Positions 1 to 64,000 of a stretch of 64,000 nucleotides of DNA are shown here, piece after piece. The position numbers and the translations under genes were made by a program. The DNA comes from Octopus vulgaris (taxonomy: Eukaryota). Location: assembly GCA_951406725.2 (NCBI GenBank), contig OX597816.1:90458001-90522000 (forward strand). Direction: 5' to 3'. Under the pieces are notes generated by a model. That model ran no database searches and was not told where the DNA came from. It saw only the letters and a program-made list of their open reading frames with translations. Within the stretch, counting starts at the first letter, position 1. Each line of letters starts with the position of its first letter.

Positions 1-107
1 AAGAAAGTGAGAAAGGAAATTGAGTGAACAATGAAGTGTAGTGAGAGAAGAGACAAAGACTTCTGGGTTAAATAATGAAGAAGCATTTAAAATGTATATG
101 ATAGTAC

Positions 108-259
108 CTTTCATCTCATTGAGAACACTTTGTACCATATAGATATCATTTGTTGCATATGCATCTAAAAACGTTTTTAAGTTGTCATGTTTAGGCTTGA
201 GAGAACGGTTTTCTTTTTTACTTTGCTCAACACGGACTTTTAAGTTACCATATTTTTCA
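108..259 (-). CDS. JmjC/cupin-like (Cupin_8-type) protein, second coding exon; gene continues beyond left edge
   Basis: Acceptor tttctatttcag at 260/261 and donor gtact at 107. The phase-2 join to the 7646 exon gives (G)EKYGNLKVRVEQSKKENRSLKPKHDNLKTFLDAYATNDIYMVQSVLNEMK, matching the YG..V.VE..KKENR...FL..Y...D.YMV pattern of invertebrate secreted JmjC proteins. Not in the ORF track. Confidence 0.8.
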
Positions 260-1027
260 CTGAAATAGAAAAAGAATATTACAATAATTAATTTAAATTC
301 CAAGATAGATAAATACTAATAAGTCTATATAGATACATGCGTGCATACTTGATGAGTTGTTATAGTGTCAAATAACAAGTACAATGTTAATTCATTTGAT
401 CTTTGAGTTAGGTTTGTAGCCAAAGAACATTGACTTAAAAAATAAAAAATAAAAAAAAGTAAAATTAGATATTGCCACACTCTGGCAGAACATATAATAC
501 CAAATATCAGCTTTGACAGTTGACAAGGATTTAGTTTTAAAACTTTGTTTAATATTTTGAAAAACAAATCAAATCACAGTTAAACAAATATCTAATTCAG
601 AAACACAACACATTAAGCCAGCTGGTGGGCTAGCACAGACTATTCATATTATTTAAAATCAGAACTCAAATTTTCAAATATCCAGCTGATGTCAACCTGA
701 ATTTCATCCATGATCAATTGATGTTATTTTTCTGACATTTTTTTAATTATTAATTGCCACAAAGATTATAACTGATTTACTGATTTTAAACAGATTTTAA
801 AAATTAATTAAACCTATGACGATGCATAATCTGTATAGAACATTTTAGTGGTCATTATATAATCTTGAAATCCCATGTGCATCATTTATCTTTTACTTGT
901 TTCAGCCATTGGACTATGGCCATACTGGGAAACTACATTGAAGGGTTTTGTTAAATGAATCAACCCCAATACTTCTTTTCTAAAACTTGGCACTTATTCT
1001 ATTGGTCTTTTTCGCCAAACCACCAAG

Positions 1028-1175
1028 TTAAAGGGATATAAATAAATCATCACCTGTTGACAAGTAGTGGTGAGGGATAAACACAAACACACACACACAC
1101 ACACACACAATAAGTTCCTTTTGGTGATTTGCTGTATTTGAGATATGTTGAGCTAAGTGAAATTGCACCTGTGTT

Positions 1176-1209
<34 letters not shown>

Positions 1210-1287
1210 TGTGCATATCTGTATGTATTTGTGATTATCCCTCACCACTGCTTGTCAACAGGTGATGATATATTTATATCCCTTTAA
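1028..1287. repeat. Inverted duplication of a SINE segment (60-bp arms, 3 mismatches) around (CA)n/(GT)n
   Basis: 1028-1087 is the reverse complement of 1228-1287 except at 3 positions. Confidence 0.9.
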
Positions 1288-1589
1288 TTGGTGGTTGGCA
1301 AGCCAGAAGGCTGCACCAGGCTCCAATCCGATCTGGCAATGTTTCTACAGCTGGATGCCCTTCCTAATGCCAACCATTCAGAGAGTGTAGTGAGTGCTTT
1401 TTACATGCCACTGGCAACGATCACACTCAAGTGGTGCTTTTTACGTGCCACTGGCATGGGTACCAATCAGGCGGTAGTGTCATCGGCCACAACAAATCTT
1501 CGAAAGCACAGGTTATTGCCCAATGATTGAAGGGTACTCTTAAATGGGCTGGTTAAATGGGCATGGTTACTGATTCACTTGGCTTGCCG

Positions 1590-2235
1590 GGTCTTCTCAA
1601 GCACAGCATATCTCCAAAGGTCTTGGTCACTTGTCATTGCTCAACGTTCAAAGGTCATGCTTCATCACCACATACCAGGTCTTCCTCTTCCACAGGATCC
1701 CGCTACTGCTAGGGTGTGGCACATCCATACACAACACGTGACCATACCAGCGCAGTCATCTCTCTTGCACACCACATCTGATGCTTCTTATGTCCAACTT
1801 TTCTCTCAAGGCGCTTACTTTCTGACATTACACTTCCAGCAGAGCATACTAGCTAATTCCTTGCAAGTTTACCCATGTCCTCAGCAGTCACGGGCCATGT
1901 TTCACTACCACATAGCACTCTCCTGTTCAAAGAGGCGACTATGTATAAAACTGTATATAACAATAACATTTTATTTATTTATTTTTTACATGGCTTAAAC
2001 ACATTATTCTCTTCTCCTGCCAATAAATTTCATTTGATTTGAAGACTTTGGCTTTGCTACATTGACTCTAAGGCCCTTCAATTCTAGACCTTGCTTCCAC
2101 ACCTGAAACTTCTTCTCTAGTTCTGATAGTGACTCAGCTATTAGAGCAAGGTCATCAGCATAGAGAAGCTCCCAGGGGCATCCTGTCTTGAATTCCTCTG
2201 TTATTGCTTGGAGGACTATGATAAATAAAAGAGGG
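1590..2235 (-). mobile_element. Degenerate RTE-clade LINE fragments
   Basis: The minus strand encodes LLYADDLALIAES (~2130-2170) plus RT C-terminal remnants. It is adjacent to the RTE-type 3' repeat at 1290-1590. Confidence 0.7.
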
Positions 2236-2261
2236 TCATGGAGTGTTCACCAGATCGGTAG

Positions 2262-3040
2262 ACAAGCTGGCAGAATCGTTAGCACACCAGGTAAAATGCT
2301 CAGTGGCATTTTGTCTGTCTTTATGCTCTGAATTCAAATTCCACTGAGGTCGACTTTACCTTTCATCCTTTTGAGGTTGATAAATTAAGTATCAGTTGAT
2401 CATGGTGGTTGATATGATCAACTAGACCCTGACTCCTCATTTCAAGCCTTGTGCCTATAGTAGAAAGGATTATTATCATTATCATTATTAAGGCAGCAAG
2501 CTGGCAAAATTGTTAGCATGCCAGGCTTAGCAGTATTTCATCTGTCTTTACGTTCTGAGTTCAAATTCTGTCAAGGTCAACTTTGCCTTTCATCCTTTCA
2601 GAGTCAATAAAATAAGTACCAGTTGAGTACTGGGGTCAATGTAATCAATCCATCCCATGAAACTACTGACCTAATGCCAAATATTGAAATAATTGTCATC
2701 ATCGCTGCCGTCATCATCATCATTATTATTGTTAGGGTAGTGGATTGGTGGAACAGTTAGAGTGTCATACAAACTGCTTTATGGTATTTGTGCTGGCTTT
2801 TTATGTTCTGAGTTCAAATCCCATTAGAGTCAACTTTGCTTTTCCACCCTCTGGGGATAATGAAATAAAGTACCAGTCAAGAATTTGAGTAGCTAGCCCT
2901 TCCCTCAAATTTCTACTTTCTGAGTTCAAGTTTACCTTTCAACCCTCCAAGGATAATATAAGTACCAGTCATACTGGAAGTCAATATAATTAACTAATCC
3001 TCTCCTAGTAAATTTCCAACCTTGTGCCTATGCTAGAAGA
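2262..3040 (+). mobile_element. Cluster of 3-4 tandem SINE copies (Nin/Deu-domain-like family)
   Basis: Repeated aagctggcagaatcgttagca...gagttcaaattc...gactttgcctttcatcctt...gataaa..aagtaccagt, the same family as 12935-13168. Confidence 0.8.
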
Positions 3041-3078
3041 AAATCATTTTATTATTTTTATTATTATTATTATTATTA

Positions 3079-3448
3079 TTACCTCTGCCTTAGTGAAGGC
3101 AGAGTTGTTGTTTTCAGTCATGTTTGTTTGCTTGTTTGTTTGTTTATCCATTGACAAGACATCTCAAGAACCGCTGGATGAATTCAGATTAAACTTTCAG
3201 AGATGTTTGGCCTCATAACTGATTAGATTTTGGGATCAATCTGGTACCGGACAAGGATTCTGAATTAGTTTTCCTGTTTTTTTTAACTTGATTTTTGAGA
3301 GCAATTGGGTTCGTTTTTAGTATTCTTGTCTGTAAGTGCAATAGAGTTTATTTCAGATATTCTCATTTTAAAAATCATCTCTGGCTAATCGTTGAGAAGA
3401 GTTTGGTGTTGCCTTGGCAGAGGTTTGTGCCCTCTGAGTGCTCTTGTT
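3079..3448 (+). mobile_element. Helentron-associated interspersed element (HINE/DINE-like)
   Basis: 5' subTIR ACCTCTGCC (3081) within the hairpin CTCTGCCTTagtgAAGGCAGAG, then a (GTTT)n microsatellite, a 3' subTIR GGCAGAGGT (3416-3424) and a short terminal hairpin. Flanks are T-rich. Confidence 0.7.
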
Positions 3449-4328
3449 ATTATTATTCTGCCAAAGTTGACTTTGCCTTTCATCTTTTTGGGATTGATAA
3501 AATAAGTACAAGCTGAACACTGGGGTTGATGTAATCAACTCAAATCAGCCCTCCCTCAAACATGCTGGCCTTGTGCTAAAATATGAAACCATTATTCATC
3601 ATCATCATTTAGCATCCATTGTCCATGCAGGCATGGGTTGGATGGTTTGACCAGGGCTGGCAAGCTGGAAGGCTACAATAGACTCCAGTCTGATTTGGCA
3701 TGGTTTCTACAGCTAACGCCAACCACTCTGAGAGTGTAATGGGTGCTTTTACATGCCACCAGCATGGGTGCCATTTGTGTGATATCAGTATCTGCCATGA
3801 CTGCGATTTTACTTGGTTTGATGGGCCTTCTTCTGAAGCATGACATAATGCCAAAGGTCTTGGTCATTGCCTCCATGGGGCCCAACACTCAAAAGGAGTG
3901 TTTCTTGTACCGCCGGCATCAGGTAATTTGCCTCCTTGCCTCTGTGAGGTGGCACAAAAGGTACTTTTTACATGCCACCAGCACAGGTGCTAGTTATATG
4001 ACACCAGCATCAGCCACAACTATGATTTCACTTGACTTGACAGGTTTCCTCAAGTACAGCATATCGCCAAAGGTCTCAGTCATTAGTCACTACCTCTGTG
4101 AGGCCCCAAGTTTGAAGATCATAAGGCAGTGAGTTGGCTGAATTGTTAGAATGTTGGGCAAAACACTTAGCGGTATTTCGTCGGTACTTTGTAAATATAA
4201 GTTTTTCTCAAAAATGCAAAGAGTAAAACATGTTTAATATGACACATTCTACCAGTGTACGAAGTTTGAAAGTGTTTAGTTACTAAAAATTATTTTTAAA
4301 ATCTGTAGGTCAAAAGGTAAAGATCCCA

Positions 4329-4485
4329 AAAATGTAGTAATATCCAACTAGTTTTCACTATTTAAATCAGCTTTTCAAGGGACATTCTGAAGTAATCATT
4401 CCTAGAGACAAAGGAATGATTACTTCAAAATGTCCTTGAAAAGCTAATTTAAATAGCAAAAACCGGTTGGATATTACTACATTTT
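4329..4485. repeat. Long palindrome/foldback (~75-bp arms, 8-nt loop)
   Basis: 4329-4403 versus the reverse complement of 4412-4485 differs by 6 transitions and 1 indel. The loop is agagacaa. Confidence 0.95.
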
Positions 4486-4685
4486 ATGAGACATTTATCA
4501 TTCATAATGTATGTATATATATTTTTTCATAAAAAGATATTAAAAGTATGTGAAATGAAGGTATTTCTCTTCCCCTTTTTATATATGTTTTCTACATATT
4601 TTCACTTCATAATTTTGCCAGGTGGTGTATATGGATCTCCAGCATTTTCCCTTCTTTTATATTCTCATATATATATATATATATA

Positions 4686-5270
4686 CGAGCAAAACACCCA
4701 ACCCGTCCAATGAACGGTACTGAGTTGTCAAACATTTAAACCAAAATCCGCATCTCCTCAATGACCAACATTCCTGTCACAGGCATGACATCATTGCACA
4801 TGTCTCCCATCTGAAGCTTCAAAAAATGATGGATTTGGTCAGGTACGCCCAGTTGTTTGGAGCAGTTCGTTGTTTCACATACAACATGGAATGGCAGAAG
4901 AGAGGCCTACTGCATGCCCACATCCTTCTGTGGCTAAAGGTCAGGCTTTTTTGGTCTCTTAAATATACTGCAATTTGTGGCATTATTTCAAGCCAGCCGA
5001 CTTTTTTTGCGCAAACTGCATGTGCATTTTTCTCACATACAAGTAGTATTGATTGCACAGCTGATGTACTTGCACGTACAAATGCACGTTCCTACAGCTT
5101 TATTGATCGCATTCTTACCTGGAATCGATTTTAGTAATTTTTTCAAGACTTATACATGCCCTGATATCGTCGGTATCTACATATCAAATTTGAGTGCAAT
5201 CGGATGGAGGATGCCCAAGATCTTAGAAGACACACACACAGACAGACAGAACAGATTTTATATAATAGAT
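4686..5270 (-). mobile_element. Non-autonomous Helitron carrying an inverted Rep-domain fragment
   Basis: Minus-strand 5' end atctattatataaaatctgttctgtctgtct at 5270. 3' hairpin CCGTcCAaTGaACGG (~4703-4717) followed by a CTRR-like end. The + strand 4780-4940 encodes RHDIIAHV...FGAVRCFTYNMEWQKRGLLHAHILLWLK (Rep HUH motif 2). Confidence 0.7.
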
Positions 5271-5453
5271 AACCCATGCTAGCATGGAAAATGGACGTTA
5301 AATGATGATGATGATGATGATGATGATATGCATGCGTGCGTACGTACATACATACATACATGCATACCTGACAGGCTTCTTTCAGCTCCCGTCTACCAAA
5401 TTCACTCATGAGGCTTTAGTCAGCCCGAGGCTATTGTAGAAGACACTCTTTAA

Positions 5454-6526
5454 CCCTTTCGTTACCAAACCGCCCAAAGCCGCCCGAATTTACCTATTCA
5501 TATTTAAATGAGAATATCAGAGCAAATCTCTTTAGAACATTCGTGAAAACACGTAATTATGCTTCGTAAACAGTTTATCTACAGTTTTGTACAACGATCG
5601 ACATGTAATTTTAATTCCCTGAATTTTGGGAGATTTTTTTCCACATTTTTTTCGGCATTGATTTTTCTTCAACTTTGAAAATGAATAGGAGTTTCATGTT
5701 ATCAAGCATTGATTCCGAATTGGAAAATTTATGAAGCAAATACTGGGTACTGTTGTGGATTTAGTTTTTATACAGGGAAACTAATGTTAGTCAGCATGGC
5801 TTAGGTTATGATGTGATCTGGAAGTTATTGTTTGAAGCGATCAATGCGGAAACAAACTTACGCAGAATGTAAACAAACACAAAATGGGGGTTCAAATTTC
5901 GGAAAATTTGTGAAGCAAATACTGGGTACTGCGTGGATTTAGTTTTTATACAGGGAAAATAATGTTAGTCAGCATGGCCTAGGGAACGATGTGGTCTGGA
6001 ATTTATCACTTCCATACCATAACCAGGGCTGTATATTATTTTTTGACCGATTTCTTTAGTTCGGTCAAACTTACGGTGGATTCCAGTATTTCACTTTATT
6101 CCACCTTTATGGTACACCTGTTGTGCATTAAATTCAACTGATGATATAGTGATGTGCACAATTCTTCTTTATCAAAATTTTGTTGCATACTCATTTGAAT
6201 ATTAGCTGATGATTCATTTTTTATGGTGATGTTTAAACAAAATTTTAATATTTTTACCTTTTGCTCAATTTAAAATTTTAATATTTTTACCTTTTGTTCA
6301 ATTTACCTGGATTTACCTGTAATTAAAGTCACTTTGAGACAAAAGTTATGCAATAGAATTGATTAAGAACCCTTTCTTTAATTATGTTCCAAATATCACA
6401 TTAATATGTTGATAAGTAAAAAAGTTACAGTTATTTAATGAAACAAGCCTAGATTCATGATTATTTTAGAATTTAATTGAAACTCATGAGGGGTGTCTTT
6501 TGGTCAGAAATATAGTAACGAAAGGG
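5454..6526. mobile_element. Non-autonomous piggyBac-type MITE
   Basis: Perfect 12-bp TIRs CCCTTTCGTTAC (5454-5465) and GTAACGAAAGGG (6515-6526), TTAA TSD on both sides, and an internal ~105-bp direct repeat (~5722-5825 vs ~5901-6000). Confidence 0.9.
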
Positions 6527-7645
6527 TTAAAGTATAGAGCTGAATTCTGTGTAGCCACCCGTAGGCAACTTTTCTCCCCCACCCATTTTGTAGCGGGTAT
6601 TACCCATTTTCTGTGCTCTTTTCACAGCTATACCTCATTTGTAATTTGCATAATTTTTGTATGAAAAAAAAAAAAGAAAGGGAGGGGTCTTGTTTGTAGT
6701 TTGTAGAGAAAACGTTAAACATGCCTGAAAAAAAAGCATGGTCTTCCTCCCCCACCACCACCACAACTAAAAGATATGAAGAACTATGAAAGAAGGTGAA
6801 TAAGTACCAGGGATGGAGGGAAAGAAGAGAGCACTAACAGTCAGTCCTTCTAGAACTCCCAGAATAAAAACGTAAACACCTGAAAGACTTTCCCTCTATT
6901 CATTACTAAATGTCTTCCCTTTACTTCATTGTTAAAAGTAAAGAAGCTAGAAAAGATCAATGGTATTTGAGTCTAATTGTCGTTGTAAATAACTAATGCT
7001 TTCCTTTCTCTATCTCTATCACTTCACTCCTTTTCTCTACAATTGAGTTAATTTTATCCTTGTGTGGTAATGAAAAGTGAAAGTGACATCCAGTATATGC
7101 TGTAGTTATTTGTCTTTAATTTAACAATGTGTCTGTGTATCTATGTATCAGCTTTTCTTTTGATCTATGCATCTACTGTCTCTCTCAATTTCTCTCTCAT
7201 TTCTTCTGAGTCCCTCATCTCTCCTGCTTTTAATTTAACAATGTGTGCATGTATCTATGTATCAACTTTTCTTTTGATCTATGTATCTACTTTTCTTGTG
7301 ATGTGATAAACATTTAAAAACAGGACACGAATGCCATCACCACTCACTGTCTCTTTCACTCTCTCTTTCTCTCTTACTTCCTCTCTAAAGCATTTAAAAC
7401 ACAAAACGAATGCCATCATCACTCACTGTCTCTTTCTTTCTTACTTCCTCTCTGTCCTCATCTCTCTCATTTCTTCCTTTGAAGTAAGTGTGACAAATAC
7501 CACAGGTATGTACAAAAAGAACAAGTTGGTGTATTAATATTATTAATTTAAGAAAACAGCTAGTAAAATTATGCATTCGATTAAAAATTAAAAGAAACCT
7601 TTTCCATAAAAAAAAAAGTATTTTAAACATTTTCATTTGACTTAC

Positions 7646-7896
7646 CCTAAATATTCATCAGTCCAAATATTCAACATCGGAAAATTGATGTCAGTAAGAA
7701 CATTTTTCATTAATAATGGTAATTCAGGTTTAACAAAGTCATTATAAAATTCTGTTGTACTTGGAATGTAGGAAATATATTCCATCTGCTGTCCATTTTC
7801 AGAATGCTTTCCAAGTGGGAGCAGTTCTTCAGCCGAAGAAAATGCAAACAAGATTAACAAAAGAGACATCAGGTTATGCAGTTTCAATCCAGCCAT
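7646..7896 (-). CDS. JmjC/cupin-like protein, first coding exon with signal peptide
   Basis: ATG at 7896. MAGLKLHNLMSLLLILFAFSSA is a hydrophobic signal peptide, followed by LPLGKH...P...EFYNDFVKPELPLL...FP....WTDEYL (JmjC/cupin N-terminal motif). Donor GG|GTAAGT at 7645. Upstream acceptor ttttcattag at 7934, so the exon spans 7646-7933. Confidence 0.8.
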
Positions 7897-8159
7897 ATTT
7901 ATTTACTTCATACAGCTGCCATCATATTCGGTTCTAATGAAAATACAAAGAAAATAAAATAAGATTTCATAAATTTTAATACAATCTTCGCATAGATAAT
8001 TCTGTGCATTACATATCAATATACAGAAATATAGTAAACATGATATTTCCAACATAATGAAAGTGCAATTTATAGGCCAGATATATATATATTTTCTAAA
8101 TTCAACTTGAGTATTTTGATAACCACAAAACAATGCAAAGTTCTGCAAAACATGTTGTA

Positions 8160-8510
8160 AGCATGTCTCTGTGGTAAGAAACCTGCATCCCAATTATGTG
8201 GTTTTGGGTTCAGTCCCACTGCATGACACCTTGGGCAAGTGTCTTCTACTATAGTCCTGGGCTGACCAAGACCTTGTGAATGGATTTGGTTGATGGAAAC
8301 TGAAAGAAGCCTATGGTGTATGTGTGTGTGTATGTATGTTTGTGAGTTTGTCCTCCATGACCATTTGACAACCAGTGTTGGTTTGTTTACAGTCTTGTAA
8401 CTTAGTGGCTCAGCAAAACAATCTGATAAAATCAGTACTGGGATTGATTGATTTGTACAACTAAACCCTTCAAGGCAGTGCTCCAGCATGGCTGTAGTCC
8501 AATGCCTGAA
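8160..8510 (+). mobile_element. tRNA-derived SINE (abundant family; other copies at 35780-36170, 45210-45470, 30335-30690, 32220-32560, 44900-45050, 57420-57570)
   Basis: A/B-box-like head gtggtaagaa...gggttcagtccc, core ccttgggcaagtgtcttctactatag, internal microsatellite, and tail ggcagtgctccagcatggc...gtc.aatg.ctgaaa. Confidence 0.8.
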
Positions 8511-9491
8511 AAAAATTTGTGTCTATTAAAACTTTTGAATTAAGAATTTTCCTTGTACAATTAGTCTTAATATGCAGAGCACTCGAGTTTATGACAGTTA
8601 CTATGGGAATCCACCTCACATATCTTCAATATAGCCAACAGATTTTTTTTTTAATTATAAGCACAAGCTAAGATGTAAAAGAGATTCCTGGTGTTGACAT
8701 GAACTACTCAAAAAAAAAAACCCCTCTCACTTCTCACAAAATTCAACACCTAAATATGAATTAGCATCGTTGTCATTACAATGCTCACTTTTCTATGCTT
8801 GCATAGGTCAAATGAGACTTGATGAGGCAGGTTTTCTACAGCTATGTCTTCTTTTTGTTGCCAAGCAAAGCAATACTTCCTGTTTCCATGCAAAATAATA
8901 ATTCCCCATGTCCTTCAAAGAATGTACTCAGCAGTCAGCCATCTTTGCATGAAGATTGAAAACAAATGACACCATTTGTATGAATGGTGGCTTTATTTAT
9001 AATCAGTGTGGAAATGTCTAGAAGAGTACACACACACAAACGATGAGTTTCCATCAACTAAATTGACTCAAAAGGCACTGGTTGACCTTGATCTTGAAAT
9101 ATAGTAGAATATACTTGGCCCAGAATAAGCACTGTGAGACTAAACCAGAAACTATGTGCTTGTGGAACAAATTTCCTAACAAACTTGCACTTATGAGGTT
9201 CTAAGCTGTTGGAGATGCAAAACTAAATATTTTGCATCTACAATAGCTTAAAACTATTGTGCAGTTGTTTTACTATCAACATTTCTAACATCCCTTGAAG
9301 TAAAATACATTTCTTTGTCTTTTTAGTGGCCAATATATATTTTACAAAACAAGCTCAGCTGGAGATCTCTGAGTCAACTGATAATTTCCGTAAACACTAT
9401 TTTATTTCAGTTCATAGTGCTACATAGTTAATATTTTACATCAGCTACTTGTTATAAATTAGTCATATCTAAGCTTTGAGGCTTAGATATA

Positions 9492-10772
9492 TCAGATCAT
9501 CCCATAAGTTCTGTCCGAATTTTGAATAAAGAAAACAAGTGATCAAATGTTATATTTAATTGAAATTTAATCATCAATGTACTTTCCCTGATTATCTATG
9601 ACTTCCTTCCATCTATCTACAAGCTTTTTAATCCCATTAATGTAAAACTCTTTTGGTTTCAAAGTGAAGAACTCTGAAATGTCAGTTTCGACATCCTGGC
9701 TTGTGAAAGTTATGTCCTCCAAATAATTCTGTAAACTACAAAACAAATGGTAGTTTGAAGGAGCAAGGTCGGGAGAATAAGGTGGATAAGGAATTTTTTC
9801 CAACCAAGCTCTTCGATCTTCTGTGATGTGATCTTTGCAGTGTGGGGTCACGCATTGTCCTGATGAAACATCACTCCTTTTTGATTCATTAAAGCAGGTC
9901 TTTTTTTCTTCAAAGCTTGGTTCAAACACTCTAATTGCTGACAGTAAACTTGAGCATTGATTGTTGCATTAGCTAGTAACAATTCAAAGTGAATTACTTC
10001 TTTGCAATCCCACCAGATAGAGAGAAGAACCTTTTTCCCATGAAGTTCCCGTCTCGGTTGTGGTTGAGCTTTTCCCCTTTTACCAAGCCACTGTTTACGA
10101 CATTTAACATTTCAATAGAAGATCCATTTTTCATCACCAGTCACAAGTCTATCCAAAAAGGGTGAATTAAGTTTGTGAGAAAGGAGAGAAGAGCAGATGT
10201 CAACTCGGGATTTGTGGTTGCTTTCAGACAATCCATGAGGCATCCATTTTCCAAGTTTGGGAACCTTTCCAAGTTGTTGAAGATGATGATGAACAGTTGT
10301 ATGGTTTGAACTAAGCTTTATTGCCAATTCTTCAACTGATAATGCAGGATTTTCTTTAAGTAATGCCCCAGGGAGCTTATCAAACTGAACTGGACGTCCT
10401 GTTTGATCTTCATCTTCAAGGCTGAAATTTCCACTTCTGAATTTTGCAAACCATCTTCTGCAAGTTCTTTCATTCAAGCATTATTTCCCATAAACTGAAT
10501 GTATATTTCGAGTTGCTTTGGCTGCAGAGTTTCCTTTTTTGTACTCATAAAGCATTATGTGCCTCAAATGCTCTTTGGATACTTCCATATTAGAAAAGGT
10601 TTTAATCAATGAAATTTTAATTCTATTATTCTGTAAAATAATATTTAATTAGTTTAAATGTACACAAATGCATAAAAATAGTTTTTAATTCCATTAGACT
10701 TTCTAAAATACTATTAAATGTCATTCAATTTTAAAAAAGGTAAAATTGGACAGAACTTATGGGATGACCTGA
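9492..10772 (-). mobile_element. Full-length mariner (DD34D) transposon with pseudogenised transposase
   Basis: 25-bp TIRs tcagatcatcccataagttctgtcc / ggacagaacttatgggatgacctga with TA TSDs at 9490-91 and 10773-74. The transposase at 10588->9567 has W(M)PH.L, LVTGDEKW, HQDNA and PYSPDLAPS motifs, with stops and frameshifts. Confidence 0.95.
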
Positions 10773-12934
10773 TAATACTAATTTAACTGATGTGATGTTC
10801 CCTAGTATTAAAACATCAATATCAGTAAAGTATCCCATTCAATAATAGTATAGATTTCCCAGAAAGTTAATCATTTCTCAGAACCAGTTCATTCAATTTT
10901 TCCAGCTACTTCCTGTCCACTTATTACATATTCAAGAAAAATAAAATTAATCTTTTTAAAATGGGAGGGACTTGTTGCATTTCAAAAGCTTTCAACCCAA
11001 TTCTCATGCCCTATTCATGAGCTATTTCAAAGCCCTATTTTCAAACAACATTTCATGCTGGACTAATTATATTTTCATCCATACCAACTAACTTATTTCT
11101 TGAAGTTGTTTTCTAAGAGAAGATCAAAAGCAGTCAATATCAATCTACCTTGTAAATTTTAACTTCAGTAAAAAAAGGATAGTCTTGAAATTAGCTCTAA
11201 CTTAATCAGTTTCTTAGAAATAAATCTTTTTACTTTTTAGTGGTGTACCATGGGTACTTAAAGTGGGATGGATTTTAAAATCAGGTAAACTTATATGTAT
11301 GACTTGTTTTATAAAATTTATTCTGAAATAAACATCATCATCAACATTTTGCAGATACCTTTCATGACATTAACCCTCATCTGTTTCCAAGCAAGATAAG
11401 AATCTCCTGGTCTACTGAACAATGAACAGCCCAAACATGGTTACATGGAGAGCTGGAAACAAATGACACTGTTTCATTGTTTCTTTTATTCACAAAGATT
11501 GCAGAACATGTCAAAAAGCCCTGATATGCAAACTGTCTGTATGAATAGTCAGGCTTATATTTACAATCTGCAAATATGTGGAGACATGAGGGAAATATGA
11601 ACTCACTCTCACATAAAGTCATACACACACACATATATATATATATATAATAAGCCCATTATATATCTACTGTGTTTTTGTATTTGGTTTGCGGGATGTG
11701 AATTCATGTACTGAAACAAATCTTGTTTTGTCTTGGGAGGGTCATTATGCCAATAATAATAAACACATGCACTGGTTTAATATCACTTCTTTATTAGTTA
11801 GTCAATCAGTTAAATATCCAATCAACTATCTAATTGATCATTTGCTTGACCAATCTATCAATCTGCCTTGAGACTCAAGGCAGACCTTGAAGACAGAGAG
11901 AGCATGTCATTGATGAGATTGCAAATAGCGACCAAAGGACTTTCACAAACAAACAACTGACTGATTGATTAACCAATTCATCCCCGTGTTCGATTCAGGT
12001 AATGTGATGTTGGGAAGCCACAAAAATGGCAAAATATCGGCATCCATCACACCAGAATTTGATTGGAGGTGAGTTATCTCACCTGTCTAGACTTTCAGGT
12101 GTTTTAGCACCCAGCATAAAGAAGGAGTCTTCCCCTAGGTGCTATACTGTAGCAAACAAACTAAATGTATACATTGAGTATGTGTGGTCAATAATATATA
12201 TATATATGGATCAAAACAGTTTGATTCAAGTTCATTGGTACTCCAAGTTTCAAGCGTGATGCTAATCTTCAGCCATTCAAGTTCATTCTTGAAACTCGGA
12301 GTACCAATGAATTGAATCAACCTGTTTTGACCCAAACATGTAACTCCCAATAAATTTGTTGAGTGCCCTTCTTTTGTCCACTCACTTGTGCATTTATATA
12401 TATATATTTTATATATACACACACATTAAATCAAGAAACTGCTACACAATTTAATGTCTACTTTTCCATACTCACATTGGTCAGATGGTATTTCTCGAGG
12501 CAGATTTTCTGAGGCCTGATACTATTGCCAATAATTATGTTTCCAAACATCAAAATATTTTTTTCTGGCCAATATGATGCTCATCTATAATCATCTTTTG
12601 ATTTCAAGACATAAGTATGGACAGGCATACACACATATTGAGCCTTCTTTCAGTTTTTATCAACCACATCCACTCACATTGCTATGCAGTGGGATTGACA
12701 CTGAGACCACACAGTTGGGAAGCAAGCTTCTTAGCCACATCATCACCTCACATGCTTGAGGTGAATTTTCTTTCTACAAAGAAAATTTCAATTTTTCCCA
12801 TTCTTGATTTTTGAGTTTGAAACCTAACCTTTTTACACCTCATGGCAATTGGATAACATTACATTTTGGATGAATTCTATAAATTAGTTTGCTTAGTCCT
12901 GCTATATATCACAATGTCACTATATCACTAAAGA

Positions 12935-13168
12935 TAAGGCGGCGAGCTGGCAGAATCGTTAGCATGCTGGGCAAAATGCGTAGCCATATTTCGTCTGCCA
13001 ATACGTTCTGAGTTCAAATTCCGCCGAGGTCGACTTTGCCTTTCATCCTTTCGGGGTCGATAAATTAAGTACCAGTTACACACTGGAGTCGATGTAATCA
13101 ACTTAATTCGTTTGTCTGTCCTTGTTTGTCCCCTCTGTGTTTAGCCCCTTGTGGGTAGTAAAGAAATA
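12935..13168 (+). mobile_element. Young full-length SINE with 14-bp TSD
   Basis: CpG-rich copy aaggcggcgagctggcagaatcgttagc...gtaaagaaata, flanked by tatatcactaaaga at 12921-12934 and 13169-13182. Confidence 0.9.
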
Positions 13169-16100
13169 TATATCACTAAAGACTAATGTTTCCATGTAAT
13201 GATTTCAAGAGGGATACATAAAACTGCTCTCTTGTCCTCTGACTCATAATTCAGAGAACAAAACAAATGAAAGATGTTTTGCAAAGGTATGATTCACTTA
13301 TCACTTACTGGTAAACTCTATCTATGCATAACACAAACCAATAAGGATGTTTTTTATGTGTTTGTTTGACCAGTCTGAAATTGCAGTAAAATTCTCAGAA
13401 ATCACACTCTACCAACATTGGATAAAATAGTCTGGGGTTGAACAACAACCGATTTACAGTTAAGCAAAATGAATCTAACAAGAATATTCTTGACTATAGA
13501 CACAGACAGTGCAGGGGTGGTGTAAAGATGTGAATAATTAACATGACCAGTAAAACAATATTTTATCAACTTGACCAACTGCAACTGTACATTATGTAGC
13601 TAAGTTCATTAAGATAAAAACTTGCTTTAGAAAAATTAACTACTTAACACTTATTTTTTTAACAGATTAGTCATAGGAGGAAGGCAGCATCTATGATCCT
13701 TTCCAAGGTTTTCATGATTGGTGGATAGAAGTTATCTTTAGATTGGGAATCTAGCCACTAATGGCTCCTAAATGGCAGCCAGTGGTATTTTTATGTTAAA
13801 AACAAGTAGGTACAGCTTGGTTTATCATCATCATCGTCATCATCAGCATGATTTAAAGTCCACCTTCCATGCTGGCATGGGCTGGATGGTTTGACTGGAT
13901 CCAGTGATCTACAGGGCTGCATAGTTCTCCATGTCAGCTTTGGCATGGTTTCTACAGCTGGATGCTCTTCATAATGCCAACCCAGTGAGTACAGGGTGCT
14001 TTTTTTGTGCTACCAGCACTAGTGGGATTGACAAGTAACTTGCAAGATGGAAAAGGACAAGAAAAAGAGAAGAGGGAAAAGGCCCCTCCCGATTAATTGG
14101 TGATGGCCAAGGGTATTTTAGAAAGAGGAGAGATGATTCTTTTTATGTCAGGGGCAAGCAGGCGTCTTGCTATACAGAAGATACAGAGCAACCCCACATT
14201 ATATAAGGATAGATGAAAGTATCAGGGACAAAATTAAGCTGGTAGTCATGGGGTGCTAAAACAAAGACTTTGTCATTGTTATAAATTACAAATAGGTTAT
14301 TTAATTGCAAATTAAATAAATTAATTTATTTAATTTTTACATAATGGCTTTGTAGATGTACAGCATAAACTTAGTGGATAATGAATATATGCTGATGATT
14401 TATAGTGTTTTGATAGCATAAGAGTTTAATACCTAAACCAACAAATAAACACTAGAGACCTGTGACTAGATAACTCATTCATATCAGTGACTTGCAGTAG
14501 GACTTCTGTTACTGGATATACATGTGGAAATTCACAAATATCCATAAAGAAACAATTTTTAATATGAGATGGATTGAACAGACTCACTCTGGTCACCTGA
14601 GTATGTGCATGTATACAGCTATTATTGAATCACAATAATACAATATTACATATAATTTATGTAACATTCAACAATTAACAGCCGATAATAATGCATTGAA
14701 ACTATTGTAGCAATTTTTAATGAAGCCTGTTCAATCCATCTTCTCATTAATATATATATATATAAAGATGGATGAATAGGAGAAATAGTGAAAAATATAT
14801 AACAGCCAACAATATATGTATATTATTTAAGGAGTAGACAATTCAGGATCACATAGCCTATAAAATTCTAACTCAATAGTGTTTCAACTCATTCTAATAT
14901 ACACTACATATTGTTCCTTGTGTAATTTCATGTATAAACTGATGACCTCTCATATGTAGTTGAAAAATCTTACCACTGGGTTGAAAATTTTATTTATGGC
15001 TTCTTTAGTTGTTAGTAATCCTGCCCTCATGGATAATGTCTGTCTATATTTTTCATATTCAAATTCATCTATAGTATTTATTGTAAAATTTGTCAAATAT
15101 TTTCTTAATCATTTTAAACAGGACCAGAAAGTAAACCAATAGCCATAAATTTAAATCTTTACTTCTTTATTAGCCTATGTATATATCTGACAGTCCAGTT
15201 CTTCCTTTTTTTTTCCTATAAAAAAGGACATAATTCTGCTAATCTAATTCATTCTTATGACTAACCTCAGGCACCTATTCCTGAAATATTACAAGTAATC
15301 TCTTCTAGTCTTGACCTTTTCATTTACTATTTTATACACTCCTTTGGATACAGTACTGAGGTCTTAATTCTTCACCATCAGGATTTCTTTGCGGCACGCG
15401 TGTATCTCAATTTACAAATTCCAGGAGCTTAAAATAAAGATCAGCTAACTTGATCTTTCTTTCGTTAGAAAGATGTTTCAAAAGTGATTCTGGGGGAGGT
15501 TAAATGGTAATTGACTTAGAATGGATCTACGTCACGTAATTTTAAAGGAAAGAATGTTAAATACGGATGATTTGTCTGGTGTTGATGTAATATAACTGAA
15601 TCAAAATAATGTGTTTTGTTGGTTTTTAATATAATATTTAATAATGGGGTATGTTATGCAAAATAAAAAGCTTTGAAATTTTTTTTAATCGAAAATATTA
15701 GAGCTCCAGTTACTATTTTTATTTAATCTTTGTAATTTTTACGACACTATTTCGATTTTTAAATTAGAAATGAATCTTTTCTTCACTAGCAGATGGTTAA
15801 CAAAATTTACCAATTATTCTAAGACTATATTCGAAATGAATTACATTATCAACGTAAAAAATTGTGATTAACTTCAAAAACTGTTATTTATTTTAAGTGG
15901 TTAGCTATTAATAGTAATATTTCATAGTAAATCGCAATTACTAGAAAATGAATGCAAATTCTTACGTTAATATTTGTAATGCAACCCCGAGGATCCTAAC
16001 AGTTGAAATTGACCTATTATCAATCAAAGTATAGTTATCATTCTAATGTTTTGGTAACTAACATACATTTTTTTGCTTTAATTTCAAACATCCCTGTCCA

Positions 16101-16639
16101 ACTAAACTTCAGTAAAACAATTAGTGCATTAATCGTACATTGATAATATCAAAGACAATATGTTGATAAACTGTTTGCTTTTTAAACGACCAGTAAAATG
16201 TCGAAATCACCTGGTACCTAATGACATAATCACTCCCCTCCACAAATAAAAATGCTTAGTTTAGGTGAGCGTAAGAACCACACTGAAATGTAGCAATAAT
16301 TTGATTCTTTATTAATTTGGGCAGATGTTTACACTGGATTAACCGTGCTGGTTAAAGTTAGCAGTGTGGAGTTACCGCTCTCTTCTTCAATGTTTATCTT
16401 CTCACCATCACACACTATCGTCACCTTTCATACTCCAAAATGCACTTAACTCGTTTAGCATGCTATTCCCAAATTAAACTCATTCATGATTATTTTAATA
16501 CCACACCGAAAATGGAAAAAAAAATAGAAATAAAAACCCCATTTAGAAAGGCACGTTTTTATCTGCAGATATATATATAAAATTATTATATATTTCTCAT
16601 TACTACTATTTCTATTAGACTATAATAGTGATTACTGCA

Positions 16640-17060
16640 AACATTATTTACCTTTACTGATGCGCAATAAAATCTTGAAGCGAACGTGTTAATTGACAAT
16701 TGTTTTCTTTTCTCACTTGCAAGAGTTTTATTTATTTATTATTTATTATTAAAAGACTTGCAGCCTGAATCAGTATTTCCCAGCTTCGTCTCTACTCCCT
16801 CCCCTCCCCTCCCCACCGGCCTTCACCTCCCTCCCTCCCTCCCTCTCTCTCTCTCAACAGTTCGACGACGACGCAATGAATGACGGTATATTTCATACTA
16901 CCATTCATCGTCACGTGATTCTTCACATCAACATTCTTCTGTTGTGATCTATCTCAAAACGGGAAAACTTCTTTCCATCAGCTTTATATTAATTACAACT
17001 TGTATATGTTTTCCACTTTGTGCCAATGTATCCGTAAATTCAAGTTGACATGGTGAGTAT
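16640..17060. promoter_or_regulatory. Probable bidirectional promoter and first non-coding exons of the JmjC (-) and ZNF (+) genes
   Basis: Repeat-free, CpG-enriched stretch. It has a polypyrimidine/G4-type tract at 16795-16855, an E-box GTCACGTGA at 16910-16918, a + strand donor ATG|GTGAGT at 17053 and a - strand donor AAAG|GTAAAT at 16651. Confidence 0.5.
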
Positions 17061-20000
17061 TTTAGTTAAAAGTTGCGTACTTGGGATATTAAGCACATAT
17101 TTCTCTCACACATATCGTTGTCATATCTAATGGCGCAGAGAAAGCTTCTCATAAAATATAGTTAAACGCAACTAATATCTCCTTTCCCCCTTCCTGGATG
17201 ATGTTAATATGTTAAGCTACTGTCATAAATATATGTAATAACTTTTCAAATAAATTTACGTTTTATAGATATCTATTAATCTGGTTGAATTAGTTTTGTA
17301 GTTGTTACTTTTTTTTTAAATTTCACAACTACTTCAGAGTGTTTTTTTTGTTTTTGCTTGTTTTATTTTTTAAATTACAAATTGAATTTAGTTCATCCTT
17401 AACTTTGATCTTGCATCTAAAATACAGTAAGATAATTATCTTTCTGGTATTTTTTTTAGCGTGTATAAAGAATTTAATGTGTCTGAACAAATCTAAAAAT
17501 TAAAGTTATTTATTATAATTTCTCATTAATTCAATTAAAATATGATTTTAAAATATGCAATTCCGTTTCTTAACCAGATATATTACATATATATGTTATA
17601 CTGATATGATCAACTAATTCTCTGAAACCATTTTCATTAAAGTTTTATATGAAGTTCATCTTAGGCATTTCATTAGTGTTGTCTGGCAACTAAAAAAAAT
17701 CAAACCTAATAATTAAAATATGAGAAACATTTCGTGAAGTGAATTATATATATAAAAAAAAAGATAAATAAAAAAGAAAACCCCATCATGGCAATATATG
17801 TATGTAGTGCATAATTTACAATCCGTCCATTATTTTGAAGTAATATTGTATGTGGTCTGGCACATACCATACTGTTTGATATGCAGTTTTATCATATGGT
17901 TTCATATTCTCCATACATCATGCAACTTTTAGATATAACTTCTGGGTGGCTTAATTTGCCCTGACTCCTCTACAAACTGACTTTTGGTCAGACAAACTAT
18001 TCTAAGTACAAGCTGTTACAGACAGTAGATTTATTTCATTTAACTCATAAAATGTGAAAATATATTGCTATATTATTTTGTTAACTTGTTGCACTATTTA
18101 ACTGAAAATAAATTCTTAAAATTGCTTTTTGGGGGGGGATTAGTATTCATTATTTCATCAAAATAACTCAATGGAACATATCACTAGAGACTTTCTCAAA
18201 AATATGATAGATCAATAATATACTTAAGGTAGTTTGATGAAAGACTAACACAATAATATTGAATTCTGAAGGAAAATCCTGCTACTATCTATGCTTTATT
18301 AATATTGACTTATACTTTTAGCTCATCTGTATTAGTTTTTGTGTGGCTACATTAAAGTATCTTGGGGCTTATGTCCATTTTCACTTTCTGATTTCAGAGA
18401 TTAGGCCCTTCAAGCAAAAACTGAAATAGGTTTGTTCATGTGAAAAACAAATTTTACATTAATATTTAATTTTATTGAACAAAAAAGATTAAGAATACTT
18501 GTGAATCCTTATGAATATCTGAGTAATTTAAACCAGTGTAATGTAATATTAATGTGAAAACAATATTTAGCAAAAAGTGTGAGAATGAAAGAAATAAAGG
18601 GATTAGGAGTAATCTATTTATAGAAAAAGACTAAAGATAATATACAAATATACAGTGAAAGAAATAGTGACAATAGATTCTTAAACAGGTTAAAAATTAG
18701 AACTAAAGTGGTCAGTTATTTTAGATGGTTAAATAAATATGCATAAAAAAATCATTGATTGGACAGTTTAAAATGACCACTTACATAATGTCATATAAAT
18801 GGAATAGAAAAGATTATCCCAAATGGATACCATTGAAATAGCATGTGTATATATAGCAAACAATAAAGCTACCTTTGGATATAGCTTAAAATATGTGAAG
18901 AGGTACATGCTGACTAAGAGAAGAATTTGTAATGGACGATGACCTAGGAACAATTCCTGAATAATGTCTGACGTGTGTCATTACAATGAAGGCAGGAGTA
19001 ATATTGCTGTAACAGTCTAAAATGAAATATTGAAGGTCATAAAATAAATAACTTGATACAGTCTTGTATTTCTGAAGAATCACAGGTGTGTTTTTTGTCT
19101 GCTTTATTCTTTGTGAGTGTTATTGGAATATTTATTTTTACAATATATCTTTACTGATCTTTTATCATGAAGTAGAAATTATTATTTTGTAGCCATGTTA
19201 ACAAATAACCTTATATAATTATCTTGCTATAGGATATAATATTTAAGACCTCATAAACTCAGTTATAAAATACAAATACATTATTCTTTTCAACTTTCAA
19301 ACCACATGTTCAATATCTAAAAATCAGAAATCCATTCCATCTTACTTTTCATGTTATCTTCTCAAAGTATAAAAATGTTTAGATAGCATTAGTTGTTTAG
19401 TCTTCAGATATGTTTGCTTCCATTCAACCATATTTGGCTGTTCCTATGCAATTTTTATTCTTTGGTATTGTGTTTTGGAAACTTTGTATAGTTTTGTTAT
19501 TGATAGTGCTTATAACATTCTTTATATGCAGTTCGCTTTATGTTTGTCAAACCCATGCCAGCATAGAACATGGACTTTAAAATGATGATTCTTTTGATAT
19601 TCTCTTAGTAACACTATTAGCAATAGCTTCACTATCAAAAGAATTTGAGATTTAAGTGGCTAAAAAAATTGAACAAATTATGACATGATCTATGGTTACA
19701 TGCTGTCCCAAATACAAGGACATCATCATCATTTAGTTCTGTTTTCCATGCTACTTTGGGTAAAGTGGTTTGACTGGAGCGGGAGAGCTGTACTGGGTGT
19801 CAATCTGTTTTGGCTTGGATTTTATGGCTGGATGCCCTTTCTAATACCAACCATTCCACTGAGTGTACTGGGTGTCATTTACATGTCATTGGCACAGCTG
19901 CCTTTCACATGTCATCGGCACTGGTCGTGACTACAATTTCACTTTGCTTGATGTGTCTTCTCAAGCACAGCAAATCATCAAAAGTCTCAGTTACTTATTG

Positions 20001-22339
20001 TCTCTGTGAGACTCGACATCTGAAGATCATATTTCACCACTATCTGTTTTCCATGCTGGTATGGGTTGGACAGTTTGACAGTATGTGGTGAGTCACAAGG
20101 TTCAGTTTTGGCATTGTTTTTACAGTTGGATGCCAGCCACTTTACAGTGTGTACTGAGTACTTTTTTTTCATGCCACTGGCATAAATGTTGGTTGCCATG
20201 TAATTTGCAAGATAAAAAATTGCAGTGGAAAGAAAAGGTCCCTTGACTAAATGGGTGGGGAGGTGGCTGTATGCCAGGTGTTGGGGGTCTAAAAAGTATG
20301 ACAGAGGATAGCTCAGGTGTTTTGCTATATATTAGATACATAGCTACCCTACATTATTTGTAGTGGTGGGGGCGAGGGAGTAGTTAGAAGATGCAGATGG
20401 TGGTGACTAGATGCCAGAGCATCTAGTCACTGAAATGTTCTGAAATTGGAGGAGAATTGAATATAGTGAGTAATAAGCGAAGGTGGAAATGCAGTTTGGG
20501 AAATATCAGTATGGAGTGGGAGAGAGTATGGAATATCAATATGACAAGTTGAAGTAAACTGTATGTAATATTGGCAACTGCTCTGATATCTCTGCTTTTA
20601 TGAGTTATAAAAAATTTCTTTCTGCATACAAGATACATAGTCCTGAAATCTCAAAACTGTCATCTGTCATATAAGAATAGTATATGATATGTAAAATATA
20701 TAATACAAATTCTTGTAGAGCATAGTTTGGCCGATATAATGTAACTTAACATCATGACAGATATGCAATTGGTCTCTTTAACATTAGTTTATTGATTTCC
20801 TACCTTTATGTAATATATCTTCCTCAGCTTATGTTGTTTAGTTTATCGTGTATTTCTCTTTTATTTTTATCCTGAGTCAATCATAACTGAATCTGCTTGC
20901 TTGTTAACAACGCATATTTTCCTCAGTATCATTGTTTTACATATTTTTATGTTCATAGCCACAACAGATATTTAGTTGACCAAGTTAAAGTGTTGGATTA
21001 CTTACCAAAACATTGATAGCTCATACTACTTCACTGGCAATACATTGTGTTCTAAACAAATTATTCTTGAATCTGCATTCCTCCTGGCTGTAAATAAGTA
21101 TGTTTCACTGAATGGGAATATTGTTTAATTAATGAGTTTCGCTGTGTTGAATAAGTCCGTGCCCATCAACAGAATGCTGTTTTACATCACAGGTGGTCAG
21201 TTTGCCATTTGGTTGGAGTACTAGTTTGCATTCTATGCTGTATATGATATTATGCAACAGTCTTACATTAAATTCTTGCTCAAATAAGATACCTCTCCTG
21301 ATTACAAAAGATTCTGTTACAGTGATTACTTATTAATATCATGTTGTAAGGCGGCAAGCTGATAGAAGCACTAGCATGCGGGGCAAAATGCTTAACTGTA
21401 TTTCATACATCTTTATGTTCTGAGTTCAAATACTGCTGAGGTTGACTTTGCCTTTCAATCTTTTGAGGTCAATGAAATAAGTATCATTTAAGCATTGGGG
21501 TTGATGTAATCAACTCACACCTTTCTCTGAAATTGCTGGCCTTGGGCCAAAATCTAAAACCAATATCACGCTGTCCTTCGTTTTTTCATTCTCTTTATAG
21601 TTGTCATTCTGTCAGTGAATTTTCTTACACTTCACTAGTTTTAATCACCCATAAGGTACTGTACAGGCTTCTGCAGATCTAACATTTCATTGTAAGCAAA
21701 ATTTATATTTATATCTTCCAGACTAGTGAAGGCCAAAGACTCTTGCTTAAACTTTAACAATTGTGTAGATATTGTAGCGCCCTTCAGTATCCTCATGAGA
21801 TTAACTTATAGAAGCCATACAAAGCAGCGTGACAATATTTGTCTGTTGAATAGGATGATATACGATCTTTAATTCAGTACAAGTTTTAGTTTGCATTGCT
21901 TTATCAAGTTATAGTGTTTTTGATAGTAAATATCTCCAGACCAGTATTTGACAAGTCCACTATTGTGTTTCACTAGAATTGTTTCAAGTGCACAAAAGTC
22001 TAGTATTTTGATTTCCATCAAGATTTAATTTAAATGTGACCCGTAGTCTCTATGTAATTCTTAAAAATCTTTGTCCATCATTGATGACAATGATTTCATC
22101 ACTAGTGACCATTATGTTAATAATTGCAGAATTGTTTGTTGGAACTTTGATCTTTTTCCTCTTTCAAGTAAGCAAGATATAGGTATGTTTCAAAACAACT
22201 GTTTAATCTTGCCTATTTTCATTTTCTAAAAGATAAGACTGTGGTGTACTCAGTGTCTAATTAACTGTTCACCAATGCAATGATGCCCATATACTTGCAC
22301 TAGATAGAACATTTATAGTCTAACAATTGCAAATCCTCT

Positions 22340-22875
22340 GCATTCAGGGCCCAGTCTCACTTCTGTATTGTACACAAGTATCATACACTTTGCTCTTCAT
22401 TCTAAAGTAGCGGCTCTTTGTTAGCTCTTTGAACTCTTTCCACCTCATCCTTACCCTGGGTACTATGATTTCAGAGCACCCACTTCTACTGCCAACTAGA
22501 TCACCTTGGTAACAAAAACTGTTGACTACTTCCAGAAAGCCTGTTGAACAGTTGTAAGAATCTATTTCCTGGATGCTCTTTGTACTTAAAGCTCTTGTGC
22601 ACCTACTGTTTACACTGGGCACACTATTAAGTTTCTACCTGCTCCTTTTCTACTTATTGAGCATTCCTGACAACATCAGTGTCATGTCTCATCTATTTGA
22701 TATAACTTTAGTCTTGTCTAAGTTTACTTTAAGGTCCTTTAATTCCAGGTTTTGCTTCCATGTTTGCAATTTCTTCCACAGATCTACGGATGCTGCTGTA
22801 AGAATAAGGTCATCAGCACACAGGAGTTTCCATAGACAGCCAGTCTTATTTAATGCACGTTATTGGATAGCTTAA
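22340..22875 (-). mobile_element. Degenerate RTE-clade LINE RT fragment
   Basis: (C)ADDLILTA, EVVNSFCYQGD, RVRMRWKEFKEL and KSKVYDTCV are RTE RT C-terminal motifs. Confidence 0.75.
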
Positions 22876-23367
22876 CTTTTTCAAAGATGACACTGTTCAT
22901 GTAGCTATCTTCTTGACAGAATGTTGACATTTTATTTTTAAGCTTGGTGGAATGTTATGATTATTATAGAAATTCCCTTCAACATGTATATGAAGTATGT
23001 TACAGGGACTGGGATTACTTTATATGTATTGATACTTACTGAAAGTTTGTAGTCTTATGAGTCAAGATATTTGTGCATAAAAGGCTCGTGGGAGCAACAA
23101 GCATTTGGTTTGCCAAATGCACTTGAATATTAATTTGGATGAGCAGAAGAGCATGGATGATTACAAACTCCGTAAATAGATTTCTGGAGTAGTGAACAAG
23201 TTCTATTGTTTCATTGATAATTCTGTATGTAGGTAGGATTACGAAATATTAATTTTTTTTTTGTTATGAGATTGAACTGGTATTATTTCTTGTATTTTTA
23301 CTTTACAGAATGATGCTGAAACTTACATCATGTTCATATCTGAATGCACCAAAATGATTTGTAATTA

Positions 23368-26300
23368 ATGAATATTTTGAAGAAAATGGAGTCAATGGAT
23401 ACTAATGATTCACCTTCAATACTTGAGTCACCACTGATGCAATTAGCGAATGCTAGTGCTTCTGCTGTAAGAGCTGATCTGCCGACTGAAGAAACCCCTA
23501 AAGACCAGCCACGTGTGTACACCAATGAGGCATTTTCAAGTGAGGATAATACCTTGGCAAAAGAGAATAATATATCTAATGTTTACTGCACTCAACAACT
23601 TGATCAAAAGGAATGTCTCCTGAATTCTCATCAAATGGAGTCTAATAAGGAAATGGAATTAGTATCTACTGATAGTTTTGAAAGTAAATTATCAAACTTT
23701 CAAGTAGATGCACAACCAAACATTATTTCTCATAATTGCTGTGTTACTACAGCTAAAAATTCCTCTTTCAGTCAACCAGATTTAAAAAAATGCAATAACA
23801 AAGATATGATATGGGATTCACAACACTTACTGTACACACCACAAATTCAGGACAATAATGACAATTTTTTCCCATCGTCAAATTGTGATTCAGAACAATC
23901 TAAAAAAAATTCCACTTCTAGTGATGATAATTCATCTTTTGAATCTAAAAATAATTTAAATTCATTGGCAGGAAAAATAACTTTATTACCAAAAAAATGT
24001 ATAAAACCTTTTAACAATATAAGTGATACTTTTGATAAAATATCTAATAAGGAGGAAATATCTTACAACAAACAGGATCAGTCATTAAGTAGTGACTGTC
24101 AACTTGAATCTTCTGAGATAAATACTTTTGTAGAACCAATATCCATTCCTAATAATGACAATGTTAAGGCATGTTCTAAAAAGTCTGCATCACCTGAGGC
24201 TTCAATTGAGCAAAATAGATCCCCAAATTTCAAAAACGATTTTGATTCTTCACTTAAGGAGCTGCAACGAGTTTCTAATTTTCAAGTTTTGTCTAGTAAA
24301 GAAGAAACTCATGAAAGAAATTTAAAGACTTTTGTAGAGTTGCCTCCAGAAAGTGAAAGCAAAAACATTGCTGAAAAAAGTACTGGTGAGGAAGTATTTT
24401 TAGTACATGAAAAAAATTTGACAGTTTTAGCTCCTGATAAATTATCTAAAGTAACAGAAGAAAATACTTCTGATCATTTGCTTGATGAGGGCAGAACTCT
24501 CTCAAAATCACCAACTGAAGAGGCTTCCAGTTTTGTTACTGCTGATACGTCTAAAACAGATGAAACTTCATTACCAATTACCAGTTTTACTATGAATAAT
24601 GATGTAGCCCATAAACAAGTTCCAGATGAGGTGTTGACAGATATAAAAAAGAAAGCAAATACTCCTGAATTAACTTCCAAAATTGAAGCGGATAAAGATA
24701 ACGTAAACACGGTTTATTCTCTTAATAAGTCCTCTGAAACTGATCAAGATGATAAAAACATTACTTCATCTCCTGCAAGAGCCACTATTTCTGAGACTGA
24801 ATCCAGTAATGTTTCTAAAAGGCCACGCAGAAATATCAAGGCAAAGCGCATATTTTCTGCATCATTAAATGATGCTAATTCAGCCAATCAAAATGAAAAG
24901 AGAAATGTTAAAGAGTCAAGAAAAGAATCTCTGTGCTTAAAAAAAAAAAAATTACTTTCTGCAAAGAAGAAGTTGAATCTATCAAAAAAATTACATGTTG
25001 AGGAAGATGAAGATATTGCAGAGCAAAAAAATGCTCAAATTAAATCATCTAATTATTTTAAAACTGATCAATCAGTTCCAGTAGTTTTTACTTCCAGTCA
25101 CTCTTCCATATCTTCAAATCCTTTAGATACTGTTGGCATGAAAACAGTTTCAAGTAAAGCAAAAAATTTATTAATAGTTCCTAAATCCACATTTACTGTG
25201 AGTTCTCCTGATGAAAACCAATCAATCAATAAATGTTTAACCAAAAATCGAAATAGTAAACCAAAATCTGTTACAAAAGAGAAAAGTTCTTTACATACAA
25301 ATGTTGGAAAAGAAGCAACAAAGAATGGTGAAAATAAGTCTTCTTTCACTAAAATTAATAAAAATAGCAGTAAAAGAGTCCTTTCAGAAATAGCTTCGAC
25401 GTCTTTTGATAATAAAGTCACAAGTGATTCATTTTTAAATAGTAGTATTTCTTCAAACTTTTCAAAACCTGATGAAACTGAATGTAGTATAATTTTACCT
25501 TCCAACATGCCTATTACTTCCTCTAATCTTGCTACTTCATTTCACAATGAAGATGTAAGTCTCAGTATTACTGAAATTGAGAATTACATTAAAAAAGAGC
25601 CCACAGACATCTCTGAGTTGAATGAGTCAGCAAGTTCTAAAGTTTATGATAGCAAAACTGAATCAGTCTCTAATGCTTCCAGTTTGGTTGGTGAAACTCA
25701 TGAAATAAGGAAATTGCTTAATGCTAGTTCAAATGCTACTCAGTTAATTAGCACAAATTCATCAGGCTCATCAACAACAATTTCCAATGCACAACCTCTT
25801 GGTTCTGTGAAAATTAGTCCCGTATCCCCTTATGCAATATTTTTACCAGTTTCTCTTCCTTCTGGTTCAACTGTCCCTACTACTGCATCAATATCGTCAA
25901 ACAGCTTTCAGTTAAAAGTTCCAAATGTTCTTAGAAAAGAAAAACCTTTGTTACCAAATGATAGTATAATCTGTAAGAAGTCAGATGGTACAGGTCAGTT
26001 GGCCAACAATTCAAAACAGAAAAAATTTAGCAGAACTAATCTTATTCCTGCATATTTTCCTGCTCCTTTACCTAAATCTCTAATAGATAAGATAACTGTT
26101 AGTTATCATTCATGTGCTGAGTGTGGTGATACTTTTTTATTTAAGTCAAGTTTACATATTCATAAGACTCGTAAATGCATGCAAATAACTTATAACTGTG
26201 ACAATTGTACAACGAAGCTTATTTTTTATAATAAGTGCTCTGTGCTGGAGCATGTCCGTTCGCATTATCCATCTCAGCCAGTTACTATTAAACTTGATAA

Positions 26301-28362
26301 AATGGACATTGTTCCACTACCTGAAAGTATAACTGACATTCTTGAAATAGGGGACTGTGAACAAATACCAGTACACAAGACAACAGAAGAGAGCAATAAC
26401 TTCGATTGCATTGAATGTGGTGCCAAGTTCCATACCGCTCGTGCTTTAGCTAACCATTTTGGACATTCAGAAACTGCTTGTACTTTTACTTACTACTGTG
26501 CTCTGTGTCAAACTTATTTACCTAGACATTGTGCACAGAAGGCACATCGACGTATCCATCATGAAAAAACACCACATGTTTGTCCAGAATGTGGACAGTT
26601 AATACCTAACCTTGTATCTTTCAGGCATCATTTAAAATATAAATGTGTTCATTTTTCCCGTATTGCACCACTTACATGTCCTAAGTGCTTTGCAAAATTT
26701 TGCTACAGTCCAGAATTAAAAGATCATATTATTTCTATACACAGTGAGACTTTTATCAAATGTTCAATTTGTCCAATGGCTTTTAAAGCCAAATCTTTTT
26801 ATCAAAACCACCACCAAAGCATACATTTATCTGAACAAGAACAAAAAAAGGAAATTTACAAGTGCCCATTGTGTGATACAGTTTTTCATAATATCCAACA
26901 ATTAATGAATCATGTTGATGTTCACATAAATGACTTAAAAGTTGGTGTTGATTATGCTTTCCGATGTTCTGTTTGTTCGGTTATATTTGATAGACGCTCA
27001 CTTTTGTTGTCTCATCTTGGAAATTGTCATCATCTTGATTTTATGCAACATAGGTGTGAATTTTGTGACTGTGTTTGCAAAACAGCCCATAATCTCCAAA
27101 CCCATCAGAAAGCAATCCATAAAATTGAAATGTCAAAAATTAATAGCAAAAATGAAGCAAAAACGGAAAATGAGGCTATAAAATCTAAAAAATGTAAGGA
27201 TAAAGGTATTGCATATTGTTCTTTATGTCAAATATTTTTTGCCACTGAAGGTCAACTGCAAATGCATTCATCAAAGGTTCATGAAAGTAAACTTAATGAT
27301 TCTTCTGCAGTTACTACAAGAACTCGAAATACACAAAAATTTTGCCAATACTGTAGTGCTCCCTATAAATCTTGGAATCGTCTCATGCAGCATATTTTAG
27401 GACATCGGCAGTCAGGAGTTTATATGTGTCTTATGTGTACAAATGCTGCTTTTCTTACAAAAGAAGATCTCCATAAGCATGAGGAATTTTGTAGTGGAGA
27501 ATCTAGTCAAGGAAAGTTACCAACTGTGTTTGAATGCAAAGAATGTCATGAGCTTTTCAAGCAAGAGAACTGGTTAATAGCACATCAGAAAAATATCCAT
27601 TCAAAGAAACCCATGTTCCCTTGTCATTTATGTAACTTAGTGTGTAAATCAAATGACTCCTTAGTTAAGCATATACAAATATCACATGAAAAGAAAAAGC
27701 ATTTTTATTCATGTCAAATTTGTAAAGAAACGAACAAGGAAAAGATATTCAGACGTCGGATCCAACTTGAAAAACATATAATTTCTAAACATAAAACGCT
27801 TCGTAATAAAAGCAATAATTCTAAAATAGCGCTTCAACCAAATGTAGCTAAGCAATCTACAGAAACTGACAATAAGGAGCAAGCACATGGTATTAATGTG
27901 GATAACCAACCCATAAAGAAATTAAAAACACAAGAAGAAACTTTTTCCTGTGTTAAATGTGTGTTTACCACTAAAGATCATAACCTGTTTCAAATTCATA
28001 CACAAGAGCACAAAAGAGTCAGTGATGGCATCAGGTGCAGTGAATGTGGATTGTGTTTTACTGCAGTTGATTCACTTCGGATGCATTTGTTTATGATTCA
28101 TAAAATAAAACAAACAAATGAATTTTTGAGCAGTCATGGTTTGCTTTATAAAAAAAATAAACTTAAAACAGAAAATGCTTTAGAAAGTTCTCCACAACAG
28201 TTAAGTAATATAGAAAATAATGCAACTGAACAAGCTCAATCTTTTGAATGCAATGTATGTTACAAAGTGTTTGAAAGCGAACATCTCCTTAAAATACATT
28301 TGCGAACTCATGGAATGGCATTTATTCGTTCAAAACGTCTCAACTTAACTGAAACAACATAA
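23368..28362 (+). CDS. ZNF532: C2H2 zinc-finger protein of the ZNF532/ZNF592/ZNF687 family (1664 aa, single coding exon)
   Basis: Long Ser/Lys-rich disordered N-half followed by many C2H2 fingers. Family-diagnostic blocks: CAECGDTF...YNCDNCTTKLIFYNKCSVLEHVRSH, HRRIHHEKTPHVCPECG, LKYKCVHFSR, KCSICPMAFK, IYKCPLCDTVF, CSECGLCFT...LRMHLFMIHK and terminal HLRTHGMAFIRSKR. Acceptor ctttacag at 23308. The symbol denotes the family co-orthologue. Confidence 0.93.
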   Translation: MNILKKMESMDTNDSPSILESPLMQLANASASAVRADLPTEETPKDQPRVYTNEAFSSEDNTLAKENNISNVYCTQQLDQKECLLNSHQMESNKEMELVSTDSFESKLSNFQVDAQPNIISHNCCVTTAKNSSFSQPDLKKCNNKDMIWDSQHLLYTPQIQDNNDNFFPSSNCDSEQSKKNSTSSDDNSSFESKNNLNSLAGKITLLPKKCIKPFNNISDTFDKISNKEEISYNKQDQSLSSDCQLESSEINTFVEPISIPNNDNVKACSKKSASPEASIEQNRSPNFKNDFDSSLKELQRVSNFQVLSSKEETHERNLKTFVELPPESESKNIAEKSTGEEVFLVHEKNLTVLAPDKLSKVTEENTSDHLLDEGRTLSKSPTEEASSFVTADTSKTDETSLPITSFTMNNDVAHKQVPDEVLTDIKKKANTPELTSKIEADKDNVNTVYSLNKSSETDQDDKNITSSPARATISETESSNVSKRPRRNIKAKRIFSASLNDANSANQNEKRNVKESRKESLCLKKKKLLSAKKKLNLSKKLHVEEDEDIAEQKNAQIKSSNYFKTDQSVPVVFTSSHSSISSNPLDTVGMKTVSSKAKNLLIVPKSTFTVSSPDENQSINKCLTKNRNSKPKSVTKEKSSLHTNVGKEATKNGENKSSFTKINKNSSKRVLSEIASTSFDNKVTSDSFLNSSISSNFSKPDETECSIILPSNMPITSSNLATSFHNEDVSLSITEIENYIKKEPTDISELNESASSKVYDSKTESVSNASSLVGETHEIRKLLNASSNATQLISTNSSGSSTTISNAQPLGSVKISPVSPYAIFLPVSLPSGSTVPTTASISSNSFQLKVPNVLRKEKPLLPNDSIICKKSDGTGQLANNSKQKKFSRTNLIPAYFPAPLPKSLIDKITVSYHSCAECGDTFLFKSSLHIHKTRKCMQITYNCDNCTTKLIFYNKCSVLEHVRSHYPSQPVTIKLDKMDIVPLPESITDILEIGDCEQIPVHKTTEESNNFDCIECGAKFHTARALANHFGHSETACTFTYYCALCQTYLPRHCAQKAHRRIHHEKTPHVCPECGQLIPNLVSFRHHLKYKCVHFSRIAPLTCPKCFAKFCYSPELKDHIISIHSETFIKCSICPMAFKAKSFYQNHHQSIHLSEQEQKKEIYKCPLCDTVFHNIQQLMNHVDVHINDLKVGVDYAFRCSVCSVIFDRRSLLLSHLGNCHHLDFMQHRCEFCDCVCKTAHNLQTHQKAIHKIEMSKINSKNEAKTENEAIKSKKCKDKGIAYCSLCQIFFATEGQLQMHSSKVHESKLNDSSAVTTRTRNTQKFCQYCSAPYKSWNRLMQHILGHRQSGVYMCLMCTNAAFLTKEDLHKHEEFCSGESSQGKLPTVFECKECHELFKQENWLIAHQKNIHSKKPMFPCHLCNLVCKSNDSLVKHIQISHEKKKHFYSCQICKETNKEKIFRRRIQLEKHIISKHKTLRNKSNNSKIALQPNVAKQSTETDNKEQAHGINVDNQPIKKLKTQEETFSCVKCVFTTKDHNLFQIHTQEHKRVSDGIRCSECGLCFTAVDSLRMHLFMIHKIKQTNEFLSSHGLLYKKNKLKTENALESSPQQLSNIENNATEQAQSFECNVCYKVFESEHLLKIHLRTHGMAFIRSKRLNLTETT

Positions 28363-29714
28363 ATTTTTCATGTTTTTGCGTTATTTATTAAATATTATGA
28401 CCTTGTATTCTATTTTTAATTCATGCATTCTGCCATACTTTTTTTATACTTCTCTCTTGTTCAATACTTTTTAGATTGTATTTGCTGTAGTTTAATGTGG
28501 AGCTCAACAGATTAATCTTCACTCTTTCTTTCTAATGTTAATTGCATCATCATTTCACATTGTAGCTTAGAAAATACGAGATGCAAACTGTTACTGTTGT
28601 GAATTGATGATTTGAGTTTAGCCTAATCAAGCAGATCTGTGATATCTTATCTTTTGAAACTCACTTTATCTGACTACCTTTTGTTTAAGGATGCTGCTGG
28701 TGTCATGTAAAAGCATCCAGTTCACTCTGTAAAGTGATTGCCATTAGGAAGGGCATCCAGCCATAAAAACCATGCCAAAACATTCAGTTGAGCTTGGGGC
28801 AGTCCTCTGGCTTGCCAGCTCCTGTCAAACCATCCAACTCAACTATGATGGAGATGATGATGGTAGAGTGTGATTTGAGAAAGATTTGGCTATTATTTCT
28901 AACAGATTGTTGTTCAGCTTCAAATCAGCTTGATTGAGCAGATCTGCAATCACAGCTATTCCAGTCATGATTTTCCATCTTTTTTGTACTCCATTGTCTA
29001 CTTTGGCTTTTCTTTTTTAAGATGGTAGATAGGATTTAAGGGAGATATGGTTGCTATTTCTATCAGGCGAAGAGACTACCCCACAGATAGAGTGATGTTG
29101 ACTAAGCTATTGCATACTTTATCATACTGGCATATTCTTCAGTAATTTCTGATTTGAAAATGGGTGTAAAGTCATTTATCAAATGACATTAACATATTTT
29201 TGGTAAAAAAAAAAAATGTCTTTTTTGTATTTTCAATTATCTCTTTGCATTTTAAAGTCTAACTTCTTTTAGTAGCAAAAGTATTTAACTCTTAGTAAAA
29301 AATGTTACTTGTTAAAGAATATTCCATGTTCTTGAACAGGGCTTGAAATTCACAATATCAAATTCTGCCAAGGTCGATTTTGCCTTTTATCCTTTTGGGG
29401 TTGATAAATTAAGTACCAGTTGCGTACTGGGGCCAATCTAATTGGCTGCCCCCCCCCTTAAAGCTTGGGACCTTGTGCCTAGAGTAGAAAAGAACATTCA
29501 ATTAACAGCAATATTATGTTGTTTGATATATATATTTATTTATATATATATAAGATCTTATTAGAATGTTATCATTTTTATTTAGCAAAAAACAAATCAT
29601 TAATTTTAGTTTTACTGTGTTTCATCTTATCTGAAATTCTAAATTTCATTGTTAGAATGATTAAAGCTGTTACTTTTAATGTCAATTGGAGATACTATTT
29701 AGCTGTGCTTTTTG

Positions 29715-29907
29715 TTAAAAAGGCGACCACTTCTCTCTGTAGGATAAAGTTGAGATAATAGACAGAGAACACCACTGGAAAATACAAAAACTAAAAGAGG
29801 CAGCACATATCCTGGGACTTAATAACCTCCTAAGCTGACCTAGTGTAGATATGAGTAGCATATGGAAACCGGTATTAAGGAAGGATAGAAAAATATTAGA
29901 TTTATAA
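29715..29907 (+). mobile_element. Penelope-like element 3' end (GIY-YIG endonuclease C-terminus, Poseidon-like), degenerate
   Basis: The frame from 29719 reads KGDHFSL*DKVEIIDREHHWKIQKLKEAAHILGLNNLLS*PSVDMSSIWKPVLRKDR. This matches the H..W..V.IID.E..W..RK.KEA..I......L.R......IW.P.L pattern, with stops at the expected W and R codons. Confidence 0.7.
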
Positions 29908-29936
29908 GCCCTAAAATTCACTCCATAATTGCCCAC

Positions 29937-30005
29937 AGGCATATGGCGTAGTGGTTAAGAGCACAGGCTACTAACCCCAAGATTCGAAGTTCGATTCCAG
30001 GCAGT
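29937..30005 (+). mobile_element. tRNA-derived Pol III promoter cassette (SINE head / tRNA pseudogene)
   Basis: A box TGGCGTAGTGG at 29944-29954 and B box GTTCGATTCC at 29989-29998. There is an anticodon-like loop ggCTACTAAcc but no intact acceptor stem. Confidence 0.75.
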
Positions 30006-30067
30006 GAATAATAATAATATCGAAAAAATATCTTAAGAATGAGAACCCAGGTTCGAAATTCCCCCAG

Positions 30068-30113
30068 GACACCTGACGACTGCTGGAGAGTACATCAGCT
30101 GAAACGTTATGTT
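30068..30113 (+). ncRNA. Type I minimal hammerhead ribozyme motif (degenerate copy)
   Basis: gacac-CTGACGA-ct-gctgg(agagtaca)tcagc-t-GAAA-cg-TT-atgtt. Both core boxes, helix II, the palindromic ACGT helix III and helix I (gacac/atgtt, one mismatch) are present. Confidence 0.65.
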
Positions 30114-31029
30114 AACAATAAACAAGATGAGGGCAAATATCTGTCAAAGTCAACTAAAATGGGGAAAAAAATATATAAATGCAGGTGTGGCCAATTGGTT
30201 AAGAAGTTGTCTTCTCAATAACGTAGGGTAAATTGGGCAGGTGCCTTCAACTATAGCCCCATGCTGACCAAAGAATTGTGGTAGAAACTGAAAATAGCTT
30301 ATTGTGTGTGTGTGTATATATATATATATAATCTTTTAGCTTTTACATGTTTCAGTCATTAGACTGTGGCCATCCTGCAGCACTGCTTTGATGAATTTTA
30401 ATCAATACCAGTACTTTTTTTTTCAAGCTGGGTACTTATTCTATTGGTCTTTTTGTTAAATCACCAAGTTACAGGGACCTAAACAAACCAACACTGGTTG
30501 TCAAGTAGTGGGACATACACATATGTATGATGGGCTTCTTTCATTTTCTGTTTGCCAAATCTGCTCACAGGGCTTTGATTAGCCCAAGGCTGTAGAGTAG
30601 AAGACATTTGTCCAAGGTGCCACAGATTGGGACAAAGCCTGAAACCATGTGGTTGGGAAGCAAGCTTTCTACTACACAGCCATTCTTGTGCCTATAAATT
30701 GTTTACTTATTTTAGTCATTGGACTACAGTTGTGCTGGGGCTCCACGTTGAAGGGTTTAGTCAAACAGATCAACCCCAGTTCTTACTTTTAAAGTCTTTT
30801 GCCAAACTGCTAAGATACAGGGATGTAAACAAACCAACACTGGTTGTCAAGCAGTGGTTGGGGCCAAACACAATACAGACACCACACTCACACACACATA
30901 CAAGCACAAGCATGTGTATCATGAACTTTCGGTTCCCATCTACCAAATCCATTCACAATTTCACAAGGCTGTGGTTGGCCAGGACTATAGTAGAAGACAC
31001 TTGCCCAAGGTGCCAGTATATATATATAT

Positions 31030-31850
31030 ACCTAGGTGACCAAGTCAGTAGCGGGGGCAGGTGTGCTGAAAGTATAACTGCTAGAGTAAGAATAACCTGG
31101 GCAAAGTTTAGAGAGTTCTTACCCCTGCTGGTGACAAAAGGCCTCTCGCTCAAAGTAAAAGGCAGACTGTATGATGCATGTGTACGTACAGCCATGCTAC
31201 ATGGTAGTGAAACTTGGGCTGTGACTGCTGAGGATTTGCGTAAGCTCGCAAGAAATGAAGCTACAGCTGTAGAAACACTGCCAGATCTGACTGGGCCTGA
31301 TGAAGCCTTCCAGCTTCACAGACCCCAGTTGAACCGTCCAACCCATGCTAGCATGGAGAACGGACGCTAAATGATGATGATGACACATATTGTTTCTAGA
31401 ATAAGTATTGGGTAGAGGAAGTTTAGAGAGCTATTACCTGTGTTGGCAACAAAAGGCCTCTCTCTCAGAATGAAATGTAGACTATAATGCTTTTGTACCA
31501 ACGGCTATACTCCATGGGAGTGAGGCATGGGCTCTGAATGCTGAAGACATGCATAGACTGGACAGAAATGAAGGTAGTATGCTCCGTTGGATGTGCACAT
31601 GTACGACAAAGTGAAAATGTTTTGAGAAAAAAGTTGGGCATAAGAGGAATCAAATGTAGCATGCAGGAGGGAAGACTTTGTTGGTTTGGACATTTGATGC
31701 ATATGAATAAAGAAGTGCTGATCTCTGAAAGTGGATGGTACCAATGCAAGAGGGAGACCCGGGAAGAAGTGGTAAGGACTGATCTCAGCAAGTTGGACCT
31801 CATGGAGGAAGTGACCATGGACCAAGATGTTTGGCAATAAGAAGTGCTAG
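31030..31850 (+). mobile_element. Two RTE-clade LINE RT C-terminal fragments
   Basis: LGDQVSSGGRCAESITARVRITWAKFREFLPLL...KGRLYDACVRTAMLHGSETW, and a second copy with LGIRGIKCSMQEGRLCWFGHLMHM. Confidence 0.85.
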
Positions 31851-32895
31851 AGCAGGAGATTTTAACAGTTGAAATTTTGAAAAAAAATTTTTTTCAGAAT
31901 CCTAATCTGAATTTCTCCATGCAAAATTTAAAAAAAACAACTTTTCAGAAAAATTTAAAACAAGCAAAAAAATCGTTTGGAAAGCTGATTTAGAAGCAAC
32001 ATATAAATTTCTATTGTTGAAAATATTAGAATCCAAAGAAATTGGAAAAAAAACAAAACAATTGGTTGAGGTAAGTTCTAGATACTTCAATCTCCAATTT
32101 CTTTTACTTTTCAACTATTTATACTAAATAATTTTTGATACAAATTATCACTATTTTGATTGGGTCCTACTATTTGTACCATTTAATCTCTCTCTATCTA
32201 TCAATCTATCTATTTTTTAAATCTTTTATTTGTTTTAGTCATCAGACTGCAGCCATGTTGGGACACCACCTTGAAGAATTTTTAGTCAAACGAATTGACC
32301 CCAGCACCTGCTTTTTTTAATCTGGTACTTCTGTTGATATCTTTTGCTGAACTGCCAAGTTACGGAAACATTAACACACCAATACTGGTTGTCAAGTGGT
32401 GGGGAGGGGGACAAATACAGGCACAAATAAATAAATGTATACAGTTTCTGTATACCAAATTCATTCACAAGCTTTGGTTGACCCAAAGGTATAGTGGAAG
32501 ATATTTAGCCAAGATACCACATGGTGAGACTGAACCCAGAACATATGGCTGTGAAGCAAGCTTATCACAATATAGGCATAACTACAGTTTAGTGCCCCAG
32601 GGATCACCCTCAAATTCAACTAGTTATTGCCCTATAAATTTTTATTTACTGTACCAAACTTGGTGTAGATCTCATTCTTTTATACATTGCAACCTAAATG
32701 CTGTGGCCATGCTGGAGCGTATGCTCACATACATCATTTTTGCTTTAACATCCACTTTTTCAAGCTTGGATGGATTTTGTTGAGGTGGATTTTCTATGGC
32801 TGGATGTCCTCCTTGTTGCCAATTCTTACCTGTTTTCAAGTAAGGTAATATTTTTTCATGAAAGATTGTAATGATGGTGGACTCATTTACAACTA

Positions 32896-34234
32896 CAGGG
32901 TGAGGCAGAGAAGATGGACATTTTTTGAAATGGCTATTACTCAGCCCCAGGGGGAGAGACACATGTCCAACAGGTATCATTCGGTTCGTGGTGTCTTAGC
33001 ATTTTTTATCTTTTCAGGTGAAGCCATGGTACAGTAGACGATAGAGCATCACATGTTTGCCTACAACAGTTATGTGAAGAATAATGAGTCTATCACAGCA
33101 GTTCAGCGTGAGTTTTGGCACCACTTCAATATTCACTGAAATCAGGCTGTTCCCACCCACAACACAATCTTACATTGGGCAAATGCACTTTGTACACGAG
33201 GTACACTAGCAAATAAGAGACTGGTTTAGGGGCGCCATGAATGGTATAGACCCTGGAAAATGTGAAACGCATCAGACAAGCTTTGATATGGAGTCCGAAT
33301 CACTCTACTTGGAGGTATTCCACTGAACTTGGCATTGGTAATCGTTCGGTAAGGTGTATTTTGCATGAAGACCTACATTTTCACCTATACAAATTGGTCA
33401 TTGGGCAACAGTTGAAACCATGGGACTATGCAGTGTGGCTTAACTTCATACGTCAAATGGAAGCAATTTTTGAGGCAAATGACAACCTCATTTTCTTAAT
33501 GAGTGATGAAGTGCATTTTCATCTCAGTGGCATGGTGAATCAACAGGACTGTTGTTATTGGGCTCTTGAAAATCCTAGAGAACTACATGAAAGACTGTTG
33601 CACAGCCCAAAAGTGATGGTTTGGTGGGCTGTTGGAAAAGCTGCCATCATTGGTCCTTACTTATTTGAAGACAATAATGGAAATGCTGTTACTGTGAATT
33701 CTGAGCATTACATCAAGATGACAAACAACTTCTTTGTGCCTGAATTATGATGAAAACGTATGCTTATTTGACATGTGTGGTTTCAGCTGGATGGGACAAC
33801 AGCCTACACAGCAAGAGCATCAATGGATGTTCTTTGCCCTCTCTTTGGTGACTACCTCATTTCCAGATTTGCTGACATTCCTTGGTCCCTTCGGTCCACT
33901 GATTTGTCTATATGTGATTATTTCTTGTGAAGAAACCTCAAGGCACATGTGTATGCACACAAGCCCAGTACATTGGATGATTTGAAAGCTGCTATTCGCG
34001 TGGAAGTCGCCCAAATTGACAGAGCAATGCTGGAAAGAGTGAAGGCTAACTTCTAAAAATGCCTTCAGAAATGCATCAATGAAAACGGACACCACATGAT
34101 GGATGTTGTTTTTTCACACCTGATTTTGACAAATGCTAATTCAATATGAACACATTGATGTCAATAAAATTTGCAGCTGAAATTAATGGTTTTGTGAATT
34201 TTTCAAAAACATCTGTCCTCTTTGCTCCACCCTC
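32896..34234 (+). mobile_element. Tc1/mariner superfamily element (DD41D/rosa-like) with pseudogenised transposase
   Basis: Imperfect ~33-bp TIRs cagggtgaggcagagaagatggacattttttgaaa / tttcaaaaacatctgtcctctttgctccaccctc with TA flanks. Motifs MSDEVHFHLSG.VNQQ..YW, IIGPYLFE, WFQLDG.TA and RSTDLSICDYFL. Confidence 0.9.
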
Positions 34235-34299
34235 TATCATCTGAAGTCTAGGCAAGGAGACAGTAACACACACACAAACACTATGTATATATAGTGTCA

Positions 34300-35720
34300 C
34301 TTTGTCATGGTCCATAATAGACTCAGGGCTTCCATACCAAGGTCAACACTTAGCCTGTAAATTATGTCTCAAAGCTGCATTCCACATATTAAAATACAAC
34401 TTCTCAACACTACTAAACAAATATAATGAGGCCCTAAGTACATGCAACCACCGCTTTTTCATACCTTCAAATTTTACCACAAATCTAAATAGCAACACAG
34501 TATATATCCACAACACCCTGTAGGTAATCCCCAACAACCCTACTTATTTCCCTTTTAATTGTTACTCTTTAATTAACTCCCATACTACATATATGGACAT
34601 GTGAGTGGGTACATGTGTGCACAAGTATTTTATGTATTTGTGTTTGGGTATATATGCATATATATATGCACACATGTATGTGAATGTGAGTACGTAAGTA
34701 TGTGCGTGTGCATATATATATATACAAATATATATGAATGAGTGTATATATGTATACATAAGTACCTTCATGTGCATGTATGTATACATTTATGGATGTG
34801 TGTGATTATGCTTGTGTATGTATAGGTGTATGTATATGTCTGCAGATATGTGAGTTTGTGTGTATTTGCATGTATACATATTCACATATATATATATATG
34901 TTTGTGAGTGCATGTGTATGTATGTCATTATACCTTCTTTCCTCCTCTCAGATTCCTACCGACCACTAGTCTATTTATAGTATTTTGACATCCTTATATT
35001 CTTCCCTCCACTTCAAATTTTACTTCCAAAACTACTACTCACTTCGGTATCACTCCAACCATACGTTTTCTTTATCCATCCCTTAATACAACCCTGTCAT
35101 ATCACCCTTACTCACATATCTCACATTCTTTTACTCCTTACTCTCTCATCTCTCCTATCCTTCACCCTACCTCTCCCTTCTTCCCATCACATTATCTTGA
35201 CCACCAACTAACACTCCTTTCTCACTTCTTTTTTCTCTCTTTCTGTCTCTCATTTTCTCTTCCTGTTTTAAACCTGACATATCTCCTCTTTCTAATCATA
35301 TACATCCCCCCCACCATCTATCCATAAATACTACCAATTCATTCTCAAATGTTCATTCATGCTACAAAACCCTCTCAAATGAGCAACACTGATTCCATAG
35401 CTGCATACTTGGAAATGACTAAACATGAACTGCTATTGGAACTTACCATGTACAGGAAACTTTTTTACCACTTCTATACACCATTTTCCTGGAATAGTGG
35501 AACTGCAACTACAATATCTTTATATATCTTATTTTTATTTTCATTTTCTTATTTCCCTTCTATTTTCCCTATCGTCTCCTCTTCCACAATAATTCGAACT
35601 CAAATGTTTTCTCACACTGTCTCTGATGAAGGGATATCCATAATATCCCAGAAACAGCTATATGACTATTTCGTTATAAATGTCCTGAAAACTCCTCACA
35701 GCCTTGGGTTTGTTATCTCA
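34300..35720 (+). mobile_element. Penelope-like element 3' end plus microsatellite-rich 3' region/pLTR
   Basis: WSIIDSGLPYQGQHLACKLCLKAAFHILKYNFSTLLNKYNEALSTCNHR resembles the PLE C-terminal W.I.....Y......C.LCL.E...IL......LLNK..E..S.C.H block. It is followed by (TG/TA)n and CT-rich tracts and a hammerhead motif. Confidence 0.6.
35619..35666 (+). ncRNA. Type I minimal hammerhead ribozyme motif (degenerate copy)
   Basis: gtct-CTGATGA-a-GGGATAT(ccata)ATATCCC-a-GAAA-cagcta-TA-tgac. There is a perfect 7-bp helix II and a near-palindromic helix III (ACAGCTaT); helix I gtct/tgac has one mismatch. Confidence 0.7.
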
Positions 35721-36842
35721 TTCTATCTAACATACACGCACACACATACACATTCATAGATGCTCTTTTTACTCTTTACTCTTTTACTTGTTTCAGTCAT
35801 TTGACTGTGGCCATGCTGGAGCACCACCTTTATAGTCGAGCAAATCGACACCAGAGCTTATTCTTTGTAAGCCTAATACTTATTCTATCGGTCTCTTTTG
35901 CTGAACCGCTAAGTTACAGGGACGTAAACACACCAGCATCGGTTGTCAAGCGATTATGGGGTGGGGCAAACAGACACACAAACACATATATACACACATA
36001 CATACATATATATATACAACAAGCTTCTTCCAGTTTCCGTCTACCAAATCCACTCACAAGGCTTTGGTCGGCCTGAGGCTATAGTAGAAGACACTTGCTC
36101 AAGGTGCCATGCAGTGGGACTGAACCCGGGACCATATGGCTGGTAAGCAAGTTACTTACCACACAGCCATCTCAATTCAAGTAGATGGATTGAACAGGCA
36201 TTATTACAAATCACTGCGATTATTTCAATGCATCATTATCAGCTGTAATTTGCTGAATGGTACATATATCATATGCAATAGTGCATTAATAGGATTCAAC
36301 AATAGCTGTATACATGCACATCCTCAGGTTCTCTTTAGTTTCTCCACATTTTATACCCATGCCAAAATACTGTTTTGAAATACAGTTTTTAGTACTTCTC
36401 TATGAGAAAAACATAATGATTTGTAATAAAGCTCTTTCATTCCATCTTCTCATACTAAAATGTTTTTGTTTATACTCTATGGATATTTACAGATTTTCAC
36501 ATGTCTATTCAGTAACAGAAGAAGTCCTACTGTATAATAACATTTGGTAGCTGATACCTGGAGAGGAGCTTTGGAAAACACTATAAGGTCATTACCAAGA
36601 TTATATTAAAATATATATTCTTTTATTTGTTTCAGTCATTTGACTGTGGCCATGCTGGAGCACTGCCTTAAAGGTTTTTTTTTTTTAGTTGGAGAAATTA
36701 ACCCCAGGATTCATTCTTTGTAAGCCTACTACTTATTCTGTTTATCTCTTGCTGAACCATTAAGTTACGGGGATGTAAACACACCAACATTGGTTGTCAA
36801 GTGATTGGGGTGACAAACACAGACACAAAGACATATGTACAC

Positions 36843-36874
<32 letters not shown>

Positions 36875-37249
36875 ATACGATGGGCTTCTTTCAGTTTCAT
36901 GTATTAATCTCATTTGGCAGTTGCACAAGAAGGTCACCTAAAACTTTTTTCTCCATTGAATATGTTATATGACAGAAAAGAGAGATATGAATAAATGTTA
37001 TAATAATTGTTTACCAAAAAATGTTATAGATAATTATTGTTTATTATTTTGTCAAAGGATAATGTTAAAAATTAGTGCTAATTAACTTCCATTGAACATG
37101 TTAAGACATATTCCTTCTTTGTTAATAAGGTGTGGGTTACGAAAGATAATGAAGTGTGGTCTAAATTAAATAGATGATAGCTGCTACATGAATTTTGGCT
37201 TTCTTAAGAACAAGCCTAAGTAGAAATTCTACAATTATCAATTCATAGG

Positions 37250-39760
37250 CAAAGGAGAATCGTGTATTACTGATGATTTTGTAACCTGTTCAGCAGTGGC
37301 TTGTATTATTTAATAAGCAGACTTTATTAATTCTTGTTTGGCCTGGGATATTGTCTGTACATTGACAGGGTATGAAGACAAGAAATTTGGGAAATTTGGT
37401 TTTCTTACATGTGTCTAGGTATTCACTTAATGGGATTTGTCTGGTTTGGGATCATGTATTTGTTGGTGATAAATATTTAATTCCATTCTTAATGTGAGTT
37501 TAGTTTTTCCAATGTAGTCTTTCCTGCATCCATTGCATTTGATGGCATATATTAAATTTTTTGAAGAGCTAGTAAAATGGATTTTCACAGTAAAAATTTA
37601 TTCTGATTTAAATTTGCAAGTTGTGTCCTAAGTTCCACAACCAGATTGGCCACACTTTGAAACTGTTGGAGTTGAGTCTGTAGTTGGTAGTTTCATATTG
37701 GTAAATAATGTATTTTAGAGACTTTGGCTGTCTTGCATTTGATTATTTTGTATGATTCAAGGGCCTTCTTCATTACTGGGTCTTGGCTTGATAATGATAT
37801 GTTCTGATGGATAATGCTGAATGTTTGTATGTTTCTTGGATTGTGTGTTGTAATTAAAAATAGTTTTTGTTGTATCTGTACTGTTTTTAGCTTCTTGTAA
37901 TTCTTCAATGTCTATTGCTTTGGTGTGTTCTATTTCATTCTCTATTAGAGTAGATGGGTAATTTCTTTCAAGTACTGCTTATTTTAATTCAAGGAGTCTT
38001 TTGTTCTGAACATTTGGATTGGAGACGATGTTCAGATTCTTATAGCTAGGTTGAATGGAATATTGGATTTGGTTTGTTTTGGGTGGTATGAATAAAATAG
38101 TAAGTACTGATTTGAGCCTGTTGGTTTATAATAGACATTAAATTCTATGTTCATATCATTCTTAATAATCAAAATATCTAAGAAGAGTAATAGGTTATAG
38201 CTAAAATCCATGATAAACTGAATACTGTTAATAATGCTTTAAGGTAGGAATTTGAAATTATTGAGTTCATCTAGGTTGTATGTTCACAGAATAAAGCAGT
38301 CATCTAAATATCATTTCCAGTTTTTCACCAGATAATTTTGGAAGTTGAACTGTACATTATTTTGGCATGTTCATACATCTGAACTTATAGCTATGCCATG
38401 ACTAAGTTGGCATATGTTTGGACAACTTTTGTATCCATTGCAGTTCCAGATATTTGTTGGTAGGTATTTTCCCTTGAAAATAAAGTTGTTTTGAAGGATG
38501 AATTGCAATCCCTCTGTGATGAATTGTAGATCAATTTGGTCTGAAGTTCATCAGAGAATTTTTTTAGCCAAAAGGCTATTGTTGCTAAAACTTATTAGTG
38601 TAGGATGACAGTATAAAGATTTATGACATCAAATGTAATGATTATAATATCGCTGTTAACTTTTTGTGGCAGATGGCTTAATAGTTCTTGGTCATCCCTT
38701 ATGAAACTTGGTATGAATTTTAAAAAAAGTTTTAGCAGTATGCCATGGAAGTTACTAAGTCTGAGTTTCACACGCTGAGCCTGCAAGGATATGTTTATGT
38801 AAACTGAGTGTGATTCTTTGCAGGCATCACTGTATTATTTTTGTGGATTTTGGGAAGTCTTTGAAGAAACTAGTTTTGGCTATAAAATTTGTTAGATAAT
38901 CAATTTCTTTATTAGTTAAGCCTTTTCTGTGTTGGTTTATGAGAGTTTTAAGTTTAGATATTTGTTTGTTGGTAGTTGTTTGCTATTTTATAGTGTGTGT
39001 AGAGTTAATGCGGTATTTTTGTATTGTTTCATATTCATAATAACTACAGCGCTTCTCTTATCAGCTTCTTTTATAACTATGTTATGAATGCTTTTTAGAT
39101 CATGTATAGTTTTCCATTCTGTTCGACTAGTATTGGACTTTGGTTTAGGAAGTGGAAGTTCATTGTTACGGAAGGTGGATATAAATTCAGAAAATTTGTC
39201 TACTGTTTTGTTTCTCCTTTTTGTATGGAGAATAAGTTATTACCCTTTGTATATCTGAATAAAGACTGTTCATGTCTAGGATGGTTTCTCCTGTCATAAT
39301 TACTATTTCTTCATGTATATTGGAATATCTGGTTTTGAATGGTGTTTTGTCATGGCGAAGAGGGATTTTGGAATCTTTTAGTGGGTTTATTTTGTTGTCT
39401 GGAGAATGTGGAATTGGTGCTGTTTCTTGCAAATCTTTGGTGGCTAAAATTCTTAATTTTTAATGTTTGTGAATAAAACTGATATGCTTTAATTTTCTTT
39501 AGAAATGGATTAGCATTATTTTCAGTTTGAAATTCTTTTTCACATCTGTTAAACCAAAAAGTGTAACTTTCCCAGCATCAAAAGATATGTTGATTGTTCA
39601 TTTAAATATTGTTCTTTCCAGAGTTTAACTGTATTTTCAAATAGAATGCCTTTGGTAGTGTTTTTTGAAATTTCCATTTTCATATGTTCACCAACAGATT
39701 TGATTTTTTTTCCTTCATTCATGCTAGTTCTGAGGTGCAATAGTTGAATTTCCATTTTTC
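37250..39760 (-). mobile_element. Penelope-like retroelement (Neptune-like), near full-length, degenerate
   Basis: Minus-strand motifs in order: IKEADKRSAVVIMN, ITFDVINLYT, QQISGTAM.TK..TYANLVM, WK*YLDDCFIL, VYYKPT.SNQYL..SYHP, a CG..GCG linker, and NLIYAIKCNGCRKDYIGKT (GIY-YIG). Confidence 0.9.
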
Positions 39761-39764
39761 TATA

Positions 39765-40655
39765 GTCATCCTTTCCAAAAGCTCCTTCAGCCTTTGGAAT
39801 GTCATCTTCACTGTCAAGTACTGACTTAAGCTACTCAAGCTGTTCACAATAGATCTCCTTTGTTATCGTTTGGTTTTGGTTTAACAGTTCAAAGTAGACT
39901 AAACCTTTCATATCCTGCCAAACAGATAATAACACCTTACATGGGTGAAGACCTTCTTTAGCCTGGGGTGCTGGTGTTTCTCCTTTCCCTACCCACTGTC
40001 TTTGGCACTTGAAATTTTTATAGAGAACCCATTTCTCATCACTGATCCAAACAAAGGTTCATTTGTGAGATGTGACAGCAAAGAAGAGCACACATTCACT
40101 CTCTGCATGGGATTAGACTCGGAAAGTTTGTAAGTAACCCATTGACTCAATTTGCTGGCTTTTTTTATTGCATGCAAGTGTTGATGAATGGTTGAATGAA
40201 CAAATCCAAGCTTTTCTCCTAGTTCCTCAACAGTTACAATGGGATTTTGTTCCATCAGAGTTTGCAGGACATCCTTGTTGAGCTCTACAGATCTTCCAGG
40301 ACGAGGCTTGTCTTTTGTAGTTTCTGGCTTGGAATTTCTGGAACCACTGTTGATACTGGCTTACGCTTATTGTCTTAACCCCATATACTGCATTAATATT
40401 CCTTGCACTTTCTGTTGTGTTGTTGCCTTTATTCAACTCCTAAAGCAAAATATGCCAAATATGCTCATTTGTCACTTCCATTATAGCTTTGAAAAAATAA
40501 CTGTTAAAATTGAATTGCACACTTCAAAACTTACACTACAAGGTAACATTACTACCTGCTTTTATAGCAAGTTAATGCAGATAGTTTATCCTGTCCCCCT
40601 CTAATTTTTGATTCATGCAATTGAAAAAATCGCATTATTTATGGGATGCCCCAAT
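39765..40655 (-). mobile_element. Truncated mariner element
   Basis: TIR-like end ttatgggatgccccaata (related to the 9492-10772 TIR). Remnants NKGNNTTESARNINAVYG, VTVEELGEKLGF and SQWV.YKLSESN...RVNVCSSLL. Confidence 0.85.
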
Positions 40656-41099
40656 ATTTGTTAATCAGGCATGTACCTTCCTAAATTATTCAAATTGAAG
40701 GTCTTTTTGTTAAAGTCTATCTTGCATTGTCTATATGTTGAAAGGAATACAGAAACACCTGCGTGTGCACACACACAACCCTGCCAAAATAACTATGTGT
40801 ATTATATATATGCATATAGCCTTTTTTGAAGTCTTTGTTGCATTGTGTTGACAGACTTGCACTTAAAATTCTCACATTTTAAATCAAAACTTGTTAGTTA
40901 CTGAGGTGACAACACTACCTATTTAGCTATCTTTCACACACACACACACACATTCTCTCTCTCTGTCACTGTATTTCTCTCTCTACAGCTTTTTTGTCTC
41001 TCCTTTCCTCTCTCTCACTGTATTTATCTCTCAACAACTTTTACACCTCCCCTTCTCTCTCTACACACAGATGTTATGAACAGATAGATGGAGATCAGT

Positions 41100-42925
41100 T
41101 TCTCTTTTATAATATTATTATTATAAGTAATATAGTTATTAGTATTAGTAGTAATGTTGATGCTAATATTTGAGTAATTTCTAGGTAAGTTTTTACTTTT
41201 GCTTCTAATTTTATTTTTTATTTCAGTCACATTATTATTACAAGGCAGTTGTAGCAAGAGATGCTATTATTATTGTTAGAAAAGTTGATGTTAGAATTAG
41301 TCATAATAACACAAAATGTTATTATTAAAATTATTATATCCAGGGTTTTAAGAACCTAGTTCAGTTTTCATCTGTTAGAAGCTGCAATTATAGATTCAAG
41401 ATTGTGTATAGTAGTGAAAGGCAACTGTATAGTGGAAGTATCAAATATGGAGTGGTACTGAAGCTGAAGTGGGATATTAGACTTTAGAATATTAAAGAAA
41501 AGCTTTGGTTAGATTTATTCAGAAAATAAGATGGAGGTAGGTGTAAAGCATAGAACTACCTTCTGCTCCTGCTACGTCATCCAAGACATTTTAGTTGGGT
41601 AGAATCATTATTCATAAGATGAGTTTTGGGCTCATCTGTGCCATTGTTTTTTGAGACAATCTTGGGCAATACCAGGGACATACAATTAGTATTAGAATTA
41701 TACTTTGAAAGAAAGGGGTGTATTTCATGGAGAACTCTATGACAGTGAAAATCAGAAGTATACTTATTGTCCATAGAAATAGGATAATATTGGATTTATT
41801 CAATAAATCCAATAATACTAATTTTAAGGACAACACTTATTGTCTTTAGTATTATTGGAGATTTCTGTAGAAGTAGAATTTTGAGTTTAGGATTAAGGAT
41901 GTCAGATATTTTATCAGAGAAACAACTAGTTAGCAGGGACTTATAGTAAGGTGTGTGATTATTAGCCAGTGACATGTAAAAGCACCTGTACCAGTGACAC
42001 ATGGTAGCACCTGTGTCAGTGACACGTGGTAGCATCCATACTGGTGACACATAAAAGCACCTGTTCTGGTGACATGGAAAGGGCACCTACTACACTTTTG
42101 GAGTTGTTGGTGTTAGGCATCCAGCTGTAGAAACCAAGCCACAATCAGACTGGAACAGCTCTTTGGCTTACCAGTTCCAGTCAAACTGTCTAACCCATGC
42201 CAGCATGGAAAATGGATGTTAAATGATGATCTTCATTTGCAGATAGGCTGGGAATTCTAATGGAAACACTATAAATCTATAGTGGTTAAATTTAACATTA
42301 CTATACTGGAAACATTCATTAGTTTTATGAAAGGGAAAATATAAGCCTGAGTTTAAATCTAAAGTAATATCTATGAAATTAGCTATATCAAACTATTATG
42401 TAAGGTATAAATTGAAATTGTGGAAAAATTTATGTAGAGCTTTGTAGATAGGTTGAAGATCAGATTTGGAATAATTGGTAGCAATGAGCAAATTACTGTC
42501 TCTAGGCCACCTTCAATTTTAGGAAAATGTGTTAGCAGTTAGTATACAAAAAAAAATAAGCTAAATGGGTCAGTGACTTGCCTGGAATCAGAAGAATTTA
42601 GTAGTGAATGATCGACACTAGAATTTATTATTGAAAAAAAAAAGAGTTTTTCTAGTCATTAGTATCACAGAGTGAATATGTTAGTTTCCTAGCTTTATTC
42701 AGTAAAATATGGGATATAGAAGAATAATAGTTTTTAATACTGAGTATTGCCTTTATTAGGAACCAAATTGTCTCAGCAGTATTACCTCAAAGATTAAGCT
42801 TGTCTTTAACAACAGGGATAATTCTATTCAAAATAGGTTTACTAATATATCTGAGGCTGGATTTAGTGGGGCAGATAAGTTTGATTGAAGGTTTAATGAG
42901 GAAATCAGCCTTGTGACAGGGTCAT
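41100..42925 (-). mobile_element. Highly degenerate Penelope-like RT (third lineage), interrupted by a repeat at 41960-42230
   Basis: Minus-strand remnants HKADF..KPSIKLICPTKS.L.YISKPILNR, YYSSISHILLNKA, GGL.RD, ANFIDITLDLNSGLYFPFHK.N and YHSIFDTSTIQL...NLESII..SN. These match PLE motifs such as CRLINP.KS, FYPSI, GLYRDD and NFLDVTLDL..G.Y.PY.KPN. Confidence 0.6.
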
Positions 42926-42929
42926 AGGC

Positions 42930-44110
42930 TGTGAAGAGTAATGCTAGAACTGTGAAGTCTTGCATGCATTAATTTCAACTCTCTGTTAATAACTGCATTG
43001 TTTCTTTCCAGCTAAACTGACATATGACTGTTCAAAGAAAACTTCAAAAGTAACTAGAAGTGACTGCTCTTGAAAATGGGCAAATTTGGTATTGTGGTGT
43101 TATCAAGTACCTGCAGAAAAAGGGTTTGCCCCTAAGGATATTCATGCTAACATGCTTGCTATATTATGGGATGATACTCCAGCTTTATCAACAGTGTAAA
43201 AGTAGGCAACTGAATTTAGGAAGAGGAAGAGAGAGTCATGAAGATGACCCAAGGCCTGAATGTCCTGCAACTGCCATCACCAAGGAAAACTTTGATCATG
43301 TTGACCACATGATGATAGACGACAGGCAGTTGACTAAAAGTCAAATAGCCAGTGCTATTAGCATATCTCGTGAGAGAGCTGAGAATATTCTGCACATTGC
43401 AGGTCTCACATCTTCTGACATCTGATCAAAAGCGCACCAGGCTGATATTATCACAGGAAAATTTGACATTGTTTGAGGTAGCTCCAGCTAGTTTTCTTGA
43501 ATGTTTCCTAAGCCAGGATGAGTGTTGGGTTCATCACTTTGAACCAGAGACAAAAAGACAATCCAAGCAATGGAAACACCCCTCCTCATCTGCTCCAAAC
43601 AAGGCTAAGGTCATTTCATCAGCAGGGAAGGTAATTGCCTCAGTTTTTTGGGATGCAAAAGGCATTGTGTTTATTGACTATCTTCTAAAAGGCTTCACCA
43701 TCAATAGGGTGTACTATGCCAACTTGCTGAAGTATTCATGAAAGGCTATGAAGATCAAAACCTGAAAGAACTGAGAGAAGAGGTCTTTTTTCTTCAGGAC
43801 AAAGCTCCAGCACACAAGTCATTGGTTTAAATCGTTGTTGTGGATGACTGTGGCTTTGAACTGGCTGATCAGCCTCTTTATTCTCTTAATTTGGCCCCAT
43901 CTGGCTATCATCTGTTTCCCAACATGAAAAAAACACATGGCTGGGAACCAATATTGCAGCGACGATGACATCATATCTGCTGTTAATGACTTTTTTGAAC
44001 AACAGGAAGAAAGAAGTGTGTGGACCGCAAGGGGGACTATGTTGACCACAGTTGGTCTCACTCCATGAAAGTATCTTGGTCAGCCTATGAACTTTTCAGT
44101 CAATTACCTC
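42930..44110 (+). mobile_element. Mariner (irritans-like) transposase pseudogene
   Basis: GVIKYLQKKG, EDDPRP..PATA, QDECWVHHFEPETKRQSKQWKH...KAK...SAGKVIASVFWDAKG, QDKAPAH and YSLNLAPSGYHLF. The left end is poorly defined. Confidence 0.9.
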
Positions 44111-46059
44111 TCTCTCTCTTCCGAGCTCTATACGGTTTTACATAATTTTCTTCAAAACTTTTCTTCTTACTAAATCAGCACCAAGAGATGCATACTCACT
44201 CTTAGAGAGAGCATGCATAAGTCTCAATGGAAAAAAAAGGGGCAAATATTTAGGTTAATTTGTAAAATGATGTTGATGACTATGAAATTGAAATATGGAC
44301 ACATAAAAAGGTTTGCTTTTTGTTCAACCTACTCACCATATGTCAATAATTTGCTTTCTTTTTAAACTAGGAGAAGCAATTATTCAAACTTTTTTACTGT
44401 AATTCTGTTACACTTGTTACACTTCAAAATTTCTTCTAAAATAAAGTTCCACAAACTAGTATTATTTTAAAAAATAGCTTTAATGTCAAAAAATTAAAAG
44501 TTGTACAAAGGTATTAACAATTTATAAAAATATAAACAAAATATGTTGTATGTCAGTATAGATAGAATAATAGTTTATTAGATTTGTATACTGTTAGAGG
44601 ATTTGGCTTTTATAGTTTATTGCTGGCCAATGAAGTAATAAAATGAAAATATTCAATATTAACTAGATAGACATGCAATGTAATGTGTCTTTCATAGAAG
44701 TACATCACGGTTAGTGTAGTAACGTTTGAATTCATGACCAGTAGCTTATTATGAGTTAGTATAACAAGAATTGACATAGCCTAAATAAAAGTAAACACAA
44801 TCACATTATATCAAACAAGTATTTGGATTTCTCTTGATCTTCTCTCACTTGTTCCATGCCACCACTAACTTTCTACTCATAATTCTTTTCATTAAACACA
44901 GGCATGGCTGTGAGGTTAAGAAGTTTACTTCCCAACTATGTGGCTTCTGTTTCAGTTCCACTGCATGGCATTTTGGGCAACTGTCTTCCATTATAACCTT
45001 GATTTTATGAGAAGATTTAGTTGGTGGAAATTGAAAGAAGCTTGTTGTGTGTGTGTGCACACGCACACTTGTATGTGTATCTGAAAAAATCACTGATCTA
45101 CATGCAGGGATCTCATCATTTCCCCTGTTAACAAATCATTATTGGTTTCATACCATTCAAGATGTGTAGAATAAGAGGTCCCTGACTTAAAAAAAAATGT
45201 AAGGGTACTTATTCTATTGGTCTTTTTTGCTGAACTGCTAAGTTTCAGGGACATAAACACACCAACATCAGTTGTCAAGCAATGGTGGGGGTATACATAT
45301 ATATATACACAATGAGCTTCTTTCAGTTTTCATATACCAAATCCATTCACAAGGTTTTGGTTGGCCTGAAGCTATAGTAGAAGACCCTTGTCCAAGGTGC
45401 CACTCAGTGGGACTGAACCCAGAACTATGTGGTTGGGAAGCAAGCTTCTTACCACACGGCCATGCCTGCCCCTAAATGTACAGGCTATATTTTTTTTTGC
45501 TTATGGGAAAATAAGAGTGAATTTTATAGTCTTAAGTCTATAAAACTGTGCATAAAGTATATAAAGTGAATGAAGTAATCATCTTATTTCAATTTCTTTC
45601 ACTTTTCAATGAGTAGCAGATGAGCAACTATCTTTCCATACAGACACAACACGGGCTTTGCTTTCAGGTTTTTTGGATAAAGTTTTCAGAAATAACCCAA
45701 TAGGTTTACCATTAATTCCGTTAAATATTCATGGGTCCCAATAGTTCTTATCAACATAGTTATAATTCGTAATAATATTCTAAGCTATAATGTTTATAAG
45801 AAGCTAAACATGATGACTTTACTAATAGAGATGAAAAATCACTTTATAACATTGATATCCTGAATATGATTATATAGTCTTCATTTTTATCACAGCTTTT
45901 CTTGTTTTCCCACTCGATTTTCTTTGGTACAGTTTGACTTGTGCTAGATACTCTATTTGAAAATGAAACCTTCAAATAGTACCTCTATAAATAATGAATT
46001 ATAAAAGAAACACCACTATAGGAAAAAAAAAAAGATAATTTTTTTCTTGAGTTAACAGG

Positions 46060-46660
46060 AAGGCAGTGACATGACAGAATCATTAGCACACCAAGCAAAA
46101 TGCTTAGTGACATTTCATCTGTCATTACACTCTGATTTCAAATTCTTATTTCTTTATTGCCCACAAGGGGCTAAACATAGAGGGGACAAACAAGGACAGA
46201 CAAAGGAATTAAGTTGATTACATCGACCCCAGTGTATAATTGCTACTTAATTTATCAACTCCGAAAGGATCAAAGGCAAAGTCGACCTTGGTGGCATTTG
46301 AACTCTGAACATAAAGACAGATGAAATACCTATTTCTTTACTACCCACAAGAGGCTAAACACAGAGAGGACAAACAAGGACAGACAAACGAATTAAGTCG
46401 ATTATATCGACCCCAGTGCATAACTGGTACTTATTTAATTGACCTCGGCGGAATTTGAACTCAGAATGTAGCAGCAGACGAAATACCGCTCAGCATTTCG
46501 CCCGGTGTGCTAACACTTCTGCCAGCTCACCACCTTTTTTCAAATTCTGCCCAGAGATTGACTTTGCTTTTCATCTTTTTGGGATTGATAAAATAAGTAC
46601 CAGTTGAACACCGGGGTTGATGTAATCAACTTAATCCCTCCCCACGAAATTGCTGGCCTT
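46060..46660. mobile_element. Nested SINEs: antisense SINE dimer inserted into a sense copy of the same family
   Basis: Sense head 46060-46146, two antisense units (~46147-46330 and ~46331-46535), then the sense remainder from 46538. The TSD tttcaaattct occurs at 46136-46146 and 46538-46548. Confidence 0.8.
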
Positions 46661-46777
46661 ACAATATGGACATTTCTCCATGTTTCCATTGTATTTCCTA
46701 GGTTTCACCACCAGGTATTTCTTATAAAGTGTGTGTGTGTGACAGATACCATGCACTTTTGGCTAATGTTTGTGTGT

Positions 46778-47319
46778 GCATGTGTTTGTGCATATCCTTG
46801 TCTTGACATCACCTAATGATTATGAATGAGCATCCTATCATACAATGAGAATCAGGTTGTGAGCATTTCCAGTCTTCCATAAAAAAATATGTCCAACAAT
46901 GGGAAATACTACTTTGTTTGGTAACAGGTGAGGTTTGGTGGCAGGAAGGGCATCTGGCCTTAGAAAATCTGCCTCAATGAATTCAGTCTGGTCCAAGCAA
47001 ACCTGGAACAGTGGCAGTTAAATGATGATTCTGCTTTAAGCACCTTGATACATGTGTTTGTGCATATCCTTGTCTTGACATCACCTAATGATTGTGAATG
47101 AGCATCCTATCATACAAGTGGTGTTGCTCATTTCCAGTCTTCCATAAAAAAATATGTCCAACAATGGGAAATACTACTTTGTTTGGTAACAGGTGAGGTT
47201 TGGTGGCAGGAAGGGCATCTGGCCTTAGAAAATCTGCCTCAATGAATTCAGTCTGGTCCAAGCAAACCTGGAACAGTGGCAGTTAAATGATGATTCTGCT
47301 TTAAGCACCTTGATACATG
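46778..47319. repeat. Tandem duplication (~270 bp x2), followed by a ~72-bp duplication at 47331-47483
   Basis: Near-identical catgtgtttgtgcatatccttg...gcaccttgatacatg units. aaatttataaactctttgc...gtgtgaaa is also repeated. Confidence 0.9.
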
Positions 47320-47985
47320 GCTTGAACATGAAATTTATAAACTCTTTGCAAACATACCAGATCTAAACTAATTTATAACAAAATGTTTATCTTGTGTGAA
47401 AATAGAGACACAAAATTTATAAACTCTTTGCAAACATACCAGATCTAAACTAATTTACAACAAAATGTTTATCTTGTGTGAAATGAAGATATTTTAATTT
47501 TTTGAGGTTAAAAAGGAATATAAAAATATGGGAAATTTAGATTAAAAAGCAAATTAATTTCATAACAGTTTTTAAATCTTTAAAGTGCAAGTGGAAGTTT
47601 ACATGTCCATCTTTTATACACCATTACTGAAGCAAAAAAATAAGCATTTCATTTCAAGATATTCCAGCAAATTGTTGGTAGTGCTTAGTTCCAAGACAGC
47701 CTTGAGTGATAAAGCTGACATATGATTAAAAGACTTCCAGACATGACCATCCTGTCTTTCAGGCATTGTGTACACTGGATTACATTGTCCAGTATATCAT
47801 TTTTTTAAAAAATGAGTCATGTAAAAGAAATTTCACTGCTATTTCCAGTAGATCACACAGAGGTGCACCTGTTTTTGGTTCCTTGGTGGAAGGAGTTGCA
47901 GAAGGTGTAAAGAGGGATGAAATAATTGGATTACACCTGAAAATTCTTCAAAAGAGACTTGTCACCTTTCTTAATTGACGTGGTT

Positions 47986-48008
47986 TCATTTTTCTGTAAG
48001 CTCTCTCT
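47986..48008 (-). CDS. EIF2AK1: Candidate terminal coding exon of the HRI-like kinase
   Basis: Acceptor ctttcattcatttcag. The phase-1 join gives (E)RELTEK*. Too short to confirm without cDNA. Confidence 0.4.
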
Positions 48009-51000
48009 CTGAAATGAATGAAAGACAATACATATTTGATGTTAATGTTATAAATACAGAATATGCATCTATAAAATTAATTTAGATTGAAATGGTTTTA
48101 ACTATTACTCCATATGATTAAAATGTTTTAACAAGAGTATGAGTTAAGCATGAAGTAAAATGATGATTTTTAGAGTTTAATTCAATATTATATTCATGAA
48201 GCTTCAAATTCTGAATGATATGTAAGACTTAACATTATGATCAACAAAATAATCATTGTTTTTACTAAGTAAGGTATGAAATCTTAAGATTTTATGAGAA
48301 ATCAATGAGAATTTTTGTGCTTTATGCCTTTCTCCAAAGTATTAGCAATACAAATGAAAAGAAATGGCTCCAATTTATAGAATGCATCACCATTTAATGT
48401 CTGTGTCTGTTGTCCATGCTGGCATGGGTTGGACAGTTTGATTGGGTTGGTATGCCGGAGGCTGCACCAGGCTCCAGTCTGATTTGGCATGGTTTTCTAT
48501 GGCTGGATGCCCTTCCTAACACCAACCACTCTGAGAGTGTAACAGGTGCTTTTACATGCCACTGCATGGGTGCTATTTGCATGACACCAGTATCTGTCAT
48601 GGCTGCGATTTTGCTCAGCTTGATGGGTCTTCTCAAGCATGACATAATGTCAAAGGTCTTGGTCATTGCCTCTGTGAGGCCCAACACTCAAAAGGAGCTC
48701 GACCATTTTGCCACCATGAGGCCCCTTGCTCAAAAGGAACTCAGCCACCTCGCCTCTGTGAGACCTGCTTAAAAGGAACTCAGCCATCTTGCTTCTGTGA
48801 GGCCCAACACTTGAAAGAACTCAACCACTTTGCCTTCATGAGGCCCAATGCTCAAAAGGAACTCAACCATAACTGGAAAAAGAAAATTAGAATTATTTAT
48901 CCCAATAACCCTAGATATTTAAGAAAGAAATAGAGATCTTACCTTCATAACTATGTAATTTTAATTCTAATTCTTTTAATTTGTTTTTTAGACAGGCAAT
49001 CTCTTTCTTTTGCTCTCTGATAATATCCTAACAACAGGAACAAGAAAAAATAAAATAAGTAAGCAATTATACAAATGAAAATTTGAAAATTACACTTCAG
49101 ACTATATTAGGGTTATACGAGATGATATCAAGAGGTTTTCAGGCTAATAAAAAATAACTTATTTACCTAAGTTTTAACATCATTCCTTCAAAAGAGTCTC
49201 CTTGCACAGCAATACACTAGTCCCAGCATTCCTGCTAGTTTTGGAATCCAGCCTGAAAGTTGGTTTCCATAAGTGAGTAAAGAACCTTCTGCGATTCACT
49301 CTGGATCTCGACAATGGTGTTAAAATGGTAACCTCTGAGCTGCCTTTTCATCTCGGAGAAAAGATAAAAGACCGCAGGTGCTAAATCTGGTGAATAGTGC
49401 AAGTGTAGCAGGGATACTATTTTGTTTTTGGTGAGAAACTCAGGAGTGATGAGAGCTTGGTGACAGGGAGCATTGTTGTGAAGAATCCAAGTCTTCACAC
49501 TCCACAGATCTGGTTACTTTCACTGAATGTCCTCCCTCAAACACTTCGAAACATCACAGTAGAACACTTGATTGGTAATTTAGCCTTGGGGGATGAATTC
49601 TTGATGCACAATACCACATTTCCAGGGGTGATGCTCATGGCGGTCCTTCTAGATCACTCATCATCTTTTAGAGACATTCTTCTGCTTTTGAGGCATCCGT
49701 GCCACTTGAAACATTGCATATGACCCATTGCCTCATTGCTGTAAGCTTGCCAAAGCATGTTCAAAGTCTCTGTAGCAGACTTCCCAAATTTAATGCAAAA
49801 TTGCAGACTACTACATACACATGATCACAAAAACACAAATTTCACAACTTGCAAAGTAAACACAGCAATGTCACTTGGTACACTGCCTCATGAAGGTCAC
49901 TGCTAGCTCTCACCACACATGCAATTGTGTACTACTATCTGTTGGTATTCTACAGAAGTAATCCAGGAACATTTTGATACCAACTTCATATATGTCTGCC
50001 ACAAGAATATTTGGTAGTCCCAAAACTCAGAAATTGAACCCAGATCATTGTATCAAATGCAAAATCAATTAAACAACACAAAGTGATTTGCTCAATTATT
50101 GATGATATAACTAAAAAATCGCCCATTTAGATGTTTGGTAAAACACGGTCTTAATTTCATCTTTGGCACACTTTTTCTGATAAGGACACCAGACATATAT
50201 TTAGTGTGTTTTAGCCACTAGCCAGCAGAACCCGTAAGCAGCAGTGACACATGCTTAGCTATAGCATCTCAGCCAATGGATGGTGACAGTGATGATGATG
50301 ACACAGCTAAACCAACAAGCTGCTAAAATCACATGATGATAGGTGCTGTTGTTTTTGACTGCAACATCTCATACAAACTTTGATGCACAATACCACATTT
50401 CCAGGGGTGATGCTCATGGTGATCCTTCTAGATCACTCATCATCTTTTAGAGACATTCTTCTGCTTTTGAGGCATCTGTGCCACTTGAAACATTGCATAT
50501 GACCCATTGCCTCATTGCTGTAAGCTTGCCAAAGCATGTTCAAAGTCTCTGTAGCAGACTTCCCAAATTTAATGCAAAATTGCAGACTACTACATACACA
50601 TGATCACAAAAACACAGCAATGTCACTTGGTACACTGCCTCATGAAGGTCACTGCTAGCTCTCACCACACATGCAATTGTGTACTACTATCTGTTGGTAT
50701 TCTACAGAAGTAATCCAGGAACATTTTGATACCAACTTCATATATGTCTGCCACAAGAATATTTGGTAGTCCCAAAACACTCAGAAATTGAACCTAGATC
50801 ATTGTATCAAATACAAAATCAATTAAACAACACAAAGTGATTTGCTCAATTATTGATGATATAACTAAAAAATCACCCATTTAGATGTTTGGTAAAACAC
50901 GGTCTTAATTTCATCTTTGGCACACTTTTTCTGATAAGGACACCAGACATATATTTAGTGTGTTTTAGCCACTAGCCAGCAGAACCCATAAGCAGCAGTG

Positions 51001-54000
51001 ACACATGCTTAGCTATAGCACCCCAGCCAATGGATGGTGACAGTGATGATGATGACACAGCTAAACCAACAAGCTGCTAAAATCACATGATGATAGGTAC
51101 TGTTGTTTTTGACTGCAACATCTCATACAAACTTTGAATTATCTCACTTGGTATAAGCACCTCTTCTTTGTTGTTTGTGGTAATGACAATATATAGTTTG
51201 CTAATGATAAGAATAAATGTTTTTGCATTTAAAATCTCAAAGAAATTTGTGTTCTTTCCATTGACTTAACACAACCAAATCATCACACTGCTGATTACTG
51301 AAAATCAGAAATGTCTTATCACAGCATGTCTTAAATTCTCTGGATAGTGTTCAGTGTAATTGATGTACATCATATCTAAAATAGATATATAATATGTTCT
51401 TATAATTTTTCTGTTTGATTATCTATTGCAGCTTACTGTATGTAGCAAAATTAATGTAACACAGTTTTTGTCCTTTGGTTGCAACTGTTATTTCCTATTT
51501 GTTTACCCCTAGAAAGTATGAAAAATGGTTAATATTTCCTTCAAACTTTGCTTTTGTCATATTTATTTAATCCCCAAAGAATCCCTTTCAACATGGTTAT
51601 GATGCTCCCCAACTACTCCTGCTCAAGTGGTTAAGATCAAGCAACTGACAAGCAAATCTATGGTATTGAGCAGAATATTTGCTATAATGATATTTCTGCC
51701 TCAGCAACTCTGTACTGAATCTGTCTGAAATGTAATGGAAAACAGGTCAGTTTCAAAATGTTTATGTCCAGATCACAAAAGTCTCAAAGGAATAGTAATC
51801 ATTTCCGACTACAGTTGGTAGAATTCTTTATGGATATGGAAGCAGTTACTCACTATAAACTCTGGAAATTATAAAAGTTTTAAATATATACTAATTCACT
51901 TACATCTTTTGAAGTACATAAGTATTGGCTCAAGATGTTTTGTGCAGTTAACCGTTCAGCAGGATCTTTTTTTGTCATTTTCTTGATTAGTTCAGCCTTT
52001 GAAAGACAAATAACACATGGAATAAAAGTTAATTGCTATTAAAGTTTTCCTATTAAAGAGCTGAGATTTGAGGTAAAAAAGACTGATATAGAATATTTAG
52101 AATGGGATGTAGTACATTTTTGGCTACTTTGTCTTCAATCACATATTGTAGAGGAGAGAAAGAAATATTAAATATATCTCTAATTGTGGATGGAATGTGT
52201 AGAAGAGGTAGACCCAGGAAGATGTGGGACGAAGTGGTCAGAAAAGATCTTCAGAAGTTGGGCCTCACAGAGGGGATGACAAGGGACCAAGACTTCTGGC
52301 AGTTTGCTTGCATGGAAAGACATATCAAGCTGAGTAAAATTGGGGTTGTCCTTGCATATAGGCATGTCCCCAGCATCCCTCTTCAGCTAAGTGATACTAA
52401 TCTTGCAGGCTCATGGGTGCTGGTGTCATGTAAAAGCACCTGTGCTAGTGTTGCATAAAAGCACCCAGAACACTCTCTAAAATGGTTGGCATTAGGAAAG
52501 GTATCCAGCTGTGGAAACCATGCCAAAACACATGGCACCTGGGTAGCTCTTTACCTGGCTAGCTTCTGTCAAAACATCCAGCCCATGCCAGCATGAAAAA
52601 TGGACATTAAAGGATGATGATGATGTATTCATGTTTGGTGCACACAAAATAAATGTATGGTAGGTGTCAATTATTAATCAGGTTAGTGTAAAGCAATTAG
52701 TAATCTAGCTATGCAGATCTGGCAAAGATGGATTAATATCTCCATCATCTATATTAATAAAAGCGAAATTCTGTCTGTCTGTGCCCCTGTATCTGTCTAC
52801 ATTTGCTCTACATAGACATCACCATCATCATTCTACATTTTTATTAACTGCTTTTCATACTGGAATAATATGGAAATGTTGGTAAACAGTTTTACATTTG
52901 GTCATTTTGTTTAATCAATATCAATTTTCTATATTCTGAACACACTCTTTCCAAGTTAAGCAAACATTTTCAATATAACAGTATGATTGATTGATTGATT
53001 GAATGAGCATGCATGCATGCACCCAGGAGTTACAAGATATAAAAAAAACATAGCACACATCATTATCATTTAATGTCCACTTTCTTTGCTAGCAAGAGTT
53101 AGACATTCTGACTACAACTGGCAAGCCAGAGAGCTGGATCAGGATCCAGTCTGACTTTGGCTTGGTTTCTATGACTGGATACCCTTCCTAATGCCAATCA
53201 ACCTGATAGTGTAGTGGGTGCCTTATATGTGTCACCAACACAGGTGCTTTTACATGTCACCAGCATGGATGCTGTTATGGATCACTGGCACTGGCCACAG
53301 CTATAATTTCATTTGGCTTGATTAAACAGAATCCACAATAGATAACACATGCAGCTTTTTAAACAACAAATGACATAAAAAGTTAAAGAACAAACAAAAC
53401 ATTAGACCGGTGCTTAATAAACAATTTAATAAAAGGAACAAACCATTACTCACTAAACCTGTGTATTAATGCTTACAAAGATGGAATTTCCTTTCCTCAG
53501 TTTTTCCCTTTTCTTTTACTTTCCTGTTTTGCAAGTTATTTGGTGACTGCACTAGTGCCAGTAGCACAATAAAAAAAAAAAAAAAGCACCTGGGTCACAC
53601 TGTAAAGTGGTTGGTGTTAGGAAGGCCTCCAGCTGTAGAAACTATGCTAAAGTTGACATGGAGTATTGTGCAGCCCGATAGTTCAGCAGATCCTGTCAAA
53701 CCACCCAATTCATGCCAGCATGGAAAATGGATGTTATATGATGATGATGATGATGAAAAAGGACATTACACAAATGTTAATTAACCAATAAACCAGGTAA
53801 ACAACTAATGTAAAAAACAAAAAAACTAAAAAAAATCACAAGCCGTGATTTTACCAACTATCTAACATGCTGTTATTTACAATTCAATAGTACAAAGCAT
53901 TAATATTACCTGATCAGGGAAGTTCCGTATTACAAAGTCATCTATTTTAGAATTTTCTTTCAACACATGGAACAAATCTGAACGTTCAAACATAGTAGCG

Positions 54001-57000
54001 AAAGAGTAATATAGTTCGTATACGATTAGGCCAAGGCTGTATATATCTGACTGTAAAAGAACATGAGATTGTTATTTAAATATATCACAATTAGAAGAAC
54101 ATTTTAAAAATAAAATTATACATTTTCTATAATTCTATTGGTGATAGTAGTGATAACCATTGTGTTCTTTGGTCTAGATAATGTGTTTTCTTGGTTTTGG
54201 TTACCTTGTGTATGTCTATTAGAAGCTTGATTAAAATCTGTGAGAAGTACAAGAAAACTGACAACTCCAAGTTACCAAGCCTATGATTACAGGCATTCTA
54301 CGACCATCCCATTTTTATTTTGTGACATCGTGTGTTTAGAACTAAATTATGCAATGTATTCTATCTTCTGTAAGATGGTAGGTGTAATTTAGCTTTTAAA
54401 TTTAGCCACCCAACTGGCCACAGAGTGTTTCCCTTCTTTATTTGTAAATTAAATATTATAAGAGTAACATTTGTAAAATAGGGTTGTGTGATTATGTTTG
54501 TGTCACCTTGTCTTGACATTACACGATAGTTGTAAATGATTGTCACTGTCATACAAGCAGGGTGATTCATTTCCAATATACCGTGAGAACATGTCTGGCC
54601 ATAGGGAAATATCACCTTGCATGGAAATAGGAGAGGGTCACTGACAGGAATTTGGCCATAAAAAAATCTGCCTCAATAAATTCCATCCAAACTGTGGATG
54701 TTAGAATGATTTTAAACATGCATTTTATTCTTATGTAAAACTGTATTATTTTTTGGCAAAAGTCAGTCGATCAAATCATTATATTTACTCTATTTATGAA
54801 AAAAAAACTAACCAAGATAGCTTTATTAATGTGTTTACCTTTGTGTCATAATTTGAAGAGTTTAGCTGTTCAGGTGCTGAGTAAGTTGATGTACCAACCC
54901 CCACAGAAAGGGAAGCAAAATTTTCTAAAACAGATGGAAAGGAACACACAAGATATTAACTTCACACTTATGGCTTTCAGAAAGTAGTCTGAACTGGGAG
55001 ACTGCAGTTTAATGAGTGAAATAAATAAAAGATATAAGCTATACAGTAACTCATCATTGACTATTTATCAAAAATATTCTGCAGTTTTGCTCAAGTAGGC
55101 AAATTGTAAAGGAGAAACATGTTATTTTAGAAAGCAAGATATTTATCATAGTTAATTTAATACATATATATATATATTTTCTGTTTAATAATTATTTTCT
55201 TATGGCAGTTTTCTTTGTTGGAGTAGTTGTTTTCCTTAATTTAAGACTTTTCATATTTCTAACCATTCAACCATGAAGCAGTAAGTACAACTTATGTTAG
55301 TAAATAGTTCAGAGATGGAAAGTTTTCTGGTAATGCAATATATAGCAGTGTACAAGAGGCTACTGAAAAGTTCCTGGCTTTAAGGGTATTGTGGAAGGCC
55401 TGGTTAGAGGCCCAACCTTCTGAGTTCTTTTACAGAGCTTAGAAAAACTGAAGGACCACCGCAATAAGTGTGTGAATCTGAGAGGGGAATATGTTGAATA
55501 AAATCATAATTAACTGATCCTCTTGTATTTTCTTTTACTCCAAAGCCAGGAACTTTTTAGCACCTTCTTGTATTTCTGTATCTTGTGAAAAGTATTGAGA
55601 GAAGGAGAGAAAGTTGAAAAGAGAGAAAGAGAATTTGAAGAGTTAGCAGAATGTAAGGAAGTATGATGATGGATGGGACACTACTGTTGTTAGCAACTGA
55701 AGAACTGAGAAGAGTGATCCAAAGAAGTAATGATATCCAGTGGGAAGTGGGAGAAAAGTAAAATATTACATTTGAATTAAGTAGAATAAGAATTTGAATA
55801 TATATAGTTTTACCAGCAAATAGTGGCAGAAGAATTCAGTAAAATTTGAAGAAATTATTTTGATAAAAGATCAGAGTGTATGGATTTAATTGAGAAGAGT
55901 TGAGAGCCTGCTGGCTGTATTGTGTGATTTAAGGTCTGTTCTGATCAAGCATATCTATGATGGTAGGGTGAATGTTGAGCAAGATTTGGTTGCTATTTCT
56001 AGAAGGCTGATTGACCGTATAAAAGCTCCCTCATTAATTCATGCTAGCTAAGTGTTTCATAACAGCATCATTTGCTCTCTTGTCAATGTCACAGTTACTG
56101 TAATAATTACTTGAAAGTATTAACAATTACAAAAACAGATATACAATCTATACAATGGTGAAACATGTAGCTTTTAAGGCAGGATACTTTTCTTACAATA
56201 CAATCACTATAGTGAATATGTGAACTTTTGGCAGGATTCTGGCTTAAGTATCCCATAACTTTTTTATTTTTTGGAATCCTCAGAAAATGGTTGAGAATTT
56301 ATGCTCTACACATGGGAATTAATATGATTATGAAAACAAAAATAAAAAAAAAATTTTTGACCCTCACCTCTTACATCCTAAAATTGAACTCTTTTTCAAT
56401 TGTTTTTTTAAAATCAGAGTTTAAAATACAGATAGTCTGAATTTTTTGCTTAAAGCCCACCAGTAGAACACCCTCAGGTGTATCACTGTTACATAAAATG
56501 TGTTTATGAAGAGAAAAATAATGAAAAGCATCAATATACATCAGAGTGACAAAGAAATGAGGATGGTATCAGATGACCATAGGATGTGCTAAAAACAACA
56601 GGTAAATGACCCTATAATCACACACAAAAATCAAAAAATTTTTTTTTTCATAGTTGTCTAAATTCCCATGTGTAGAAAACAAATTCACAAAAATGCTCTA
56701 AAAATTCCAAAAAATAAAGTTATGAGGTGTTATATGGGTTGTTTAAACCAGAATTCTGACAAACTATCATCATATAGTGTCCCAATATTTTTATAGCTAG
56801 TGTGGTTCTTTACATTTATCTCTATAACACAACAAAAAAATGTCCCAATATTTAATTTAGCCTTGTTTTCTTTGAAAAACTACAAGAATCAACTCAAAGA
56901 AATATATATGCATGTCACAAAATGAAATATTACTAATAAACTATGCCAGCATTGAAGACAGAGATGTTTAAAGATAATGATGATGATGAAACAGCAATTA

Positions 57001-60000
57001 ACACAATTAATTATATCTGATTTTTCCTTATCCATATAAAGGAAAAAAGTACAACTTTGTATCTAATTTAATAGAATAATAATTATTAAGAAGAAAAGGC
57101 TTTACCTTCGGATACATCGGAATCACTTGAGTAACTTCTTTTAGCCAAGCCAAAATCTCCTATCTTTACTGAGAAGTTCTCTTGTAAGAAAATATTAGCA
57201 GGCTGTAAATAGAAATAGTAGTATAAATATATTTTAGTGAATAATAAAGCCTGAAAATGAAAAACTGGGTGCTCCTATTTTGTTTGATACATGATTCAGA
57301 TTTAAGGTTCACATAAACTGTTTGCCTACTTAAAAAGATTTAATTGGCAGAGACAACACTAATGACTTCTTAATATAGTAGGTCAGTGTATTAAGAAGTA
57401 TATTTTTAATGACAAGAGAAGGCATGGTGGTGTGGTTAAGAAGTCCACTTCTCAACTACATGCTTTTGGGTTGTCTTGCTGAGTGGCACTTTGGACAAGT
57501 GTCTTCTACTATGGCTGTGAGTTGACCAGAGCCCTGTAAGTGGATTTGGAAGATAGATGTTGAAAGTAGCTGTGTGTGTGCGTGTGTGTGTTTGCAATAA
57601 CTGTAAACAAGCATCGCCACCATACAAGTGGTGTTCTGTGAAAAACATGACTGCTCATGGAGTAATATTACTTTGTTTGGAATCAGGCGAGGATTGGCCT
57701 CAGCGAATTCTGTCTGACCAAAGCAAACATGAAAAAGTTGATGTTAAAAGAATGGTGATGATGACAATAATGATGGAACTGTCTTCTTTACCTGTGAGCA
57801 ACAGGTCTTTGGATATTTACTAAATATTGGTTTCAAATTTTGGCACAAGACTAGCAATTTTAGAGAAGGGATAAATCGATTCATCGATCCCAATGCTCAA
57901 CTGGTACTTAATTTATTGACCCCCAAACGGATGAAAGGCAAAAATCAACCTTGGTGGGATTTGACAGCAGAATGTAAAGCTAGACAAAATGCTGCTAAGC
58001 ATTTAGCCCAGTGGGCTATTGATTCTGCCAGCTTGCTGCCTTATATTTACTAAATGTTACACCTGGTAAACAATAGCATTGTTGATTATAGATTTTGAAA
58101 TGGTGAATCAGTGGTTCACTGCTGTACAAAACAAATATTCTGACAGTACAAAACAAATATTGCAATGGATTTCACTGGAAGAGTAAGTAAACACTCATAA
58201 CATCAGTAATGTTAATGACATGAAGAATACTTATTATTTGTCCTTTCTCCTACAGGCATAGGGGGGAGGGTGAAATTTTGGGGGATGGGGATAGTTGATT
58301 ACATCGACTCCAGTGCTCCAAAAGGATGAAAGGCAAAGTTGACCTTGGTAGAATTTGAACTCAAAACATGAAGACAGACAAAATGTTGCTTAGTATTTTG
58401 TCTGGTATGCTAACATTTCAGCTAGCTCGCTGTCTTATAATAATGTCTATTATCTATAAGGGTTCATCTTTTTGTGGAAGAGGTAGCAAGTGTTGAAGAA
58501 CGAATATCCTTGAGCAAGACACTTATTTCACTGCTCCAGTCCACTCAGCTGGCAAAAATGAGTTGTACCTGAGTTTCAAAGGGCTGGCCATGTCACACTC
58601 TGTGTCACGCCGAATCTCCCCGAGAACTACGTTTGAGGTACACATGTACATTCCACAATGGAAACATTTCACTTTCTTAAATGGGCAGTTTTTTTTCTAA
58701 GGTGTAGACCTTCACATGCAAAATGGTAAAATGAATAAAAAACAAAAATAATAATGAGTGTAAATCTACCAACTGGCACAAACAATGACACAACTTCACT
58801 TATTCTTCACAGGCACATATATTGTCAAACATATATTACACACATACGAAATTAATATCTGTGTATATGTGAAGGCACGTGGCTTAGTGGTTAGGGCATT
58901 CGGCTCATGGTTGTAAGGTCATGAGTTCAATTCCTGGCGATGCGTTGTATCCTTGAGCAAGACACTTATTTCACTGCTCCAGTCCACTCAGCTGGAAAAA
59001 ATGAGTTGTACCTGAGTTTCAAAGGGCTGGTCATGTCACACTCTGTGTCACGCCGAATCTCCCTGAGAACTACGTTTGAAGTACACATGTACATTTCACA
59101 ATGGAAACATTCCACTTTCTTAAATGGGCAGTTTTTTTCTAAGGTGTAGACCTTCAAATGCAAAATATGACTTTAGTCCTGTTTGTACTGTTTGCAGTTA
59201 GTCCTGAGTAAATATCAAGCACTTGAACATGTCTGGCATTAACTCATCCAGTTTGAACTTTTCACATTTTCTGTTAACTCTACCAGCATATGTGATTTAG
59301 TCCTCCTTGTTGTTCTTTTTCTAGGATCAAACTTGATTTCTATTCTGCCCGTTTTGCACTTGTTTCACTTGGCAGCAATCTTTATGTTCAATTTTCTCTG
59401 TGTCATGCCTTAAATTTACAATTCTTTTATACTCTTCTGACACTTGTTGTAAGGATACAGCTTGGTTTTGTTCCAGCTTACTTCTGCGTCTTTTTCTGCA
59501 GTTAGTCCTGAGTAAATATCAAGCACTTGAACATGTCTGGCATTAACTCATCCAGTTTGAACTTTTCACATTCTCTGTTAACTCTAAAGCATATGTGATT
59601 TAGTCCTCCTTGTTCTTTTTCTAGGATCAAACATTTCCAGCATGTATTGAACAACAAGCTTTTCTTGCTAAAAATTTTAGTATGTCTATTGTATTTCTAA
59701 AGTTTATGTCAGAAGGTTTTTTTCAGGAGTATGTATTTGCTGTAACGCTCATGTTCTCCTCCTGCCAGTTCTCTTAAGATTAGATGCATTTTCATATCAT
59801 TGTCCCAATCTTTTGCACTCTTTATTGAAGATCTGTTCATATCTTCTATAGTATGCTTCAAAAGTAACTCCGTTTGGTTCATGCTTGAATTCCATTATTG
59901 AGTTTGCAACATAATGTGGTGGGAACATCTTTGCAGCATTTTTGGATGACTTACTGTTCATTAATTGCAGCTTTTGTTACTGTAATAATAATTGTTGTTG

Positions 60001-62170
60001 ACGTTCTTGCAGTAGTTATTGTTGTTGCTGTTTTTGCAACTCAAGCAAACCAGTTAACAATTCTTCCATAATTTTACAATTTTGTATATTGTAAAATTCA
60101 CACAAAAAACTTTTGTAAGTTTCATAACTCCTTGTGGGTTTGTTTAATCCTCGTCAGTTTGTTAATTTCTCATCACCACTGTTGTAATCCAACAGCGGAC
60201 TGTTATAACATCCACTCTGGTACAGCAGTATAGTTAGACAAGACATGACTATCTATGACCAACTTCGCTGACTTCTTGACTTGACTTCCTACGTCACAGT
60301 ATTTGTAATGACTATCACATGCCACTCATCATGTGGGAGAGGTATTCCATTATTATTAGTATTATTATCCCCATAACACAAACTTTGTACAAGAGCTGTT
60401 CTAACATTACTGTCAAAAGTTATAGCATCTTAACTTAGATTCTTGCATCATTATTGCATCTTTATCTAAAATTATGAAATATTATCATTAGAAAATGGAT
60501 AACTGATAATGATGATGATGTTTTCATGTAATAATATTTTATGTATCATGGATCTCCATGGATTATTAATATCTGAATTTATTTCATTTACATAAATTAA
60601 AAGACAAAAAGCATATTTTACCTTTATGTCCCTGTGAATAATTCCTCTGGAATGTATGAATTCTAAACCTTCCACAGTTTCTTGGAGAATTTTCAGATTA
60701 TTTACGGCATCAATACCTGAGAAAAGAAAAGAAGCCATTGCTGTCAAATAATATTTTGGTGAATGATGCAGAATCTAAAATATTAAGAAAAAAATTTTAG
60801 TGATTTTATAACTAGGATATTCTCTAACTCAGTGAATTGTACTTTAAAATACTTGATTGAGAGTAAAGATTATGTCATTTCCAATTTGAAATTTTCAAAG
60901 AAATGCTGCTACAGTTGTTATGATTCAAAGCAGATATTTCATTCTCTGGAATATTAGATTTGTCTAGGAGGTATGGAAGCTTTATCTTGGGTGTCAAATT
61001 AACACATTTCTATATTAACTAACGCTCATCTTTTTAATTTTGTTGGATCAAGCATGTTTAGTACTTGACTAATTATAATTTTGAAATCAGATTCTGAATG
61101 TTTTGCATTTCTTTATCAATGGCAACCAAATAAGCAATTTGAAATTAAATTTTCAATTTAAATAAAATTTATCGTTATTCATGGTCCCAGGAAAAATTGA
61201 TGTTCTCATAATTACCAATTTAATATTGTTTGCTTTATTTTTCTAATTATATTTTGTATGTAAGATGAGCAGGTAAAAATCATTAAATACATAATGGAGA
61301 TGAAAAAGTAAAAAGAAAAAAAAAAATCAATATTCTGTGTTGCCAACAGCACATCATCACCAGAAATGGAATCATTTAACATGGCAAAACTTAAGAAAGA
61401 CCGAATAATAGCTTTCTTTTTTATACAAGTGATGGTGAATAGGCATTCTTGGATTGTGTATAGATTAATAATTCAAAGATGGTGCTGCAGTATACCAATG
61501 GTACTATGATGCAGTTATGAAAATGTTTAGAATACTTGCTTTTGAACCTGGGTCAGTCAATTGACAATCTAAAGGAATAGGCACCAGAAATGCCAGTGCC
61601 GCTTGACTGGCGTCTGTGACGGTGACATGTAAAAGCACCAACCAATCATGGCCGTTTGCAAGCCTCCTCTGGCCCCTGTGCCACTGGCATGTAAAAAGGA
61701 CCCACTACACTTACAGAGTGGTTGGCGTTAGGAAGGGCATCCTGGCTTCCCAGACCCCGGTCGAACTGTCCAACCCATGCTAGCATGGAAAACGGACGTT
61801 AAACGATGATGATGATGTATCAATGGTACACTTAGTTTCATGGGTACACAACTAATCTTATTGACAGAAACACAACATGGGCTTAAACAGTCAAGTAATA
61901 ACACTGTTATGGATTGGGGCTCATATCTAACCTTCTGAACAGGATACAAATAAATAATCTTTTGTACACATAATATAACAACTAGCACAAACTTGTATTT
62001 CAATGAGTAAAAATAGTAAGTAATCCATTTAACAGTTACTTAGATAATCCATGAGTAAACTTACGCTCAATTAGCGGTTTATCATCTTCTCTGTTTCTGG
62101 AGTTCAGCCAGTCTTCTAATGTTTGTTCACAAAGTTCCATTTGTATATACAGAGTTTTACAGGATTTATA
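47986..62170 (-). CDS. EIF2AK1: eIF2-alpha kinase, HRI/EIF2AK1 type (C-terminal part; 5' exons lie beyond the right edge)
   Basis: Phase-consistent join of 62065-62170, 60622-60716, 57106-57202, 54839-54924, 53910-54050, 51904-51996, 48943-49027 and (47986-48008). It gives LYIQMELC, IIHRDIKPANIFL, VKIGDFGLA, VGVGTSTYSAPEQ, KSDIYSLG, DPAERLTA and a C-terminal coiled coil IIREQKKEIACLKNKL like human HRI IIEQEKEIAELKKQL. Confidence 0.85.
48385..48870 (-). repeat. RTE-associated 3' repeat family with an internal ~37-bp tandem array (x5); related copies at 3600-4120, 13825-14040, 19725-20210, 41960-42230, 52400-52625, 53060-53320, 53530-53755, 61590-61815
   Basis: Shared tccatgctggcatgggttgga...ctggatgcccttcctaa.gccaaccact motif with a (CAT)n tail. 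The unit gcctctgtgaggcccaacactcaaaaggaactc is repeated. Confidence 0.75.
48943..49027 (-). CDS. EIF2AK1: HRI-like kinase exon (C-terminal coiled coil)
   Basis: DIIREQKKEIACLKNKLKELELKLHSYE, with gttgttag and gtaaga boundaries. Confidence 0.82.
49117..49990 (-). mobile_element. Internally deleted mariner element
   Basis: WILHNNAPCH...HYSPDLAPAVFYLF.EMKRQLRG motif. TIR-like ends tacgagatgatatcaaga and ttttgataccaacttcata. Confidence 0.8.
49601..51137. repeat. Head-to-tail ~780-bp tandem duplication
   Basis: 49601-50383 versus 50380-51137, with junction microhomology ttga. Copy 2 lacks 27 nt between aaacaca microhomologies. Confidence 0.95.
51904..51996 (-). CDS. EIF2AK1: HRI-like kinase exon (XI)
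   Basis: AELIKKMTKKDPAERLTAQNILSQYLCTSKD, with ctttcaaag and gtaagt boundaries. Confidence 0.88.
53910..54050 (-). CDS. EIF2AK1: HRI-like kinase exon (IX-X)
   Basis: SDIYSLGLIVYELYYSFATMFERSDLFHVLKENSKIDDFVIRNFPDQ, with ttttacag and gtaata boundaries. Confidence 0.92.
54839..54924 (-). CDS. EIF2AK1: HRI-like kinase exon (activation loop, VIII)
   Basis: (E)NFASLSVGVGTSTYSAPEQLNSSNYDTK, with gttttag and gtaaac boundaries; phase 1 to 0. Confidence 0.9.
55353..55570 (+). mobile_element. Mariner-derived MITE
   Basis: TIRs caagaggctactgaaaagttcctggcttt / aaagccaggaactttttagcaccttcttg with TA TSDs. It retains an internal transposase C-terminus LEKLKDHRNKCVNLRGEYVE*. Confidence 0.85.
57106..57202 (-). 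CDS. EIF2AK1: HRI-like kinase exon (VIb-VII)
   Basis: PANIFLQENFSVKIGDFGLAKRSYSSDSDVSE, with atttacag and gtaaag boundaries. Confidence 0.92.
58506..59165 (+). repeat. tRNA-derived SINE (head 58873-58940) whose ~215-bp body is duplicated upstream at 58506-58723
   Basis: A box tggcttagtgg, B box gagttcaattc, and two near-identical tatccttgagcaagacactt...tgcaaaat blocks. Confidence 0.8.
59170..60378 (-). mobile_element. Degenerate Gypsy LTR retrotransposon 5' part (LTR, PBS, gag remnant)
   Basis: Candidate LTR 60378->60180 (TGTT...AACA), PBS-like TGGTGATGAG, and gag remnant EFKHEPNGVTFEAYYRRYEQIFNKECK..WD...LIL.EL...EHERYSKYIL...SLLFNTCWKCL. There is an internal ~138-bp duplication (59193-59332 / 59497-59632). 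Confidence 0.65.
60622..60716 (-). CDS. EIF2AK1: HRI-like kinase exon (subdomain VIa-VIb)
   Basis: (R)IDAVNNLKILQETVEGLEFIHSRGIIHRDIK, with tttctcag and gtaaaa boundaries. Confidence 0.92.
62065..62170 (-). CDS. EIF2AK1: HRI-like kinase exon (subdomain V)
   Basis: YKSCKTLYIQMELCEQTLEDWLNSRNREDDKPLIE. NAGNAG acceptor tttttagcag; donor gtaagt. Confidence 0.9.
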
Positions 62171-62499
62171 CTGCTAAAAAAAAAAGGAAAAAAAAATTTA
62201 ATAAAACACTTTCAAGACGGACATAAGATTATGTATTGTAAAAAGCAAAACTAAAACCATAAAATAAAGTTTGGTTTTAAAATTTTTAAACAAACCCACA
62301 TATACCTGACAGAAAAATTAGAAAATTTTTTTACAGAAATACTTTTTTCTATTTAATTGATTAAAGCGCAAAAATTGAAGACAAATTGAGAAGTTTTATA
62401 TTTTCTTTAGTCATGAAGATTTTTGAGAAAGACACTTTAAATTACAGTTCAAAATGAGGCTGTTCCTCTATATTTGCAATAATCTTCAGCACAAAATGA

Positions 62500-63433
62500 A
62501 AAAATCTGGAGAAATAAGACTTGGGCTCACTAAACCCAATGGAGACCTGTGCCCCATTGCTGTTGGCTGCACCTTTCGCCGTCTCACTGCAAAGGTGTGC
62601 TTACAATCAGTCTAGATTATTGGAGGAGGAATTTTCTCCCACCCAGCTAGGAGTGGGCACCAAATTAGGATGTAAAGCTGCTGCCCATGCTACCACAGAC
62701 CATGCCAACTTTCCCTCCTTGTCACTTAAGGTCATCCTCAAACTTGACCTTAAGAATGCCTTCAACCCCATCGGCCATGATGCTGTCCCCAACTCTACCA
62801 CCTTGCATGGCAGGCTTATTGGGAGCCCTCCTATCTCTCTTTTAGTGACCACATCATCACCTCCACCTCAGGAGTCCAACAGGGCAACCCACTTGGGCCC
62901 TCTGTGTTTGCACTGGGCATTGATGTCATCAAAATGGGTGTCGAGCTAGACCTCAATGTCTGGTATCTTGATGATTGTTTGATGTGATGGGAAGAGACCT
63001 GATGGTCTCACCCTGTGCCACTGGTTGTAAGGCAGATGCCTTGTCTGGGATATCACAGTTAGCGACTCCTTTGCTTCTTCTCACATCCTGGATGCTGTGG
63101 TCAGGGCAAGATCCACAGCTTCTGCAGCAGAGCGGAACAAAATCCTGACATACTACGATCTGTTGGCCAACTACATTTTCCATTCTGTGGCATTCAAGAC
63201 GTTTGGTGGGGTTGGACCACTAACTGTGAGATTCCTGTCTTCACTGGCAACTCACCTTGCAGAGGTAACTGGTGAGGCTTGTGTAGGCGCTTGGCCGTTC
63301 CAGTGCATCAGCCTTGCCATCACCTGTGGCAACACTGCAAGCATGCTGGCATGTCTCAATAGCCATTAGAAAGGTTTTGTTCGCAGCACCCCCAACTTTT
63401 CAACCCAAGGTGGTGAATTGTTTTGGTTTATTC

Positions 63434-63440
<7 letters not shown>
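62500..63440 (+). mobile_element. Internally deleted CRE-clade (RLE-type) non-LTR retrotransposon
   Basis: Across frames: GDLCPIAVGCTFRRLTAKV, PTQLGVGTKLGC.AAAHA, LKLDLKNAFN, GVQQGNPLGP, VWYLDD, GKRPDGLTL..W..GRCLVWDITV.D, VAFKTFGG.GP and FQ.ISLAI..GN.AS. Confidence 0.85.
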
Positions 63441-63465
<25 letters not shown>

Positions 63466-63472
<7 letters not shown>

Positions 63473-64000
63473 ATGCTACTGTGTAGGGTTCGGCGCGCAT
63501 GCGCAGAATGGGACTACTTCCGAGTGGCCACCGGAAGTCTTCCCCATGCGCATGTGCGGGAAAACGTTCCCTCGAGCCCGCGAAGCTCAAATCTCCCTCT
63601 TCGGCTAAGACAGCATTGCGGTCGGACGTGAACTCCCAGGCTCTGACAACCACTCGTGCTACGACATAGCGCCAACGACCATCAACCAACTTCAACAACT
63701 AACACGAAGCTGTATATCAGAGGCTGTCTTTCTCCCACCAGACAACGTACGACATCGCAATCAATAAACCAGAACTACTGTCCTTTTCACCTTTTAACCC
63801 GACTTTGTCTGTATTGTTTTCTAAGATTTTATATGTTACTAGATCGGATATCGACACCCTTTCAGTGCTTCGATAACAGATCCTTCGTTACAATTGGTGA
63901 CCCTAAGTTGAAAAAAAAAAGAACAAGACAGAAGACACAGCGAACGGGTTTTTTTTGCCGGAGAGCGCTGAACATTCATTTTTTTTTTCATTTTTTATCT
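63466..64000 (+). mobile_element. LTR retrotransposon 5' LTR (63466-63892) with tRNA-Trp-type PBS; continues beyond the window
   Basis: TGTAGTGA...TCGTTACA termini, AATAAA at 63763-63768, and TGGTGACCC at 63895-63903 (complement of the tRNA-Trp 3' end). CpG-rich and inserted at a (TA)n tract. Confidence 0.8.

What the first reader, a model, noticed from the sequence alone, without database searches (positions are those of the whole stretch)
29715..30150. Penelope endonuclease end + tRNA-like Pol III promoter + hammerhead ribozyme in one cassette
Seen: within 450 bp, all on +, a decayed GIY-YIG C-terminus ends at 29907. A tRNA-derived A/B-box cassette follows (29944-29998), then a second B-box-like GGTTCGAAAT (30050-30059) and a type I minimal hammerhead (30068-30113). 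Known: Penelope-like elements carry minimal hammerheads in their pLTRs, and the schistosome Sm-alpha repeat combines a tRNA-like Pol III promoter with a hammerhead. Inference: this Penelope family may have a Pol III promoter built into its pLTR. It could then generate self-cleaving, possibly circular, SINE/retrozyme-like RNAs mobilised by the PLE RT. I am not aware of such a system being characterised in cephalopods. This copy is decayed and probably inactive.
Basis: partly seen in the sequence, partly recalled or inferred. Interest (0 to 1): 0.8.

Follow-up and report, generated by a model that had tools for sequence, protein, structure and literature searches.

The report
Penelope retrotransposon with a tRNA promoter
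This is a dead copy of an abundant jumping-gene family whose repeat unit starts with a tRNA-derived promoter; most copies begin at that promoter as short SINE-like insertions, and the 2.6-kb protein-coding unit lacks polymerase III stop signals, so this protein-coding retrotransposon is likely transcribed by RNA polymerase III, which has not been tested.

Summary
The cassette is real but decayed. It is the 3' end of a Penelope-like retrotransposon (PLE) with roughly 10,000-18,000 segments in this genome. The tRNA-like head is a fixed part of the element, not a chance SINE. The unit is: head, (AAT)n, start codon, hammerhead inside the first codons, an 835-codon RT plus endonuclease frame, 16 nt, head again. 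The 'second B-box' lies in codons 4-7 and fails the consensus.

Copy starts pile up at the head. Exact 20-mer counts rise from 1,038 to 5,148 across it, and 52 of 60 position-ordered copies start there. 16 of 38 short copies have target-site duplications, and they end at Penelope tails, not at the ribozyme cut. So most copies are a SINE-like form, likely moved by the Penelope protein.

The family's majority sequence has no TTTT on its sense strand. All 17 near-full-length control PLEs have some. Best reading: Pol III likely transcribes the short RNAs and probably the mRNA. Transcription and cleavage are untested, and nothing supports circular RNA. The scan noted this arrangement twice before on other DNA; my ten literature searches did not find it described.

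The parts
29717..29907 (+). 5'-truncated end of the PLE ORF (C-terminus of the GIY-YIG region), two internal stops, natural stop at 29905-29907
29908..29929 (+). Short spacer after the stop; an imperfect inverted copy of the start of the head
   Evidence: sequence; family majority
29930..29941 (+). Near-palindrome holding the inferred transcription start (about 29931, 13 nt before the A box); upstream limit of most copies and centre of fold-back inversions
29937..30008 (+). tRNA-derived head; A box 29944-29954, B box 29989-29998
30007..30019 (+). (AAT)n tract, very variable in length between copies and a site of insertions by other repeats
30039..30148 (+). First 37 codons of the PLE ORF, repeated in the 3' pLTR; includes the B-box-like 30050-30059
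30068..30113 (+). Minimal type I hammerhead, predicted cut after 30108; helices I and II damaged in this copy
   Evidence: features from PMC4209133
30114..30148 (+). 3' end of the copy, stopping just short of the first Penelope tail site; no target-site duplication found for this copy

Best explanation
The window holds a decayed, 5'-truncated copy of a Penelope-type retrotransposon whose terminal repeat begins with a tRNA-derived A/B-box head, and RNA polymerase III likely starts transcription about 13 nt before the A box in both terminal repeats. Shown: the anatomy; that most copies start at the head; that short copies carry target-site duplications, 5' inversions and Penelope tails; and that the majority sense strand has no TTTT. 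Inferred step 1 (about 0.8): transcripts from a 3' repeat or a solo head run about 280 nt and are copied by the element's own RT-endonuclease, which would start at the internal tail sites as shown in vitro for Anolis Poseidon. This gives over ten thousand SINE-like insertions. Inferred step 2 (about 0.5): from a 5' repeat the same promoter makes the uncapped 2.9-kb coding RNA, which would explain the loss of T-runs. Inferred step 3 (about 0.5): the 5' palindrome lets finished cDNA fold back and prime the inverted segment. The hammerhead is inherited PLE equipment and does not set the copy ends.
For: Unit structure: RVT_1, E 2e-10; 35% identity to an 836-aa Anolis protein. Step at the head in whole-genome exact 20-mer counts: 813 at -142, 1,038 at -43, 5,148 at +30, 7,482 at +108, with similar retention per word (0.29-0.46). 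In 60 loci taken in positional order, 52 start at -25..+19, 33 at -6..+3, none at -12..-7, and 5 reach the endonuclease. In 56 hammerhead-selected loci, 35 start at the head, 5 run upstream and 16 are shorter. Exact TSDs of 9 nt or more: 16 of 38 short copies against 7 of 1,406 mismatched pairs. 70 of 90 segment ends fall at two tail sites about 32 nt apart. T-runs: 0 in 2,656 nt against 2.9-5.2 expected (P 0.028-0.002). 53 control PLE ORFs show 466 observed against 423 expected, and all 17 near-full-length ones have 1-29 runs. TT observed/expected is 0.79 against 0.85-1.34. None of 39 control hammerhead-like cores has a tRNA-like head upstream. ORF-bearing copies L121, L138, L468 and L404 start at the head.
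Against: No transcription data: the RNA-seq is unstranded, 67-72% of laid reads run on into host sequence, and no pile of starts is seen. Raw-read depth over the head (about 1,060) is only modestly above the endonuclease end (about 700-800), and summed contig depth shows no step there (the tool says these depths are not copy numbers). G-runs of 4 or more are also absent (expected 1.0-3.8) and A-runs of 5 or more are scarce (7 vs 13.2, P 0.007), so some run avoidance is general. The T test uses a majority sequence against single-copy controls from unknown hosts, some near-duplicates. Only 3 of 58 ORF-continuing copies reach the head, and two others (L127, L148) are tandems that run further upstream, so the full-length start rests on 4 copies. 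How an uncapped RNA would be translated is unexplained.
Confidence: 0.62

Rival explanations
1. Pol III makes only the short SINE-like RNAs. The coding RNA comes from Pol II, either a pLTR promoter as in Drosophila virilis Penelope or host read-through, and the missing T-runs are chance or A-rich composition.
For: Characterised PLEs use an internal pLTR promoter with a 5'-UTR intron (PMC8557442, passages). Tandem copies exist. G4 and A5 runs are also low. The most conservative null gives only P 0.028.
Against: Control PLEs show no T-run deficit, and the 15 with similarly low T content predict 5.1 runs (Poisson P 0.006). Only about 100 nt of non-coding DNA, mostly the head, precedes the ATG. 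Four ORF-bearing copies start at the head.
Confidence: 0.22
2. The head is a dead SINE remnant captured in the pLTR. Copies end there because reverse transcriptase stalls or folds back at the small palindrome, not because transcription starts there.
For: The boundary coincides with the palindrome. 42 of 60 copies have an adjacent inversion, some centred on it. The cloverleaf is lost.
Against: The hairpin is only 4-5 bp with a 2-nt loop. About 85-90% of copies reaching it stop, whereas counts fall only 1.28-fold over the next 99 nt upstream. Both boxes keep consensus and spacing while the stems have decayed. It does not explain the T-run loss.
Confidence: 0.1
3. One reading: Pol III transcripts self-cleave at the hammerhead, circularise and are inserted as retrozyme-like units.
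For: A well-formed minimal hammerhead in the majority sequence. Circular intermediates have been proposed for PLEs (PMC4209133).
Against: No 3' segment ends at the cut site (0 of 90). Only 3 of 97 tail-junction loci start within 2 nt of it, one explained by fold-back. No arrays of complete units in 60 loci. Subfamilies with altered core or 10.1 positions still amplified. In Anolis Poseidon, hammerhead mutants insert normally in vitro (PMC11167929).
Confidence: 0.05
4. A SINE inserted by chance into this one decayed Penelope copy.
For: The host genome is rich in SINE-like repeats.
Against: The same junction is found in all 29 other loci and in full-length and tandem copies.
Confidence: 0.01

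Closest known systems
Penelope/Poseidon-clade PLEs (Anolis PAc, PMC11167929, parts 1-2 of 4 read; D. virilis Penelope via passages of PMC8557442)
   Same: Single RT plus C-terminal endonuclease ORF, pLTRs, hammerhead overlapping the ORF start, 30-40 nt tail with two ends, 5' truncations and inversions.
   Different: The pLTR starts with a tRNA-derived A/B-box head; most copies start there; the coding strand has no TTTT. No such head upstream of 39 control hammerhead-like cores.
tRNA-derived SINEs, including the octopus OK/OR1/OR2 families (1994 paper seen only as a reference entry; OR2 is a CORE SINE according to PMC4758252, passages)
   Same: tRNA head with A and B boxes, 250-280 nt, TSDs of about 12-14 nt, high copy number.
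   Different: Body and tail are the Penelope pLTR, not a LINE tail; no 3' simple-repeat tail; frequent 5' inversions; the head is shared with the autonomous partner. I could not test whether the short form is already catalogued as OR1 or in Repbase/Dfam.
Schistosome Sm-alpha/Sj-alpha (passages in PMC6765202, PMC2770079)
   Same: tRNA-type Pol III promoter followed by a type I hammerhead in a short repeat.
   Different: Sm-alpha is described as tandem and released by cleavage, with a canonical ribozyme. Here copies are dispersed, uncleaved at their ends, carry a minimal ribozyme and are part of a coding PLE.
Animal non-LTR retrozymes (PMC7229834, passages; bioRxiv 10.64898/2026.07.22.740005, part 1 of 5 and term search)
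   Same: Short non-coding units derived from or related to pLTRs, presumed to be moved by PLEs.
   Different: Retrozymes are tandem arrays that yield circular RNA. The preprint's main text has no occurrence of tRNA, Pol III, promoter or octopus.
TRIMp3 elements Cassandra, Helenus, Ajax (PMC10886601, passages)
   Same: Small-RNA-derived Pol III promoter inside a terminal repeat.
   Different: Those are non-autonomous LTR elements, and the paper argues that their autonomous partners must use Pol II. Here the autonomous element itself carries the head.

Membership tests
Endonuclease-bearing Penelope-like element | Single ORF with a PLE-type RT | tested here: met
   835-codon open frame in the majority sequence; RVT_1 over cut-off in a real copy; 57% identity to P0001
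Endonuclease-bearing Penelope-like element | C-terminal GIY-YIG domain | tested here: inconclusive
   Pfam GIY-YIG is not hit in decayed pieces, nor in P0001 or P0014, but is hit in homolog P0043. The region aligns with the Anolis protein's C-terminus.
Endonuclease-bearing Penelope-like element | pLTRs from partial tandem, 5' truncation, adjacent inverted copy | tested here: met
   inversions in 42 of 60
Endonuclease-bearing Penelope-like element | Optional 30-40 nt tail | tested here: met
   70 of 90 ends at two sites about 32 nt apart
Endonuclease-bearing Penelope-like element | Minimal type I hammerhead in the pLTR | tested here: met
   Descriptor and fold in the majority sequence; cleavage itself not testable here
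Endonuclease-bearing Penelope-like element | Pol II internal promoter with 5'-UTR intron (seen in D. virilis Penelope and Chlamys-3) | not tested
   No intron search made; only about 100 nt of non-coding DNA precedes the ATG
tRNA-derived SINE (short form) | tRNA-related head with A and B boxes at the 5' end | tested here: met
tRNA-derived SINE (short form) | Short, non-coding, dispersed, with TSDs | tested here: met
   holds only the first ~50 codons of the ORF
tRNA-derived SINE (short form) | Transcribed by Pol III | not testable with these tools
   RNA-seq uninformative
tRNA-derived SINE (short form) | 3' end borrowed from a LINE, ending in a simple repeat or poly(A) | tested here: not met
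   The 3' part is the Penelope pLTR and tail
Non-LTR retrozyme / Sm-alpha type | Head-to-tail arrays of complete ribozyme units | tested here: not met
   None in 60 one-kb loci; partial duplications only
Non-LTR retrozyme / Sm-alpha type | Unit ends set by ribozyme cleavage | tested here: not met
Non-LTR retrozyme / Sm-alpha type | Abundant circular RNA | not testable with these tools
   Library type unsuited; no such joint among those shown

The most novel reading that the evidence does not exclude
An autonomous, protein-coding retrotransposon transcribed entirely by RNA polymerase III. A Penelope lineage replaced its promoter with a tRNA-derived one, purged TTTT from 2.65 kb of coding strand, translates an uncapped RNA, and from the same promoter spawns its own SINE, a tRNA-headed SINE moved by Penelope machinery instead of a LINE.
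Probability: 0.45. Interest if true: 0.9.

Novelty: new variant of a known kind. Interest (0 to 1): 0.74.

Why it matters
SINEs are held to depend on LINEs, and autonomous retroelements on Pol II (as stated in PMC10886601, passages). The short form here is a tRNA-headed element with Penelope ends and insertion marks, at over ten thousand segments. If the T-run loss reflects Pol III transcription of the ORF, it would be a natural Pol III mRNA encoding an 835-aa enzyme, which raises the question of how it is translated. The sharp 5' boundary also gives a defined template start. That makes the long-unexplained PLE 5' inversions and the role of the pLTR hammerhead directly testable.

Tried and rejected
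Rfam found neither tRNA nor hammerhead in the window or in near-majority copies; ARAGORN found nothing in the window or 23 loci. Single-strand folds of the window copy are no better than shuffles (z 0.13, -0.73, -1.12). Pfam missed four short decayed frames. No RNA holder was listed in the run index. Three raw RNA runs and one contig run showed presence only: unstranded, no start or end piles. Contigs of four further coded organisms (B-E) cover the endonuclease end, head, hammerhead and ORF start, but no listed piece spans the whole stretch. A search for other Penelope families in this genome with the Anolis protein returned only this family in all 30 loci fetched, so there is no same-host control. 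Viral contigs gave no relative. A peak of 5' ends at the hammerhead cut was looked for and not found convincingly. 'Second B-box as promoter element' was rejected as coding and non-consensus, though not disproved. Look-ups of earlier notes by sequence and by place returned nothing. No tree was built, for want of labelled clade references.

Full report
OBSERVATION. The frame 29722-29907 has two internal stops and matches the C-terminus of PLE protein P0001 at 53% over 57 aa. A box 29944-29954 and B box 29989-29998 are 45 nt apart. The family head aligns to tRNA genes of this genome far better than shuffles or ORF tiles: best tRNA-Arg(TCG), z 7.5, among 25 distinct tRNA sequences from 30 loci, which are not a full isotype set. 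ARAGORN and Rfam do not call a tRNA or a hammerhead. The hammerhead of the family majority has a 5-bp helix I, a 6-bp helix II, an extra base before G10.1 and a palindromic 15.2-16.2 pair, the features listed in PMC4209133 (parts 1-2 of 4 read). In the window copy these helices are damaged. The copy is 87% identical to the majority sequence.

THE ELEMENT. The cassette had 7,559 first-look candidates in the 2.8-Gb genome. Longer copies run upstream into a Penelope RT. A majority sequence computed from the fetched copies (about 20 or more per position over the ORF) closes as a 2.65-kb unit. It consists of head, (AAT)n, ATG (window equivalent 30039), an open 835-codon ORF, stop, 16 nt, and head again. 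The hammerhead and the 'second B-box' lie within the first 27 codons, and the hammerhead-coded peptide is conserved in P0001. The nearest named homolog is an 836-aa Anolis carolinensis protein at 35%, probably Poseidon (inference). In PAc the hammerhead also overlaps the ORF start and RT initiates at two internal sites that define the tail (PMC11167929). L121 is a near-complete copy that starts at the head. L138, L468 and L404 start there too, while L127 and L148 are partial tandems.

WHERE COPIES START. Numbering: +1 is window 29937. Whole-genome exact 20-mer counts were 813 at -142, 1,038 at -43, 5,148 at +30, 7,482 at +108, and 129 at the tail-to-ORF junction. Retention of these words in aligned copies is similar, 0.29-0.46. 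That implies about 2,300-3,100 segments at the stop codon, 11,000-18,000 heads and about 18,000 at the ORF start; inverted duplicates are counted too. The fivefold step lies across the head start, against 1.28-fold and 1.45-fold over flanking intervals of similar length. I fetched the first 62 of 5,148 listed head matches as 60 loci. 52 start at -25..+19, 33 of them at -6..+3, none at -12..-7, 5 reach the endonuclease and 3 start at +22..+30. Copies cut after +30 cannot enter this sample, and two pairs look like duplicates. Among 56 hammerhead-selected loci (58 non-self minus 2 dropped as repeats of other loci), 35 start at the head, 5 run upstream and 16 are shorter. The upstream limit, about 29931, is 13 nt before the A box, where Pol III normally starts (established knowledge).

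SHORT COPIES ARE INDEPENDENT INSERTIONS WITH PLE MARKS. 48 of the 60 continue into the hammerhead and 42 have an adjacent 5' inverted segment. 70 of 90 segment ends fall at +236..247 or +268..275 and none at the cut site, +185. 16 of 38 complete short copies have exact flanking repeats of 9-14 nt, against 7 of 1,406 mismatched pairs. Long and short copies share the main hammerhead sequence. The short form is therefore SINE-like in head, size and TSD, but Penelope in body, tail and inversion.

POL III TERMINATORS. If Pol III transcribes the ORF, the sense strand should lack T-runs; I stated this prediction before testing it (note). The majority has no run of four T in 2,656 nt, and 30 runs of four A. 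Synonymous-codon nulls expect 2.9, 5.0 and 5.2 (P 0.028, 0.002, 0.002). Controls were 53 of 80 metagenome PLE loci, those with an open matching frame of 350 codons or more. They hold 466 runs against 423 expected; one 351-codon fragment has none; all 17 near-full-length ORFs have 1-29. TT observed/expected is 0.79, below all 53 controls (0.85-1.34). In real copies T-runs occur at 0.47 per kb, at no site in more than about 10% of copies. Against this reading: G4 runs are also absent and A5 runs are low. The controls come from other hosts and are not all independent, and a majority sequence is compared with single copies.

EXPRESSION. Three RNA runs of coded organism B hold many reads, but unstranded, mostly running on into host sequence, with no piles of starts or ends. 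Depth over the head is only about 1.4 times that over the endonuclease end. Contig depths in four organisms show no step at the head either; the tool warns that these are not copy numbers, and the reference used has a deletion in its head. Nothing here shows Pol III use or cleavage.

MECHANISM. Most likely Pol III initiates at the palindrome just before the tRNA-like head. From a 3' pLTR or solo head it makes a short RNA that holds the protein's internal RT start sites, so it is inserted efficiently and keeps its promoter. From a 5' pLTR it would read through the T-free ORF. Fold-back at the palindrome may prime the inverted segments. All three steps are inferred. The hammerhead does not define copy ends, in line with PAc, where catalytic mutants still insert in vitro.

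COMPARISON AND NOVELTY. The element passes the PLE tests except that Pfam did not confirm the GIY-YIG domain. The short form fails the LINE-tail test for SINEs and the array and cleavage tests for retrozymes and Sm-alpha. Ten full-text searches listed no paper on a tRNA-headed PLE or a Pol III-transcribed autonomous retroelement. I read listings, and passages or parts of 11 papers; no supplements were opened. The 2026 O. vulgaris repeat annotation (PMC13282606, passages) counts Penelope families and 893 unclassified active SINE families without mentioning ribozymes; its library could hold this family. Repbase, Dfam and the 1994 octopus SINE paper could not be checked. Two earlier notes of this scan saw the same arrangement on other DNA; they are not independent support.

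VERDICT. Real, decayed at this locus, and a new variant of a known kind at family level. Confidence is high for the anatomy and the SINE-like offshoot, and about even for Pol III transcription of the coding RNA.

Noticed in passing
window 23365-28362 (+): A 1,665-codon stop-to-stop frame with C2H2 zinc fingers, including a ZNF592-like finger. The Penelope copy lies 1.35 kb after its stop on the same strand and may sit in its 3' UTR.
   Followed up: partly
L063, L071, L073, L075, L128, L191, L203 ((AAT)n tract): The microsatellite between head and ATG expands to over 150 nt and repeatedly holds insertions of other repeats, separating head from hammerhead.
   Followed up: no
L062-L090 and L186-L214: Two subfamilies carry shared hammerhead changes (core positions 4 and 7; position 10.1) that should weaken cleavage, yet each left about 30 or more copies. 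The second is absent from the positional sample.
   Followed up: partly
window 29908-29954: The spacer after the stop codon is an imperfect inverted copy of the head's first 20 nt, as if an old fold-back insertion became the pLTR junction.
   Followed up: partly
L385-L481: Copies that continue into the ORF often start at about +224, within a 9-nt repeated word before the tail (12 of 97 loci at +224); unexplained.
   Followed up: partly
window 30183-30260 (+): Another A-box-like, SINE-like start follows the copy directly.
   Followed up: no
window 31030-31840 (+): Two decayed frames resembling the C-terminal end of an RTE-type LINE RT (label recalled).
   Followed up: no
L015, L017, L027, L092 (contig C17): Four 97-98% identical copies with shared flanks: a segmental duplication, not separate insertions.
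   Followed up: partly
coded organisms A-E: The head, hammerhead and ORF start are held by runs of five coded organisms, so the family is shared across related species.
   Followed up: partly
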